DNA of 64,000 nucleotides from a bacterium (GCA_035402825.1 DAONDZ010000003.1:4965-68964), one strand, 5' to 3'. Positions 1-64,000 are shown, numbered from the stretch's first letter. The notes: generated by a model not told the origin, from the letters alone. Translations and numbers: made by a program.

Positions 1-12
1 TAAATATTTATA

Positions 13-38
13 AAAAGCCTTCCAACCGAGGCTTTTTT
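13..38 (+). terminator. Rho-independent terminator of an off-window upstream + strand gene
   Basis: An aaaagcct/aggctttt stem with an 8-nt loop is followed by a T-run. The window opens with TAA. Confidence 0.5.
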
Positions 39-59
39 ATTATTCCCCATTCTTGATTA

Positions 60-88
60 TTGACAAAAACCTATAATTATAATAATAT
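60..88 (+). promoter_or_regulatory. Sigma70-like promoter for the 102..923 gene
   Basis: TTGACA (60-65), a 17-nt spacer, then TAATAT (83-88), lying 14 nt upstream of the ATG at 102. Confidence 0.4.
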
Positions 89-101
89 CAATCGTTAATT
101 A

Positions 102-923
102 ATGAACCTTAAAAACAAAAATATAACGATGGAAAAACCAACCAAAAACCCAAAAAAATCTGCTAATTTTATCAAAAACTACTTTTTGATATTTAGCCTC
201 AGTCCCATGTTTCTCAGCACAATATTATTTGCTCTGATATGGGGCTTGCAGTATGTTATCCATAGCTCAATAGCTGGCAGCTGGACGCCGGAAAAATACT
301 CAATATTCATAGGAGTGGCGGCAATAATAATTCATGCCATTGCTGTATATATCGTCCGCAGTGAATTTATTATGCGCCCGCCCATGGAATACCTTCTTGA
401 TTTTAGTTGTGATCAGACCATAGCCTGCGGCGTATTTGACCAGGATAACAATATGATGGTTATCAATTATCCAACCTGGATTCGGGGGAAAGAATATTTG
501 ATAATGTGCCGAAGCGGTTATGGAAAAGTAAAAACCGCTGAGATTGAGATCCATATTCACTACCAAAACACCACCGCCAAAATATCAGGGAAAATTAATT
601 TCGAGGTCAACGGAGAATGGGACCAAAAACAATTGCTCTTAGCCGTTGCTAACCCGGAAAATAAGATGCCAGCCTATTTTGACTACGAACGCAAATGTGA
701 ATTTGATATTGAAACAGTTGTAGCCAAAGCTTTTCTCAATATTAATCGGGAAAGCATCAATTCTATGTCCGAAATCCTAAAAGAATACATGGACGGGACA
801 ATTTCCACTCCCAAATTGATGAATGATGTTATCAATAAACTGATCACTCCCGAAGAAATATTTGGTACTAAGGTCAAAATTGATTGCTCTTTGAATAAAC
901 TAACATTTTCAGCCGCGAAATAA
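102..923 (+). CDS. Hypothetical membrane protein (two N-terminal TM helices plus a soluble C-terminal domain)
   Basis: 273-aa ORF with its own promoter-like and terminator-like signals. Hydrophobic stretches FLIFSLSPMFLSTILFALIWGL and IFIGVAAIIIHAIAVYIV are present. No family was recognised. Confidence 0.6.
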   Translation: MNLKNKNITMEKPTKNPKKSANFIKNYFLIFSLSPMFLSTILFALIWGLQYVIHSSIAGSWTPEKYSIFIGVAAIIIHAIAVYIVRSEFIMRPPMEYLLDFSCDQTIACGVFDQDNNMMVINYPTWIRGKEYLIMCRSGYGKVKTAEIEIHIHYQNTTAKISGKINFEVNGEWDQKQLLLAVANPENKMPAYFDYERKCEFDIETVVAKAFLNINRESINSMSEILKEYMDGTISTPKLMNDVINKLITPEEIFGTKVKIDCSLNKLTFSAAK

Positions 924-940
924 TCGGCCGAAAAACAGCA

Positions 941-973
941 AAAAGCGACAACCAACCAGTTGCCGCTTTTTTA
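941..973 (+). terminator. Rho-independent terminator
   Basis: An aaaagcgacaac / gttgccgctttt stem (one mismatch) with a caacca loop, followed by a T-run. Confidence 0.55.
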
Positions 974-978
974 TTACC

Positions 979-1007
979 TTGCCTAAAAATATAAAATCAG
1001 ATATATT
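979..1007 (+). promoter_or_regulatory. Sigma70-like promoter for tRNA-Thr
   Basis: TTGCCT (979-984), a 17-nt spacer, then TATATT (1002-1007). The tRNA starts 10 nt downstream. Confidence 0.4.
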
Positions 1008-1016
1008 GAAACTATT

Positions 1017-1089
1017 GCCATCTTAGCTCAGCTGGTAGAGCAACTGCCTTGTAAGCAGTAGGTCGTCGGTTCGATCCCGACAGATGGCT
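1017..1089 (+). tRNA. tRNA-Thr (anticodon TGT)
   Basis: A 73-nt cloverleaf folded by hand. The acceptor stem is GCCATCT/AGATGGC, the D arm GCTC..GAGC, the anticodon stem ACTGC/GCAGT with loop CTTGTAA, and the T arm GTCGG-TTCGATC-CCGAC. CCA is not encoded. Confidence 0.9.
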
Positions 1090-1094
1090 CAAAT

Positions 1095-1129
1095 TTAAAA
1101 AACCGACTATCCCGAGCCGGTTTTTTTTA
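1095..1129. terminator. Weak bidirectional hairpin terminator after the tRNA, overlapping the stop of the 1107..1571 gene
   Basis: An aaccg...cggtt stem flanked by an A-run and an 8-T run. The stem is short. Confidence 0.35.
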
Positions 1130-1571
1130 TTGCCTGTCGTACCGCCAAAATTGAAGCGCGATATTTAAGAGGCAACAGTAGTTTCTCATTCAGGATCGCC
1201 ATCTCTTTGTTGGTTTGCAAACTGCCTCTCCCCAATTTAATCTCGTGGAGATCGTGGCCGCGACGCAAACAGAAAGGGCCAATGCCATCGTCTTTGAATC
1301 TTTGCACCAATAAATTGCAGCTGGCTTCGGCAAAATCCAAAACGATTTGCAAATTCTTAGCTTCCACATTCTGTTTGATGCTAAACTCCAACAGAACATT
1401 GAGCTGGGTAACAAGAAAATGAAAGATGCGCCGTTCGTCCGCAGACAGGCGACGGATGATAATTTCGCTATCCCGAACATAATTTTCTGGCTGGCAAGGA
1501 TCCATTTCCAATTTCATGATTAATTGATAAAGATCTCCTCGTTTTGCCTTCGGAGGTCTGGTTTTTTTCAT
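1107..1571 (-). CDS. Hypothetical protein, probably all-helical, with a possible HEPN-like Rx4-6H motif
   Basis: 154-aa ORF with a strong SD (GGGAGGGAATAAACCATG). The motif RRGHDLH lies in the C-terminal third. No partner gene is present. The family assignment is speculative. Confidence 0.5.
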   Translation of the reverse strand: MKKTRPPKAKRGDLYQLIMKLEMDPCQPENYVRDSEIIIRRLSADERRIFHFLVTQLNVLLEFSIKQNVEAKNLQIVLDFAEASCNLLVQRFKDDGIGPFCLRRGHDLHEIKLGRGSLQTNKEMAILNEKLLLPLKYRASILAVRQAIKKTGSG

Positions 1572-1714
1572 GGTTTATTCCCTCCCTATTTTCCTCTAAC
1601 CTAACACAAAAATATGGCCAAGTCAAGGGGATAATCAGGGGAAAAACAGTGGGAAAAGTTGCCTTGATAAAGGGAAATAAATAGGCTAAGATAAAAGGGT
1701 TAAATCATAATTAT

Positions 1715-3094
1715 ATGAACGAATCTCCAGAAAAAATAATCGGCAAATTGCCACCGCAAAATTTAGAAGCCGAACAATCTTTTCTCAGCTGTCTATTAAT
1801 TGATAAAGACGCCATCATTAAAGTGGCGGATATTATCTTGCCATTGGATTTCTATAAAGAAAGCCATCAAATTATATACGAAACCATCCGCGAATTGTTT
1901 GAAGTCAGAGAGCCGATTGATATTGTCACTCTCTCCAACCGCTTGGAAGAAAAAAAGAAGTTAAAAGACATTGGCGGCCGCAGCTACCTAGCCAAACTCT
2001 CCACTCTTTCCGCCACCTCCGCCCATGTCGTTAACTACGCCAATTTAATCCAACGAAAAGCCACACTGCGCCGTCTGCAAACTGCCGCTACCGAAATCAT
2101 GGATTTGAGTTTCCAAGAAGAAAAAGAAATAGAAGATATTTTAGATGACGTGGAAAGAAGAATATTCAGCGTTTCCAGAAAATATTTAAAGAACTCTTTC
2201 TCTCCCATTGATAGCTTGTTGTCCGAAGCTTTTGAAAGAATTGACGATATGCACAAACGCAGCGGCAAGCTGCGCGGCTTAGCTACCGGCTTCCATGATT
2301 TAGACGATCTATTAGCCGGCTTGCAAAAATCCGATCTCATCATTCTGGCTGCTCGCCCCAGCGTCGGCAAAACCGCTCTAGCTTTAGATATCGCTCGTCA
2401 GGCCGCCATAAAAACAAAGAAGGGCGTGGGAATCTTCTCATTAGAAATGAGCAAAGAACAATTAGTGGATCGCATGCTCTGTTCTCAGGCCAATATTAAT
2501 CTCTGGAAACTGCGCACCGGCAATTTATCCGACAAAGAAGATGACAATGATTTTGCCAAGCTCTCCGAAGCGATGGGCCAGCTCTCCGAAGCGCCGGTTT
2601 ATATTGATGACTCCCCTTCTCTATCTATTATGGAAATTAGAGCTAAGTGCCGCCGCTTGCAAATGGAAAAAGGTTTGGGGTTAATTGTTATTGACTACTT
2701 GCAGCTCATGGAAGGTCGGGGCAAATATGGCGAAGCCAACCGCGTCCAGGAAATTTCTGAGATCAGCCGCGGTCTAAAAGGTATCGCCCGCGAACTCAAC
2801 CTCCCGGTTCTAGCCCTAGCTCAGCTATCCCGCGGTGTAGAACAACAAGGCGGTCCGGCTATTCCGAAACTATCTCATTTGAGAGATTCCGGTTCTATTG
2901 AACAAGATGCCGATGTGGTAATGTTCATCTATCGCAAAGCGGCGGATAGGTCATATAATCCGCAAGACTTGCCGTTAGAAGAAAGACACAAGGCGGAAAT
3001 TCATATCGCTAAGCACAGAAACGGCCCCACCGGCCGGGTAGATTTATATTTCTCCGAAGAAACTGCCAGCTTTAAAAATTTAACTAAAAAATAA
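1715..3094 (+). CDS. dnaB: Replicative DNA helicase DnaB
   Basis: N-terminal PPQNLEAEQSFLSCLLID, Walker A ARPSVGKT, the IVIDYLQLM motif, and 459 aa in length. Confidence 0.95.
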   Translation: MNESPEKIIGKLPPQNLEAEQSFLSCLLIDKDAIIKVADIILPLDFYKESHQIIYETIRELFEVREPIDIVTLSNRLEEKKKLKDIGGRSYLAKLSTLSATSAHVVNYANLIQRKATLRRLQTAATEIMDLSFQEEKEIEDILDDVERRIFSVSRKYLKNSFSPIDSLLSEAFERIDDMHKRSGKLRGLATGFHDLDDLLAGLQKSDLIILAARPSVGKTALALDIARQAAIKTKKGVGIFSLEMSKEQLVDRMLCSQANINLWKLRTGNLSDKEDDNDFAKLSEAMGQLSEAPVYIDDSPSLSIMEIRAKCRRLQMEKGLGLIVIDYLQLMEGRGKYGEANRVQEISEISRGLKGIARELNLPVLALAQLSRGVEQQGGPAIPKLSHLRDSGSIEQDADVVMFIYRKAADRSYNPQDLPLEERHKAEIHIAKHRNGPTGRVDLYFSEETASFKNLTKK

Positions 3095-3114
3095 AGAATC
3101 ATAATTAAAAAAGT

Positions 3115-3390
3115 ATGTTCAACAAACTGAAACAAATCAAAGACTTGCGCGGTCAAGCCAAAAAAATGCAATCCGCTTTGTCTCAAGAAAATGTCACCTT
3201 GGAAAGAAGCGGCGTCAGGATAGTCATGAATGGCAACATGGAGTTAACTTCTGTAAATATCTCCGAAAATTTAGATAAAGAAACTCTGGCGAGGGTAATT
3301 AAAGATTTAGTAAATGATGCCATGAAACAGACCCAGAAAATTATGGCCAAGAAGATGCAAGAGATGGGCGGTTTTCCTGGTTTAGGATAA
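3115..3390 (+). CDS. ybaB: Nucleoid-associated protein YbaB/EbfC
   Basis: 91 aa. It opens MFNKLKQIKDLRGQAKKMQ, has a VNGNMEL core and a GGFPGLG tail typical of the family. Confidence 0.85.
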   Translation: MFNKLKQIKDLRGQAKKMQSALSQENVTLERSGVRIVMNGNMELTSVNISENLDKETLARVIKDLVNDAMKQTQKIMAKKMQEMGGFPGLG

Positions 3391-3394
3391 TTTA

Positions 3395-3424
3395 AAAGCC
3401 GCTTGGGTCAAGCGGCTTTATTGT
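3395..3424. terminator. Bidirectional rho-independent terminator
   Basis: A 10-bp aaagccgctt/aagcggcttt stem with a gggtc loop, with T-runs on both strands, between convergent genes. Confidence 0.7.
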
Positions 3425-3438
3425 ATAAACTTTGAAGC

Positions 3439-3819
3439 TTAAAGAACGGGAGTGAACTTAGAATTTAAAATTCCGGCCAGTTTGTAAGTCCCCTTAGGCA
3501 AGCGATTAACCGCCGGGCAGTTGTGGGCCATATCGCCTTCACCCAACTTGCAAATGCGATTCTTGCTTAGTCCGTGGAAAACTACGGATTTCAAACCGGT
3601 ATCGATGGTATCGCCAGTCCGGAAACGGCCATGGCTATTACCGGCGGTATAATACGGAACTTTGTGAACGATTGTGTTCTTGAAAGTCTTTTTACCGCGC
3701 CGGTGAGAGACTGTTTCTTCCAGCAAGAGATAATGCCCATCCAGGCACACCTCTTTGCGAACCTTTTTCTGCCGATCGGACTTTTTTCTGCCGACAATTT
3801 TCTTCAAAAATTCTACCAT
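3439..3819 (-). CDS. Hypothetical basic protein
   Basis: 126-aa ORF with a Lys/Arg-rich N-terminus, antisense to the ybaB and recR neighbours. No SD and no recognised domain. An 83-aa + strand ORF overlaps it. Confidence 0.45.
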   Translation of the reverse strand: MVEFLKKIVGRKKSDRQKKVRKEVCLDGHYLLLEETVSHRRGKKTFKNTIVHKVPYYTAGNSHGRFRTGDTIDTGLKSVVFHGLSKNRICKLGEGDMAHNCPAVNRLPKGTYKLAGILNSKFTPVL

Positions 3820-3890
3820 GATTAAATTAGTTTCAGTTAATAAAAGTACCAGACAATTATCCTACCTAAATATCTAATCCTTGTCAAGCT

Positions 3891-4499
3891 ATGACTTATC
3901 CCGCTCCTTTGCAGGAAATAATCGAATATTTTAGCAAATTACCCGGCGTCGGCCCCAAAACCGCCGAACGCTATGCTTTCTATCTCCTCAAACAGGATCC
4001 TCATTTACTTAAATCCTGGGGAGAGAAACTAGCCGGGCTGAGAGATAATCTAAGTCTGTGCTTGGAATGCGGCGCGGTGAGCGCCACCACCCCCTGCGCT
4101 ATTTGTTCTGATTTAAATCGAAACAAGGATTTGCTCTGCGTCGTAGCCAGTTTCCAAGATGTGTTAAGCCTGGAAAATACTAAGCAATATAATGGCCGCT
4201 ATTTCATTTTGGGCGGGTTAATTAATACCATTGATAATATTAAGCCGGAAGATTTGCGCATTAAGCAATTAGCCGATAAAGTTAATGAACTGCTCAAACA
4301 AAACAAAAAATTAGAAATAATCTTGGCTTTGTCCCCCACCCTAGAAGGAGAAACCACTTCTCTCTATTTAGCCAAGCTGCTCAAGCATCCCCAGGTTTCC
4401 GTTTCCAAACTAGCGCGTGGTCTGCCCTCTGGCGCTAATCTGGAATATGCCGATGAACTCACCCTAGCCAACGCTCTCAAATTTAGAAATACATTATAA
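3891..4499 (+). CDS. recR: Recombination protein RecR
   Basis: The HhH motif LPGVGPKTAERYAFYLL, a C4 zinc finger (CLECG...CAIC) and a Toprim-like C-terminal half. Confidence 0.93.
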   Translation: MTYPAPLQEIIEYFSKLPGVGPKTAERYAFYLLKQDPHLLKSWGEKLAGLRDNLSLCLECGAVSATTPCAICSDLNRNKDLLCVVASFQDVLSLENTKQYNGRYFILGGLINTIDNIKPEDLRIKQLADKVNELLKQNKKLEIILALSPTLEGETTSLYLAKLLKHPQVSVSKLARGLPSGANLEYADELTLANALKFRNTL

Positions 4500-4525
4500 A
4501 AAAACCGGACATTGTCCGGTTTTTA
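4499..4525. terminator. Bidirectional rho-independent terminator
   Basis: An aaaaccggac att gtccggtttt hairpin between convergent recR and purB. Confidence 0.7.
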
Positions 4526-4546
4526 GTAAGTACCAAAATTATTGTC

Positions 4547-6040
4547 TTAATGAACACCCAAAATCCTTTCATAGAGAACAGATTCATTCCGGAGCAGAAA
4601 CTCCGGGGTAAATAACCGATGCCACAAAAGCAAAATTTTCTGGTCAGAAAATAAGTGCTTTAAGGCCTGGTTATACTCATCAATCTGTTCCGAAGAAATG
4701 TCTAAATCATCAGTCGGCCGCAGCTTTCCCATGGGAATAAAATCCTCAATGGAAATAACCTTTTCGGGGTGCAAATTCTCACAAACATCATTTAATATAA
4801 TCATCGCCTGATCAAAGGAGGTCGGAATACAATTTCGAACCGCCATCTTTTTGGGCGACGGCGAGAAGACATTAAAGCAAGCCAATTGCACGATGCGATA
4901 AATGTCTTCATAGGCCAAACCGTAACCAGCTAATTCCGTTTTGAGGAACTCTTTCACTTCGCTGGAAGCATACACGCCGCGGGACTGATGAATTTCCTGC
5001 AACATATTGTCCGGATAAACTTTAAGCCCGCTTAAAACTCCGTGCAAAACTTTCAGCGATTGAGCCGCCACATGGAAAATATCCGGCCAAGCTACCCGCT
5101 CTACACAGGATTGCTCAATGGCTCTTTCCTCCCAGGTAACGATATTTCTGGTAATTGCCAACATGTATCCTTCACTTAATCTGGCCAACCCCTCCAGCTG
5201 TTCTGTCCGAATGGTGTTCTTCTTGTGCGGCATAGCCGAGCTCCCTTTTTGCTTTTTCTTGAAAGGCTCATGAAGCAAGTTCTGGCCGCTGCGGGAAGCT
5301 AAACGAATATCCAATCCGATTTTAGCCGCCACTTCCAACATATTAGTCAAAGATTGGGTAACCGGAGCATACAAGACTCTGGGCATGATTTGCGTGGAAC
5401 CAAAGAAAGGAATAAAGCCCAGATCTTCCAGGGCTATCATTTCCAACTTCGGATCCAGGCTGCCATATTTCCCAATGGCGCCAGAGAGCTTAGAATACCG
5501 AAGATTTTTCAAGGAGCCAAAGAAAGCTTCATTAGCTACCTGATAATCTGCTAACCAGGTCAAACATTTAGCTCCAAAGCTTTGCATCTCAGCTTCCTGG
5601 CCATGCGTCCGGCCGTTCATAATCGTATAGCGATATTTAACCGCCAACTCTTGCAATGACGCCATCAGTGCCAAACTAAGCTTGCAAATAACCTCAGCGG
5701 CTTCTGACAAAGACCGAGCGAACGCCGGTTCTTCAGTGTCATAGGATGTGATGTTTTTGTGGAACCATTGATGATGCTCCTGAGGAATAAACCGCAGGCG
5801 TTCATCCAGGAAGGCGTTGAGGTCGTGATGAATTTCTTCATCCCTCTTTTTCCACCATTCTACATCGATTGGATTAAGTTTGCAGGCGTCATAAATAGCC
5901 TCATAAACATAAGCATCGAGCGCAACATCAGTTTGAAGTCTAGCCTTGATTAAGCTCAACTCTGTCTTTTGCCACAATTCTAATTTGTGCTCATCGCTAA
6001 AAATCTTTTCAATTTCCGGATGGGCATAACGTGATACCAT
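4547..6040 (-). CDS. purB: Adenylosuccinate lyase with a C-terminal extension
   Basis: N-terminal SRYAHPEIEKIFSDEHKLELW and the fumarate-lyase signature GSSAMPHKKN. At 497 aa it is longer than typical PurB. Confidence 0.88.
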   Translation of the reverse strand: MVSRYAHPEIEKIFSDEHKLELWQKTELSLIKARLQTDVALDAYVYEAIYDACKLNPIDVEWWKKRDEEIHHDLNAFLDERLRFIPQEHHQWFHKNITSYDTEEPAFARSLSEAAEVICKLSLALMASLQELAVKYRYTIMNGRTHGQEAEMQSFGAKCLTWLADYQVANEAFFGSLKNLRYSKLSGAIGKYGSLDPKLEMIALEDLGFIPFFGSTQIMPRVLYAPVTQSLTNMLEVAAKIGLDIRLASRSGQNLLHEPFKKKQKGSSAMPHKKNTIRTEQLEGLARLSEGYMLAITRNIVTWEERAIEQSCVERVAWPDIFHVAAQSLKVLHGVLSGLKVYPDNMLQEIHQSRGVYASSEVKEFLKTELAGYGLAYEDIYRIVQLACFNVFSPSPKKMAVRNCIPTSFDQAMIILNDVCENLHPEKVISIEDFIPMGKLRPTDDLDISSEQIDEYNQALKHLFSDQKILLLWHRLFTPEFLLRNESVLYERILGVH

Positions 6041-6100
6041 AAAACCTCCTTTTTCTAAAGTTTATAATTTAAATGTGCGTTGATAATCAAATATCGCTAA

Positions 6101-6129
6101 ATCTTATACTTTTAACCATATTTTGTCAA
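6101..6129 (-). promoter_or_regulatory. Sigma70-like promoter for purB
   Basis: On the minus strand: TTGACA (6129-6124), a 17-nt spacer, then TAAGAT (6106-6101). Confidence 0.45.
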
Positions 6130-6130
6130 A

Positions 6131-6159
6131 CAAAATACCCGCTAAGAAGCGGGTATTTT
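6131..6159 (-). terminator. Rho-independent terminator after rplU
   Basis: An 11-bp aaaatacccgc/gcgggtatttt stem with a 6-nt loop and a U-rich tail on the minus strand. Confidence 0.7.
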
Positions 6160-6173
6160 AGAGGCAAAAAATA

Positions 6174-6488
6174 TTAAGCAATAGCAGTGACTTTAATGGT
6201 GGTATAAGGCTGACGATGGCCTAAAGTTCTCTTGTATCTAATCTTATTCTTGTATTTTACCACGGTCACTTTATCAGCTTTTCCCTGAGCCACGATTTCA
6301 GCTTTCACCTTGTCGCCCAATGAAGGTTGACCGAGGTTTAAGCCTTCGCCGGTTTCATCAGCCACCAACAAAGTTTCCAAAGCTACGGTTTCACCGATAT
6401 TTTTGTCAATTTTTTCAATTTTAAGGGTCTGTCCCTCAAGTACCGGATACTGCTTGCCACCGGTTTTAATTACTGCGATTTTAGCCAT
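6174..6488 (-). CDS. rplU: 50S ribosomal protein L21
   Basis: MAKIAVIKTGGKQYPVLEGQTLKIEKI with GHRQPYTTIKV; 104 aa. Confidence 0.93.
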   Translation of the reverse strand: MAKIAVIKTGGKQYPVLEGQTLKIEKIDKNIGETVALETLLVADETGEGLNLGQPSLGDKVKAEIVAQGKADKVTVVKYKNKIRYKRTLGHRQPYTTIKVTAIA

Positions 6489-6602
6489 ATAATAGGAGTT
6501 AAAATAAAAAACACCTCTCCATCATATCACAGATTTGAAAAATGTCAATAAATAGTATAAACTGGTATTAAATCAATAAATAGACTAAAAATACCTAAAA
6601 AT

Positions 6603-7901
6603 ATGGCTAATTTGCTAATTACGGGACAAAAAAAGTTAAGCGGAAAAATTGCAACCAATAGCGCCAAAAATTCAGCAGTGGCCATTCTTTGTGCTACGGC
6701 CATGATTAAAGGCAAGACTGTTTTACGATCCGTCCCCAGAATTGAGGAGGTCAACCGGATAATTGAGGTCTTGCTCTCCATCGGATTAAAAGTAGAGTGG
6801 ACCAGCGAACATACTCTAACCATCACTAACTCCGGCAAGCTATCGCTCAAGAATCTTAACCACGAATCATTTATTAAAACCCGTTCGGCTTTGCTCCTCA
6901 TGGGTTCTTTAGCTAATTCCCTCTCCGAATTTTCCCTGCCTCGCGCCGGCGGCTGCAAGTTAGGCAAAAGAACAGTTAATCCTTTTATCATCGCCTTAAA
7001 TTATTTAGGGGTCAAAGTCAAAGAAGCTCCCACCGCCTATCAAATTAACGCCAAAAACAAACGCGGCACTGAATTCACTATGTATGAAAGCGGCGATACC
7101 GCCACCGAGTGCGCAATTATGGTAGCCGCTCTAGCCAAAGGCACCACCATTATCAATTTAGCTTCTTCCAATTACATGGTTCAGGACTTAATTTATTTCC
7201 TCAAAAAGTCCGGAGCTAAAATTGAATGGATAGGATCCAATAAGTTAAGAATAATCGGCGTCAAAAAATTAAATCCCATCAGCTACCCGCTGATGCCGGA
7301 TCCGATTGAATCCATGGCTTTCATTTCTATTGCCATCACCACTCATTCCCATCTCACTGTCACTCATTGTCCGATTGATTTCCTGCGTTTAGAGATAGAA
7401 AAGCTGACGGTGATGGGACAAAAATTTAAAATCAGCCGGCCCTATAAATCCGAGAACGGCCATTTTGATTTGGTGGATATTGAAATTATTCCCAGCCGAC
7501 TCAAAGCTTTGCCGGATAAACTTCACCCCCTGCCTTATCCAGGATTGAATATTGATAATCTACCATTATTTATTCCCATTCTCACTCAAGCCGAGGGCGA
7601 CACCCTAGTTCACGATTGGGTATATGAAAACCGAGCCATTTATTATATTGAAATTGCCCGCCTCGGAGCCAATATCATGTTACACGATCCGCATCGCGTC
7701 ACCGTTTCCGGTCCGACCGAGTTAAAAGCCAATGAAATTATCTGCCCGCCGGCATTGCGTCCCGCCATTAATCTTTTAATTGCTATGTTAGCGGCCAAGG
7801 GCAAGTCAATTCTGCGCAACTCCTATTCCATTGATCGCGGCTATGAGAATCTCTATGAACGCTTGAAAGGTATCGGGGCGGATATAAAAATAATTGACTA
7901 A
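6603..7901 (+). CDS. murA: UDP-N-acetylglucosamine 1-carboxyvinyltransferase
   Basis: SGKIATNSAKNSAVAILCATAM, the catalytic-loop Cys in PRAGGCKLGKR, and 432 aa in length. Confidence 0.92.
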   Translation: MANLLITGQKKLSGKIATNSAKNSAVAILCATAMIKGKTVLRSVPRIEEVNRIIEVLLSIGLKVEWTSEHTLTITNSGKLSLKNLNHESFIKTRSALLLMGSLANSLSEFSLPRAGGCKLGKRTVNPFIIALNYLGVKVKEAPTAYQINAKNKRGTEFTMYESGDTATECAIMVAALAKGTTIINLASSNYMVQDLIYFLKKSGAKIEWIGSNKLRIIGVKKLNPISYPLMPDPIESMAFISIAITTHSHLTVTHCPIDFLRLEIEKLTVMGQKFKISRPYKSENGHFDLVDIEIIPSRLKALPDKLHPLPYPGLNIDNLPLFIPILTQAEGDTLVHDWVYENRAIYYIEIARLGANIMLHDPHRVTVSGPTELKANEIICPPALRPAINLLIAMLAAKGKSILRNSYSIDRGYENLYERLKGIGADIKIID

Positions 7902-7904
7902 ACT

Positions 7905-8822
7905 ATGCTCAGTCATAAAAACCGGCGTCTATTGTTTTGGTCTTTGGCGGTTATTTTTATCTTCGCCACCACCACCATCTCTCTCTATGCCACCGGCTAT
8001 CGTTTTAATTTGAATTGGCCGATTAAGATTAATAAAATCCTGCAAAAAACCGGAGCGCTATTCTTAAACTCCGAACCGACCGGCGCCCAGGTTATTTTAA
8101 CCGGTCATGGCGGCAAAGAGCTGAAAATCACCAGCGGCTTATTCGGCAAAAAGAGCTACCAAACCCCAATCAAAATCAAAAATCTTTTGCCGGGAGAATA
8201 CTTCCTGGAAATGACCAAGGACGGCTATTGGCCCTACAAAAAAATCGTCAATGTTTTCCCCGGATCGGCAGCCTATGTAGAAGATGTCGTGCTCTTCCGC
8301 CAGGATTCACCTTTGAAAATTCAAGAAGCTAAATTACAAAAAATAAAACTAACCGCGGATAAACAGAATCTAATTCTAGAAAAAGACCAAAAGATTATCA
8401 GTCTCAAGACCGAAAAAGAAGTGAACGTCACCTTAACCAATACTACCGAACCCGACCTGGCCAAAGAATTAAACATTGTCGTACCTAAAGACATTAAATA
8501 CTTCACTAAAGTGAATAGCGAACAAATTCTCTATGCTAACGACCTGGAAGTCTATCTCTTTAACCTGCAAAGCGGTCAAAAGTCATTAATTACCCGCGTC
8601 AGCCAACCCATAATCGGTCTCATCTTCCAACCCAAAGGCTTTGCCATTTATTCCACCGATACCAATATCTATCTCATCAACCTCAAAGATCGCAGCAATG
8701 TCACCTTGCTAGCCAGTATGAAAAAGCTGGAAACTCCGGTGTTAAACGCTAAAGGCGATACCCTTTATTTCACCGCCCTAAACGGCGATGGCGAAGGGCT
8801 GTATAAGTTGGCTATAAAATAA
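7905..8822 (+). CDS. Membrane-anchored PEGA-domain protein with a beta-propeller-like C-terminus
   Basis: An N-terminal TM helix and a PEGA-like segment (LNSEPTGAQVILTG...PGEYFLEMTKDGYWPY). It begins 4 nt after the murA stop. Confidence 0.65.
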   Translation: MLSHKNRRLLFWSLAVIFIFATTTISLYATGYRFNLNWPIKINKILQKTGALFLNSEPTGAQVILTGHGGKELKITSGLFGKKSYQTPIKIKNLLPGEYFLEMTKDGYWPYKKIVNVFPGSAAYVEDVVLFRQDSPLKIQEAKLQKIKLTADKQNLILEKDQKIISLKTEKEVNVTLTNTTEPDLAKELNIVVPKDIKYFTKVNSEQILYANDLEVYLFNLQSGQKSLITRVSQPIIGLIFQPKGFAIYSTDTNIYLINLKDRSNVTLLASMKKLETPVLNAKGDTLYFTALNGDGEGLYKLAIK

Positions 8823-8838
8823 GAATAACCAATAATTT

Positions 8839-8870
8839 AAAAAGAGGCCCTAAACCTCTTTTTTCTTTTT
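8839..8870. terminator. Bidirectional rho-independent terminator
   Basis: An aaagagg/cctcttt stem with A- and T-runs on either side, between convergent genes. Confidence 0.6.
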
Positions 8871-8886
8871 ATCTAAAATATATGGG

Positions 8887-9762
8887 TTATAGTTCTTGAT
8901 GAAGTTTCTGTAAATATTTCTTTAAGTCAGCGCCAATTTCTTTATCCTTAAGCCCTAAGCGCAAAGTGGCTTTAATAAAATTAAATTTGCTGCCGGTATC
9001 CAACCATTCGCCTTCAATTTTCTGGCCATAAAGCTTTTCGCCTCTACTCAACATCAAGTCAAAGGCGTCGGCTAGACGTACCTCACCTGATTTCCCTTCT
9101 TTCATTTCAGCCAGCACTTTAAACACCTCCGGAGTGATGACATAAATACCGACGGCGGCTAAATTAGATGGGGCTTCAGCCGTCTTAGGTTTTTCTACGA
9201 ATCTTTTTATTTCATAGGTCCCATTTCCCAAATCAACTCCGTCAATTACCCCGAATTTGCTAACCTCACTCTCTTCCACGGCCGATAATCCCACTACCGG
9301 GCAACCGTATTTTTCAAAAGTATCAATTACTTGCTTGGCCGGAGAAATGGCCGCGTCATATAGAGTATCGCCAAACATCACCAAGACCGCTTCGTCCCCC
9401 ACTACATGATGGGCGCAATTAATAGCATGGCCATCTCCCAAAGGAATGGGCTGGCGGACATAGGAAAACTTAGCCAAAGAATCAATTTCCTGGATCTTCT
9501 TTACCAAATCCAATTTATTCTTCTCGACTAAAGTTTTTTCCAATTCAAAAGAATAGTCAAAATGATCTTCAATGGCCCGTTTGCCGCGGCCGGTGACAAA
9601 AACGATTTCCTTGATGCCGGCTTTCACCGCATCTTCCACTAAGTATTGAATGGCCGGCTTGTCCACTATCGGCAGCATTTCTTTGGGTTGAGCCTTGGTG
9701 GCCGGCAAGAACCGAGTGCCGAAACCGGCGACCGGCAAAATGGCTTTAGTGACTTTATTCAT
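8887..9762 (-). CDS. galU: UTP--glucose-1-phosphate uridylyltransferase
   Basis: AILPVAGFGTRFLPATKAQPKEMLPIVDKPAIQY and VEKP motifs. Confidence 0.92.
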   Translation of the reverse strand: MNKVTKAILPVAGFGTRFLPATKAQPKEMLPIVDKPAIQYLVEDAVKAGIKEIVFVTGRGKRAIEDHFDYSFELEKTLVEKNKLDLVKKIQEIDSLAKFSYVRQPIPLGDGHAINCAHHVVGDEAVLVMFGDTLYDAAISPAKQVIDTFEKYGCPVVGLSAVEESEVSKFGVIDGVDLGNGTYEIKRFVEKPKTAEAPSNLAAVGIYVITPEVFKVLAEMKEGKSGEVRLADAFDLMLSRGEKLYGQKIEGEWLDTGSKFNFIKATLRLGLKDKEIGADLKKYLQKLHQEL

Positions 9763-10576
9763 ATTTTTTAAAAAAATTATTAGTAACCTTCTTTTGAGGA
9801 TTAAAAGGCAACCACTTCCAAAAATACTTAAACCAAGACCGGATATGCTGGCGGACTAATTTGTCCCTAAACGGCCCGATATACCAAGGCCGGGTGGCGC
9901 TTTCGCGGGCATGGTCATGAATCACTACGGCGCTGGGAACATAGACCACTTGCTTGCCGGCTCGCCGAGCGCGGCGGCAGAGATCAATATCTTCAAAGTA
10001 CATAAAATATCGCTCATCAAAACCCTCAAAACCATCCCGGCGGATAATCAAGCAAGACCCCATCAACCAATCCACTGGCATAATCTGATCATGGGGTTGG
10101 CCGATCATCAAAAAACCATCGCGGCTGGACTTGAAATATTCTCCCAAAAAAGTCCGGCGCAAAATCGGAGTATAAAAACGAGGAAAGCGAGCACAGGAAT
10201 ATTGCAAGGAACCATCGGTATTTAATAGCTTAGGACCGGCAATTAAAACATCAGAGTGATTTTCCAAATAATTAAATAAAATCTTAATAGCGTCCGGCTT
10301 CACTCTGGTATCGGGATTCAAAATCAAAAGATATTTTCCCCGGCTGTTCTTAATCCCTAAATTATTGCCGCCACCCATCCCCCAATTCTTCTGGCTATAA
10401 ATAAGCTTTAAGTTAGGATATTTCACCGCCAAATCATCTAAATCATCTCCGGAGTTATTATCCACTAAAACTATCTCCCATTTCAAATCGGTCAGATCCG
10501 AAGCTAAAATGGCGTCCAAGCAACTAATGGTCTTGGCGCGGCTTAAATAATTAACGATGATAATTGATAAATCCAT
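9755..10576 (-). CDS. Family 2 glycosyltransferase
   Basis: The N-terminal LSIIIVNY...VDNNSGD and NPD motifs of the GT-A fold. It overlaps the galU start by 8 nt. Confidence 0.85.
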   Translation of the reverse strand: MDLSIIIVNYLSRAKTISCLDAILASDLTDLKWEIVLVDNNSGDDLDDLAVKYPNLKLIYSQKNWGMGGGNNLGIKNSRGKYLLILNPDTRVKPDAIKILFNYLENHSDVLIAGPKLLNTDGSLQYSCARFPRFYTPILRRTFLGEYFKSSRDGFLMIGQPHDQIMPVDWLMGSCLIIRRDGFEGFDERYFMYFEDIDLCRRARRAGKQVVYVPSAVVIHDHARESATRPWYIGPFRDKLVRQHIRSWFKYFWKWLPFNPQKKVTNNFFKKYE

Positions 10577-10577
10577 A

Positions 10578-11642
10578 TTAGATGTTAAGCAAAATGATTA
10601 GACGCTTAATACAGAACCAATAGATAGACAAAAAGACATTGGCCAGACGCAACAAAGGACTATCTACTTCCTGATACCAAATGCGGCCGGAAATCATTTT
10701 CACTATTTCTTTTTCCTTCAGCGTCCGCTTCTTTTGAATAGAATTTCTAGCTTTAATGATATAAACCCAATGAAAGGGATTTAGGAAATATCCCCAAACT
10801 GCCAGCTTCTTTTTAAACCAACCGGATTTTAGAGCGAAGAAAGCTAGCCCTAATTCCATAACTATTCCCGCTGGGATGATTAACAACAAAGTCAGCCAAT
10901 GATAGTTTTTTAAAATCGCCAAGATGCGGTTGCGATCCATGTAATAGTACTTAGAAATGGAGCGACTGAACTCATAGCGGTGATAAACCAAGGCTGTCGG
11001 AGCCAGAACAATTTTGTAGCCGGAGAGCCAAAGCCGCCAACCCAAATCCTGATCTTCATTATACATCCAAAATCGCTCATCAAACAGTCCGACCTTGTTC
11101 AAAGCCTCCGCTCTAAATAATACCGCGGCGCCGGAAGGATAGAAAATATTTTTGACGCTTAAATCCTGATATTTAGCGGCTAAATCACGATAGCCCAAGC
11201 AATAGCCAAAACCCAGAAAATGAGTGGCGTTTCCTAAACTATTAATTTTATCAGTTTCCGGATGGAGCAATAGTTTGGCCTGAACCGCTCCTCGGCTATT
11301 ATCTTCCTCCAACACCTTTACCAACTCGCTGATGGCGTTAAGTTCAATGATGGTATCCATGTTTAAAAGAAAAATATAATCATAGCCCCAAGCCAAGGCC
11401 AATTTTATGGCATCGTTGTTTCCCTTAGCAAAACCGTCATTGTGTTCATTCTTGATAATCTCCGCCTGGGGAGCATTGTTTTGCAAATATTCAAAACTCT
11501 CCGAAGTTGAAGCGTTGTCCACTATCATAATCTTCAGCTCGCCGCGATAATCTTGATGCAACAAGCCGCGATAGCAATCCTGAAGATATTTTTTGGCGTA
11601 TTCTTGGTAGTTAACCAGAATAACGGCTATTTTTTTCTCCAT
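10578..11642 (-). CDS. Family 2 glycosyltransferase with C-terminal TM helices
   Basis: KIAVILVNY...VDNAS and a DxD-like NEDQD. The start was moved to the ATG at 11642 (MEKKIAV), because the longer ORF to 11702 would overlap the upstream gene by 76 nt. Confidence 0.8.
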   Translation of the reverse strand: MEKKIAVILVNYQEYAKKYLQDCYRGLLHQDYRGELKIMIVDNASTSESFEYLQNNAPQAEIIKNEHNDGFAKGNNDAIKLALAWGYDYIFLLNMDTIIELNAISELVKVLEEDNSRGAVQAKLLLHPETDKINSLGNATHFLGFGYCLGYRDLAAKYQDLSVKNIFYPSGAAVLFRAEALNKVGLFDERFWMYNEDQDLGWRLWLSGYKIVLAPTALVYHRYEFSRSISKYYYMDRNRILAILKNYHWLTLLLIIPAGIVMELGLAFFALKSGWFKKKLAVWGYFLNPFHWVYIIKARNSIQKKRTLKEKEIVKMISGRIWYQEVDSPLLRLANVFLSIYWFCIKRLIILLNI

Positions 11643-12478
11643 ATCAGACAAATTAAACCGCTCAGTGCCCAAGCGGCTCGCAGAATTAAAACTTCTCCCC
11701 AATTATGCCATTTAGCAAAATAACGCAATTGAGACCGCCGAAAATATTGTTGTTTCCGAACCGTCTTCACCTGGCTAAAACTTTGACCGACATAGTCCAA
11801 AGCTTTGCCTTGGGGCGTATACCAAACCTCGCCGCCTTTTTGATATACTTGGCGGCAAAAATCCACTTCTTCAAACCAAATGAAATAACGCTCATCTAAT
11901 AACGGCAAATTAGAACCGCTAATCTTTTGCCAGGTCTGGCGATTGATAAAGAAAAAAGAACCGCGGACCGAATCAACTTTTTGCGCCCGGCTGTAATCAA
12001 ATTTAGCCAGCAAATATTTATTGGTAATCTTCGGAAAAAGATGCGGTAGCTTTAAAACTATCGCCAGCTGATCGCGCCATTTAGGAAAACGACGGACATG
12101 CGGAATATTTTCTCCCACGATATCAATTAAGCGGCCGCTAAATACTACCGCTTGTTGATTCTCCTTTCCCCAGCTCAGCATATTAATCAAAGTCTCGGGG
12201 AAAAGTTGCATGTCAGGGTTGAGTAATAAAATATAATTTCCTTGAGCAATTTTAATAGCCTGATTGTTGGCCTTGGAAAACCCAAAGTTTTCTGAATTAG
12301 CAATTAATCGCACCTGAGGAAACTCATTTTGAACCATCGCCGCCGATCCGTCCTGAGAGTCATTATCCACCACTATAACCTCAAAAGAAAAATCACCCTG
12401 AGAATTATATAAAGCCGCCAAGTTTTGTCTTAGTTTTTCTTTGACATTATAGGAAACGATGATAATGGATAAATCCAT
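11627..12478 (-). CDS. Family 2 glycosyltransferase
   Basis: MDLSIIIVSYN...VVDNDSQDGS and LLNPD motifs. Confidence 0.85.
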   Translation of the reverse strand: MDLSIIIVSYNVKEKLRQNLAALYNSQGDFSFEVIVVDNDSQDGSAAMVQNEFPQVRLIANSENFGFSKANNQAIKIAQGNYILLLNPDMQLFPETLINMLSWGKENQQAVVFSGRLIDIVGENIPHVRRFPKWRDQLAIVLKLPHLFPKITNKYLLAKFDYSRAQKVDSVRGSFFFINRQTWQKISGSNLPLLDERYFIWFEEVDFCRQVYQKGGEVWYTPQGKALDYVGQSFSQVKTVRKQQYFRRSQLRYFAKWHNWGEVLILRAAWALSGLICLIWRKK

Positions 12479-12482
12479 AATA

Positions 12483-12755
12483 TTACAAACTAATTTTTAC
12501 CAGCTTAATCCTCTCTCCGGCGCCGCTTAATATCTTGATGTTTCCTTTCTCCACCGCTAGGCTGGCGGCCAGAAACTTAATCAACGCCTGATTAGCCTTG
12601 CCGCCCTCCGGAGGAGCGGCAACATCCACCTTGAGAGTACCGTCCGCCAAAGGTTCTTTGAATTGGCTGGTTTTAGCTCCGGGGTGCACTTTCACTCGGA
12701 GATAAAGACTCTTTTTTTGGCTTAATTCTTGTTGCAACGAGGCGAGAAAATCCAT
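12483..12755 (-). CDS. DUF167/YggU-family protein
   Basis: VKVHPGAKTSQF...LKVDVAAPPEGGKANQALIKFLA is typical of UPF0235. Confidence 0.8.
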   Translation of the reverse strand: MDFLASLQQELSQKKSLYLRVKVHPGAKTSQFKEPLADGTLKVDVAAPPEGGKANQALIKFLAASLAVEKGNIKILSGAGERIKLVKISL

Positions 12756-12888
12756 AAAGTTAATTGATTATATTCTAGCCCGAAATGCCTCAAAAATCAA
12801 CCGGTTTCATCATTTAAAATCATCCTTGTCAATATTTATTATATCGGCAAAATGTACTACAATAGACATAGAAAATTAAACTAAAAAT

Positions 12889-13386
12889 ATGGAACAAACC
12901 AACGGTTATCATCGCCCCACTTGGGACGAATATTTTTTGAATATTATTGACATGGTCGGTTCTCGCGGTTCCTGTGATAGAGGCCGCGCCGGTTGCGTCA
13001 TCACTCGAGAAAAAAGAATTATCTCCACCGGCTATGTCGGCTCACCTTCCGGGCTGCCGCATTGCGATGAAGTCGGTCATGAGATGCACACGGTTATCCA
13101 TGAAGACGGTACTCAGTCTCGCCATTGCATCCGCACCACCCATGCCGAACAAAATGCCATTTGCCAGGCCGCTCGTTTTGGCGTTTCCCTGGAAGGCGGC
13201 TCGCTCTATTGCAAAATGACTCCTTGCTATACCTGCGCCAAGATGATTATCAACGCCGGTATCAAAAAAGTGGTTTGCGCCAAGGACTATCATGCCGGCG
13301 CCAGAAGCAAAGAGATATTTAAAGAAGCCGGAGTGGAATTTGTTTTGATGAATGACGAGATGACCACCTACGAAGACCAAAAATAA
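12889..13386 (+). CDS. comEB: dCMP deaminase (ComEB-type)
   Basis: Zinc motifs HAEQNAI and PCYTCAKMIINAGIKKVV; 165 aa. Confidence 0.9.
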   Translation: MEQTNGYHRPTWDEYFLNIIDMVGSRGSCDRGRAGCVITREKRIISTGYVGSPSGLPHCDEVGHEMHTVIHEDGTQSRHCIRTTHAEQNAICQAARFGVSLEGGSLYCKMTPCYTCAKMIINAGIKKVVCAKDYHAGARSKEIFKEAGVEFVLMNDEMTTYEDQK

Positions 13387-13407
13387 TTAATTAATAGTTT
13401 CAATACT

Positions 13408-14697
13408 ATGGCCAACATTTTTATCTACGATGAATTTAGTCCTGAAGACACCGCGATGATGCAAGCCCTCTATTCCCGCAGCCCCAAAAGCGTCACCGAA
13501 CATGTAGAGAAAGTGAAAACTAGCGGCAGCGGCAAATTCATGGAAACTTTCTATGTCGGCTATGGCCACTCCAGTATCGCCGATTGCGGCTCCACGACTA
13601 TCTTCATTGAAGGACTAAGTATTTTGGCCGACAAAGCTATTCAAGATTGGCAAATGTATTCCGGCCAAGAAACCAGCACCCGCTATGTAGATATGAGCCA
13701 ACAGCCGATAGTCGATCCGCTTAATACCCCGGAATCGCAAGCAATCATCAAACGCTGGATGGATTTCTATATCAGCTCTCAATTGCCGGTACAAAACTAT
13801 TTAAAGATTAAATACCCCCGGAAAACTGACGAAGATGAGGCGGTTTATGAAAAAGCGATTAAGGCCAGAACTTTTGATATCACCCGCGGTTTTTTGCCGG
13901 CCGGTATCACTACTCAGCTCAGCTGGCACACCAATTTGCGCCAGGCCAATGACAAACTCTCACTAATGCGCCATCACTCTCTTCACGAAATGAAAGAGCT
14001 GGCGGAAAACATCATCCAACAACTACAGGGCAAATATGCGCATAGCTTCAGTCATAAATTATATGACGAACAAGAAGAATATCGCCGCGCTATCATGGCC
14101 GACTATAATTTTTTCGCGCCGACCGAAGCTTTTGACTTTAAATTAAGCACCACGATTAAGAACGAAGATCTTACTCCCTATCAATCAGCCATAGACAACC
14201 GGCCGATTAAAACCAACCTGCCGCTTTGTTTAGAAGAACTAGGATTAATTACCTTTGATTTTCTTTTGGACTACGGTTCTTTCCGCGATATCCAACGCCA
14301 CCGCCATGGATTCTGCCGTATGCCGCTTTTAGACACCAAACATGGCTTTAATGCCTGGTATTTAAATGAATTACCAGAAGATATTCAAACCCAAGCCCAG
14401 GCCTTAATTGCTGAACAAATTGTGGCTCTGGAGAAATTAGACGCTTCCCCGGAAATCAAGCAATATTACACCGCTATGGGATTTAACGTCCCCTGCCGTG
14501 TCAGTTATGGCTTGCCAGCCGCCGTCTATGTCGTGGAACTACGCAGCGGCCGCCTGGTTCATCCGACCTTGAGAAAAATTGCTCATCAAATGCGCGCCGC
14601 TTTATTAGAAAAACTACCAGGCTTAAAACTGCATTGCGATTTAGACCCGGATGATTGGGATGTCCGCCGCGGCCTGCAAGATATTGTTAAAAAATAA
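13408..14697 (+). CDS. thyX: Long, tandem-domain ThyX-like flavin-dependent thymidylate synthase
   Basis: Two ThyX-like halves. The first has GHSSIADCG...SGQETSTRYV but DWQ where RHR is expected. The second has FRDIQRHRH and a VELRSGRLVHPTLRKIA helix. Confidence 0.7.
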   Translation: MANIFIYDEFSPEDTAMMQALYSRSPKSVTEHVEKVKTSGSGKFMETFYVGYGHSSIADCGSTTIFIEGLSILADKAIQDWQMYSGQETSTRYVDMSQQPIVDPLNTPESQAIIKRWMDFYISSQLPVQNYLKIKYPRKTDEDEAVYEKAIKARTFDITRGFLPAGITTQLSWHTNLRQANDKLSLMRHHSLHEMKELAENIIQQLQGKYAHSFSHKLYDEQEEYRRAIMADYNFFAPTEAFDFKLSTTIKNEDLTPYQSAIDNRPIKTNLPLCLEELGLITFDFLLDYGSFRDIQRHRHGFCRMPLLDTKHGFNAWYLNELPEDIQTQAQALIAEQIVALEKLDASPEIKQYYTAMGFNVPCRVSYGLPAAVYVVELRSGRLVHPTLRKIAHQMRAALLEKLPGLKLHCDLDPDDWDVRRGLQDIVKK

Positions 14698-14710
14698 TTA
14701 CTATAAAACT

Positions 14711-15280
14711 ATGGCAAAAATCATTATCGGCCTGACCGGTCGGATTGCGTGCGGCAAAGGAGTAATCAAGAAACATTTGATAACCAAGTATCATGCCAAA
14801 GACTATCGTTTCTCCACTATTTTGCGCGACATCCTAGACCGTCTCCATATTAAGAAAAGCCGTGAGAATCTTCAGGAAATATCAACTCTAATTCGCAAAA
14901 ATTTTGGAGAAAATACTTTAGCTAATGCTATGGCCGGCGATGTATTGCAAGACTCGGCTGAATTCATAGTGATAGACGGCATTAGACGCATGGCCGATAT
15001 TCAGAACTTGCGCCAGATGAATGGCTTCAAGCTAATCCGAGTAGTCGCCAACGAACAAATCCGCTATGAACGCGTGGTTAAAAGAAACGAAAATCCCGGC
15101 GATGCGGAAAAAACTTTAGCGGAGTTCCAGGCTGAAGAACAAGCAGAAACCGAAATGACTATTCCCGAAGTAATGGAACACGCCGATTTTGAAATAGTTA
15201 ACGAAGGAACCTTTGACGATTTGGAAGAAAGGATTGATGATATCGTCAATTTAATAAAAGGACAATTTAACATGAATTAA
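14711..15280 (+). CDS. P-loop nucleoside/nucleotide kinase (CoaE/dNMP-kinase-like)
   Basis: Walker A in IIIGLTGRIACGKG. The start was set at the ATG at 14711, just after the thyX stop. Confidence 0.65.
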   Translation: MAKIIIGLTGRIACGKGVIKKHLITKYHAKDYRFSTILRDILDRLHIKKSRENLQEISTLIRKNFGENTLANAMAGDVLQDSAEFIVIDGIRRMADIQNLRQMNGFKLIRVVANEQIRYERVVKRNENPGDAEKTLAEFQAEEQAETEMTIPEVMEHADFEIVNEGTFDDLEERIDDIVNLIKGQFNMN

Positions 15281-15284
15281 TCAT

Positions 15285-15614
15285 ATGACTTTTGCCGAAT
15301 ATCAAGCTGAATCTCAAAAGACCGCTATCTATCCTGATAGAGGCAACAATTTAGCCTATACTGTTTTAGGTCTCAATGGCGAAGCCGGTGAAGTAGCCGA
15401 CAAGCTTAAAAAAATTATCCGCGACCAAAACTACGAAATTAATGAAACCAACCGCCAAGCAATTGCCGAAGAATTAGGCGACGTTCTCTGGTATATTGCT
15501 CAAGCCGCTACGGAGTTAAAAATAGACTTTGAGGCTATTGCCCAAAATAATTTAACCAAACTTTTCTCCCGCCAAGACAGAAACAAATTAAACGGCAGCG
15601 GAGATAATCGATAA
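15285..15614 (+). CDS. MazG-like nucleoside triphosphate pyrophosphohydrolase
   Basis: LGLNGEAGEVADKLKK and EELGDVLWYIAQ (EExxE/D metal motifs); 109 aa. Confidence 0.85.
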   Translation: MTFAEYQAESQKTAIYPDRGNNLAYTVLGLNGEAGEVADKLKKIIRDQNYEINETNRQAIAEELGDVLWYIAQAATELKIDFEAIAQNNLTKLFSRQDRNKLNGSGDNR

Positions 15615-15618
15615 TTAT

Positions 15619-16206
15619 ATGGCCAGAGGCAAATTTATCGTTCTCTACGGTATTAACAATCTAGGCAAAACTACTCAAGCTAAAAAATTAAATGAGAAAC
15701 TTAACCAATCCGGCCAGACCTGCGAACACATCAAGTATCCGATGTATGCTCTAGAACCGACCGGACCGATTATTAACGAATACCTGCGTCAAGACAATCC
15801 TTATGGCTTAAGCGCCCGGGAAGCACAAATTTTCTATACCTTTAATCGCTTCCACTATCAACCGGAATTACAAAAAAAATTAGACTCCGGCATTAATATC
15901 ATCGCTGAAGATTATATCGGTACCGGCATTGCCTGGGGTATGGCCAAGGGCGTGGATAAAGCCTTTTTACAAAGGATCAATCAAGAATTGCTTATTCCCG
16001 ATTTAGCGATATTAATGGATGGTGAGAGATTTGTAAGCGGTATAGAGAAATATCACGGTCACGAGAATGATAACGACCTCACTAACCGCGCCCGGGAAGC
16101 TCATCTGGAATTAAAGGAAGACTACCATTGGCCGCTCATTAACGCCAACCAAGAGATAGAGCAAGTAGAATCCGACATCTGGAAATTAGTTTCCCCTTTA
16201 TTCTAA
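15619..16206 (+). CDS. tmk: Thymidylate kinase family protein
   Basis: A P-loop (KFIVLYGINNLGKTTQAKKL) and Tmk-like length and layout. The DRY-region is divergent (EDYIGT). Confidence 0.7.
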   Translation: MARGKFIVLYGINNLGKTTQAKKLNEKLNQSGQTCEHIKYPMYALEPTGPIINEYLRQDNPYGLSAREAQIFYTFNRFHYQPELQKKLDSGINIIAEDYIGTGIAWGMAKGVDKAFLQRINQELLIPDLAILMDGERFVSGIEKYHGHENDNDLTNRAREAHLELKEDYHWPLINANQEIEQVESDIWKLVSPLF

Positions 16207-16220
16207 CCCCAACAAAGCCA

Positions 16221-16248
16221 AAAAGAGGCAGTGAAATGCCTCTTTTTT
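16221..16248 (+). terminator. Rho-independent terminator closing the dTTP operon
   Basis: An aagaggca gtgaaa tgcctctt hairpin followed by a T-run. Confidence 0.7.
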
Positions 16249-16287
16249 GATTGCTTTCCCCCCTTTTTTTTGCTAAACTAAACATAT

Positions 16288-17763
16288 ATGAAATATGAAG
16301 TAATTATCGGTTTAGAAATCCATACCGAGCTCAAAACCAACAGCAAAATGTTTTGTTCCTGCCCGAATTTCAACTCTCAGGATAAAGCCAATGCCAATGT
16401 CTGCCCAATTTGCTTGGGCCACCCCGGCACTTTGCCAGTGGTGAATAAAGAAGCTATTAACATGGCCATTATTTTAGGTTTGGCCTTAAACGGAGAAATC
16501 AACCGGGTTTCCAAGTTTGACCGCAAAAATTATTTCTATCCCGACCTACCCAAAGGCTATCAAATCTCTCAATATGACTTGCCGATAGTAGAAAATGCCA
16601 GTTTAGATATAGACGACGAGAGTGTTCATATCGTCCGCCTCCACTTAGAAGAAGACACCGCCAAATTAACCCATCCCACCGGTGAAAATTACAGCTTAGC
16701 CGATTTTAATCGAGCCGGTACGCCGCTCATTGAATTGGTCACCGCCCCGGTTATCAAAAACGCCTTAGGCGCCAAAAAGTTCTGCCAAAAATTCCAGCAA
16801 ATTTTGCGCTATTTAGAAATTAGTGATGCGGACATGGAAAAAGGCCAGATGCGCTGCGAAGCTAACATCAGCTTGCAAACCCCGGGTTCTTTCACTATCA
16901 AACAGAATCAAGTTTTAGCTAAAGATAATCAGACTTTAAATGCCAAAGTGGAGGTAAAAAATATTAATTCTTTTAAGTCAGTAGAAAAGGCTATTAACTA
17001 CGAAATTGAGCGCCAGACCAAGCTATTGGATCAAGGGGAAATGATTATCCCTGAAACCAGAGGCTGGAGCGATAGTCAAAATATCACCGTTAGCCAAAGA
17101 ATTAAAGAAAGCGCCGCTGACTACCGCTACTTCCCTGAACCTGATATTCCTCCTTTGAAAATTCCGGAAGAAATGATTGATGACCTCAGATCCAGAATAG
17201 TGGAATTGCCCGATGCCAAAATCAAACGTTTTGAAAGTGAATACCAAATCAGCCGGGACAGCGCTGAGGTCTTGGCTTTGGATAAATATTTGGCTGGGTG
17301 GTATGAACAGGTGATAGCCGAGTTAAAAGACAAGAATTCAGCCGCTCAAATTGCCGCCCATTGGATAAACAACGAATTATTTAAACTATACCCCCTAAAT
17401 CGCTTTCAAGAATCGGCGACCCAGGGCCGCATCACCCCTACTAACTTCGCTCTATTAATCAATCTTTTGGCTGAGAAAAAAATCAGCTCAGCTGGAGGCC
17501 AAAAAATATTAAATCACTTGAACCAGCACGGCGGTCAGCCCCTGGAAATAATGAAAGAATTGGAATTAGAGCAAGTAATGGATAATGCCGGATTGGAAGA
17601 AAAAATAATAGAAATAATCAACAGCTTCCCGGAACAAATGGCGGCCTATAAAAATGGCAAAGTCGCTTTGCTGCAATTCTTCATCGGCAAAGTCATGGCC
17701 GGCACTAAGGGCCGGGCTAACCCGCAGGAATTAGAAAAGATAATAAAGGAAATATTAAAATAA
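16288..17763 (+). CDS. gatB: Asp/Glu-tRNA amidotransferase subunit B
   Basis: YEVIIGLEIHTELKTNSKMFCSC, GHPGTLPVVNK and RVEVKNINSF-type motifs; 491 aa. Confidence 0.93.
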   Translation: MKYEVIIGLEIHTELKTNSKMFCSCPNFNSQDKANANVCPICLGHPGTLPVVNKEAINMAIILGLALNGEINRVSKFDRKNYFYPDLPKGYQISQYDLPIVENASLDIDDESVHIVRLHLEEDTAKLTHPTGENYSLADFNRAGTPLIELVTAPVIKNALGAKKFCQKFQQILRYLEISDADMEKGQMRCEANISLQTPGSFTIKQNQVLAKDNQTLNAKVEVKNINSFKSVEKAINYEIERQTKLLDQGEMIIPETRGWSDSQNITVSQRIKESAADYRYFPEPDIPPLKIPEEMIDDLRSRIVELPDAKIKRFESEYQISRDSAEVLALDKYLAGWYEQVIAELKDKNSAAQIAAHWINNELFKLYPLNRFQESATQGRITPTNFALLINLLAEKKISSAGGQKILNHLNQHGGQPLEIMKELELEQVMDNAGLEEKIIEIINSFPEQMAAYKNGKVALLQFFIGKVMAGTKGRANPQELEKIIKEILK

Positions 17764-17764
17764 T

Positions 17765-18781
17765 ATGAAGCGTCCCGCCTTCACCTTAATTGAAATCATG
17801 GTCTCCATTCTTATCATCGGGCTAATCACAACTGTAGCCGCTGTTTCTGTGGGCCAAGTTAGAGCTAAAAGCCGAGACACTAAGAGAATAACCGACATTA
17901 AGTCCCTTCAGAGCGCTCTAGAGGCCTATTATCGCGACGAAAACCAATATCCGGCCGCCTTAGTCGCCGGGTCGCCCTTAGTTGGCTCCACCTCCTCTAC
18001 TACTTATCTAGCCGCCGTTCCCACTCCGCCGGAGATATTAGACGGCAGCTGTACTAGCAGCGATTATATTTATCAAACCAGCGAGAATAATGGTTATGGC
18101 ATTGAATTCTGTTTGGGACAGCCGGCCAACGATGCCATCTCCGGATTAAATTGCGCCCGGCCCAAAGGAATAGTCAGCGGCCCTTGTCTCAGCTGCGGCG
18201 ACAATATTAATTATGCTGGTGTAATTTACCCCACTACTCTCATCGGCAATCAGTGCTGGCTGGCCAAAAATTTAAATATCGGCGCCATAATAACAGGAAC
18301 GGCTAATCCTACTGACAACGGAATTATTGAAAAATATTGTTACAACGATCTAGTGGCAAACTGCACCGCTTATGGCGGCTTATACCAATGGAATGAAACC
18401 ATGCAATATTCCACCACCGAAGCTGCTCAAGGCATTTGTCCAGCTGGCTGGCATGTTCCCACTGACGCCGAACAATCTACTCTTGAAAATTACCTAAAAG
18501 ATTCTGGCCAAGCTTGCGGGGCAAACAGAATTGGTTGGGAATGTTATAATGCCGGCACTAAACTGCTATTGGGCGGAGACTCACATTTTGAAGGGTTGCT
18601 AAATGGCTACCGCGATACTAACGCATCGTTCACCGGTCATGGAACGGACGGTTATTTTTGGTCTTCGTCGATAAATGACTCTAGTGCTTGGTTGCGACTC
18701 TTGTATGCTGGCAACTCGGCAGTCGGCCGCGTCTCTAATCCTCAAACCTTGAGCTTTTCAGTGCGCTGTCTAAAAAATTAA
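17765..18781 (+). CDS. Type IV prepilin-like N-terminus fused to a FISUMP (Fib_succ_major) domain, copy 1
   Basis: MKRPA|FTLIEIMVSILIIGLI is a prepilin methylation motif with Ala at -1. The C-terminal 200 aa carry LIGNQCWLAKNLNIG, YGGLYQWNE, CPAGWHVPTDAEQ, GYFWSSS and FSVRCLKN. Confidence 0.85.
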   Translation: MKRPAFTLIEIMVSILIIGLITTVAAVSVGQVRAKSRDTKRITDIKSLQSALEAYYRDENQYPAALVAGSPLVGSTSSTTYLAAVPTPPEILDGSCTSSDYIYQTSENNGYGIEFCLGQPANDAISGLNCARPKGIVSGPCLSCGDNINYAGVIYPTTLIGNQCWLAKNLNIGAIITGTANPTDNGIIEKYCYNDLVANCTAYGGLYQWNETMQYSTTEAAQGICPAGWHVPTDAEQSTLENYLKDSGQACGANRIGWECYNAGTKLLLGGDSHFEGLLNGYRDTNASFTGHGTDGYFWSSSINDSSAWLRLLYAGNSAVGRVSNPQTLSFSVRCLKN

Positions 18782-18782
18782 T

Positions 18783-19808
18783 ATGACTAAAAAAACGGGA
18801 TTTAGTTTAGTGGAAATGTTAGTGGCTCTATTTATCATCGGGCTAATTTCGGCTATAGTTTCAGTTTCCGTATCATCTTTTCGACAAAAAAGCCGGGACA
18901 CAGAAAGAATGTCTGATATCAAACAAATCCAAGCGGCCCTAGAGCTTTATCGCCAAAGCGAAGGCAGCTATCCTGATAGCTTAACTTTCGGCGCGGCGCT
19001 AATGGGTTCTACCTCTTCAACTACGGTCTATGCCGCCAAATTACCGACCAACCCAATCACCACCAACCACGATAATTGCAGCGGCAGCGAATATGCTTAT
19101 TCTTTAAACAGCAAAGGAAGCTATAATTTAGAATTTTGTTTGGAACGCGGCGAAGGTGAGATGACTATCGGCTCTCATTGTGCCCGACCGACGGGGATAA
19201 ACAACAGCGCTTGCTTCGTCTGCGGCGATTCCCTCACTTATGGCGGCGAAGCCTATCCCACTGTCCTCATCGGCACTCAGTGTTGGTTCGCCAAGAATTT
19301 AAACATCGGCACTATGATAACGGGGGCATCTAATCCTGCTAATAATGGAATTATTGAAAAGTATTGTTATAACAATTCGGAAGCCAGCTGTACCACTTAT
19401 GGCGGTTTATACCAATGGAATGAAGCCATGCAATACCTCACTACTGAAGCCGTGCAAGGTATTTGTCCAACCGGCTGGCATATTCCCACTGATGCTGAAC
19501 AACATATTCTTAATGACTACCTGAAAGATTCTGGCCAAACTTGCTCTGCGAGTAGATTAGACTGGGATTGTTCTACTGCCGGCACTAAATTAAAGACTGG
19601 GGGTACTTCCGGATTTGAGGGTCTGTTAGCAGGCTACCATGACCCCAATGGGTCTTTCGTTAATGGAGGATGGTATGGGCATTTCTGGTCATCTACTATT
19701 AGCGGATTGAACGCCTTATATCAGGCTTTGGGCAGCAGCCAAGCGACTGTTTTTCGCTATGTAATTAACCAACCTTACGGTTTTTCCATACGCTGTCTAA
19801 AAAATTAA
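18783..19808 (+). CDS. Type IV prepilin-like N-terminus fused to a FISUMP domain, copy 2
   Basis: MTKKTG|FSLVEMLVALFIIGLI is a canonical G|F..E motif. The same FISUMP motifs are present (LIGTQCWFAKNLNIG, YGGLYQWNE, CPTGWHIPTDAEQ, HFWSST, FSIRCLKN). Confidence 0.87.
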   Translation: MTKKTGFSLVEMLVALFIIGLISAIVSVSVSSFRQKSRDTERMSDIKQIQAALELYRQSEGSYPDSLTFGAALMGSTSSTTVYAAKLPTNPITTNHDNCSGSEYAYSLNSKGSYNLEFCLERGEGEMTIGSHCARPTGINNSACFVCGDSLTYGGEAYPTVLIGTQCWFAKNLNIGTMITGASNPANNGIIEKYCYNNSEASCTTYGGLYQWNEAMQYLTTEAVQGICPTGWHIPTDAEQHILNDYLKDSGQTCSASRLDWDCSTAGTKLKTGGTSGFEGLLAGYHDPNGSFVNGGWYGHFWSSTISGLNALYQALGSSQATVFRYVINQPYGFSIRCLKN

Positions 19809-19820
19809 AATCATTTAACC

Positions 19821-19850
19821 AAAAACCGCCCAACTGGGCGGTTTTATTTT
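19821..19850. terminator. Bidirectional rho-independent terminator
   Basis: An aaaaccgccca act tgggcggtttt hairpin between convergent genes. Confidence 0.75.
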
Positions 19851-19855
19851 TGAGC

Positions 19856-20797
19856 TTAACTTTTCAAAAAATCTTTAATCAGTTTTTTAGCGTCAGTTAA
19901 TCCTTCTAACCAATGAATTTGCCGTTTCTGTTTCTGCCATCTCTTGAACCAGATAGCTTGTTTTTTAGAAAAACGACAGATGGCTTGATTCAAATGATCC
20001 ACCATGGTATCGTAGTCCATTTTGCCTTGCAAAAACCAAGCGCCATGACGATATTCCAAACCGAATTTTTCCAAACGATCATAGCTCACCCCACTTTTAT
20101 GCAATCCTTTAATCTCATCAATCAATCCCTCGTCCAAACGGCTGAGCAACCTTTGTTTAATTCTTTTGTTCAATTCTTCTTGGGGACAGGATAGTCCTAA
20201 AATCAAAAAATCATATTTAGATTTTTTAGCGCCGGCTTTAAATCCGGCTTCAGCGGAAAATATTTCAATATAGCGCACTAAACGGCGCGGATTATTTTTG
20301 TCGCTATTATTCAACTTAGCAAAAAACTTGGGATTAATTTTCTTGAGCCTGGCTTGCAAATCTTCCTTAGTCAAAGACTCTAGCTCTAAACGCAGTTGAG
20401 TGTCCGGCTTGGTTTTGGCTAAACTATAGTTATCCACCAAAGCTTGCAAATACAAACCACTACCCCCAACCACCAAGGGCAATTTGCCCCGCGCTAAAAT
20501 ATCATCAATAGCGCGGAAAGCCAGTTGTTGATATTTAGCCAAGCTAAAAACGGATTTAGGCGAAGCCACATCAATTAGGTGGTATTTAATCTGTTTCTTT
20601 CGGCCATTTTTGACGATGGTATAATCGGGCAGGTCTTTGCCGGTACCAATGTCCATACCCCGATACACCTGGCGACTATCAGCGCTCACTATCTCACCGG
20701 AAAAAGCATCGGCTAGCTTAACAGCCAAGCCGGTCTTGCCGCTGGAAGTGGCGCCCAAAATGACTACTATTTTATTGTTTATTATTTCCTTTTTCAT
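19856..20797 (-). CDS. miaA: tRNA dimethylallyltransferase
   Basis: VVILGATSSGKTGLAVKLA...IVSADSRQVYRGMDIGTGK. Confidence 0.92.
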   Translation of the reverse strand: MKKEIINNKIVVILGATSSGKTGLAVKLADAFSGEIVSADSRQVYRGMDIGTGKDLPDYTIVKNGRKKQIKYHLIDVASPKSVFSLAKYQQLAFRAIDDILARGKLPLVVGGSGLYLQALVDNYSLAKTKPDTQLRLELESLTKEDLQARLKKINPKFFAKLNNSDKNNPRRLVRYIEIFSAEAGFKAGAKKSKYDFLILGLSCPQEELNKRIKQRLLSRLDEGLIDEIKGLHKSGVSYDRLEKFGLEYRHGAWFLQGKMDYDTMVDHLNQAICRFSKKQAIWFKRWQKQKRQIHWLEGLTDAKKLIKDFLKS

Positions 20798-22109
20798 TTT
20801 TTTCTTTTACATATTCTCCGGTCAAACCAAAGTCCCGAACACTGCTAATTTTTACCGGAATTATTTTCCCTAAAAAATTACCCCGCCCTAATCCCAAAAT
20901 GCTGACACTCTTGGCTGTCCTGGTATTTCCCTGCCAGCCGCCTTTTCTGTCCCGACCCGACACCAAGACGTCCACTGTCTTATTGATATACCATTTATTA
21001 TTTTTCAAAGCATCGCGGCGCAATATCTTATTCAAAACCTCTTCTCGCCGTTTCTTCTCAGCCAAAGAGACATCGTCTATCATCCGATATGAAGCGGTAC
21101 CGAAACGAGGGCTATAGCGGGCGACAAAAGCCTGATCAAAGCCCACCGCTTTCATTAGTTTCACAGTGTTGAGAAATTGGCGCTTAGTTTCCCCCGGGAA
21201 TCCGACGATGATGTCGGTGGAAATAGCTATCGGGAGCGCCTGCTTATTCTTCTGAGCGGCCAATCTGATCTTTTTAACCTGGTTTAAATATTTCTGGGCG
21301 GTATATCCCCGATTCATTCTTTTTAATATTTCATCGTCTCCCGACTGAACCGCAAAATGGACTTGCTCGCAAAGATGTTTTCCTTGGCCGATAGCCTTAA
21401 TTAATTCCGGGCTCATATCCTTGGGGTGGCTAGTGGCAAAGCGCAGCCAAAAATCTCCCGGCAAGGCATCAATGGCTTTAATTAACTCCGGAAAGCTCAA
21501 GCCGTTATGAAAACTATTAACATTCTGGGCTATCAAAACAATTTCTTTATACCCTTTCTTAATTAATCCTTTCACTTCGGCGATTATCTGTTTAGCCGGA
21601 CGATATTTTTCCCGGCCGCGGGCATAGGGGACGACGCAATAGGAACAAAAGTTATTACAACCATTGCCTATGGGCACATAGGCTAAAAATGGAGAGTCAT
21701 ATTTAGGAATAATGGAAAGATACTCTCGGGCCGGAGTTTTCTCTTTTTGATTTTTGGTATTTTTCTTTACCCCCAATTCTTGCAAATATCCGTCTAATTC
21801 CAGTAAATCAAAAATTGGCAAAAATAGGTCTACCCGGCCGGATAATTTTTCCTGGACGTCCGATCTCTGACTTAGACAACCGGTGACGACGATAACGACT
21901 TGGGGGTTCTCGTGGCGCAAAGAATTAATCAATCCATAAACTCTGTCTTCGGCGGATTGCCGCACGCCACAGGTCACAAAAAAAGCTAAATCAGCCTGCC
22001 GGCGGTCCTTAGTTTCTTTTAAGCCGTAGTTATCCAAATAAGCCGCCAGGCGTTCGCTGTCGGCTTTATTCATTTGGCATCCGATTGTAAAAATATAATA
22101 TTTTTTCAT
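20772..22109 (-). CDS. miaB: tRNA-i6A37 methylthiotransferase
   Basis: The N-terminal YYIFTIGCQMNKADSE, the radical-SAM motif CNNFCSYCVVPYARG and a TRAM-like C-terminus. Confidence 0.92.
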   Translation of the reverse strand: MKKYYIFTIGCQMNKADSERLAAYLDNYGLKETKDRRQADLAFFVTCGVRQSAEDRVYGLINSLRHENPQVVIVVTGCLSQRSDVQEKLSGRVDLFLPIFDLLELDGYLQELGVKKNTKNQKEKTPAREYLSIIPKYDSPFLAYVPIGNGCNNFCSYCVVPYARGREKYRPAKQIIAEVKGLIKKGYKEIVLIAQNVNSFHNGLSFPELIKAIDALPGDFWLRFATSHPKDMSPELIKAIGQGKHLCEQVHFAVQSGDDEILKRMNRGYTAQKYLNQVKKIRLAAQKNKQALPIAISTDIIVGFPGETKRQFLNTVKLMKAVGFDQAFVARYSPRFGTASYRMIDDVSLAEKKRREEVLNKILRRDALKNNKWYINKTVDVLVSGRDRKGGWQGNTRTAKSVSILGLGRGNFLGKIIPVKISSVRDFGLTGEYVKEKNEKGNNKQ

Positions 22110-23842
22110 TATTTTAGTCTTTCCAATTTATACAAAGCTAAATTATAAGTTACAATTTTTACTTCCCGCATCTTGAGGCCCAATTCTTTAAACTTATAAT
22201 AGTTCAAATATTCCACATCAGCGGATTTAAAACGAAAGTTGAAATAATAGACCGGAATATAACGAGCCAAACGGGCATAGGCCTGGTTCATATTAACATC
22301 ATCAAATAACCCCACTATTACCCGGCGCTCCGGAAAGAACAATTTATCCTGATAGCGAGTGATGATTACTGCTTCCGGTTCGGTTAAAGCAATGACTTCA
22401 TTGAAAATCTGGCGGTCAGTGTCAAAATTATATTGGCTATACCACAGTCCTTCCTCCGATCCGAACAATACAAAATTAACAGAAAGAGCGGAAAAAGCCA
22501 AGGCCATAGCAAAACAGCTTAAATTAGCGAATAATTTCTGTCGTCTGAGTACCAAATAGCTAAAGCGATCCGCACCGTAGGCGGCAAAGATAATCAGCCC
22601 TAAATAGATTGGCAACCAATAACGAGTATAGGAATTGCCAATTGTTAATCGATTAGGATCAGGATTATCACTAAACTTCCAGGAACCGTAATATAAAACC
22701 AAGAGAGCAGTAATAAATAACCAGAGAATTAAAAAGACAATAAATGACCGTGGCCGCTTCCTGATATTTATCAACCAGAACAATCCCCCGACCACGGCGG
22801 GCCAAAAGAGATATGGGAACATATCAATGACGTAGTATTTAAACATCAAAATTGATTGTTTCGGATTCAAACCGAAATAGAAAACGGCGTCTTTAATCTT
22901 CTCCAATCTGTCCACCAAAGTAACTTCAGCGCCGCTGGGCTGGCTAATGGTCAAAACCTTAGCCACTGATTGGTTCATTTCATTATATCCGCTTTGAAAA
23001 AATCCGCCATACAAAACCTTGTTCCAAGACAAGACCGGCAAGATAGCAAAACCTAAGAAAGTCACAAAAACCGCCACTTTAAAAATATCCAATTTTTTGT
23101 AATAAATAATTGTGGCCAGAAATAGCGCCGGCACCAACCAAAGCGCTTCGGCCGTTCTGGTAATTATGGCTAACCCAATAAAAAATCCGGCCAAAGACGC
23201 ATGGAGCAATTTACCCAAAAGCCGGCGAGTTTTGTCCACGTTGGTAAAACAATCTTGGTAGCGCCGCTCGCCTAAAATCATCAGTGACCAAAAATATAAC
23301 CCGATAATCACAAAAGCGATAAACGGAACATTATGGAAGAAGCTGCGGGCGGCATAATAGGTATAAACCGGAAAGACCGACAACAACGCCGCGGCGATTA
23401 ATGCTAGACGGCGGGAGTTAGACCACTTCTCCACCAAGAGATAAAAGAAAATAACGCCCAGAGCTGCTAAGAGCGGAGTGAGATATGGCAAGATGCCTAT
23501 CCCCGCGGCCATGGCTATTTGGCCATAGACCAAAATCATTCCCAAAAAGCTAACCGGTTTTAATAGTCCCCCGTCGCTCTTAATACTACGCGGGTGGATT
23601 ATCTGCTCGCCCGGCAAATTATAGGGCTCATAATAACTGAGAGTGCCGGTCTGGGCATAGAGCTTGGAGAAAAAATAGTTAGCCGTTTCATCCGGAGAAC
23701 TCCATTTCACGAAATTATCGCGTTGGTTATAGAAATTATAGGCCGAAGAAAAGGAAAAACAAATCACCGCCAATCCTAAAACGGCAGAGAAAATCAGTAT
23801 TTTATAGCCCTTGGCGTTAATCATAATTATTTCTTTTCCCAA
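22109..23842 (-). CDS. Polytopic GT-C-type (ArnT/PMT-like) membrane glycosyltransferase
   Basis: At least 10 hydrophobic helices and a first-loop acidic motif (SSPDETANYFF). An alternative start at 23824 (MINAKG) is possible. Its stop overlaps the miaB start (TAATG). Confidence 0.65.
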   Translation of the reverse strand: MGKEIIMINAKGYKILIFSAVLGLAVICFSFSSAYNFYNQRDNFVKWSSPDETANYFFSKLYAQTGTLSYYEPYNLPGEQIIHPRSIKSDGGLLKPVSFLGMILVYGQIAMAAGIGILPYLTPLLAALGVIFFYLLVEKWSNSRRLALIAAALLSVFPVYTYYAARSFFHNVPFIAFVIIGLYFWSLMILGERRYQDCFTNVDKTRRLLGKLLHASLAGFFIGLAIITRTAEALWLVPALFLATIIYYKKLDIFKVAVFVTFLGFAILPVLSWNKVLYGGFFQSGYNEMNQSVAKVLTISQPSGAEVTLVDRLEKIKDAVFYFGLNPKQSILMFKYYVIDMFPYLFWPAVVGGLFWLINIRKRPRSFIVFLILWLFITALLVLYYGSWKFSDNPDPNRLTIGNSYTRYWLPIYLGLIIFAAYGADRFSYLVLRRQKLFANLSCFAMALAFSALSVNFVLFGSEEGLWYSQYNFDTDRQIFNEVIALTEPEAVIITRYQDKLFFPERRVIVGLFDDVNMNQAYARLARYIPVYYFNFRFKSADVEYLNYYKFKELGLKMREVKIVTYNLALYKLERLK

Positions 23843-26187
23843 TAATTAAACACCGGACCAGCCGATAAAGCCCAACGGCCGGAACGCTGATGAGCAAAAA
23901 TTAATATCTTCACATCGCTTAAATCAATATTCAATTTCTGTTTGTTATTACCTGTAATTACCATGGTCTTCTTGCCCAGAGTTTCCACCTTAAACTCTCG
24001 GCCGAGGCGATCAATGAATCGGACATCATCATTGGATAAATCTTGTCCGTTCAATTCTTTGACGATAATACTGCGAGTGGTATTTAATTGCTGACTTAAA
24101 TCATTCAAAGAAGAATTAACTGAACTCAGCTCATAATTGACTTTTAACCCTTCCATCATCCCCTTAATCATTTCAGTGTTGTTAATCAATTCATCTACCA
24201 ATCCTAAATTCGGCTCAACATAGGAATATTCCAAGAATCCGGTATTAGCACTATCGCTAGCCGCATATTTTTGATCCAAGCTGAGCTTGTCTAAAGGTAA
24301 TTGCAAGTCTACCCAGCTGGCCATAGTTCTATTTATTTCCCGAGTCAGATAGTCGCTATTAGCCAAATGACTTAACCGGCCATTAGTCAAAAAAGAGCTG
24401 GCGATTAATTTCAAAGTGGACCAATAATTATGACCGTGCCAAAGATCAGCCGTGGCCAACAAAGCTCGGATCTTCTCGGCTTGAGTCTGATAATTGCGAT
24501 AATTGGCATTTTCATCGAAATAAGAACTCTTGCCGCTTAGAGGGAAAACCAAATTAATCATATCCCCCACCGAAGCCACGCACCGACCGGTGCCGCTTTT
24601 GCAGATAGTATTGTTGCTGGCAGCCGGTTTAGTGCCTTGATAGTTACCCACCGCCGGTGAAGTTAGCTGCTTAAAAAGATAATCATTGGGCCAATAGAAA
24701 TCAGCCAAGAAACGAACGCCCATCTTGGATCTTTCGCTAGTCTTATCCCAGGCACCGCCTAAAGCAGAAAAATTATACTGCGCCAATTGATTCTGCAAGC
24801 GATTAAAATTATCCGGCATTCCCGGAGACTGACTGCCTAAAAGCTCTTCTAAATTATAGTTTTCACCAAAAGTCTTAACCAAGGAATCGCGATATTGTAC
24901 TAGAGTTAAATCATCTCTCAATCCTTTAAAGAAAGCTAGAGTCTTATAAATCCGCGCCCATTTTAATTTCAAATCATAGTTATTGAATAAATCATGGGCC
25001 ATAAAGCTGGCGGACAAAGTATGAATGCGCCAATCGTCAATGTCCAAAGCACAATTAGGACAATCATTGTTCTGATAATACAAAGGAAAGGGCTGGTTAA
25101 GCCAGCGCGCGGTTAAATAAAAATTATTTAGTTTAGCATTAGCTTTGTAGTCATCCGGCACCACAAAATCGGCATAGTTTATAGGATAAAGCATCACCGG
25201 AGATTTAATATTCTGGCGATGTTCCTTGATTAATTCCACTTCTTTCAAGGCGTCCACCCGCAAATAGCCGGGCGAGTTAAAAGTATAAAAAGTAGCTTCG
25301 GCTGGAGTAAAAAGATTCGGATTAACCGTTTTGTCGTCAGTATTAATTTGTCCGGTTTGCGGCTTTAAAAGCTCCAAAGCGGTAGCGGTATAAGCCACTT
25401 CTAAACGAGCGGCTTCCAAAACCAAGTCATTAACCTGCCCCACTTCCCCTAAACGTTTTTGGTAGCGCGCCTTAGCAGTTTCATTTAAATTAGTGAGCAT
25501 TTCAAAAAGGTTGGAATAGAAAATGTCGGCTTCAATATTCTTAAACACCTGCTTCAGGGCGGTTTGGTAGTGATAGGTCAAAAAATCACTGGTTAAAAGT
25601 GGCGGTACCTGGCGCTTGGACAAGGTGTCATAAACCGCATAGAAATTATTAACGCTTTCATTGCCTTTTTGCGAACTAAAAGGATTTTTGATAACCACAA
25701 AGGCCTTGGAGTTTAAAGCCGTCAAAGCCGCATCCAAACTAATTTGCCTAGAAAAATCGTAGTAGTTAATAGCTTGCGTCTTAGCATCCCAAGGCAACTT
25801 ATACTTTGGCAAATTAAAATTAGTTTCTACCGTTAGCGGCTTATAGAAATCTTTAAAGGCTAAATATTCCACTTCGGCGCCTAAGCCAGAAGAAGACACG
25901 CCGCCGTTTCCGCCGTTAGTATCGCCGGGCAATTGAGCGCCGCCGGAAGTATCCAGGCCATCGCCGCCGCTAGGTATTTCTTGATCAATATTCAAAGCAT
26001 TCTCTTCCTCCGGCCAAATATAGGGTCGTCCCCAAATATAGCCCGCAACCAACAAACCCAAAACTACCACGGCGATGATGATTATCATAATCACCTTGCG
26101 GCGGGAAGCAGTCTGAGAAACTGCTTGCGGGTTAACGGTGGAAGCCGCTTGTCCCGGTTTAAAATTAGGACTTTGATTATCAAACAT
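23827..26187 (-). CDS. Membrane-anchored extracytoplasmic protein of unknown function (possibly DUF3160-like)
   Basis: 786 aa with one N-terminal TM helix (VIMIIIIAVVVLGLLVAGYIW), a Gly-rich linker and a large helical domain. The DUF3160 resemblance is from memory only. Confidence 0.55.
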   Translation of the reverse strand: MFDNQSPNFKPGQAASTVNPQAVSQTASRRKVIMIIIIAVVVLGLLVAGYIWGRPYIWPEEENALNIDQEIPSGGDGLDTSGGAQLPGDTNGGNGGVSSSGLGAEVEYLAFKDFYKPLTVETNFNLPKYKLPWDAKTQAINYYDFSRQISLDAALTALNSKAFVVIKNPFSSQKGNESVNNFYAVYDTLSKRQVPPLLTSDFLTYHYQTALKQVFKNIEADIFYSNLFEMLTNLNETAKARYQKRLGEVGQVNDLVLEAARLEVAYTATALELLKPQTGQINTDDKTVNPNLFTPAEATFYTFNSPGYLRVDALKEVELIKEHRQNIKSPVMLYPINYADFVVPDDYKANAKLNNFYLTARWLNQPFPLYYQNNDCPNCALDIDDWRIHTLSASFMAHDLFNNYDLKLKWARIYKTLAFFKGLRDDLTLVQYRDSLVKTFGENYNLEELLGSQSPGMPDNFNRLQNQLAQYNFSALGGAWDKTSERSKMGVRFLADFYWPNDYLFKQLTSPAVGNYQGTKPAASNNTICKSGTGRCVASVGDMINLVFPLSGKSSYFDENANYRNYQTQAEKIRALLATADLWHGHNYWSTLKLIASSFLTNGRLSHLANSDYLTREINRTMASWVDLQLPLDKLSLDQKYAASDSANTGFLEYSYVEPNLGLVDELINNTEMIKGMMEGLKVNYELSSVNSSLNDLSQQLNTTRSIIVKELNGQDLSNDDVRFIDRLGREFKVETLGKKTMVITGNNKQKLNIDLSDVKILIFAHQRSGRWALSAGPVFNYWEKK

Positions 26188-26191
26188 ATAG

Positions 26192-27013
26192 TTATTTTAA
26201 ATATTTAGCCTTATTATCAATATGTTCCTGAAAAGTGCGGCTATAGACAGTCTCACCGGTATCGGGACGAGTCAAAAAATAATTATAATTAGTTTTCTGC
26301 GGATAAATAGCCGCACGCAAAGAAGCTATCCCCGGGCTGGCAATCGGTCCCGGTGGCAAGCCATAGTGGCGATAGGTATTATAATCCGATTCCACCATAG
26401 TATCTTCCTTGCTATACTGCGCCTTATACTCCCCCAAGACATAGGCTAAGGTAGCGCAGGACTCTAGGGGCTGGCCGTTGGTTATTCGTCGCCAGAATAT
26501 TCCGGAAACAATACCGCGATCAGTGGAGGCGCTAACTTCTTTTTCAATTACCGAAGCCATAGTCACTATCTGATGAATCTTCTTGCCTTGGCTGCTAATC
26601 GCTTGGCGCAATTCATTATTCAGCTGAGTGTCAAAATTATCCAGCATCTTTTTCACTAAATCATCGAGGGTAGCATCGGCATAAACGCGATAAGTGTCGG
26701 GGAATAAATAACCTTCTAAACTGGCGTTAGCCGGAGCGGAGAGCAAGAAATTATACTGACCGCTATAATCTTTCACTTTTAAACCTAATAAATCATTGGC
26801 GTCTTTAAATCCCTGCTTCTTTAAATAAGCGGCAATATTGTCTATATTCCAGCCTTCAATAATCGTGATGGTCTTTTCTTCCAGCACCAAAGCCGCCTGC
26901 TTAGCCTCTTGAGCTTTATTATGCCGGCTGATGACCTGGGAAATAATAACTATGGAGGCGATTAACAGAATTAAAAGCCAAATTAAATTTTTACGATTAT
27001 TTCTTCTGCGCAT
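26192..27013 (-). CDS. mltG: Endolytic murein transglycosylase MltG (YceG family)
   Basis: An N-terminal TM helix, LEGYLFPDTYRV and ASVIEKE motifs. Confidence 0.9.
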   Translation of the reverse strand: MRRRNNRKNLIWLLILLIASIVIISQVISRHNKAQEAKQAALVLEEKTITIIEGWNIDNIAAYLKKQGFKDANDLLGLKVKDYSGQYNFLLSAPANASLEGYLFPDTYRVYADATLDDLVKKMLDNFDTQLNNELRQAISSQGKKIHQIVTMASVIEKEVSASTDRGIVSGIFWRRITNGQPLESCATLAYVLGEYKAQYSKEDTMVESDYNTYRHYGLPPGPIASPGIASLRAAIYPQKTNYNYFLTRPDTGETVYSRTFQEHIDNKAKYLK

Positions 27014-27443
27014 AGCCGGAAGCTTTTTTAATTAATATTGAACTAGCCCTAATCTTTTTTCCCAGTCCGTCCACCATTTTAATACCCAGTTTCTGACAAA
27101 CCGGATACTCGGGGACATCATTAATATTATGGCGATCACCGCCATTAGCAAAAATATCCGGCTTTAATTTAGCCAGAGACTTACAAACCGTCTTATCTTT
27201 ATCAATAGACAAAAACACCCCGTCCACCCCCTTGAGCGCTCCAACAATCTTCAGGCGGTCAGTTTGGCTCATAAAAGGCACTGAACCCTTCAGCTTCACT
27301 TGAGTGTCGTTGTTGACAATAGCTACCAATTTGTCCCCTAATTTGGCCGCCCGGGCAATCATTTCTAAATGCCCGACATGAAGCGGGTTAAAATAGCCGG
27401 AAACAGCCACCACTAGCGGTTTTTTAGAGATATTTTTAGGCAT
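26997..27443 (-). CDS. Cytidylyl/adenylyltransferase-family protein (TagD/RfaE-II-like)
   Basis: VAVSGYFNPLHVGHLEMI carries the HxGH nucleotidyltransferase motif; 148 aa. Confidence 0.75.
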   Translation of the reverse strand: MPKNISKKPLVVAVSGYFNPLHVGHLEMIARAAKLGDKLVAIVNNDTQVKLKGSVPFMSQTDRLKIVGALKGVDGVFLSIDKDKTVCKSLAKLKPDIFANGGDRHNINDVPEYPVCQKLGIKMVDGLGKKIRASSILIKKASGYAQKK

Positions 27444-27498
27444 ATAAACTAAAAAATTAGATAATTAAATAATAGCATAAAATCGGCAAAATTTCTAA

Positions 27499-27526
27499 TC
27501 AAAAACCCCCTGTTTTTAAGGGGGCC
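27499..27526 (-). terminator. Rho-independent terminator after the RNHCP-like gene
   Basis: A ccccc/ggggg stem with a T-run on the minus strand. Confidence 0.5.
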
Positions 27527-27543
27527 AAGAGCATCAAATAATA

Positions 27544-27843
27544 TTAATTGAAACTAATCAGCTTTAACAGCTCCTCCTCATTATCACCCTTATCAGCCTT
27601 GACCCGATGCTCATAGCCGCAGTTTAGACAGCGATAATAAATAGTATAGTTGCCAGATTTAAACTCTGCCCTTTGCGGCTCCATTTCTCCCCGGCATTTC
27701 TCTTCTCTATCTCCGGGGTTTACATCCACATGTCGAGACCACAGACAAAATGGGCAATGGTCAGTATAGCCATTCCCCTGGACTGTTGCTCCGCAATGGG
27801 AACAGACAAAATCTTCAATTGTCCGGGTAAAAAGTTTGGGCAT
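27544..27843 (-). CDS. RNHCP-domain zinc-ribbon protein
   Basis: CSHCG...GYTDHCPFCLWSRHVD...CRG...CLNCG gives four CxxC-type pairs; 99 aa. Confidence 0.7.
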   Translation of the reverse strand: MPKLFTRTIEDFVCSHCGATVQGNGYTDHCPFCLWSRHVDVNPGDREEKCRGEMEPQRAEFKSGNYTIYYRCLNCGYEHRVKADKGDNEEELLKLISFN

Positions 27844-27870
27844 AATTCTATTAAATCATACTTTAAAAAA

Positions 27871-27905
27871 TTAAAAAAGCCTTCGGACCGAAGTCGAAGG
27901 CTTTT
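27871..27905 (-). terminator. Rho-independent terminator after the T9SS-CTD gene
   Basis: A gccttcg/cgaaggc stem extended by A:T pairs, with a 6-T run on the minus strand. Confidence 0.65.
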
Positions 27906-27925
27906 CGCTATTTCAATGTTTTGAG

Positions 27926-29101
27926 CTATTGTTTGATCAATTTTTTGGTGAATAATTGATCATTCAAAGTAGCTTTTAAAAAGTACATGCCAGCCGGCAA
28001 ATTTGACAAGTCAATTACGGTTTTGCCGTCGGTGAAGGTGGGAATCAGGACTTCGTTTCCGGAGATATCAAGAATTTTGGCATTTTCCAATTCTTCATTG
28101 ATATAAACCCGGTCGGAGGTGGGGTTAGGATAGGCGTTAATTTCTTCGCCCACTTCTTCCATTACTCCTGAAACCTGGTCATAAAGGTAAACCGATCCTA
28201 CGCTAACGAAATAGATATGATGCTCATCGGCTACATAAATATTATCAGCAAAAAGCAAACCGGAAACCTGGTGCCAACCGCCCAAATTGGAAAAAATTCC
28301 CCAAGCGGCCGTCATTATAATACTGCCGTTTTCCACTTTCCGAGCGTGGTAAGCACAGCCATATATATCGGGATCAGGTAGGGTAAAAACTTCACCGTAT
28401 GTCTTGGCTGCAGTATTGTAATCCAGAATTCTGTTCCTGGTAATAATGAAAATATTGCCATTATCTTGGGCAATTATTTCTTGGATTATTTCACCAGGCA
28501 ATTCTAATTCCTGATTAAAATCGGTGCCAGAGACTTTGAATAGCCGGCCATTAACCGTAGTATCATCCACGGTATAACCAGACGAGACAAAAACTGATCC
28601 ATTACTTTTGGCCGCCCCGGTAAAATCATTAGGACTGTCGGGGTTGCCATAAATATCAACCCAGCCAGAGCCATCATTGTGAAAAACCCGAGACTTTCCT
28701 ATAATCCAATAATCATTTTCTTCAAAAATAAATGATTTATTGAGCTCTTTAAACGTGTATTGATTGGGTTTAAACCAAGTCCAGCTATCGGTAGATTGAT
28801 TGTACTCATAAATTTCTTCATTAATAGTACCACCAACGCCAACGATGTTGCCCCCAAATTCAGCCATGGCAATGTCATGAGAACCATAGGCCCCAGGAGT
28901 AGAATGAAACGGCCAATAATCAACACCGTCAAACTTGACAAAGCCGACGAGAGAGCCGGTGGCAAAAATAGTATTGCCAACCCCAGCAATAGCGAAGAGA
29001 GCTTTCCCCTGGCTACTATACCAGGTGTCCATTTGGACAAATTGGGCAGAAGATGCGATTGATGCTAAAAGCATCACAAGTACGACAATAAACTTTTTCA
29101 T
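27926..29101 (-). CDS. Secreted beta-propeller-like protein with a T9SS type-A C-terminal sorting domain
   Basis: A signal peptide (MKKFIVVLVMLLASIASSAQ) and a C-terminus (AYPNPTSDRVYI...ILDISGNEV...IDLSNLPAGMYFLKA...TKKLIKQ) matching the Por_Secre_tail pattern. A strong SD (AGGAG) is present. Confidence 0.85.
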   Translation of the reverse strand: MKKFIVVLVMLLASIASSAQFVQMDTWYSSQGKALFAIAGVGNTIFATGSLVGFVKFDGVDYWPFHSTPGAYGSHDIAMAEFGGNIVGVGGTINEEIYEYNQSTDSWTWFKPNQYTFKELNKSFIFEENDYWIIGKSRVFHNDGSGWVDIYGNPDSPNDFTGAAKSNGSVFVSSGYTVDDTTVNGRLFKVSGTDFNQELELPGEIIQEIIAQDNGNIFIITRNRILDYNTAAKTYGEVFTLPDPDIYGCAYHARKVENGSIIMTAAWGIFSNLGGWHQVSGLLFADNIYVADEHHIYFVSVGSVYLYDQVSGVMEEVGEEINAYPNPTSDRVYINEELENAKILDISGNEVLIPTFTDGKTVIDLSNLPAGMYFLKATLNDQLFTKKLIKQ

Positions 29102-29163
29102 TGTTATTTTCTCCTATTTTTAGTGATTTTTTTGTTAAAATACGATCATTTTAAGAACTCTTA

Positions 29164-29192
29164 ATATTAATACATTATTAAATTTTTGTCAA
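29164..29192 (-). promoter_or_regulatory. Near-consensus sigma70 promoter for the T9SS-CTD gene
   Basis: On the minus strand: TTGACA (29192-29187), a 17-nt spacer, then TAATAT (29169-29164). Confidence 0.55.
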
Positions 29193-29213
29193 CTATTCCC
29201 CTAAAAACCTTAG

Positions 29214-32200
29214 TTATTGAGAATTTCCCAAAGAAAAGCTATCGCAAGCGCTAGTTTCGTTTTCGCACTTGTAGAATCCCCAATTATCCCGAACACCAAT
29301 TCTAACTGCTTTCAAATCTCCGGTTACCGTGTTCTGAGGATTATAGAAGTAGACAAAATTAAAGGTTTGAGCCGGATTCGGCTTTTCATCCACCATCGTC
29401 GCTACGCTTATTCTATTTGGCCCCTCGCCCCAATCAACTGATAGTCTGGCAATCGGAACTTGTTCGGGGTCAACGTCAACATTGAAAGATAAAGTATAGA
29501 AGTCGGCTTGTTTAATATTGTAACCGTTACTGGTATGAACCATTTCATTACCCTCGCTATCTCTCAAGTGAACATTGCTAATAGTCGGCTTCACACCGCA
29601 CCAAGCGCCGCCCACTCTAGTATTATTGGTACAAGTGGGGATTCTAGGGGTAGAGCCAGGAACAGCTGGACCGATATTTTCATTTCCGATAGGAAATTGG
29701 CTATAGTCATAAGTAGTACTGCCCCAAGTAAATTTCAAGAATATTCGAGTCAAAGACTGCATGGCCTTGCTAGGAGTGTTGCCAAAATTATCAAACCCAG
29801 TCCAACTTGGAGTCAAGCTCACGCCGAATTGACTATAGTTAGAAGTCGCCGGAACTATCGCTCGGCAATTGCTGATACCGGTATTACCAATCTTATGATT
29901 ATCATCAAAGCAACCAAACGGAGTGCCAGATTGACCGCTGCCTAAAGTAGTGAAAGTGGCGGCGGCATATTTAGCACCGAAGAAATTATTAGCGGTGTCT
30001 ACGGAATAAGCGCTGAAAGGACTCTGGAAGAAAGTCGCCGGAGTAGTGGCATTTAATATTCTGTCCACCCAAGCCAAAGAAGCGGTGACGGTAGAGAGAC
30101 AACGCGGTTTATAGTCGGCCATCTTAATCAAGCAAGCTTTTTGGCTAGTACCATTCACAGTCAACCATTGGGCGTTAGCCATGGAATTACATTCAGCTTC
30201 CGTATAATGACGATCCATTATTCTAACCTCGCCATCACCGGCCACCGGCACACCGTCATATAAGTACCAACCATTTTCAGTGGAGGTTACCGGGGAAAAA
30301 TTGATTGTACCGCAGTTAGAACAGCTGCCGGGACAATTATTGCTGCCCTGACAAGCGGTACAAGCTTGAGAAACATTGATTTCGTAGGTACCACTACCAT
30401 TAGCATGAACGCTATCATTAATAACATTACTAGGTTCAGAGAATAATTTGCCAACTCCGGACGGAACAACAAAAGTAACTTTTCGGCCATAATAATCAGG
30501 CACGCCACCCGACGGACAAATATTGGTGTCGGGTTCATCAATAGCATGTCGACAATGCGCTATGGCGCTATCGTCACTATACCAGTTATAGGCCTTATAT
30601 CCAGGATAAAGCGCTGGATTAGGGGCCGACGGAAAACCTATAACCGGGTCATTTGGATCAAACTGAGGATTATAACCATTATCAAAATTAGAGCAGTGAA
30701 TATCATTAGTAGCCATAACAAAAGCGCCTTGACGATATTCCACAAAGTCAAAGCTGGCGTCCACAATGGCGCAATATTCTGGAGTATCAGCGATACCGGA
30801 AGTAGCCCCGGCATTCTGGCCTTTAACATTATCAATCGGATACCACATCAAGCAGACGCTGGGATTCTTAGAATCATACTCCAAGCAATAGCCATATAGA
30901 CCATTAGAGACGGTGTTTTGGTTCTTGCTCACGCAAGTTAGACTATCTTGTTTCGGATATAGACGGCAGCTCTTAGGCAGATAACGGTTATTATCAACCT
31001 TCAAAACCGGATCCATGTTGATATTATCAAAGAAAGCTTGGCCGCCACCGTTAGCCGACAAAACGAACTTAACATTACTATTGGAAATAGCCGGAAAAGA
31101 GAACTTAATCACCTGGCGTTTCCAACCGTTATTTTCAGAGAAAACGGTGGTGGAAGTGCTAACACCATTACCAATTTCCACTTTAGCGCCTCCGGCTGCC
31201 GCGTTGGAGTTAACCATGAGACTGAGGAAATAATCCTTATTAGGACTGGCCTTAAAGCCGGCATCAATAGTAACCGGGCCGGAAGCGGATAAGAATCCTT
31301 GGCCATCAGCCGGATAAGAAACATTCTTATTTAAGATTGCCCCATCTTCGGAGTCTAAAATTACTTTATTTAAACTATTATTCAATCCGGTAACGCCAGT
31401 GTTGGTTAGGGTTTCAAAATCCCAGGCGCCGGTAACGCCACCGCCCACCTCATACATATTGGCCAAGTAATAATAACCGAGCTTAGAATAGCCGGCCGTA
31501 TTCTTGTCTTCGCCGGAAGCAAAATTGTGGGCTTGGGCCGGACGATTAACAAAGTTTTCGCATTTACCAGTGTCAGATAGCTTATCGCACTCTCCTAAAG
31601 CATAGCAGGTCTCTTCGTTGGTTACCGGATCAATAGACTTGCTCATACAAGACAACCATTTATTACAAACTCGGTCCGGCTTAACCTTCACCAAGACATT
31701 GCTATCACAATTATTCAAATTCGGATCACAGCTTTCTGCTGAACCGCTGTTATAGGAATTAGTATAAGCATTCCAATTAAGCGCAGTCAGACCGGAGAAA
31801 CCGCTCACCTTTCTTTCGTTGAACATAATACAACCAGAATCAAAGCTCGGAGCGCCGTTGCAAGTTTCCTTGTCCACTTCACCGGACAATTGATAACCAA
31901 TTTGGGTGGCGCGGATATTAATCACCTTGCCATTTCCAGCTCCACCGACGGTACAGCTGGTATTATCCATGGAGTTAATCAACAGATTAGCCTTGGTGGT
32001 GGTAGCGGTGAAAGTCACCACATTTTGACCGGTGCCAAAAATATTATTATTGGCCAATATTCTAACTTGGCCCGGACAGCTCAAAACAGTCGGTTTGGTA
32101 TTAGAGCCGTTTACGGAGAAAGAATATAATTTATTTTTCTGAAGGAAAATATTCTGGGTCTGCAAAGCAGTGCCGGCGATAGTAGAAGTCGCCCAGCTAT

Positions 32201-35200
32201 CACCCGGAATATTATCTTTGTTGGTGTCTCCCCAATTCGGATTGACGATGATGTTCGGCGAGAATTCGCTGGACGGATCAATATATTCACTACAACCGGA
32301 AGAAACCGCGCTACAAGTGCCGACCATGCCTTGCGGCTGATAGACCCTGTTCCCTGCACCGCCGAAACCGATGGTCTTCAAACCGTCCACCGGGCAAAGA
32401 TAATCGTTCTCATCTAAAATACAAGTACCGACTGAGCCGCCAGCGGCGCAATCGCTGTTACTGGCGCAAAGACGATTAATAGATTCAGTCACAATGCCCG
32501 ATTGGCTGACGCTGATCTTGCCATCATTATTCATATCGCAGCGCTTAATCGGCTTCTTGTACCAACGCTTCGGCAAGTTCATGCCGGTGGCCTGTTTCGG
32601 TTCTCGCCATTCACAGACATTTTCGCCCGGATCACGGAAATAACTGACTTGGCCATCAGCGCTAGTCCAAAGGTCGCAGCCTACTTCACCGCTGCGGCAT
32701 AAGGTCTCATAATATTTATCCGGATTGTTCTTAACATAAACATCGGAATATAGATTTTGAGTAGCGACATCCGGATTATAATTTTTCTGAACGCCTAATC
32801 GGCTGCAACCCTTATCGGTGTTGCTGCAGCTCTTAGCCGGATCAACAATGGCATAAATCATCTGATCGGCCGCTACCGAAACGCAATCGGCGCCGTCGGT
32901 ACCGTCGCAAACATTATTAACCGGAGTATTTTCATTAAAGGCCGTAGCTTGATAATCAGCCGAATTCTTAGTATCCACTAGTAGTTCGCAACCCACCGAT
33001 TGCTCGCCGCATAATTTGCTGAAATGGCGCAAATTATGGGTGGTGCTATTGCGGTCGGTATAACTGGCGCAACCCAAGTTATAGTTGGCGCCGCGATAAA
33101 CATTGAAGACATCATAATAACAAGCATCGGGGGTCTGCCAGCTATCCTGAATCAAATAATAGCGATTGGTAATTTCGGTGATAATTAGATTATCAAACCA
33201 GAAGTTGCCATTAGCGGAAAAAACAATACTTTCATCAGCCGTCGGCAGATGGTCCAAATTATCCAAGTTGGCTTGATAGAACTGCCACTGGCCATTGCCG
33301 GAAATATTAATATCGGAATTATTTTGGTTAGTGACATTAAGAGCCTGAGCTTCGCTGCCATTGGTAAACTTAATTTTCAAAATCGTATTCTGGTTAGCTT
33401 TAGCCACGAATTTCACGGTATAGGATCCGCCCTGTTTTAACCCCGGAATCTTTTTGGCTACGCCATAATTAGGCAATGGGTCTTGAGCCCAAGCTACCGG
33501 AGCGATGCGATTCCACAGATTTTTCAAAGCGACCTTAACTTTATTATCAACCTTAGCGGAAATCTGCGGCATGATATTGAAATTACAGCTCTGACCGCCA
33601 CGATTATATTTTAAAGAATGTCCATTCTTATTCAAAGCATCAGTATCAACGCTGGAGCTATCCTGGCACAATCCAGTCCAGCCATCGTTTGCTCCTTCAA
33701 AGCTGAAAATAGAAATGTTTCTGACATTATTGCCATAATTACCATTATATTCCCGGCAACCATTTTCAGAAGCTGCACAGCTCTGGCCTTCGCCCGGAAT
33801 AGCTTGATAGATACAAGCGCTTTGGTTAGTATCCCAAGTTCCGCCGCTCGGACAATTCTGATCGCTAGGGCTATTGCTCAAACGATAAGGATGACAATTA
33901 TCAGAACAAGAAACGGTATTGGAATAAAGATGATAAGAAACCTCACCGGCCTTATTATAGAATTGGCGACAATCCGGATTATAGGACGGATGGGTCGGCG
34001 GCAAATTAAAGATCGCCGCATTACAGGAAGTACTATCATCGCTTAAAACATAGGGTTCATCTAAAACCGCTTTTAAGGTATAGGCCACTAATTGATAGCC
34101 GCCGCTACCCGGGTTGCCCCAACTATAGAAGACGCCGCATTGATGGGTATCCGGTTTAATACATTGGCGCAAAGAAACATGATATTCTTTAGCTTCTCCG
34201 CCCTGAGCTAGTTCGTCTAGGTTGGTAAACTCACTACAACCGACAGCGGTGGCGCTACACTTAGTAGCGGTCTTCGGAATAAAGTTAGCCGCTACCTTAT
34301 CGGTAAAATTAGTTTCCTTTTGGATGTAGCTGTCATAACCGACGCATTGGGCGGCACAATAATCGCTAGCCGCAGCCTTGGCGGCGACTTTAAAATTATC
34401 GCTGGAAGTAAATAGATCGCAACCCACTTCGCTAGCATTACATTTTCGGGCAAAGTTTTGACAAATCTCCGGAGCACCGGGTTTCAAAGAAAAATCTTTA
34501 GTGCCGGAAAAAGGATTAACATAGCAGAAAGATTCCAAATAATTCGGAATCAATTTTTGATAAATTAAATTGTTGGTACCGTAATCGCTATAACTAGTTC
34601 CAGCGGTTCCCAATTCTAATTTCATCTGATCAACCACGCAAGTGTTGGAATCAACGGCGATATGGACTTGGTTGGTGTTAACATTGTCCGGGAAAATAAA
34701 AGTAGAGCTGTAATAATTCCAATCAGTAGAAGTAGACAAAGGCTTAGTGGTGTCATTGCCGGCACCGCCTAAGATAAATTGATTGCCGGCTGAACAATTC
34801 TTAGCATAGAAAGAGAAAGTATAAGCCTGGCCAGCGACATTATAATCAGTGGGGCCGACAGAAATATTCCGACTTAGCAGTGCATTTAATTGCAGGCCAT
34901 TATTGCTAAAATAACCGTTCGGGGTCTGGCTAACACCGGCGCCATTCCAGCCGCCGCGGTCTAATCCAGCTTCAAAATCACTGTTAATTAAAATGTTATG
35001 ACCCAAATTAGATTTAACTTTAATAAACTCCTGGCAGCTTTCAGTGCTGGCGTCGCAAGTTTCTACCTTGCTGTTAAAATAAATCTGCTGCGACGGATTC
35101 CAGCTTAAGTAATTAGTGGAGCTGGCATAAGCACCAGTCAAAGCATAAGGCTTACAGCCCACATTATCACTGGTACAAGTAGAATAATCTAAAGTATTTT

Positions 35201-36971
35201 CCAAATAAGCCACTTGATTATCAGAACCATTTTTAGTGAAGGCTTTGCAAGTATTCAATACCGGATCGCAGCCATCGGAACCAAAATTCCAAGTCCGTTT
35301 TTCTTCGGTACAATAACCATAGGCCTCGCAAGTGCCATCGCTCTTTTCCTTAATACAACTTTGTTCATCAGCACAATAGCTATCTGCCCGAGTCACAATA
35401 ACCTGAGCCGCTAAAGTAGTGGCGCCGGTAGAAGGATCAGTTTGTTTAGAAATAAAAGTCTTGTCTAAAACTTGGCCGCCGGCACCTTGGCGTTTACAAT
35501 AATTCAAAGGAGCCTTCAAGACCCAATTAGGGTCAACTAAACCTTGGCACCAAGCGCCCGGAACAAAACCCTGGCTAAACTCATTATAATTATCAGCCGG
35601 ATCAAAACAGGAAACCAAATCTAATAATGTGGTCGGCTGATTCAATTCTTCCGCTTTCAATAAAGCAGTCTCCCAACCCACCGGCACGATGCGATATTTT
35701 CTTAAAATAGATAAGGAGCGCAAGGAATAACCTTGGTTAGCGTCAATTTCTCGTCTAAAGCGCCAAGACCCATTCAAATATCCCGCCTTGATACCTTCAA
35801 TTACGGTCTGATTACTTTCAATAGCTTGGCGGAACTGTTCATCAATAACGCAATTAGTCGGACCGACATTAGATTGTCCCGGACAAACGGTTAATTCCGC
35901 TAAAATATCATAATCACCTCGAGTATCGAAGCGAGGTTTTAAAACTTTAGTCAATTGATTTTGCAAAGCCACACTGCTCCGATTAGAAAAAGGATCGTAA
36001 TCGGCATTGACTAAGCCGGAGAAAGTTGAACCGCCGCTCGTACCGCCGTCCTTAGGCTTGTTGCTTCCCAATTTGCCGGTAAGATTATTAAAAGCGGTAA
36101 TGGCTAATTGATTTAAAAACACATTAGCGGCGTCCACTAAGGCATCGCCGGTAAACTTGCCCAAAGATTGCGTCTGTAAATTTTTAGCCTGAGTTAATTG
36201 ATCCTTAGAATTATCTGGTGGCGCTTCTTGTTTACCACCTATATTGCGGACATCCAGCCAACCGCCTTTAGCCGCCACCTCTTTGCCGGTACTATCTTTA
36301 ACATCAGTCTTCACATCATCAATACCACTCATCAAAGATAAAGAAATAGTTAAATCGCTACCGGTGGGGCTGAACTGATCACCTAATTTCTTTAGGAAGT
36401 CGCCGCTGCCCATATCTTTTATCTTATTAATCTGGTCAGACCAAGCTTCTTTCATCCTGCTAAAAGTACAAACCGGCTTACTAGCTCCAGAACCGGGGGC
36501 GGTGAATTGGGTTAGCCCCAAACCGATTCGAGCTTTAACATCCAAATTAGGTTCGCAAAGATTAATATTCAAAGGCTTGCCATCTTTACCGGTAAAAGCC
36601 CAGGTGTTTAAACCGTTAATAAACTCTCCGGCCGCATTATCGGCCAGATCTTTGGCGTATTCCCCCCAGCCTTTAGTGACAAACAATGGTTGTTGGCCTT
36701 TGCCGCCGGAACCGATATAAGTAGCGGAATCAATAGCAAAACGATTTAAGGCATTTTGGACTACCGATCCCAAAGCCTTGGAAGCTACCTTTTTTAAACT
36801 CTTAGTGACAAATTCAGTCAATTTATCCCAAACTAATTTTGGAATATCTTCGACAGGGATAGCTTGAGCCGGCTGCGGCTTCAAAGCTATCATACCAGAA
36901 ACTAAAATAGCTAGTAACAAAATCCCAGTAACCGGTTTCTTGAATGATTTTTGGTAGTTTGGTAGCCGCAT
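29214..36971 (-). CDS. Giant Cys-rich modular surface protein (2,585 aa)
   Basis: An uninterrupted 7.76-kb ORF with an N-terminal signal/anchor (GILLLAILVSGMIAL..AQA) and ~90 Cys by hand count. Four CBM4/9-like jelly-roll openings and a C-terminal PKD-like module (VDWGEG...VRIGVRDNWG). Confidence 0.85.
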   Translation of the reverse strand: MRLPNYQKSFKKPVTGILLLAILVSGMIALKPQPAQAIPVEDIPKLVWDKLTEFVTKSLKKVASKALGSVVQNALNRFAIDSATYIGSGGKGQQPLFVTKGWGEYAKDLADNAAGEFINGLNTWAFTGKDGKPLNINLCEPNLDVKARIGLGLTQFTAPGSGASKPVCTFSRMKEAWSDQINKIKDMGSGDFLKKLGDQFSPTGSDLTISLSLMSGIDDVKTDVKDSTGKEVAAKGGWLDVRNIGGKQEAPPDNSKDQLTQAKNLQTQSLGKFTGDALVDAANVFLNQLAITAFNNLTGKLGSNKPKDGGTSGGSTFSGLVNADYDPFSNRSSVALQNQLTKVLKPRFDTRGDYDILAELTVCPGQSNVGPTNCVIDEQFRQAIESNQTVIEGIKAGYLNGSWRFRREIDANQGYSLRSLSILRKYRIVPVGWETALLKAEELNQPTTLLDLVSCFDPADNYNEFSQGFVPGAWCQGLVDPNWVLKAPLNYCKRQGAGGQVLDKTFISKQTDPSTGATTLAAQVIVTRADSYCADEQSCIKEKSDGTCEAYGYCTEEKRTWNFGSDGCDPVLNTCKAFTKNGSDNQVAYLENTLDYSTCTSDNVGCKPYALTGAYASSTNYLSWNPSQQIYFNSKVETCDASTESCQEFIKVKSNLGHNILINSDFEAGLDRGGWNGAGVSQTPNGYFSNNGLQLNALLSRNISVGPTDYNVAGQAYTFSFYAKNCSAGNQFILGGAGNDTTKPLSTSTDWNYYSSTFIFPDNVNTNQVHIAVDSNTCVVDQMKLELGTAGTSYSDYGTNNLIYQKLIPNYLESFCYVNPFSGTKDFSLKPGAPEICQNFARKCNASEVGCDLFTSSDNFKVAAKAAASDYCAAQCVGYDSYIQKETNFTDKVAANFIPKTATKCSATAVGCSEFTNLDELAQGGEAKEYHVSLRQCIKPDTHQCGVFYSWGNPGSGGYQLVAYTLKAVLDEPYVLSDDSTSCNAAIFNLPPTHPSYNPDCRQFYNKAGEVSYHLYSNTVSCSDNCHPYRLSNSPSDQNCPSGGTWDTNQSACIYQAIPGEGQSCAASENGCREYNGNYGNNVRNISIFSFEGANDGWTGLCQDSSSVDTDALNKNGHSLKYNRGGQSCNFNIMPQISAKVDNKVKVALKNLWNRIAPVAWAQDPLPNYGVAKKIPGLKQGGSYTVKFVAKANQNTILKIKFTNGSEAQALNVTNQNNSDINISGNGQWQFYQANLDNLDHLPTADESIVFSANGNFWFDNLIITEITNRYYLIQDSWQTPDACYYDVFNVYRGANYNLGCASYTDRNSTTHNLRHFSKLCGEQSVGCELLVDTKNSADYQATAFNENTPVNNVCDGTDGADCVSVAADQMIYAIVDPAKSCSNTDKGCSRLGVQKNYNPDVATQNLYSDVYVKNNPDKYYETLCRSGEVGCDLWTSADGQVSYFRDPGENVCEWREPKQATGMNLPKRWYKKPIKRCDMNNDGKISVSQSGIVTESINRLCASNSDCAAGGSVGTCILDENDYLCPVDGLKTIGFGGAGNRVYQPQGMVGTCSAVSSGCSEYIDPSSEFSPNIIVNPNWGDTNKDNIPGDSWATSTIAGTALQTQNIFLQKNKLYSFSVNGSNTKPTVLSCPGQVRILANNNIFGTGQNVVTFTATTTKANLLINSMDNTSCTVGGAGNGKVINIRATQIGYQLSGEVDKETCNGAPSFDSGCIMFNERKVSGFSGLTALNWNAYTNSYNSGSAESCDPNLNNCDSNVLVKVKPDRVCNKWLSCMSKSIDPVTNEETCYALGECDKLSDTGKCENFVNRPAQAHNFASGEDKNTAGYSKLGYYYLANMYEVGGGVTGAWDFETLTNTGVTGLNNSLNKVILDSEDGAILNKNVSYPADGQGFLSASGPVTIDAGFKASPNKDYFLSLMVNSNAAAGGAKVEIGNGVSTSTTVFSENNGWKRQVIKFSFPAISNSNVKFVLSANGGGQAFFDNINMDPVLKVDNNRYLPKSCRLYPKQDSLTCVSKNQNTVSNGLYGYCLEYDSKNPSVCLMWYPIDNVKGQNAGATSGIADTPEYCAIVDASFDFVEYRQGAFVMATNDIHCSNFDNGYNPQFDPNDPVIGFPSAPNPALYPGYKAYNWYSDDSAIAHCRHAIDEPDTNICPSGGVPDYYGRKVTFVVPSGVGKLFSEPSNVINDSVHANGSGTYEINVSQACTACQGSNNCPGSCSNCGTINFSPVTSTENGWYLYDGVPVAGDGEVRIMDRHYTEAECNSMANAQWLTVNGTSQKACLIKMADYKPRCLSTVTASLAWVDRILNATTPATFFQSPFSAYSVDTANNFFGAKYAAATFTTLGSGQSGTPFGCFDDNHKIGNTGISNCRAIVPATSNYSQFGVSLTPSWTGFDNFGNTPSKAMQSLTRIFLKFTWGSTTYDYSQFPIGNENIGPAVPGSTPRIPTCTNNTRVGGAWCGVKPTISNVHLRDSEGNEMVHTSNGYNIKQADFYTLSFNVDVDPEQVPIARLSVDWGEGPNRISVATMVDEKPNPAQTFNFVYFYNPQNTVTGDLKAVRIGVRDNWGFYKCENETSACDSFSLGNSQ

Positions 36972-36993
36972 GTGATTAAAATTATATAGTTTA

Positions 36994-37623
36994 CTATTGA
37001 TTAGAATTGATTGATTCCAAATAGCTCTTCATTAGATCCTCGTCGCTAATCTGATCCAAGGTAGCCTTGTCCATACCGTTGTCTAATAATAACTGGCGCA
37101 AAGAAGCGGCATCACTACCCCCTTCCAACATGGACTCCAAAGAACTGGAATCAGTAGTAGTCGGAGTAGTTTCAATGCCCAAAATATTGCTAATAGTAGA
37201 AGTTGGGGTGCTGGTAGACAAAAGCACTTCATGACAAACCTGACCGGAAGCGCAATTAGGATCAGTGCCATGCAAGATTTCATCCTTATCATTAAATCCA
37301 TCACTGTCGGTATCTTCCAAATAAGGCGAGGTGCTATAAACATTAATTTCTTCATAGTCGCTAATACCATCTTTGTCGGTGTCAGTAGTGTAGTCATTAG
37401 CTGTTGTAGAAGTAGCGGCCGCGTTTTCGGTAGTAGCTAAGCTGCGGCTATAATCAAAAGGAGAATAGATCTGATGGCGGATATTCCAGACGCCAAAAAT
37501 CAGGACAACCAAACTAAAAAAAGCCAAAACCAGAAGAGCTTTTTTCTGATTATGGCTTAAAGGCGCCAAACTATCAGCCGGCGCGCCATTAACTATCTTT
37601 CGCTTGTTAGAAGCGTTCTCCAT
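36994..37623 (-). CDS. Single-pass membrane protein with thrombospondin-type-3-like Ca-binding repeats
   Basis: A TM helix (ALLVLAFFSLVVLIFGVW), then DTDKDGISDYEE and DTDSDGFNDKDE...GTDP, then a Thr/Ser-rich linker. It ends 22 nt upstream of the giant gene. Confidence 0.75.
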   Translation of the reverse strand: MENASNKRKIVNGAPADSLAPLSHNQKKALLVLAFFSLVVLIFGVWNIRHQIYSPFDYSRSLATTENAAATSTTANDYTTDTDKDGISDYEEINVYSTSPYLEDTDSDGFNDKDEILHGTDPNCASGQVCHEVLLSTSTPTSTISNILGIETTPTTTDSSSLESMLEGGSDAASLRQLLLDNGMDKATLDQISDEDLMKSYLESINSNQ

Positions 37624-37632
37624 ATGGCCCTA

Positions 37633-38463
37633 TTATACCATAAAGGGCGAAAGCTTGGCAAATAAGTTCAACCAATCTTTTAGGCTTAATTCTTGAGCTC
37701 TCTGAGTAGGAGACAGGCCGCATTCCTTAATTGATCTTTCTATGATTTCAGCGTCAATTTTCAGCCCGCCCACCAGATTATTTTTAATCATTTTGCGCTT
37801 AGCCGAAAACCCCGTCTTCACTAATCTAAAAAATGGTTTTTCTTGATTTTGGCTTAAATATTCTTGTTTTCTTAAGGTTATCTTCACAATAGCGCTATCC
37901 ACTTTAGGCGCCGGCCAAAAAGAGGCGGCCGGAACGAGATCAATTATTTTGGGGTCTCCGTAGAATTGGACGGAAACAGCCAAGACGCTCATCTGGGGAG
38001 GGGTGGCGCATAATCTTTCGGCGACTTCTTTTTGCAAAAGCAAAACTAAGGAGCTGGGACGATGACCGGAAGACAAAAAAGTGCGCAAAAAAATAGAAGT
38101 AATATTATAAGGCAAGTTGGCGACTATCTGATAATTCGGTTCTTGAATTTGATAGCGTAAAATATCTTGATTGACCAACTCAATATTTTTAATATCAAAA
38201 GAGTCTAATTTTGTTTGCAATACCTTAAATAATTTGTCATCCAACTCGACTGCTATCACCCGCCGAGCTTTTTTAGCCAATTCCACTGTCAAAAAACCCA
38301 AGCCCGGCCCGACCTCTAAAACAACATCGGTCTTTTTGATATCGGCGGCGGCAATTATTTTTTCATAAACCCCCTGGTCAATTAAAAAATTCTGCCCCTT
38401 GGAACGCGAGGGGTGGATATCATAGAGTTTCGCTAATTCTAAAGTAGTAGCTAAAAGATCCAT
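37633..38463 (-). CDS. rsmA: 16S rRNA (adenine1518/1519-N6)-dimethyltransferase
   Basis: SKGQNFLID, the SAM-binding motif VLEVGPGLGFLT and NLPYNI. Confidence 0.92.
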   Translation of the reverse strand: MDLLATTLELAKLYDIHPSRSKGQNFLIDQGVYEKIIAAADIKKTDVVLEVGPGLGFLTVELAKKARRVIAVELDDKLFKVLQTKLDSFDIKNIELVNQDILRYQIQEPNYQIVANLPYNITSIFLRTFLSSGHRPSSLVLLLQKEVAERLCATPPQMSVLAVSVQFYGDPKIIDLVPAASFWPAPKVDSAIVKITLRKQEYLSQNQEKPFFRLVKTGFSAKRKMIKNNLVGGLKIDAEIIERSIKECGLSPTQRAQELSLKDWLNLFAKLSPFMV

Positions 38464-38478
38464 AGAATGAATTAGGGA

Positions 38479-40899
38479 TTAAGCGGATACGACAAAATTC
38501 AATAATTTTCCGGGCACATAAATAGCCTTGATAATCTGATGATCGGCAATCCAATTTTTCACTGTTTCATTTTCTAAAGCAGCTTTCTTCACTTCTTCTT
38601 CTCCTAAACCGTTAGCCACAATGATAGTCGCTCGCAATTTGCCATTAATTTGGACAGCCACATTAACCATGGCGTCCACTATTAGCTCCGGGTTGTATTG
38701 CGGCCAAGCAGCTTGGAAGATACTCTCTGAATTACCGGCCTTTTGCCATAATTCTTCGGCTAAATGCGGGGCAAAAGGAGAAATTATCTGAATGAGAAGC
38801 TGATAGTCAGCTCGATTGAGTTCCGGTTTCTCGCCTTCATAGACAGAATTAATTAGAATCATTAAAGCGGAAACAGCGGTATTGAATTTAAAATCAATAA
38901 TATCTTCACCCACCTTCTTAATAGTCTTATGAAGCAGAGATTTGGTTTCGCTCCTAGTCTCATTATCGGAGAAACTAATATTGTTAACCCGCTCTAAGAA
39001 TTTGCGGGCTCCCACTAGACCGTTAGTACTCCAAGCGCCGGAATCAGAAAATGGGCTCATAAACATTTCATAGACGCGCAAAGCATCAGCGCCGTATTTT
39101 TCCACCATTTCATCAGGATTAACCACATTCCCCCAGCGCTTAGACATCTTGCGGCCGTCTTCTCCAATTACCAATCCCACCGCCTTGAGCTTCAAGAAAG
39201 GTTCTTCATAATTGACAACACCCTGATCGTATAAGAATTTGTGATAAAAACGAGCATAAATTAAGTGGCGAGTGGCGTGTTCGGCACCGCCGACGTAGAA
39301 ATCCACCGGAGACCAATATTTCTCCTTGTCTTTGTCCACTAGCTTCTCTTGATTATGCGGATCAATATAGCGCAAATAATACCAAGAGGACCCCGCCCAC
39401 TGCGGCATAGTATTGGTTTCCCGTTTAGCTAAAGAACCGCAGAGCGGACAAGTGGTATTCACCCAAGAAGCAATGGTGGCCAAAGGAGACTCACCAGTAC
39501 CGGAGGGTTCATAGCTTTCCACTTCCGGCAACAAAACCGGCAGTTGTTCTTCCGGCACCGGCACAGCGCCGCATTTAGCGCAATGGATTATCGGAATTGG
39601 CTCGCCCCAATAGCGCTGGCGGGAAAAAACCCAATCTTTTAACTTATAATTCACCTTTTTGCGTCCCAATTTATTTCTCTCCAACCAATCGGCCATCCTA
39701 ACTCTAGCTTTATCCGAATCAAGACCGGTGAACTCACCGGAGGCTAGCAGATAACCATCGGCGGTCATGGCTTCATTAATTTCACCAATCACTTGCACCT
39801 CAGCCGAACCGGCAATCACCCCTTTGATTGGCAAACTATATTTTTTAGCAAACTCAAAATCTCTTTCATCATGAGCCGGCACCGCCATTACCGCGCCAGT
39901 ACCATAGTTGGCTAAAACATAGTCAGCGATAAAGACCGGCACAGCTTCGCCGGTAAAAGGATTAATGGCTTTTATTCCCTCCAACCTCACGCCAGTTTTA
40001 TCTTTATTCAAATCGGTTCTTTCCAAAACTGTTTTGTTCTTCACTTGCTTTTGATATTCAACCACTGCTTCCCCGTTAGTTATCTGTCCTTTTAATTTTT
40101 CCACTAGCTCGTGCTCCGGAGCTAAAACTACATAGGTGCAGCCAAAAATAGTATCCACCCGGGTGGTGAAGACGGTAATCAGGTGATCATTGTTCTCAAT
40201 TTTGAAATCCATTTCCACTCCTTCGCTGCGGCCAATCCAATTACGTTGCATTTCTTTGATATTCTCCTCCCAATCCGGCAGTTTTTCCAAATCAGCTAAT
40301 AGCCTATCGGCATAATCGGTAATTTTCAAAACCCATTGGCGCATCGGCTTCTGCTCCACTATAGTGCCGCACCGTTCGCAACGGCCGTCTTCTAAATCTT
40401 CATTGGCGAGCCCCGTCTGACAAGACGGGCACCAATTGATCGGCTCAAAAGATTCATAGGCTAAGCCCTTCTTAAACATCTGCAAAAATATCCATTGCGT
40501 CCAACGATAGTATTCCGGAGAGGTGGTATTAATTTCCCGCTCCCAATCGTAATTGAACCCTAAAATACTTAACTGCTGTTTGTATTTAGCCACGTTATTC
40601 GCCGTCGCCACTTTAGGGTGAATTTTATTTTTCAATGCATAGTTCTCCGCCGGCAAGCCAAAAGCGTCAAAGCCCATCGGGTGCAGGACGTTGAACCCAT
40701 TTAAAGCCTTAAAGCGGGCATAAATATCGGTAGCAATATAACCCTTGGGATGGCCAACATGCAGACCTTCACCGGAGGGATAAGGGAACATATCTAAAAT
40801 ATAAAATTTAGGGAGATTTTGGTCTTCTTTGGTGCGATAACTATTATTTTTTTGCCAATATTCGCGCCATTTTACCTCTAAGGATTGATGATCGTACAT
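38479..40899 (-). CDS. leuS: Leucine--tRNA ligase
   Basis: MFPYPSGEGLHVGHPKGY (the HIGH region), KMSKRWGN (KMSKS) and the CP1 editing domain; 806 aa. Confidence 0.95.
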   Translation of the reverse strand: MYDHQSLEVKWREYWQKNNSYRTKEDQNLPKFYILDMFPYPSGEGLHVGHPKGYIATDIYARFKALNGFNVLHPMGFDAFGLPAENYALKNKIHPKVATANNVAKYKQQLSILGFNYDWEREINTTSPEYYRWTQWIFLQMFKKGLAYESFEPINWCPSCQTGLANEDLEDGRCERCGTIVEQKPMRQWVLKITDYADRLLADLEKLPDWEENIKEMQRNWIGRSEGVEMDFKIENNDHLITVFTTRVDTIFGCTYVVLAPEHELVEKLKGQITNGEAVVEYQKQVKNKTVLERTDLNKDKTGVRLEGIKAINPFTGEAVPVFIADYVLANYGTGAVMAVPAHDERDFEFAKKYSLPIKGVIAGSAEVQVIGEINEAMTADGYLLASGEFTGLDSDKARVRMADWLERNKLGRKKVNYKLKDWVFSRQRYWGEPIPIIHCAKCGAVPVPEEQLPVLLPEVESYEPSGTGESPLATIASWVNTTCPLCGSLAKRETNTMPQWAGSSWYYLRYIDPHNQEKLVDKDKEKYWSPVDFYVGGAEHATRHLIYARFYHKFLYDQGVVNYEEPFLKLKAVGLVIGEDGRKMSKRWGNVVNPDEMVEKYGADALRVYEMFMSPFSDSGAWSTNGLVGARKFLERVNNISFSDNETRSETKSLLHKTIKKVGEDIIDFKFNTAVSALMILINSVYEGEKPELNRADYQLLIQIISPFAPHLAEELWQKAGNSESIFQAAWPQYNPELIVDAMVNVAVQINGKLRATIIVANGLGEEEVKKAALENETVKNWIADHQIIKAIYVPGKLLNFVVSA

Positions 40900-40903
40900 A
40901 GTT

Positions 40904-41680
40904 TTAATCTATTTCTAGAACCACTGGCGCATGGTCGGAACCAGTGATTTTATCCAAAATATAGGCCTTTTTTATTAACTTCTTTATTCTATCGGAAACC
41001 ACGAAATAGTCAATCCGCCAACCGATGTTCCGTAATCGAGCCGCGCTGCGGAAACTCCACCAGCTGTATTGAATCTTTTGAGGATTTTTAAACCGAAAAC
41101 TATCCACAAACCCTTGGCTCAAAAATCTGGTCATAAACTCTCTTTCTTCTTTCGTATAGCCGGCATTGCCCTCATTTTGTTTGGGACGAGCCAAATCAAT
41201 CGGTTGGTGCGCCACATTAAAATCTCCGGTGACTATCACCGGTTTTTTCTTGTCCAATTTTTTGATGTATTGCAATAGAGCTTCGTTAAACTCCTGCTTA
41301 TATGATAAACGACTAAGTTCATGATTAGAGTTTGGAAAATAAACATTGCAGAGATAGGCCTTGGGAAGCTCTAAAATTTGGATGCGCCCTTCGGCGTCAA
41401 ACTTTTCTAAACCTATTCCCACTTTGACCTTGTCAGTCTTCAATTTGTCGGAAATTAATAGGGCTGTACCGCTATAGCCTTCTCGCTTGGCACTATGGAA
41501 AAAAACTTGATAGCCGGGAAAGTTAATTTTTTCCGCCGCTAATTTTTTCTCCGAAATCTTAGTCTCTTGTAAACAGACCACCGCCGGTTTTTCTTGAGAC
41601 AACAAAAGCGGCAAAGCGCCTTGACGCAAGTTCGCCCTAATACCATTAACGTTCCAAGAAATTATTTTCATATTATTCAA
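40904..41680 (-). CDS. xth: Exodeoxyribonuclease III
   Basis: MKIISWNVNGIRA, LQETK and GSDHAPV motifs. An alternative start at 41671 would remove the overlap with the upstream gene. Confidence 0.9.
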   Translation of the reverse strand: MNNMKIISWNVNGIRANLRQGALPLLLSQEKPAVVCLQETKISEKKLAAEKINFPGYQVFFHSAKREGYSGTALLISDKLKTDKVKVGIGLEKFDAEGRIQILELPKAYLCNVYFPNSNHELSRLSYKQEFNEALLQYIKKLDKKKPVIVTGDFNVAHQPIDLARPKQNEGNAGYTKEEREFMTRFLSQGFVDSFRFKNPQKIQYSWWSFRSAARLRNIGWRIDYFVVSDRIKKLIKKAYILDKITGSDHAPVVLEID

Positions 41681-42266
41681 TTTTTACCTCTGTACCGACA
41701 GCAGCAAAGTCATAAACTATCTTAGCCGAACCGATTCCCAAACGGACACAGCCGTGAGAAGCCGGCCTGCCCAAACTGGACTCGCCTTCTCTCCGGCCGC
41801 TCGGCCAGAAAGGCAATTCATGAATACCATAAGTGGTGTCTTTGAAACCTAACCAATAGGGCATCCACAATTTATAGCTGGCAGACCAAGCCTTCTGATT
41901 TTTATTCATCACCGCAAAAGTGCCGCGCGGAGTTGGGGTACTGCTTTTGCCGGCCGAAATCGGAAATTTCCCTAATTCTACATTTCCCAAATTATAGGAC
42001 AGCTCTTGCTTAGCCAAATTAATTTTAATTTGTTTGAAAAGCTTCGCTCCAGTGCCTTGCAAAGGATCATAACCATTTTTGACCTCGAGCCCGTCTGGAT
42101 AACCATCTTCGTCCGAGTCTGGATTGTCCTGGTCAGTCTGGAATTTCAGCTCCATTTCATCGCTTAAACCATCGCCATCGCTATCCACGGAAACAGCCGC
42201 AACCATGACCGGTCCAGCCAGCAAGCTAAGCACAAAAACCAGAGAAAAAATAAAACGACGCGGCAT
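41673..42266 (-). CDS. L,D-transpeptidase (YkuD) with N-terminal DxDxDG Ca-binding repeats
   Basis: A signal peptide, DSDGDGLSDEME...DSDEDGYPDGLE, and the catalytic SHGCVRL. Confidence 0.85.
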   Translation of the reverse strand: MPRRFIFSLVFVLSLLAGPVMVAAVSVDSDGDGLSDEMELKFQTDQDNPDSDEDGYPDGLEVKNGYDPLQGTGAKLFKQIKINLAKQELSYNLGNVELGKFPISAGKSSTPTPRGTFAVMNKNQKAWSASYKLWMPYWLGFKDTTYGIHELPFWPSGRREGESSLGRPASHGCVRLGIGSAKIVYDFAAVGTEVKIE

Positions 42267-42295
42267 ATTTTTTATTGGCCTTTTCGGGCGATAAA

Positions 42296-42304
42296 TGATA
42301 TAAT
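42296..42304 (+). promoter_or_regulatory. Extended -10 promoter element upstream of the dsbA-like/por block
   Basis: A perfect TGaTATAAT at 42296-42304, 33 nt before the ATG at 42337. A weak TTGGCC lies 18 nt upstream. Confidence 0.45.
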
Positions 42305-42336
42305 AAAATTATAATTTAATCATCCTGATTTAGCAA

Positions 42337-43026
42337 ATGAACACCACTATGCCCAGACATCGCTGGTACAAATCTTGGTGGGGAATTTTCTTGATTCTAA
42401 CCGCTATTTTAGTGGTTAGCTTTGTATTAGCTTTTGCTTTTTATATCAAAAGCCTGGCCAACAAGATGAATTCGGAAAGAGCTAGCCAATTGTTAAGCGC
42501 TCAGCAAGCCGCTAATCAAAGACTTTTAGACGGCCTTAATCCCTATTACCTAGGAACTTCCACTCCCCAGATAACCATAGTTGAATTCGGCGACTTCGCC
42601 TGTTCTCGTTGTCGGGAATCATTCACTGCCATTCACGACCTAGCCGCTTTGCATCCGGATACGGTAAAAATAATTTGGCGCGACTTTTTGGGCCACGATG
42701 ATTCGTTCGGTCTGGCTCTAGCCGCTCGTTGCGCCGGCGAGCAAGGCAAGTTTTGGGAAATGCATGATGGCTTATTTTTGCATCAAGGCACTTTAAACGA
42801 AGAACGAATATTGGATTTAGCCAAACAATTCGAATTGAACACCACTCAGTTCTCCCAATGCATCAAGGATAATAAATACGCTAGACAGATAGCGAAAGAT
42901 AAATCAGACGGTGAATTACTTAAAGTAGTCGGCACTCCAACCTGGTTTGTTAATAACAGCTATCGTATAGAAACGCCTTTGAGTTTAGAAAATCTACAAA
43001 AAATAATTGAAGAATTAAATAAATAA
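42337..43026 (+). CDS. Membrane-anchored DsbA-family thiol:disulfide oxidoreductase
   Basis: An N-terminal TM helix and a thioredoxin-fold CxxC active site in VEFGDFACSRCRE. Confidence 0.85.
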   Translation: MNTTMPRHRWYKSWWGIFLILTAILVVSFVLAFAFYIKSLANKMNSERASQLLSAQQAANQRLLDGLNPYYLGTSTPQITIVEFGDFACSRCRESFTAIHDLAALHPDTVKIIWRDFLGHDDSFGLALAARCAGEQGKFWEMHDGLFLHQGTLNEERILDLAKQFELNTTQFSQCIKDNKYARQIAKDKSDGELLKVVGTPTWFVNNSYRIETPLSLENLQKIIEELNK

Positions 43027-43027
43027 T

Positions 43028-43600
43028 ATGTGGCAAATACGTCTACACGGCCGGGGCGGCCAAGGAGTGGTCACCGCCGCTGAATTAATCGCCATCGCCG
43101 CTTTTCATAACGGCTACGAATCGCAAGCTTTTCCTTTTTTTGGGGTAGAAAGAAGCGGCGCTCCTATTCAAGCTTTTGCTAGAATCAGCCAGCAGCCGAT
43201 TCAGTTGCGCGAACACATCTATCAGCCAAACATCATTATCGTCCAAGACGAAAGCTTGCTCTCCGCTACCGATGTTTTATTTGGAGCCGACAACAACACC
43301 AAGTTGATTATCAACACCAAAAAAACACCGACGGAAATGGCCAATCGGATTAAAGCCGACAAAGCACAAAGCTTTAAAATAAAAGCCAAGAATATCTACG
43401 CTGTCGACGCCACCACTATCGCTCTGGACATTTTCGGCCGCAACTTAGTCAACCCGATTATTCTCGCCGCCTTTTCCCGCTGCACCAAGATAATTGACCA
43501 AGAGGCGATTATCAAAGCGATTAAAGAAAAGTTTGCGGATAAAGGACCGGAGGTAATTAAAAAAAATATGGCGGCCATTACCCGCGCCTATGCTCTCTAA
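43028..43600 (+). CDS. porC: Pyruvate/2-oxoacid:ferredoxin oxidoreductase gamma subunit
   Basis: IRLHGRGGQGVVTAAELIA; 190 aa. Confidence 0.9.
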   Translation: MWQIRLHGRGGQGVVTAAELIAIAAFHNGYESQAFPFFGVERSGAPIQAFARISQQPIQLREHIYQPNIIIVQDESLLSATDVLFGADNNTKLIINTKKTPTEMANRIKADKAQSFKIKAKNIYAVDATTIALDIFGRNLVNPIILAAFSRCTKIIDQEAIIKAIKEKFADKGPEVIKKNMAAITRAYAL

Positions 43601-43609
43601 TTTATACCT

Positions 43610-43873
43610 ATGAAAAAATCTATAGCTCTCAAACCAGCCGGTTCACTCAATAATCATACTGGTTCTTGGCGTCTCACCAGGCCGATAGTGGATTTCAAAA
43701 CTTGTATTGGCTGTTCTTTATGCGCCAAAATTTGCCCGGATGGCTGCATTGACATGGTGAGCCACGGCGGCAAATTAAAATCACATATCAACTACGACTA
43801 TTGCAAAGGCTGCAATCTTTGCGTTAAAGAATGCCCGGTTAAAGCCATCAGCTCCATACCGGAAAAAGAATAA
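43610..43873 (+). CDS. porD: Pyruvate:ferredoxin oxidoreductase delta subunit (2x[4Fe-4S])
   Basis: CIGCSLCAKICP and CKGCNLCVKECP cluster motifs; 87 aa. Confidence 0.9.
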   Translation: MKKSIALKPAGSLNNHTGSWRLTRPIVDFKTCIGCSLCAKICPDGCIDMVSHGGKLKSHINYDYCKGCNLCVKECPVKAISSIPEKE

Positions 43874-43877
43874 TCTT

Positions 43878-45038
43878 ATGAAAGACAAAAATCGCCAAAT
43901 ATTAGAAGGCTCGCGCGCTATTGCCTTAACCATTAAAAACATCGCCCCGGATGTTATTTCCGCCTATCCGATTACTCCCCAAACTCATATCGTGGAAGAC
44001 TTGGCCAAATTCAAAGCGGACGGCTTAGCTAATTATGAATATCTCCGTGCCGAAAGTGAATTTGCCGCCGCCTCTATAGTTCTCGGCGCCAGCGCCGCCG
44101 GCAGCCGGGTTTATAGCGCGACTAGCTCTCAAGGTTTATTACTCATGACCGAGGTTATCTTCAGTATTACCGGCCTGCGCCTGCCCATAGTCATGACTTG
44201 CGCTAATCGCACCATCTCTTCTCCAATTAATATTTGGAACGATCACCAAGACATCATGGCCTTAACCGCTTCAGGCTGGATAATGCTTTTTGCGGAAACT
44301 AATCAAGAAGCGGTCTTCCAACACATCTTAGCCTACAAAATAGCCGAGACTACAAAATTACCGGTGATGGTTAATGTGGACGGCTTTATCCTCACTCATT
44401 CCTATGAACCCCTATCCATTCCGGAGGCGGGGAAAATAAAAAAATATTTGGGCCAATATCACCCGGCGGCCGGCACCTATTTGGACACCAAAAATCCGGT
44501 GACTCTCGGTTCTTTTGTCAGCCCCAAAGACTATTTTGAAATCCGCCAAGAGCTCAATGATGATTTAATAGCTAGCCTAAAAACTATCAATCAAGAATAT
44601 TTTAAATGTCATAAAGCCCTGGGCACATCTGGAACTAAAAATGAAAATGGTTTGTTTGAATACTATGGTCCTCGAAACGCCAAAACAATAATCATCGCTC
44701 TGGGCTCAGTCATTGGCACCATCAAAGATGTGGCTGATCAGCAAAAGAACGTCGGGGTGATAAAAATCAAATGCTTTAATCCTTTCCCCTATCAAGACTT
44801 AGCTAAAATATTAAAATCAGCTAAGCAAATCGCTATTTTAGAAAAAGCCACCAATCTCGGTTCAGCCGCGCCGCTCTTTTCTCGAATTTTGCCGATTCTG
44901 AACCGTGATCAGGTAGCCAAAAGCTATATTGCCGGTTTGGGCGGCCGCGATATCACTCAAAAGATGATTCAGGGGATAATAAATGATATAATGAAGACAA
45001 AGAAAACTAGCTTAGATTCTAAATTTGTTAATAAATAA
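43878..45038 (+). CDS. porA: Pyruvate:ferredoxin oxidoreductase alpha subunit
   Basis: GSRAIALTIKNIAPDVISAYPITPQT; 386 aa. Confidence 0.9.
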   Translation: MKDKNRQILEGSRAIALTIKNIAPDVISAYPITPQTHIVEDLAKFKADGLANYEYLRAESEFAAASIVLGASAAGSRVYSATSSQGLLLMTEVIFSITGLRLPIVMTCANRTISSPINIWNDHQDIMALTASGWIMLFAETNQEAVFQHILAYKIAETTKLPVMVNVDGFILTHSYEPLSIPEAGKIKKYLGQYHPAAGTYLDTKNPVTLGSFVSPKDYFEIRQELNDDLIASLKTINQEYFKCHKALGTSGTKNENGLFEYYGPRNAKTIIIALGSVIGTIKDVADQQKNVGVIKIKCFNPFPYQDLAKILKSAKQIAILEKATNLGSAAPLFSRILPILNRDQVAKSYIAGLGGRDITQKMIQGIINDIMKTKKTSLDSKFVNK

Positions 45039-45048
45039 AATAAAATAT

Positions 45049-46323
45049 ATGAACCAGGCTAAAATAATTCTTTCCTTCGCAATTACTATTCTTTGTCTCA
45101 GTTTTTTCCTGCCGGCCAACAACGCCCTAGCCACCGACCTCAATCGCTGCAACAGTGTGGCCACTGGAGGCTGCGGCGGTAGTTTGCCCGTAGAAAGCAC
45201 TAACCCAACTTCAGACTGTGCCTGGCAAGCCTCCACTGAAGGCTGTTGTACTAATGGAACTGGCTATTTCTTTATCAGTCCCGGAGCCGCTTGCCCCAGC
45301 CAATACCCCACTCCCGTAGCTGACCCTAATCAATGCGCTCAATACTATAACAGCAATCCCAATTTCAAATGCTGTTGTCCGGCTGTATCCGGCAATACCT
45401 CCAGCTTATGCCCGGAAGATGAAACCTTCTTACCCAAGAATCTCACTTTTGATCCGCAAATAACCATTCCGGGCTCTCCTTTTCAAGAAGGCCAAGGCTA
45501 TGAATTAAAAAATGACACCAGTGCTATTGGTGAATACATCCGAGCTTATTACCAATATGGTTTAGGTATTGTGGGTATCGCCGCCGCTATTATGCTCATG
45601 ATTGGCGGTATTATCTGGCTGACCGCCGGTGGTTCCAGCTCCAAAATAGAACAAGCTAAAGATATTATTACCAGCAGTCTTATCGGTATGTTTTTGCTAT
45701 TTGGCAGCTGGATAATATTGAGAACCATTAACCCTGATTTAGTGGAATTAAAAACTACTGCTATTAGCATGATTGAAAAACCAACTTGCTGCGAATATCC
45801 TAATCCGGATAATCCTAATGGCGGCAATGTAGCCGGATCATTCTTCCCTTCTTCTTGTACCAAAATGAGCGGCCATTATTTCCCGGGCAAAGTAGCCGAC
45901 CTCACCAAAACCAAATGTGTGGACGGCGGTTGCTGCTTAAGAATCTCCCGCGCTATCCGGCCGGCCACTTTAGTGATTAGCGCTCCTTTCAAAGCGTTTA
46001 AAGACGCCTGGAACAATGCTTCAGCTTTGGTTTCCGGAGATCCTCTGCCGCCGAGCTCAATATTTGAATATTCCTTTGATGCTTGGGATTCAATACCGGA
46101 AACTTGCAGCTCGGAATTAGTGAGCGATATCAACGCCGTGGACGCCGTGCTCTCCGGATTATTTGCCGGATTCACTGCCAGTGATATTAATCACAACGAA
46201 GTATTCTACAAAGAAAAATGCTCTTATCTAATGTGCTGCGTCGGCAAAAACTATGGCGACCTCTGTCTTTCTAAAGACAAAGAACCAGGCGTATGTCAAA
46301 ATGATGTCTGCGTTACTGATTAA
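45049..46323 (+). CDS. Secreted Cys-rich protein with a central VirB2/TrbC-like two-helix membrane module, inserted between porA and porB
   Basis: A signal peptide (MNQAKIILSFAITILCLSFFLPANNALA) and ~24 Cys, including CC/CCC doublets. The central segment is GIVGIAAAIMLMIGGIIWLTAGGSSSKIEQAKDIITSSLIGMFLLFGSWIILRTINPDL. The ATG at 45049 is preferred over the TTG at 45025. Confidence 0.75.
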   Translation: MNQAKIILSFAITILCLSFFLPANNALATDLNRCNSVATGGCGGSLPVESTNPTSDCAWQASTEGCCTNGTGYFFISPGAACPSQYPTPVADPNQCAQYYNSNPNFKCCCPAVSGNTSSLCPEDETFLPKNLTFDPQITIPGSPFQEGQGYELKNDTSAIGEYIRAYYQYGLGIVGIAAAIMLMIGGIIWLTAGGSSSKIEQAKDIITSSLIGMFLLFGSWIILRTINPDLVELKTTAISMIEKPTCCEYPNPDNPNGGNVAGSFFPSSCTKMSGHYFPGKVADLTKTKCVDGGCCLRISRAIRPATLVISAPFKAFKDAWNNASALVSGDPLPPSSIFEYSFDAWDSIPETCSSELVSDINAVDAVLSGLFAGFTASDINHNEVFYKEKCSYLMCCVGKNYGDLCLSKDKEPGVCQNDVCVTD

Positions 46324-46327
46324 AAAT

Positions 46328-47248
46328 ATGGCTAAAACTGAAATGAATAAAAGAATATATCCGGGTCATAACGCTTGCGCTGGTTGCGGCCAATTAGTGG
46401 CCGTCCAGGCTGTGATGCGAGCGCTAGGCAACGAAAAAGTTATTATCGCCAATGCCACGGGCTGTCTGGAAGTCACCACCACCGCCTATCCTCAAACTGC
46501 CTGGGGATTACCTTGGTTACATTCCCTATTTGAGAATCCGTCTTCCCTAGCTTCCGGCATTAAAGCGGCGCTCAAGAAACAAAAGAAAGATGATGTTAAA
46601 GTCATTGTTCAAGCCGGCGATGGCGGTACCTTTGATATTGGCCTAGGATTAATTAGCGGCGCTTGGGAACGCGGCGATAATTTTATCTATATTTGCTATG
46701 ACACCGAGGCCTATTCCAACACCGGGGTCCAAGCTTCCGGGTCCACTCCTTTAGGAGCCAGCACCACCACTTCTCCCAACAGTGATTGTCCGGAAGTTAA
46801 AACCACTTGCCCCTTAGTCCCCGGATCCACTCAAGCCAAAAAAGATATGCTGGCCATTGCTCTGGCTCATGGACTGAAATATGTCGCCCAAGCCAGCGCC
46901 GGCTATCCAGATGATATTACCAGGAAAATAAAAAAAGCTTTGGCTGTCGATGGCCCCAGCTATATCCAAATATTCAGCCCTTGTGTCTTGGGCTGGAAAA
47001 CAAAATATGACGAAGCGGTTAATCTCGGAAAACTAGCAGTCCAAACCGGACTATATCCGCTCTTAGAATATGAAAACGGCCAGTTGATGGCGGTTTCTAA
47101 ATTGCCGGCCAATAATCCGAAAGTGGAAGAATATCTAAAACTCCAAGGCCGCTATAGTCATCTCTTAGCTGACAGTCGTTATCAATCTACGGTTTCTTTA
47201 ATTCAAAAAACTGCCGATAATAATATCAGTAAATATGGTTTACGCTAA
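46328..47248 (+). CDS. porB: Pyruvate:ferredoxin oxidoreductase beta subunit (TPP-binding)
   Basis: GHNACAGCG and the TPP motif GDGGTFDIGL. The start was set at the ATG at 46328, 5 nt after the upstream stop. Confidence 0.9.
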   Translation: MAKTEMNKRIYPGHNACAGCGQLVAVQAVMRALGNEKVIIANATGCLEVTTTAYPQTAWGLPWLHSLFENPSSLASGIKAALKKQKKDDVKVIVQAGDGGTFDIGLGLISGAWERGDNFIYICYDTEAYSNTGVQASGSTPLGASTTTSPNSDCPEVKTTCPLVPGSTQAKKDMLAIALAHGLKYVAQASAGYPDDITRKIKKALAVDGPSYIQIFSPCVLGWKTKYDEAVNLGKLAVQTGLYPLLEYENGQLMAVSKLPANNPKVEEYLKLQGRYSHLLADSRYQSTVSLIQKTADNNISKYGLR

Positions 47249-48857
47249 ACAAAAGAAAAAGATAGCCGTTATCTGCTTATTTTTATTAGCTTTTATTTTT
47301 TGCCAAGCTCCAACAGCCAACGCGGCGATTACTGGCGATGATCAAGTTGATTGCCCGACCGCCACGGCTACGGAAGTCTTAGTTTATTTCCACGGCCTTT
47401 TAGCTCCCACCTATACTGACAACGGTCCGCAATGGACTTTGCAAGAAAGCATCAACACTTTCTATTCCGAATTAAATAAAATCCGAGCCGTCCGCCCTGG
47501 AGTAGCCGCCGGACATTTTAATTACACCACTTCGGCTCAAACCGCCATTAATGCCGTCAAAAGCCAATGTAATATCACCGGCCAGGTGCCGGTGGTTTTA
47601 GCCGCTCATAGCGCCGGTGGAAAACAAATCCGTCCGGCCGGAGCTTTAGCTGACAAATTGATATTAATAGACGCTGTCTATTGGGATCCTTCCGCTCTAT
47701 TTAGTTATTGCTCCAAGATCCGGATAATAGACGGATCATCAACACAAGAAAATACTCCGGCCTTAGTTAGTAATTGCCAATCTGATGCCAGTTTCAAATA
47801 TGTTGATAATAGAACTAGCAGTATCAACCACTTTGCCGCCCGCAGCTATCTCAGCTCTTTCTATCTGGACTCCACGCCGGTAGCCGGCGGCGGAGCGCAA
47901 GCAGCGGCCGCTGCTCCAGAGAAACCATTCGTAGTTAACAACCCCTTAGAAAATTTACAAGTAGTTATTCCCGGGTTAGACAAAATAATTGCCAACAATC
48001 CAGCCACCTGCACTACCACCGACGGCAAAACGACCTGCAGTCTTCCTTGGATCGCTCAGTATATTAAAGGCATCTATAATTACGCTTTGGCCATCATCGG
48101 CGTTATCGCCGCCATTGCTTTAATGATTGGCGGCGTTCTCTGGCTAGTTTCAGCCGGCAATGCTTCTCGGATATCGACGGCTCAAAATTGGATCGCCGGC
48201 AGTCTAACCGGTATTTTAATTATGATGACTTCTTATATTCTGTTAAATGAAATCAACCCGGATTTAATCGGGTTGAAGCCGGTGACTTTAAAAATAATTG
48301 AAGAAATCATGCCGGATACCACCGACGCCTTATCTATCGCTAATCCCTCTTTAGACCCCAGCACTTGGGTACCGATTCCTAGCAACCCCACTATTTGCCC
48401 AAACGCTGTGAGAGCTAACCAACCGATAGTAGATAAAATTATAGCCGCTACCGATTGTATGGCAGCTAAAGGATTGATGATTGAAATCGGCGGCGGGTCC
48501 AGAACCGTTCTAAGACAAGCGGAAATTTATGACGAAAGATATAACCACCCGGCTAATCAATGTAATAAAGCTGGATTGAAACCGGGTTATGCTATCGCCT
48601 GCTGTCCTTATCCTTTAGGAGAAAAAATCTGCCCCCACAATTCCGGTTCGGCTTTTGATATCAGAGCCGTGACAGTTTGCGGCATTACCCAAAAAGATTT
48701 ATCCAATCAATATATTCTGCAAGATTGTATGCAAGCAGCCGGCGCTTATTTATTAGACGCTGAGTGCTGGCATTTTGAATCTCCGCAGATTTCTCCATAC
48801 TCTAAAAGCCAAGTGGGCAACCACAATGATAACTACTGCAAAGATTGGCCGAAGTAA
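47235..48857 (+). CDS. Three-module exoprotein: alpha/beta-hydrolase-like, VirB2/TrbC-like two-helix module, and M15/LAS peptidoglycan peptidase
   Basis: A signal peptide ending in TANA. Hydrolase motifs YFHG and AHSAGG. The two-helix segment IIGVIAAIALMIGGVLWLVSAGNASRISTAQNWIAGSLTGILIMMTSYILLNEINPDL. LAS motifs GGGSRT..Q, HNSGSAFD (Hx6D) and ECWHFE. Confidence 0.78.
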   Translation: MVYAKQKKKIAVICLFLLAFIFCQAPTANAAITGDDQVDCPTATATEVLVYFHGLLAPTYTDNGPQWTLQESINTFYSELNKIRAVRPGVAAGHFNYTTSAQTAINAVKSQCNITGQVPVVLAAHSAGGKQIRPAGALADKLILIDAVYWDPSALFSYCSKIRIIDGSSTQENTPALVSNCQSDASFKYVDNRTSSINHFAARSYLSSFYLDSTPVAGGGAQAAAAAPEKPFVVNNPLENLQVVIPGLDKIIANNPATCTTTDGKTTCSLPWIAQYIKGIYNYALAIIGVIAAIALMIGGVLWLVSAGNASRISTAQNWIAGSLTGILIMMTSYILLNEINPDLIGLKPVTLKIIEEIMPDTTDALSIANPSLDPSTWVPIPSNPTICPNAVRANQPIVDKIIAATDCMAAKGLMIEIGGGSRTVLRQAEIYDERYNHPANQCNKAGLKPGYAIACCPYPLGEKICPHNSGSAFDIRAVTVCGITQKDLSNQYILQDCMQAAGAYLLDAECWHFESPQISPYSKSQVGNHNDNYCKDWPK

Positions 48858-49259
48858 TTAATCCCCTCTATCCATGGCTTCGTTAGCCAGAGAATCAGCC
48901 ACGGCATTAAGGGCGCGAGGAATATGAGTGAAGGTAATTTTTTTGAATGATAGTGACAAATTATAGATTTCCAAAAACAAAGGCGCCAAGTCTTTGTTTT
49001 TTACTTTATACTCCCGGTTCAACTGTTTGACGGCTAACTCGCTATCCAAATAAAAATCTAACTCGGTGCCGCCTAATTCTTTGGCCTTTTTAACTCCGGC
49101 TAAAATAGCTCGATATTCGGCTTGATTGTTGGTGGCCACGCCTAAAAATTCGGAGATCTTATCAATCACCTCTTTTTTTTCGTTATAAATAACCACTCCG
49201 ATTCCGGCCGGACCGGGGTTGCCCCGAGCGCCGCCGTCGGTATAGATAGTTAGTTTCAT
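48858..49259 (-). CDS. rnhA: Ribonuclease HI family protein
   Basis: IYTDGGARGNPGPAGIGVV, NNQAEYRA, DSEL and ADSLAN provide the DEDD residues; 133 aa. Confidence 0.88.
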   Translation of the reverse strand: MKLTIYTDGGARGNPGPAGIGVVIYNEKKEVIDKISEFLGVATNNQAEYRAILAGVKKAKELGGTELDFYLDSELAVKQLNREYKVKNKDLAPLFLEIYNLSLSFKKITFTHIPRALNAVADSLANEAMDRGD

Positions 49260-50983
49260 AAATTAGTTTTTTTTAAATCAATTATTCTCAATTGGACTTC
49301 ACTTCTTCCATTATAGCCGTTTATATCTAAATAATAAACCAGGTCCACGGTATCACCAATTTGCAAATGGCTATAAGCCTCGCTCTTGAAGAAAGCGATG
49401 GCCCAAATTGATCCTAGACGAATTTTGATATGTTGATTGTCGCCGCCCATATTGACTATATCATTAATGGTGGCGCCATAAGTGACAAACTTAGGTTGAG
49501 GATTGCCTTGACCAAAGGGAGATAGCAATTCTACTTCTCGCGCTAAATCTAAATCTATTTCCGACAGCTTTAATTCTAAATCAATACCTAGCTTAGGCGA
49601 TAATTCCAATCCCTGCAATTTAACAGCGGCAATCTTTTTCATAGCGGCGGTAAAACCATCTAATTTTTCTTGAGAATAAATAGAGAAACCGGCCGCGCCA
49701 GGATGACCGCCGTACTTATCCAAATTTTCCTTAGCCTCTTCAATAGCTGAGATTAGATTAAACTCTTCAATGCTCCGCCCTGATCCCTTAAAACCATCGG
49801 CAGTGGAGGTAATAATCAAAGCCGGACGATAATATTTTTCGCAGATTTTTCCGGCCACCAATCCGATTACTCCTTCATTCCAACCTTCTTCAAAAATGGA
49901 GCTCACGCCAATGATAATATCGGGAACATTTTCTTTATCAATCTGCGCTTCCACCTCCCCCATTATCTTCTCGGTTATTTCTTGGCGGGAAATATTCTTT
50001 TGATTAAGCTCCTGGGCCAACAGACTAGCCTCAGCCTCATCTTTAGTCAAAAGCACCGATAAAGCATTGCTGGCATTTCCTAAACGGCTCGCGGCGTTAA
50101 GACGCGGTCCAATTTGAAAACCTAAACCCCAAGCATCAATCTTTTCGGCTTTAGATTTAATAACCTTAATTAGTTCTCTAACCCCCAATCGCTTAAACTT
50201 ATTAATCTCCAATAGCCCCTTCTTCACCAGAATCCGATTCTCTCCCAAAAGCGGCATCATATCACTCACTGTGCCCATGGCTACTAGATCCAAGACCTTG
50301 TCTTCCAATTGTTTTTTAGTTTCTTCGTCTAATTTTGATTTAGCTAATAGGGCTTGAACCAGCTTAAAAGCCACGCCCACTCCGGCTAAATTGCGGGTGG
50401 GATAATCTTGACGTTTGTCGGTGCAATTAATGAATAAACAGCTGGGAATTAATTTTTCGTCATCCGGCAAAGCATGATGATCGGTGATAATAATATCCAA
50501 ACCTAAGTTTTGAGCATAAAGAACTTCTTCGTAGCTGCGCGTACCGTTATCAACCGTAATTATTAACCGCGAACCATTAGCCGCAATCTTTTCAATCGCC
50601 CCCTTATTCATACCGTACCCTTCCGATACTCTGTCCGGCAGATAAGCATCCACTCGGGCCTTGAAAAGAGTCAATATTTCCCAAAGAGCGGCAGTGGAGG
50701 TCACCCCATCAGCGTCGTAATCGCCATAAATAGTTATTAAATCCCCGGCTTTGATATGGTTAATAATCAAAGCCACGGCCTTTTCCATGTCGGAGAATAA
50801 AAAAGGATCGAACTGTTTTAAATAATCTGCCCGCGGCAAATCAGCCAACAGAAAAGCTTCCAAGGCTGCCGGCGTATCAATTCCCCGCAAGGCTAATAGC
50901 TGCCGCAAAACTAAAGAATACCGGTTATTTTCCAAAACCGAAGCGGCCGCGGGGGCTAATTGCCATCTTTTAGTGACGGTCAT
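49256..50983 (-). CDS. recJ: Single-stranded-DNA-specific exonuclease RecJ
   Basis: DHH motifs (YGDYDADGVTS, ITVDNG, IITDHH) and a DHHA1 domain (GGHPGAAGF). Confidence 0.92.
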   Translation of the reverse strand: MTVTKRWQLAPAAASVLENNRYSLVLRQLLALRGIDTPAALEAFLLADLPRADYLKQFDPFLFSDMEKAVALIINHIKAGDLITIYGDYDADGVTSTAALWEILTLFKARVDAYLPDRVSEGYGMNKGAIEKIAANGSRLIITVDNGTRSYEEVLYAQNLGLDIIITDHHALPDDEKLIPSCLFINCTDKRQDYPTRNLAGVGVAFKLVQALLAKSKLDEETKKQLEDKVLDLVAMGTVSDMMPLLGENRILVKKGLLEINKFKRLGVRELIKVIKSKAEKIDAWGLGFQIGPRLNAASRLGNASNALSVLLTKDEAEASLLAQELNQKNISRQEITEKIMGEVEAQIDKENVPDIIIGVSSIFEEGWNEGVIGLVAGKICEKYYRPALIITSTADGFKGSGRSIEEFNLISAIEEAKENLDKYGGHPGAAGFSIYSQEKLDGFTAAMKKIAAVKLQGLELSPKLGIDLELKLSEIDLDLAREVELLSPFGQGNPQPKFVTYGATINDIVNMGGDNQHIKIRLGSIWAIAFFKSEAYSHLQIGDTVDLVYYLDINGYNGRSEVQLRIIDLKKTNL

Positions 50984-51097
50984 AATTTAATTAGAATCCG
51001 AAACTGACGGTCCAGGCCAGCATGCTGACCACAACCATAGTGGAAATAATAATCCAAAAAACCTTTACCACTTTTTTGCTTTTCATAAGTATCTTAA

Positions 51098-52900
51098 TTA
51101 TCTTTTTAATATTTTGACAAAAGTATCCGGCGGAATATCAACACTGCCCTTGCCGGCGGCCATCATTTTCTTTTTGCCCCGTTTCTGTTTTTCTAAAAGC
51201 TTCAATTTTCTGGTGTAATCGCCGCCATACAACTTAGCCGTCACATCTTTGCGCATCGCCGACAATCTTTCCGCCGCAATCACTTTGCCGCCAATCGCCG
51301 CTTGCAATTTCACTGCGAACATCTGTTTCGGCAAACTTTCTTTTAAAATATTAACCACTTCTTTGCCCTGACGAAAAGCCTCATCACGATAGACAATGGT
51401 GGCCAAAGCCTCAATTGGTTCTTCGGCAACTAGAATATCCATCTTGACCACATCAGCCAAGCGATAGTCTAAATATTCATAGTTGATAGAGGCATAACCG
51501 GAACTGACGCTTTTTATCTTGTCATAAAAATCGGTTAAAATGGCCGACATCGGGATTTCATAACGGAGAATAACGCGAGATTCATCGCTATCGGCGGAAA
51601 TATATTCGGTATTCTTGTAGACGCCTTTTTTGTCCTGAGCTAATTTAATAATATTGCCCATGTATTCTTTAGGAGAAATGACATCTAAAGTCACCCAAGG
51701 CTCTTCAATTCTGTCAACAAAAGTCGGATCCGGCAATTTCTGAGGAGTACGGATAATTACTTCTTCTCCGGATTTTTTAAACACCTTATAGGCGACGCTG
51801 GGTATAGTAACGATAATATCCAAATTATATTCCCGGCGCAATCTTTCTTGAAATATTTCCAAATGAAGTAATCCTAAGAAACCGCAGCGAAAACCGAATC
51901 CTAAAGCTTCAGAATGTTCAGGTTCATAAGCCAAGGCGCTATCATTGAGCTTTAGCTTTTCCATGGCTTCTCGTAAGTCCTGCAAGTCGTCACCCTCTTT
52001 GGGGAAGATGCCGGCAAAGACCATCGGCTTCACCTCTTTATACCCCGGCAGAGCCTCCGGCTTGTTGCTGGGCTCATAAGGAAAAGTGATGGTATCGCCC
52101 ACGCGGCACTCGCTGACATTTTTAAAACCAGTGACGATATAGCCGATGCTGCCGGTGTCTAAACTGCCAGTGGAAAAATAATCCGGACGGAAGATGCCAA
52201 TATCCAAAACTTCACTCTGAGCATTAGTAGCCATTAATTTTATCTTATCTCCTTTTTTTAAACTGCCATCAAAGATTCGGACATAGGCTACCACTCCGCG
52301 GTATTCGTCATACTTGGAATCAAAAATCAAAGCTCGCGGTACTTTCCCGGAACTAACTTTCGGCGGCTGGCCTTGTTTAATAACTTCACGCAGAACCTCG
52401 GGCACGCCTTCGCCGGTTTTCCCTGAAGCGCAGATAATTTCATCTTCCGAGCAGCCTAAAAGCTTAACGATTTCTCGTTTGGTTTTAGGCACATTAGCGG
52501 CCGGCAAATCAATCTTGTTAACTACCGGGATAATAGTAATATCTTGCTCTAAAGCTAAATAAAGGTTGGCTAGAGTCTGGGCCTGAATACCCTGAGTACA
52601 GTCCACTAATAAGACGGCTGTTTCTACGGCCGCCAAAGAGCGGGAAACTTCGTAAGAAAAATCCACATGACCGGGGGTGTCAATGAGGTTTAGTTGATAG
52701 CCCTCGTATTCCATGGTCACCGGCTGCAGTTTAATGGTGATGCCGCGCTCTCTTTCAATATCCATACCGTCTAAAATCTGATCCCGCATTTTGCGCTTAT
52801 CTACCGTATTAGTTATCTCCAACATTCTATCGGCCAAGGTGGATTTACCATGGTCAATATGGGCTATTATGCAGTAATTTCTAATTTTTTCGATATTCAT
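51098..52900 (-). CDS. lepA: Elongation factor 4
   Basis: IRNYCIIAHIDHGKSTLADR and DTPGHVDF, with a LepA-specific C-terminal domain; 600 aa. Confidence 0.95.
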   Translation of the reverse strand: MNIEKIRNYCIIAHIDHGKSTLADRMLEITNTVDKRKMRDQILDGMDIERERGITIKLQPVTMEYEGYQLNLIDTPGHVDFSYEVSRSLAAVETAVLLVDCTQGIQAQTLANLYLALEQDITIIPVVNKIDLPAANVPKTKREIVKLLGCSEDEIICASGKTGEGVPEVLREVIKQGQPPKVSSGKVPRALIFDSKYDEYRGVVAYVRIFDGSLKKGDKIKLMATNAQSEVLDIGIFRPDYFSTGSLDTGSIGYIVTGFKNVSECRVGDTITFPYEPSNKPEALPGYKEVKPMVFAGIFPKEGDDLQDLREAMEKLKLNDSALAYEPEHSEALGFGFRCGFLGLLHLEIFQERLRREYNLDIIVTIPSVAYKVFKKSGEEVIIRTPQKLPDPTFVDRIEEPWVTLDVISPKEYMGNIIKLAQDKKGVYKNTEYISADSDESRVILRYEIPMSAILTDFYDKIKSVSSGYASINYEYLDYRLADVVKMDILVAEEPIEALATIVYRDEAFRQGKEVVNILKESLPKQMFAVKLQAAIGGKVIAAERLSAMRKDVTAKLYGGDYTRKLKLLEKQKRGKKKMMAAGKGSVDIPPDTFVKILKR

Positions 52901-52904
52901 ACGC

Positions 52905-52944
52905 TAAAAAAGATATAAATAAAGCGATATGGCTGCATATCGCT
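52905..52944 (-). terminator. Rho-independent terminator after murJ
   Basis: A 9-bp agcgatatg/catatcgct stem with a gctg loop and a U-rich tail on the minus strand. Confidence 0.65.
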
Positions 52945-52985
52945 AAACCTAATTTTATCTTAATGTATTTTGGCCTATCGGTCAA

Positions 52986-54629
52986 TTAGAGCCCCCGCAC
53001 CTCACCTTGGTCGTCAACCTTCAATTTGCGCCAAGGCAAACGGGAAGAAATTAACACCAAGAAATGATCTAATTCCTCGGCTTTCAAGAAGCGGCAGAAG
53101 ACAATATAGCCCAAGAGGCCAATCAACCCGGCCCCCGCTCCTTGCGTCACTACCCCCCAAAAAGACTGCATATCGACATAAGGTGAAATCAACACTTTGC
53201 TGCCCTGGATCATAAATCCGGCAGCTAAACCGGCGCCGGAAAATTTCAAAGTAGAAATCAAGATACGCTTCTGATCCAATTCTCCCACCTTAACCCATAA
53301 CCATAACCAAAGTAGAATGAAGTTTAAGATATTGCCAATGGAAAAAGCAAAAGCTAAGCCGGCCACCCCCATCTTTTTTCCCAAGAACCAAGACAACGCT
53401 ACATTAGCAGCCACCACTATTAGCCCGATATAGAACGGGGTGCGGGAATCATGGCGAGCATAAAAAACTCTAGTTAAAAGAGGCACCAAAGCTTGGGCGA
53501 ACAAACTAAGAGCAAAAAATCCTAAAGCGTTCATGGTCAAAATGGTGTCTTCCCAATTAAAATTACCAGCACCATAAACAACTCTGATAATCTGAGCGCG
53601 CAAAGTGATGATTAGGATGGTGGCTGGAATGATAAAAAATAATATTTGCCGAACAGTGGAAGAAAAATTTTTGACCAGCCTCTCTTTGTCAAAAGCAAAT
53701 TGAGATAAGACCGGGAAGGCCGCCACTGCAAAGGAGATACCGAAAATGCCCACCGGGAATGATTGCAAATTATTAGCAAAATTAAAAACCGCCAAAGATC
53801 CGCTGGGAAGCAGCGAGGCGATAATGGTAATAACCAATAAATTAATCTGGGCGATAGCCAAACTCAAAGTGCGCGGAATCATCATCCTCAATATCTGACG
53901 GAAATGGCTGTCGCGCCAATTAATAATCAAACGATATCGATAACCTAAAAGAAAGACCGCTGGCAATTGAATAATGAAATGCAAGAAAGCTCCCAAGGCG
54001 ACGCCCCAAGCCAAGCCGGAAATACCCCAAATCGGCACCAAGAAATAAGCGCCGATAATAATTCCCACGTTGTACATTATCGGAGCCAAAGAATAAATTA
54101 AAAAGTTCTTAAACGATTGTAATACTCCCCCCAAGACTCCGGAAAGCCCTAGAAACACCGGGGAAAAAAACATAATCCTGGTTAGCTGAGCCGTAGCCAA
54201 TTTGTCGACCGCTGAAAATCCGGGAGAAATTAAATTAACCAGCTGAGGAGCAAAGATTATACCGGCCACCGACAACAAGAGCAGCAGCAGGAACAAAGAG
54301 TTCAACATGTTATTCACCAAATTCCAAGCCGGACGGTTTAGCCAGCTGAATAAATCTTGTTTGCTATCACTTCTAAAGTCTTTGATTAGTCCGGTTAAAA
54401 CCGGGATAAACCCGGCCGACAAAGCTCCTAAAATTAAGAGATTATAAATTAAATCCGGAATCCGAAAAGCACTATAATAAATATCCAAAGTAGCATCGGC
54501 GCCAAATTGGCTAGCCAATATCCTATCGCGTACTATGCCTAAAATCCGAGAAGCCAAAGAAAAAACACCGACTAAAAAGGCGGCCATGGCGATGCTATTA
54601 GTTTGACGGTTGAAAAAACGAGACAACAT
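52986..54629 (-). CDS. murJ: Lipid II flippase MurJ (MviN)
   Basis: SRILGIVRDRILASQFGA and about 14 TM helices; 547 aa. Confidence 0.9.
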   Translation of the reverse strand: MLSRFFNRQTNSIAMAAFLVGVFSLASRILGIVRDRILASQFGADATLDIYYSAFRIPDLIYNLLILGALSAGFIPVLTGLIKDFRSDSKQDLFSWLNRPAWNLVNNMLNSLFLLLLLLSVAGIIFAPQLVNLISPGFSAVDKLATAQLTRIMFFSPVFLGLSGVLGGVLQSFKNFLIYSLAPIMYNVGIIIGAYFLVPIWGISGLAWGVALGAFLHFIIQLPAVFLLGYRYRLIINWRDSHFRQILRMMIPRTLSLAIAQINLLVITIIASLLPSGSLAVFNFANNLQSFPVGIFGISFAVAAFPVLSQFAFDKERLVKNFSSTVRQILFFIIPATILIITLRAQIIRVVYGAGNFNWEDTILTMNALGFFALSLFAQALVPLLTRVFYARHDSRTPFYIGLIVVAANVALSWFLGKKMGVAGLAFAFSIGNILNFILLWLWLWVKVGELDQKRILISTLKFSGAGLAAGFMIQGSKVLISPYVDMQSFWGVVTQGAGAGLIGLLGYIVFCRFLKAEELDHFLVLISSRLPWRKLKVDDQGEVRGL

Positions 54630-54634
54630 AATAA

Positions 54635-56665
54635 TTAATTGATTATTCTGACATCTACGACCTTAATCTTGTCACTCAATACAAACAAAGGATTAATATC
54701 TAATTCGCTGATTTCCGGATGGTCTTTAGCTAATTTAGCTATTTTAACTATTGCCTTAGCCAATTCATCTATGGCCAGCCTGTCGCCGGTTCTTTTTCCG
54801 GATAGCAACGGATAACATTTTAGAGAAGCAATCATTTGCTTGGCCTGAGCCAAATCTAAATCAGCTAGAGCCGAAACAACATCCTTAAATGCTTCAGTAT
54901 ATATTCCGCCATAGCCCAGCATAATTATCGGGCCAAATACTTCGTCCCGTTTAAAGCCCAACAACATCTCTACGCCGCCTTCAATTCTCTCTTGGGCCAC
55001 TAGATAGTTTCCCGCGCCAGAAAGCAAAGGGTGATGGAACAAACGTTTTAACTCCAGCGGACTTTCTAGATTCGGGAAAACTGCGCGATATTCACTTTTG
55101 TGAATCAAATTCGGGCCGACTATCTTAACGGCTAAAGGATAGCGCAAATTAATCTGCTGGGGCGATATTTTTTTGGTAGCTGCTACCGGCAAATGATATT
55201 TTTCCAACAGCTTCAAGGATTCTAAGAAATCCATAAGCTTTCCAGTAGCAATTATCTTCTTTCCAGAATTAATCTCATAGGGCTTAACAGTTTTAATGCG
55301 GCGATAATAACCAACCAATTTTATCAAAGAACTGATAGCTGTTTCCGGATAAGGGAAGGCCGGGATTAAACTGCGACGCAATATTTCAATGCCCGGAGCC
55401 ACCTCTTCTCCGCCCAAGAAAACCGCCGAAAATATTTTGGCCGGGTTCTTCTTGGCCGCCGCAACTATCGCTTGAGCAGTGGCCGTAATTTCCGTCACGG
55501 TCTGAGGAGTTAATATCACCAAAATATTCTTCACTAAGGCATCAGCGGCAACGGTCTGCAAAGCTAGCTCATATCGCTTAGCATCGGCATCGCCTAAAAG
55601 ATCCAGAGGATTATGAATCCGGACTAGCGGCGGCAGTTTCTTAGATAATCCTTTGCCGGTTTTTTTAGAAAACTCCGGCAAAATAAAGCCGTGCGATAAA
55701 GCTTCGTCGGCACTAAGTACTAAAGGGCCGCCGGCGTTAGAAATGATGGTTAAATTGTTTGTATCAATTTTTCGAGTGCGGCCGGCGAGAATTAAGAAGT
55801 TAAATAATTCTGATAGATTATTCGCCAAAATAGCTCCGCAGCGCTCCACGGCCACCTTAGTAGCCCCATAGGAGCCCACCAGGCTGCCCGTATGAGATTT
55901 AGCAGCCGCTTCTCCGGCCTTGGTCTGTCCAGCCTTTAAAATAATTACCGGCTTGACCTTAGCCAGGCGAGACAATTTGGCCAAAAACTTTTCTCCATCT
56001 TTAATTTGTTCCAAATAGACAGCCACCATCTCGGTCTTGGGGTCAGAGAGGAGATAAGAAAAAATATCGGCCTCTTCTAGATGAGCTTCATTGCCCAAAC
56101 TAACAAAATGAGACAAGCCAATTTGGTTAGCATCAGCAAAATCCAAGATGGAGCTGGCGATAGCGCCGGACTGAGAAACTAAGGCGATATTATGCTGGCG
56201 CTTAACATCATTCAAGCCGGCATATTTAGCGAAACTGGCGTTGAGATGAGACTGGTGGCTAATCAGCCCCAAGCAATTAGGTCCTAAAATATTTAAATTA
56301 TACTGCCGCGCTATTTTAGCCATGGCCGCTTCCGCCTCTTTGCCGGCGGCTGATGTTTCTCCAAACCCGGCGGCGATGATAATAACATTTTTGACTCCGC
56401 TTTGGCCGCATTTTTCCAATTCCGCCAAAACTAAAGGAGCCGGCAGAGCCAAAACGGCCAAGTCAACTTTATTTTTGATAATTGAGATGCTGGAATAGAC
56501 CTTCTGTCCTAAAATGCTTCTGGCTTCAGGATTAACCGGATAAATTTTTCCTTTATACCCCCCGGCGATTAAGTTAGCCAAAATCTGCTGGCCGATTTTT
56601 TGCGGATTGCGCGAGGCGCCGATAATGGCTACCGAACGAGGATGAAAAAAAGCGTTGAAATTCAT
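54635..56665 (-). CDS. ADP-forming acetyl-CoA synthetase (fused alpha/beta, NDP-forming acyl-CoA synthetase family)
   Basis: A CoA-binding N-terminus (FFHPRSVAIIGASRNPQKIG), a succinyl-CoA-ligase-like middle and an ATP-grasp C-terminus; 676 aa. Confidence 0.85.
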   Translation of the reverse strand: MNFNAFFHPRSVAIIGASRNPQKIGQQILANLIAGGYKGKIYPVNPEARSILGQKVYSSISIIKNKVDLAVLALPAPLVLAELEKCGQSGVKNVIIIAAGFGETSAAGKEAEAAMAKIARQYNLNILGPNCLGLISHQSHLNASFAKYAGLNDVKRQHNIALVSQSGAIASSILDFADANQIGLSHFVSLGNEAHLEEADIFSYLLSDPKTEMVAVYLEQIKDGEKFLAKLSRLAKVKPVIILKAGQTKAGEAAAKSHTGSLVGSYGATKVAVERCGAILANNLSELFNFLILAGRTRKIDTNNLTIISNAGGPLVLSADEALSHGFILPEFSKKTGKGLSKKLPPLVRIHNPLDLLGDADAKRYELALQTVAADALVKNILVILTPQTVTEITATAQAIVAAAKKNPAKIFSAVFLGGEEVAPGIEILRRSLIPAFPYPETAISSLIKLVGYYRRIKTVKPYEINSGKKIIATGKLMDFLESLKLLEKYHLPVAATKKISPQQINLRYPLAVKIVGPNLIHKSEYRAVFPNLESPLELKRLFHHPLLSGAGNYLVAQERIEGGVEMLLGFKRDEVFGPIIMLGYGGIYTEAFKDVVSALADLDLAQAKQMIASLKCYPLLSGKRTGDRLAIDELAKAIVKIAKLAKDHPEISELDINPLFVLSDKIKVVDVRIIN

Positions 56666-56672
56666 AAGCGGT

Positions 56673-56855
56673 TTATTTCTTAGAAAAAATAAATAAAGCA
56701 GCTGATATTATCCATAATACCACCAAATAATTGAGATTAAAATAGGTTAGAACCGATAGGGGTTTAATTATTTCCAAAACTATAAACAGAATAATCGCTC
56801 CGGTTAAGGCATAGAATAACTCGCAGCTGATTGTATTTAAAAGATTATTTTTCAT
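56673..56855 (-). CDS. Small two-helix membrane protein
   Basis: 60 aa and almost entirely hydrophobic. Its start overlaps the upstream stop by 4 nt. Confidence 0.45.
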   Translation of the reverse strand: MKNNLLNTISCELFYALTGAIILFIVLEIIKPLSVLTYFNLNYLVVLWIISAALFIFSKK

Positions 56856-58270
56856 AAATTGAACATCTTCTTAATCTTCCCTCCAAGGCTCTGCCCGGAC
56901 AGCTCTGCCCGAATTGATTTTATCTCTACCCCCTGAGTTAGGTCAGGCAAAGAAAGCATAAACTTATAGCGATTATCAACTCTATTGACTCCACTCAAAT
57001 CAAAAACGGCCGTAGCTCGGCGCCAACCATCGCCTAAATCTTCCGGCTCAGAATATTTAGCCACTACGGAGCTGATTTCCCCCAAATTCAAATCAGCGGT
57101 TAATTTCTTGGATCCAGATAGAAAAAAAGCATCAGCCGAAAAGGCTATATCGCCTTCCACTTCCAAAAAGATATCGCCAGCGGTTAAATTAATATTTTTT
57201 AACCCCAGTTCAGTGGTAGTCGCTTTGTAAATAACATCCGTCTTTTCTAAAACTAAATTTTGATCGGCAAAGACTATCTTCCCCAAACTATCCGGATTCG
57301 GGGTTTTGACACGTAAGACTGAGCTGTCGGTTAATAAATTAGCCGGAGAAAACAACCAGGCTTTGTTCTGTAAAACGACATGAGTGTTGGTGGTTTTGAT
57401 AGAGCTGATAATGTCATCGTTAGCCCTAACTTCTATCCGATAGATATCGGGAGCTAAATCTGCCCGATATAATTGCCAGCCGCCGCGATCCTTAATTTCG
57501 CCGCTAGCCGTCTCCGAACCATCATCAATCATTTCTTGGCTGGAGATTAATTCGTTCTGAGAATTATAGATTAAAATAGCTATCGGATCGCCGCCGGCTT
57601 GATTGTTCTGATTTAAATCAGAGAAAGAAAACTCAAAACGCAAAGGCAGGCCGTTAATAGCCGCTAAGATTTGCTGATCGCCGCGCAACTGGGGCCAAGC
57701 ATAATCACCCAAAGTATCAAAAGGCAAAGCTGATTGCAGATAGCCGGGGTCGTAATCAGTTTGATAGGAAGCGGTTTGGGGCCAAGAGGATTTTAATTTC
57801 AAAAGTGGGTCGGGATTAGTCAAAAGTATCTTGCCATTATCAATGCCAATTTGCTTGTCCCAAGTATTCATTAGCTTTTCCAAAATTAAGTTTTCTAAAC
57901 CCCGGGTAGCGAAGCGCCAAAGCTTTTCATCCACCAAAACTCCGGTTTCAATTATCGGCTGGCCGGCAGGATCTAAATTGCGATAGACAAAGGTTAATTT
58001 AGCTTGTTTGAACTCACGGGGGCTAAAGACCGAGAAATAGGCTGGGGATTTAATAAGCCGTAAATATTCGTTGTCCCAGGAAATTCGATCGCTGGGCCCC
58101 AACGGTCCGACAATCTTTTGACCGCCCCAAAAGTTCAAACCCCGCGGGCGATATTCGCCCTTCAAACAACCAAAAGGGACAATGGCTTGATAGATGAAAA
58201 ACAAAAAAGCCAAGCCGATAACCAGGCTAAAAGCAATTCTTAATTTAAGTTTTAAGCTTAATTTTTTCAT
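56852..58270 (-). CDS. Membrane-anchored hypothetical protein
   Basis: 472 aa with an N-terminal TM helix (IAFSLVIGLAFLFFIY) and a beta-rich remainder. No family was recognised. Confidence 0.6.
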   Translation of the reverse strand: MKKLSLKLKLRIAFSLVIGLAFLFFIYQAIVPFGCLKGEYRPRGLNFWGGQKIVGPLGPSDRISWDNEYLRLIKSPAYFSVFSPREFKQAKLTFVYRNLDPAGQPIIETGVLVDEKLWRFATRGLENLILEKLMNTWDKQIGIDNGKILLTNPDPLLKLKSSWPQTASYQTDYDPGYLQSALPFDTLGDYAWPQLRGDQQILAAINGLPLRFEFSFSDLNQNNQAGGDPIAILIYNSQNELISSQEMIDDGSETASGEIKDRGGWQLYRADLAPDIYRIEVRANDDIISSIKTTNTHVVLQNKAWLFSPANLLTDSSVLRVKTPNPDSLGKIVFADQNLVLEKTDVIYKATTTELGLKNINLTAGDIFLEVEGDIAFSADAFFLSGSKKLTADLNLGEISSVVAKYSEPEDLGDGWRRATAVFDLSGVNRVDNRYKFMLSLPDLTQGVEIKSIRAELSGQSLGGKIKKMFNL

Positions 58271-58315
58271 ATCTTCCTATTACACAGTATAGCAAAATTA
58301 ATCCGTTCGGACAAA

Positions 58316-58348
58316 ACAAAAAATCCCTAAATTTTAGGGATTTTTTGC
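58316..58348. terminator. Perfect-palindrome terminator after rpoC
   Basis: The aaaaatccctaaaa/ttttagggattttt hairpin has U-runs on both strands. Confidence 0.75.
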
Positions 58349-58366
58349 TATAGACAGAGTTTATCT

Positions 58367-61300
58367 TTATTTATACTCGGCTCTCTTCTTCTTGCCTTCG
58401 TATCCAGTACCGGCCGGAATTAAGCGACCGATGATGACATTTTCCTTCAAACCTTCCAAATAATCAATTTTGCCGGAAACAGCGGCTTCAATCAACACCC
58501 GCGGGGTTTCTTGGAAGGAAGCAGCGGACAAGAAGCTGTCAGTGGACAAGGAAGTCTTGGTAATGCCCAGGAGCAATCTAGCACCAGTAGCATCAACCTT
58601 AACCTCTTTATTAGCCTCAAACAGAACCTCTTCTTCAATTACCTCACCCGGCAACAAATTGGTATCACCCGGATCTTTAATCAAATAACGGGAGAACATC
58701 TGGCGAGCGATAATTTCCACGTGCTTATCATTCAAAGGCTGACCCTGAGAAGAGTAAACATATTGAATTTCTCGAATAACATATTTCTGAACTGCCAAAC
58801 GGCCGCTAATCTCATACAATTCCTTCAAGTTAAAGCTACCTTCGGTCAACCGGTCGCCTTTCTTGATGCTGTCGCCGTCTTTAACCCAAATCATAGTGCC
58901 GCGCGGAATAATATATTCCTTGACCATCGGCACCACTTTGTCTTTTTCATCTTTGCCGTCATAGCAAACCTTCAAAATCTTTTCATGAGTGCTGTTAACA
59001 GTAACCTCTTTGCCGTCTCGGTCTTTAATTATCTTCTGAGCGAATTCTATTTTGATAGAACCATCGACATCGGCAATTAAAGCTTTCTTCTTCGGAGCCC
59101 GAGCTTCAAAAATTTCTTCCACGCGCGGCAAACCTTGAGTGATATCGTCGGATCCGGCTACACCTCCAGTATGGAAGGTTCTCATGGTCAGCTGCGTACC
59201 AGGTTCACCGATGGACTGAGCGGCAATGATACCGACAGTGGTGCCAAGCTTAACTGCTTTGTTATAAGCTAAGTCGTAGCCATAACATTTGGCGCAAACG
59301 CTCTTATGCAAATGGCAGCTCAAAACGGAACGAATACAAACTTCTTCAATATTGTTAGCTTTCAAAGTCTTAACTACTTCATCGCCCACTAAATCGCCAG
59401 CCGGGACCAAAGTCTTGCCCTTAGCATCCAAAACATCCTTAGCCAAGAAGCGGCCGGAAATCTTTTTGTAGAAATCTTCGCCGACTTCATCGCTTTCTTT
59501 CTTGGTGAGAATTAAGCCTTCGGTATCGCCGCAATCTTCTTCGGTGATAATCACATCCTGAGCCACATCCACTAAACGACGGGTCAAATAACCAGCGTTA
59601 GCGGTACGCAAAGCGGTATCGGACAAACCTTTTCTGGTAGCGTGGGTGGAGATAAAGTATTCCAAAACGCCGAAACCAGCTTTAAAGTTACCCTTAACCG
59701 GCAACTCAATAATAGCACCGGACGGAGAGGTCACCAAACCTTTCATGCCTAAAATCTGTACCGGTTGAGACCAAGAACCGCGAGCTCCAGATTCAATCAT
59801 GGAGTAAAGAGGTAGAATATCAACCAAACTGGCTTTGCAGATATCAGCAATCTTTTCCTTGGCGTTGGTCCAAGTTTCAATTACCTTATTATATCTTTCA
59901 CTTTCAGTCAGCAAACCTTCTTCATATTGGTCTCTGATATTTTCCACTTCATCGCCCGCCTTCTTAATCAACTCATCCTTAGCCGGAAGGTTAGGCAAAT
60001 CGCCAAAGCCCCAGGACAAACCGGACTTGGTAATAAAGGCAAAACTCTTATTCTTCAAATTATCAATAAATTTTACAGTTTCTTCTTCACCATATAAGTT
60101 CAAGCATTCTCTAATCATGCTCTTCAATTTGCCCTTGCCCACCACTTCGTTAACATAAGGCAAGCCTTCCGGGATAATGGTGTTGAAAATGATGCGGCCA
60201 ACGGTAGTTCGCACTAATTTGCCGCCTTTCAAGCGCACTCGAATCGGTTCATGCAAATCAATGTATTTATACTCATAGGCCAAATTAGCTTCATCTTCGT
60301 TATAAAAGGTCCGCAAGGTTTTCTCATCTTTAGTCTCAAAATCCGGATTGTTGAAGGTGATATAATAAGCACCCCAAACGATATCCTGAGAAGGAGTCAC
60401 AATCGGATCGCCGGTGGCCGGTTTCAATAAGTTATGAGATGAAAGCATGATGTCGCGAGCTTCACCCACTGCTTCTTTAGTCAAAGGCACATGGACAGCC
60501 ATTTGGTCGCCATCAAAGTCGGCGTTAAAAGCGGTACAAACCAAGGGGTGAATTTGAATAGCTTTACCTTCAATCAGCACCGGCTTGAAAGCCTGGATAC
60601 CCAAACGATGTAAGGTAGGAGCACGATTCAAAAGCACATAAGCGCCTTTGACAATCTCTTCCAAGATATCCCAAACCTCGTCATGGCCGGCTTCAATATA
60701 GCGAGAAGCGCTTCTGACATTGTGAACTATTTCTCTCTTAATAAGCTGGCTGATGATAAACGGCTTGAATAATTCCAAGGCCATAATCTTCGGCAAACCG
60801 CATTGATCCAAATTCAATTTCGGATTGACCACGATAACGGAACGACCGGAATAATCGACGCGCTTACCCAACAAGTTTTGGCGGAAACGGCCCTGCTTGC
60901 CTTTCAAAGTATCAGCCAATGATTTTAGCTGTCTCTTCTGGCCGGTAGAAGCAGTGACGGTCTTGGTGTTGCGAGAAGAATTGTCCAACAAAGAATCAAC
61001 CGCTTCTTGCAACATGCGTTTCTCATTGCGGCAGATAACTTCCGGCGCATTCAAATCCACTAATTGCTTCAAACGATTATTACGATTAATCACCCGGCGA
61101 TATAAGTCATTCAAATCGGAAGCGGCAAAACGACCGCCGTCTAAGGCGACCATCGGACGCAAATCCGGAGGGATCACCGGCAGAACATTCAAGACCATCC
61201 ATTCCGGACGAATATTATTATTTCTAAAATTCTTCAACAGTTTTAAGCGCTTGATAATCTTCTCCCGCTTGGCTTCCGGGCTGGTTTCCAACCTCTCTTC

Positions 61301-62071
61301 CAGCTTCTTGATGCTCTTGTCTAAATTAATTTTGGACAATAATTTGCGCACCGCCTCGGCGCCAATGGACGCTTCAAACAAATGGCCGAACTTCATGCTC
61401 AAAGTCTGATATTCCTGTTCAGTCAAAATCAAAAGCGGTTTTAAATCTTTCAATTCTTTCTTAGCGGTTTCATAATCAAAATCTAGCTTGGTCATCTTTT
61501 CTTCCTTCATCTTCAAAGCATCATCCTTTTCATTCTTTTCTTTAGAATCCTTGAAGTTCTTCTGATATTCATCATCAATGCTCTTTTTCTTGCTCTTATA
61601 TTCCCGCTTGATCTGTTCCAAGGTGGCTTCCTTTAAACTGTCATCCACATCGGTCACAATAAAGTTAGCGAAATAAACGACTTTCTCCAAGGACTGGATG
61701 CTTAAGTTCAGCACCAAGCCGATTTTGGAAGAAAGACCGCGCAAGAACCAAACATGAGTGGCCGGCACCTGCAAAGAGATGTGGCCCATATGTTCACGGC
61801 GGACTACGCTGCGGGTAACTTCAACGCCGCACTTATCGCAGACTACGCCTTTATAACGAATTTTTTTATACTTGCCGCAAGCGCACTCCCAGTCCTTGGT
61901 CGGACCAAAAATTCGTTCGCAGAACAAACCGTCTCTTTCCGGTTTTTGAGTTCGATAGTTGATAGTTTCCGGCCGAGTAACTTCGCCATGGCTCCAACCC
62001 AGAATTTCTTCCGGTGAAGCGAGTTTTAATCTGATGGCGTCGAAATCGCTGGTTTTAATTGGATTAAGCAT
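58367..62071 (-). CDS. rpoC: DNA-directed RNA polymerase subunit beta'
   Basis: A zinc motif (CACGKY..CDKCGVEV), the catalytic motif NADFDGDQMAVH and the trigger-loop region; 1,234 aa. Confidence 0.97.
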   Translation of the reverse strand: MLNPIKTSDFDAIRLKLASPEEILGWSHGEVTRPETINYRTQKPERDGLFCERIFGPTKDWECACGKYKKIRYKGVVCDKCGVEVTRSVVRREHMGHISLQVPATHVWFLRGLSSKIGLVLNLSIQSLEKVVYFANFIVTDVDDSLKEATLEQIKREYKSKKKSIDDEYQKNFKDSKEKNEKDDALKMKEEKMTKLDFDYETAKKELKDLKPLLILTEQEYQTLSMKFGHLFEASIGAEAVRKLLSKINLDKSIKKLEERLETSPEAKREKIIKRLKLLKNFRNNNIRPEWMVLNVLPVIPPDLRPMVALDGGRFAASDLNDLYRRVINRNNRLKQLVDLNAPEVICRNEKRMLQEAVDSLLDNSSRNTKTVTASTGQKRQLKSLADTLKGKQGRFRQNLLGKRVDYSGRSVIVVNPKLNLDQCGLPKIMALELFKPFIISQLIKREIVHNVRSASRYIEAGHDEVWDILEEIVKGAYVLLNRAPTLHRLGIQAFKPVLIEGKAIQIHPLVCTAFNADFDGDQMAVHVPLTKEAVGEARDIMLSSHNLLKPATGDPIVTPSQDIVWGAYYITFNNPDFETKDEKTLRTFYNEDEANLAYEYKYIDLHEPIRVRLKGGKLVRTTVGRIIFNTIIPEGLPYVNEVVGKGKLKSMIRECLNLYGEEETVKFIDNLKNKSFAFITKSGLSWGFGDLPNLPAKDELIKKAGDEVENIRDQYEEGLLTESERYNKVIETWTNAKEKIADICKASLVDILPLYSMIESGARGSWSQPVQILGMKGLVTSPSGAIIELPVKGNFKAGFGVLEYFISTHATRKGLSDTALRTANAGYLTRRLVDVAQDVIITEEDCGDTEGLILTKKESDEVGEDFYKKISGRFLAKDVLDAKGKTLVPAGDLVGDEVVKTLKANNIEEVCIRSVLSCHLHKSVCAKCYGYDLAYNKAVKLGTTVGIIAAQSIGEPGTQLTMRTFHTGGVAGSDDITQGLPRVEEIFEARAPKKKALIADVDGSIKIEFAQKIIKDRDGKEVTVNSTHEKILKVCYDGKDEKDKVVPMVKEYIIPRGTMIWVKDGDSIKKGDRLTEGSFNLKELYEISGRLAVQKYVIREIQYVYSSQGQPLNDKHVEIIARQMFSRYLIKDPGDTNLLPGEVIEEEVLFEANKEVKVDATGARLLLGITKTSLSTDSFLSAASFQETPRVLIEAAVSGKIDYLEGLKENVIIGRLIPAGTGYEGKKKRAEYK

Positions 62072-62099
62072 ATGATTATAATTGAAATTTAATTAATGA

Positions 62100-64000
62100 T
62101 TACTCCTCATCAAAACCGGCATTAGCGCTGTCGAGGTCTTCGACGGTCGGCGCTTCTCGCTCGGTCGTAACTTTGTATTCACTATCGACATCGTCGGCCT
62201 CGCTGTCGTCGTTATCATAAACCTCAGAATCGCCTTGATTGATTTCCGGCAAAACCGGAGGTTTCTCAATCGTTGGATCTTCCAAATCTTCTTCATAATC
62301 TTTTTCAAACTTGGCGCCCAAAAGCTCCACGTTCAAACACAAACCTTTCAATTCAGAAATTAAAACATTAAATACTTCCGGAACGTTCTGTTTGTGGATC
62401 TCTTCGCCTTTGATTACCGCTTCATAAGCTTTGCTGCGGCCGGTAACATCATCGGATTTGATGGTTAATACCTCCTGCAAAGTATGAGCAGCGCCATAAC
62501 CTTCCAAAGCCCAGACTTCCATTTCACCGAAACGCTGGCCACCGAATTGAGCTTTACCGCCTAAAGGCTGCTGGGTGATTAAGGAATAAGGACCAATAGA
62601 ACGCTGGTGGATTTTATCTTCCACCATATGGTTTAATTTCAACATGTATTTAATACCCACAGTAATCTTGTTGTCATAAGCTTCACCAGTTTTGCCGTCA
62701 TACAACCAAACTTTACCATCTTCCGGCAAGCCGGCCTTTTTTAACTCTTCTTTAATCTGATCTTCAGTAATACCATTCAAAGGCGGAGTAGCGGCGCGAT
62801 AACCTAATTTAGAAGCGGCAAAACCCAAATGAGTTTCCAACAATTGACCCAAGTTCATACGAGAGATAATACCTAACGGAGATAAAATCACATCCACCGG
62901 AGTACCATCGGCCATATAAGGCATATCTTCAGCCGGAACAATTTTGGAAATAACGCCTTTATTACCATGGCGGCCGGACATCTTGTCGCCGACTTGAACT
63001 TTGCGCAAATTAGCGACAGTCACCTGAATGGATTTCAAAACGCCGGTAGATAGCTTGTCGCCTTCTTCCCGAGAAAATATTTTGACATCCACCACCTTGC
63101 CATGTTCACCATGCTCTAAATATAAAGAAGAATCGCGAACATCTTTGGCCTTCTCGCCGAAAATGGCGCGTAATAATTTTTCTTCAGCGCTTAACTTGGT
63201 TTCACCTTTCGGAGTAATTTTTCCCACCAAAATATCACCGGAGGAAACTTCGGCGCCAATTCTGATAATACCGTCTTCATCCAAATTGCTTAACTTCTCT
63301 TCAGAGATATTCGGGATATCATTGGTGATGATTTCCTGACCTAATTTGGTATCGCGGACATCAATAGTATAATTTTCAATATGAATAGAGGAGTAGATAT
63401 CGCGATGGACTAATCTTTCGGAAATAATAACGGCATCTTCATAGTTGAAACCTTCATAAGTCATGAAAGCCACTAAGACATTGCGGCCTAAAGCCAATTC
63501 ACCATTATCAATAGCCGGACCATCGGATAAGATTTGACCTCTCTTCACTTTGTCACCGACATCCACTAACGGGTGTTGGTTAATACAGGTTAAAGAGTTG
63601 GAGCGCAAAAACTTATTCAAATTATAGCGCAAAGTCTTGCCCTTCTTGGTTTCTATTTCAATAGTCAAAGCATCAACCTTGGTAATAACTCCATCTTCAT
63701 CGGCAATTATCACGTGACCGCTGTCGCGGGCGGCAATAGCTTCAATGCCGGTACCCACCACCGGGGCTTCGCTCTTCACCAAAGGCACAGCCTGACGTTG
63801 CATGTTGGTACCCATCAAAGATCTTTGACCATCGTTGTGCTCCATGAAAGGGATCAAGGAAGTAGCGATGGAAATAATCTGGTTGGCGGCCACACCGACT
63901 AAATCAATATTTTCCACATCTTCGGTAGCCGGTTTGCCGTATTTGCGCACGTCATGGCGAGAGACGATAAAGCGGCCCTCGTTATCCACCGGAATAGTGG
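62100..64000 (-). CDS. rpoB: DNA-directed RNA polymerase subunit beta (3' part; the N-terminus lies beyond the window)
   Basis: [20 protein letters not shown] and [14 protein letters not shown] motifs. The frame stays open to the window edge. It has an acidic C-terminal tail of ~70 aa. Confidence 0.96.

Follow-up and report, generated by a model that had tools for sequence, protein, structure and literature searches.

A recurring cysteine-pair motif that probably staples module boundaries in a giant secreted protein family of Patescibacteria

A giant protein of an uncultured, Falkowbacteria-like member of the Patescibacteria carries ten copies of a short two-cysteine motif, and these copies probably staple the chain with disulfides at the borders of its domains. 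We put the probability at roughly 70% that this is a secreted giant whose module boundaries are stapled for stability by intra-motif disulfide clasps. What the analysis shows directly is the motif with its invariance and its place among the modules, the signals for secretion, the coupled loss of cysteine pairs and the lack of database matches; the bond, the hairpin shape and the role in stability are inferred. The motif is a structural detail, not a new kind of system, and by itself reveals no new biological mechanism. The window analysed is a stretch of 64,000 nucleotides (GCA_035402825.1, DAONDZ010000003.1:4965-68964), and the giant ORF (2585 aa, 90 Cys) occupies 29214..36971 on its minus strand, as do all features of the motif region given below. 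The protein belongs to a secreted family of Patescibacteria (Ca. Falkowbacteria and relatives) present in 238 GTDB species genomes, with orthologs of 2500-2800 aa, every one annotated as hypothetical.

The N-terminal residues 1-37 (36861..36971, minus strand), read directly from the sequence, form a signal peptide or signal anchor, with KSFKK in front of a hydrophobic stretch and AQA behind it, and hold the sole hydrophobic 19-mer of the giant protein, with no second membrane segment. This signal-like segment and a nearby DsbA-like gene together point to an extracytoplasmic location. The DsbA-like gene (42337..43026, plus strand; Pfam Thioredoxin_4 3e-21, DSBA 2e-13) lies 5.4 kb from the giant gene, in a gene order common with Ca. 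Falkowbacteria CP066698, and encodes a thioredoxin-type protein with a probable N-terminal membrane segment, a candidate extracytoplasmic disulfide oxidoreductase. Directly upstream of the giant gene (36994..37623, minus strand) is the gene of a 209-aa protein with TSP3-type calcium-binding repeats (TSP3_bac 1e-9) and a hydrophobic, probably membrane-spanning stretch; it is 43% identical to the gene abutting the giant gene in CP066698 and is thus a conserved neighbour. The genes leuS and ksgA also adjoin the giant gene in a conserved order (one relative examined).

All ten strings quoted in the earlier note were found at their residues, starting at aa 599, 639, 844, 905, 1065, 1321, 1382, 1425, 1553, and 1704, which correspond exactly to window positions 31821-35177. 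C-x6-C was seen 14 times vs 3.1 expected (highest count in any of 5000 shuffles, 10), and C-x5-GC-x2-[FYWL] eight times vs 0.04 expected in the 5000 shuffles, or vs 0.22 (shuffle maximum 4) when the Cys positions were held fixed. The recurrence of a disulfide-type Cys pair stands as first described, but the residue two after the second cysteine (Cys2) is not "acidic or small": it is E in four copies and L in three, with P, R, and M in the others. Directly after Cys2 stands K, Q, D, S, R, E, or I. One copy, at aa 1704, has a C-x9-C ring, unlike the C-x6-C of the other nine, and the first list omitted a conserved Gly-less copy (aa 568-578) and a variable pair (aa 1748-1755).

Across the family, the motif has the consensus C-[NSD]-[AS]-x-x-[VAS]-G-C-x-[ELQR]-[YFLWM]. 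Among 369 motif copies out of 41 orthologs, Gly preceded Cys2 in 90%, position +10 was Y/F/L/W/M in 95%, position +1 was N/S/D/T in 68%, and position +9 was Glu in 47%; no conserved His stood beside the motif. Conservation therefore does not stop at the two cysteines, as that of a chance pattern in the earlier note's terms would have, but takes in the Gly and positions +1, +9, and +10 as well. In a second sample of 228 full-length relatives (29-100% identity), the nine canonical C-x6-C pairs were invariant, the sole non-Cys cell, in one relative at C599, being a gap in the alignment. Conservation was 1.0 for the framework Cys, 0.72-1.0 for the Gly, and 0.69 for the tail, while the loop interior reached 0.49 vs a protein average of 0.43; a framework that is kept around a loop interior near the protein average is the pattern of a scaffold.

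The motif region is edged by two twin C-x5-C modules, one N-terminal (C533, C539, C548, C554; 35310..35375) and one C-terminal (C1769, C1775, C1789, C1795; 31587..31667). C-terminal to the first lies the Gly-less copy CDPVLNTCKAF (aa 568-578; 35238..35270; C-x6-C-x2-F), with both Cys in 228/228 relatives. The larger repeat is a supermodule of motif, jelly roll, and motif that occurs three times and uses six of the ten copies. In the first supermodule, copy 2, CDASTESCQEF (aa 639-649; 35025..35057), and copy 3, CNASEVGCDLF (aa 844-854; 34410..34442), are the N- and C-terminal clasps of jelly-roll (CBM-like) module 1 (~aa 660-810; 34542..34994; AlphaFold2 pLDDT ~54-87; Foldseek matches to CBM22/CBM16). 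In the second, copy 5, CAASENGCREY (from aa 1065; 33747-33779), and copy 6, CGEQSVGCELL (aa 1321-1331; 32979..33011), flank module 2 (~aa 1082-1270; 33162..33728), which contains a low-confidence insert. In the third, copy 9, CSAVSSGCSEY (aa 1553-1563; 32283..32315), and copy 10, CNGAPSFDSGCIMF (aa 1704-1717; 31821..31862), the variant C-x9-C ring, flank module 3 (~aa 1571-1691; 31899..32261). Copy 2 is in register with copies 5 and 9 (93% hhalign probability for copy 9), and copy 3 with copy 6; copy 10 aligned with copy 3 in the supermodule profile alignment. The first supermodule (aa 630-865) matched the second (aa 1056-1340) with a probability of 97%, the motifs at either end falling in register, and its alignment with the third was weaker (43%).

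The remaining four copies stand alone, as probable hairpin loops, between the supermodules: copy 1, CTSDNVGCKPY (aa 599-609; 35145..35177), copy 4, CSATAVGCSEF (from aa 905; 34227-34259), copy 7, CSNTDKGCSRL (aa 1382-1392; 32796..32828), and copy 8, CRSGEVGCDLW (aa 1425-1435; 32667..32699). Copy 4 opens and copy 5 closes a Cys-rich middle domain (aa 905-1075; 33747..34259), modelled by AlphaFold2 at pLDDT 82-95 for aa ~909-1030 and 74-90 on to ~1070, for which there was no Foldseek match below E 0.03 in PDB or BFVD and no Pfam or PDB sequence match.

The placement of the motif in Cys-rich stretches beside jelly rolls, as first proposed, is borne out by these three modules, which DSSP of the models gives as beta-rich and which Foldseek matched to CBM22, CBM16, and CBM4. 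The matches to PDB had E-values of 1e-7 to 1e-5 (target TM 0.70-0.71 for CBM22 4xuo/4xup and 0.61 for CBM16 2zey), a weak profile match to the CBM4 module 1GUI was found, and precomputed PF02018 (CBM_4_9) matches exist on orthologs. The motif-bracketed modules thus have the beta-sandwich jelly-roll fold of CBM4, CBM9, CBM16, and CBM22, and are predicted to be binding modules; the giant protein itself stays below the Pfam gathering threshold for a CBM, with only CBM_4_9_1 at 15.3 bits vs a cut-off of 27. Only the CBM-like modules of the family have solved relatives, and to our knowledge no CBM has been described that is held at either end by conserved disulfide clasps.

The motif copies had also been read as if marking a small knot or hairpin domain. 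An independent domain or knot it is not, because the copies have only ~12-20 residues in common (profile-profile alignment sets them in register mostly across 11-21 columns only), while a hairpin-like loop agrees with the secondary structure in AlphaFold2 models, namely an eight-residue ring followed by a beta strand that in most copies begins right after Cys2. The better model gives copy 844 as strand, ring, and strand, at pLDDT 62-68 only, and places a helical turn inside the ring of copies 905 and 1065; in the 1200-residue model, most motif-bearing linkers have pLDDT <50.

Evidence on cysteine pairing comes from the relatives that lack a pair. C1704 and C1714 were lost as a pair in 11 of the 228 relatives and singly in none, and in the variable C-x6-C pair CDPNLNNC (aa 1748-1755; 31698..31730) C1748 and C1755 were both present in 123, both absent in 97, and discordant in 8. 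This coupled loss in variant copies supports intra-motif pairing. Because the N-terminal clasp 1553/1560 is kept where the C-terminal clasp 1704/1714 is lost, the two clasps do not bond each other. Because the canonical pairs show no variation, how they pair is extrapolated from the two variant copies together with nearest-neighbour logic, a rule that does not hold throughout the giant protein, since the twin C-x5-C modules cross-pair: C539 and C548 were lost together in 2 of the 228 relatives, which argues for cross-pairing in the first twin module over intra-pair bonds, and C1775 and C1789 of the second were likewise lost together in 2 of 228. Counting against extracellular disulfide clasps is a pyruvate:ferredoxin oxidoreductase encoded in the window, which suggests an anaerobic lifestyle.

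From these observations we propose that each copy would be a short beta-hairpin-like element, in which a strand leads up to Cys1, the ring C-[NSD]-[AS]-x-x-[VAS]-G-C follows, with one helical turn in two modelled copies, and a second strand, x-[E/L]-aromatic, would begin immediately behind it. An N-cap would be served well by the N, S, or D at +1, and a C-cap by the Gly. Within each copy, the two cysteines would bond each other after Sec export, probably helped by the DsbA-like oxidoreductase, and the rings would then be covalent staples fixing the chain at the entry and exit of each globular module, with six of them clasping the triplicated supermodule and four stapling the Cys-rich regions in between. 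For so long an extracellular protein, the likely gain would be a stiffer chain that better withstands proteases or unfolding; binding may fall to its variable jelly rolls. The proposal predicts about ten local disulfides in addition to cross-paired twin C-x5-C caps. The clasp motif offers a simple sequence signature for the family and maps module boundaries, which is useful when designing expression constructs.

Rings of this spacing are known elsewhere. In the CX6CC motif of gamma-type retroviral and filoviral fusion subunits (MLV TM, Ebola GP2), the C-x6-C ring closes as a structural disulfide that is essential and extremely conserved (PMC11575397). However, the viral motif has an adjacent third cysteine for the inter-subunit bond, while none of the ten copies has CC; it always follows a 17-residue immunosuppressive domain (PMC11575397), while the upstream flanks of our copies differ and share no common 17-residue block; and each viral protein has a single copy, in a helical chain-reversal region, while the giant has ten copies with beta strands on either side. 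The two motifs show no relationship in sequence. A non-catalytic CX6C in the a domains of PDI proteins (yeast Pdi1p, PDIA3, ERdj5, TXNDC5) closes, or is predicted to close, as a structural disulfide and, as here, the spacing recurs once per repeated domain in multi-domain proteins, those of the secretory pathway (PMC9868663). These rings lie inside a thioredoxin fold, whereas ours lie at module boundaries, and the giant protein has no Pfam match to the thioredoxin family.

An unlikely alternative to structural staples is that the rings are functional sites, either labile or redox-sensitive disulfides that alter extension or binding, or ligand- or host-contact loops like those of protease inhibitors. 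The oxidoreductase that suggests an anaerobe would be in keeping with reversible disulfides, the flanking jelly rolls are predicted to bind, and the loop of a given copy can be strongly conserved, e.g., C-x-A-S-E-N-G-C-R-E-Y-N-G-N at 1065; yet conservation of the loop interiors averages 0.49 and differs among copies, the framework being the conserved part, and no partner protein is known. A short ring with one disulfide at a hairpin tip does resemble cystine nooses and Bowman-Birk reactive loops. The latter are C-x7-C loops with a conserved Thr/Ser/Pro pattern and serve protease inhibition. Such a pattern is absent from the motif copies, and no Bowman-Birk or other inhibitor family in Pfam matched the giant protein.

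A more speculative form of this thought, to which we give little credence, is that the ten rings and the flanking twin C-x5-C caps are distributed labile disulfides in a near-universal envelope giant of Falkowbacteria and serve redox-gated attachment. If so, the oxidation state, in largely anoxic water, would switch the giant between a rigid form and an extensible or binding-competent one, and ultra-small bacteria would have an attachment device of their own, with a new clasp motif and a middle domain unmatched in PDB and BFVD. Patescibacteria are a large, almost wholly uncultured share of bacterial diversity whose means of holding surfaces or hosts are mostly unknown, and the secreted family, ~2,700 residues long and found in at least 238 species-level genomes, is without annotation.

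It is very unlikely that the cysteine pairs bind metal (zinc or iron-sulfur), two copies forming a four-cysteine site. Nearby copy pairs are common (599/639, 844/905, 1382/1425) and metal sites too typically have invariant cysteines, but C-x6-C is not a usual metal-knuckle spacing, variant copies vanish one pair at a time and never four cysteines together, the motif has no conserved His beside it, no metal-binding Pfam family matched, and the export signal and nearby DsbA-like gene speak against it.

Still less probable is descent from a known cysteine-repeat family (EGF-like, thrombospondin type 1 or 3, Myxococcus Cys-rich, furin-like/GCC), even though the carriers of such repeats are, like the giant protein, extracellular, modular, and Cys-rich, and the neighbouring gene encodes a TSP3_bac repeat protein. 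The earlier note recognised no named family, and the motif regions indeed drew no match from Pfam or NCBIfam at E<=1, the motif profile had 0 matches in PDB sequences at E<=10, and Foldseek had no match to the motif or the cysteine-rich regions. In a profile search of the kind that it had proposed (1.84 billion proteins), the best 150 matches all belonged to the giant-protein family, with 7-10 copies each, and no annotated repeat family was matched among these or in Pfam. As for the families from which the motif was said to differ, EGF-like and thrombospondin type 1 repeats, like furin-like and GCC2_GCC3 repeats, were found at E<=1 neither on the giant protein nor on 41 orthologous segments, and Pfam and NCBIfam at this threshold returned no myxococcal repeat. 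The Myxococcus cysteine-rich repeat (Pfam DUF4215 and a TIGRFAM model) has C-x-D-G-type acidic positions, and all these repeats have four to six or more cysteines each, vs two per copy here. The bacterial TSP3 repeat (PF18884) is Asp-rich and calcium-binding (D-x-D-x-D-G-x-x-D); it had no match on the giant protein and was found only in neighbouring small proteins.

Maturases can target short conserved motifs with Cys, but a recognition site for post-translational modification (e.g., a thioether cross-link or lipidation) is scarcely credible here, as the motif is part of a folded protein of 2585 aa and not of a precursor peptide, and no maturase gene lies nearby, the only radical-SAM gene of the window being of MiaB type (UPF0004 and TRAM domains). 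A chance pattern, for which 90 cysteines might seem to allow, is ruled out by the shuffling and by the invariance of the pairs across relatives, and the profile alignments set the copies in register.

The giant protein is encoded by an ORF at window positions 29214-36971 (minus strand; 2585 aa, 90 cysteines), and all ten motif strings quoted in the earlier note were found in it, with the first cysteine (Cys1) at aa 599, 639, 844, 905, 1065, 1321, 1382, 1425, 1553, and 1704; the window span of 31821-35177 assigned to them matches these residue positions exactly. The motif is an unnamed disulfide-type hairpin, a 12-residue clasp, and its consensus from 369 pooled copies is [LT]-C-[NSD]-[AS]-x-x-[VAS]-G-C-x-[ELQR]-[YFLWM]. 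Of these copies, 90% have the Gly and 95% have a hydrophobic or aromatic residue at the final position, so that conservation extends past the two cysteines, the point on which the earlier note had hung its own reading. Three alignments of full-length relatives (41, 121, and 228 sequences, with identity down to 29%) showed the nine canonical C-x6-C pairs to be invariant, the sole non-Cys cell (C599 in one sequence) being an alignment gap. The Gly-less copy at aa 568-578 is likewise invariant. The last C-x6-C of the protein (aa 2569-2576) is not conserved, and variability is highest in the C-terminal third (conservation 0.30). A conserved IDWGDG-type motif is found at the C-terminus (window 29214-29600, minus strand), which we take to recall PKD-like beta sandwiches.

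The copies, compared profile to profile in windows of 30 residues on each side, were always in register, usually across just 11-21 columns (the best non-overlapping pairs were 639 vs 1553, 93%, and 905 vs 1065, 82%). Because the register is kept over so few columns, the motif is a short element, not a domain in its own right. Thus the initial reading of an unnamed disulfide-type hairpin flanking jelly rolls stands, while its extension to a small repeated domain or knot does not. A larger unit does repeat: aa 630-865 aligned end to end with aa 1056-1340 (97% probability, E 1.7e-10) with both end motifs in register (639 with 1065, 844 with 1321), and the segment 1544-1730 gave a weaker alignment with aa 630-865 (43%), in which motifs 1553 and 1704 likewise fell at the matched ends. 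A clasp / jelly roll / clasp unit is accordingly present three times; six of the ten copies form its N- and C-terminal clasps, and the triplication of this unit explains their recurrence. The unit cores are the jelly rolls, and the remaining four copies (599, 905, 1382, and 1425) lie in Cys-rich stretches between units, in agreement with the proposed location in Cys-rich linkers flanking the jelly rolls.

An AlphaFold2 model of aa 530-1729 (1200 residues, 29-sequence alignment) gave confident jelly rolls (pLDDT about 54-90), which matched CBM22, CBM16, and related modules in Foldseek (E 1e-7 to 1e-5, target TM-scores up to 0.71). Since most motif linkers had pLDDT below 50, this model was used for secondary structure and module borders alone; in it, a strand starts at or beside the second cysteine (Cys2) in most copies. 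A second model (aa 830-1085, trimmed 41-sequence alignment) reached a mean pLDDT of 75.5 and a pTM of 0.65, with block means of 82-95 from about aa 909 to 1030 and of 74-90 from there to about aa 1070. In this model, copy 844 has a strand just ahead of Cys1 and the strand DLFT right after Cys2, on either side of a coil ring of eight residues; the ring of copy 905 holds a three-residue helical turn followed by the strand SEFTN; and Cys1 of copy 1065 ends a long strand, with a helical turn within the ring. Judging from residue propensities, a helical turn in the ring could be N-capped by the N, S, or D at position 1 and C-capped by the Gly before Cys2. The Cys-rich domain that separates jelly roll 1 from jelly roll 2 (aa 905-1075; window 33747-34259, minus strand; pLDDT mostly 82-95) is the best-conserved part of the giant protein (0.62). 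Neither Pfam nor PDB sequences matched it, and Foldseek gave no match either, whether in PDB (best E 0.35) or in BFVD (best E 0.03); as modeled it may represent a fold without a solved relative.

The two cysteines of each copy would bond to each other. The pair 1704/1714, a variant with a C-x9-C ring, is missing in 11 of 228 relatives, each time with both cysteines, and the pair 1748/1755 is complete in 123, entirely gone in 97, and discordant in 8 of them. Relatives without 1704/1714 keep 1553/1560, the N-terminal clasp of the same jelly roll, which rules out a bond between the two clasps of one jelly roll. The twin C-x5-C modules that bracket the whole motif region (aa 533-554 and 1769-1795; window 35310-35375 and 31587-31667, minus strand) behave differently from the rings, in that their inner two cysteines are lost jointly in rare relatives (C539 with C548; C1775 with C1789). 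This joint loss implies that the disulfides of the twin modules would be cross-paired in a ladder, unlike those of the C-x6-C rings, and the contrasting loss patterns indicate that the co-loss method separates two topologies. That a structural disulfide can close a C-x6-C ring is known from other proteins, namely from CX6CC in the fusion subunits of retroviruses and filoviruses (PMC11575397) and from PDI-family domains with their non-catalytic CX6C (PMC9868663); both are like the motif in geometry, not in ancestry.

The most likely role of the motif, to which we give a probability of about 70%, is to staple module boundaries covalently in a long, predicted extracellular protein. The only hydrophobic segment of the giant protein is N-terminal and followed by AQA, a predicted Sec-type signal. 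Mean conservation across relatives was 1.0 for the motif cysteines, 0.72-1.0 for the Gly before Cys2, 0.69 for the tail after Cys2, and 0.49 for the ring interior, as compared with 0.43 for the whole protein and 0.34-0.42 for the jelly rolls. Conservation that favors the framework so strongly over the ring interior has the look of a scaffold element in these alignments. The rings might instead be functional or redox-labile loops, which we consider unlikely, because a ligand-contacting loop is expected to keep its interior constant and here the interior scores only 0.49. That the Cys pairs are metal sites is less probable still.

We hold it very improbable that the motif is a diverged member of a known repeat family. 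In the motif-bearing regions, no match at E<=1 came from Pfam or NCBIfam scans of the giant protein or from Pfam scans of 41 orthologous segments. The noise below threshold comprised CBM_4_9_1, Gp34_trimer (E 0.03-0.08), and GtfA_EBD (0.012); Gp34_trimer was dismissed as a chance match because it appeared in just 2 of 41 members. PDB sequence searches with the protein and with whole-family, aa 830-1085, and motif profiles yielded nothing relevant, only a weak match of the whole-family profile to the 1GUI CBM4 module, and for the aa 830-1085 model Foldseek found nothing below E 0.03 in either PDB or BFVD. The view that the motif lies outside the named Cys-repeat families is thus upheld by the Pfam/NCBIfam and PDB sequence searches. 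A motif profile of 30 columns built from 144 copies had 911 matches at E<=1e-3 among 1.84 billion representative proteins (546 at E<=1e-10; 80 at E<=1e-30); the best 150 of these 911 were without exception giants 2400-3450 aa long, whole or as fragments, that have 7-10 copies apiece, and no protein of the searched set has a longer array. A modification site is more doubtful again as an explanation of the motif. A chance pattern in a Cys-rich protein has a negligible probability, for in 5000 shuffles of the giant protein C-x6-C was expected 3.1 times (maximum 10) against 14 observed and C-x5-G-C-x2-[FYWL] 0.04 times against 8, or 0.22 times (maximum 4) with the cysteines frozen and the other residues shuffled, so that Cys-rich composition explains neither the spacing nor the surrounding residues.

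A motif HMM matched no other ORF in the 64-kb window. The motif is of value mainly as a signature, and as a map of the domains, of an uncharacterized, widespread, putative surface giant of Patescibacteria. A search of 5.8 billion proteins gave 469 relatives; the best 120 of them are nearly all 2500-2800 aa long with 35-74% identity and are annotated just as "hypothetical", some with a precomputed PF02018 (CBM_4_9) match, and the named sources among them are Patescibacteria, Ca. Falkowbacteria, Pacebacteria, and Parcubacteria. In a scan of one genome per GTDB species, 238 genomes were found to encode the giant protein, and most of them bear the title Ca. Falkowbacteria or Patescibacteria. Many TPA assemblies with the protein (loci L003-L082) are titled "uncultured Gammaproteobacteria bacterium", which looks like a placeholder or wrong taxonomic label. 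In the literature on Cys-rich giants of Patescibacteria, CPR, and Falkowbacteria we found no published work on this family; a CPR pilus preprint deals with other proteins.

The gene order DsbA-like, exo/endonuclease-phosphatase, leuS, ksgA, small membrane protein, and giant gene is common to the window and CP066698, a complete genome of Ca. Falkowbacteria (identities: LeuRS 66%, KsgA 57%, small protein 43%, giant protein 39%). The small protein (209 aa; 36994-37623, minus strand), directly upstream of the giant gene, carries two TSP3-type calcium-binding repeats, a C-x5-C pair, and a hydrophobic stretch that is probably membrane-spanning; its 43% identical counterpart also adjoins the giant gene in CP066698, and we regard the small protein as a probable conserved partner. 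The DsbA-like thioredoxin (42337-43026, plus strand) is encoded 5.4 kb from the giant gene and probably has a membrane segment at its N-terminus; it is a candidate oxidase for the giant protein, which could form roughly 45 disulfides. Two large genes on the strand of the giant gene encode a 577-aa protein with no family match (22109-23842, minus strand) and a 786-aa DUF3160 protein (23827-26187, minus strand). A 391-aa protein (27926-29101, minus strand) has a Por_Secre_tail domain (T9SS type A sorting) at its C-terminus, and CP066698 has a similar gene downstream of its giant gene; a type IX secretion system would not be expected in this lineage. A 432-aa ORF with a T4SS_pilin domain (45025-46323, plus strand) lies between pyruvate:ferredoxin oxidoreductase subunit genes, and a similar gene adjoins POR_N in CP066698.
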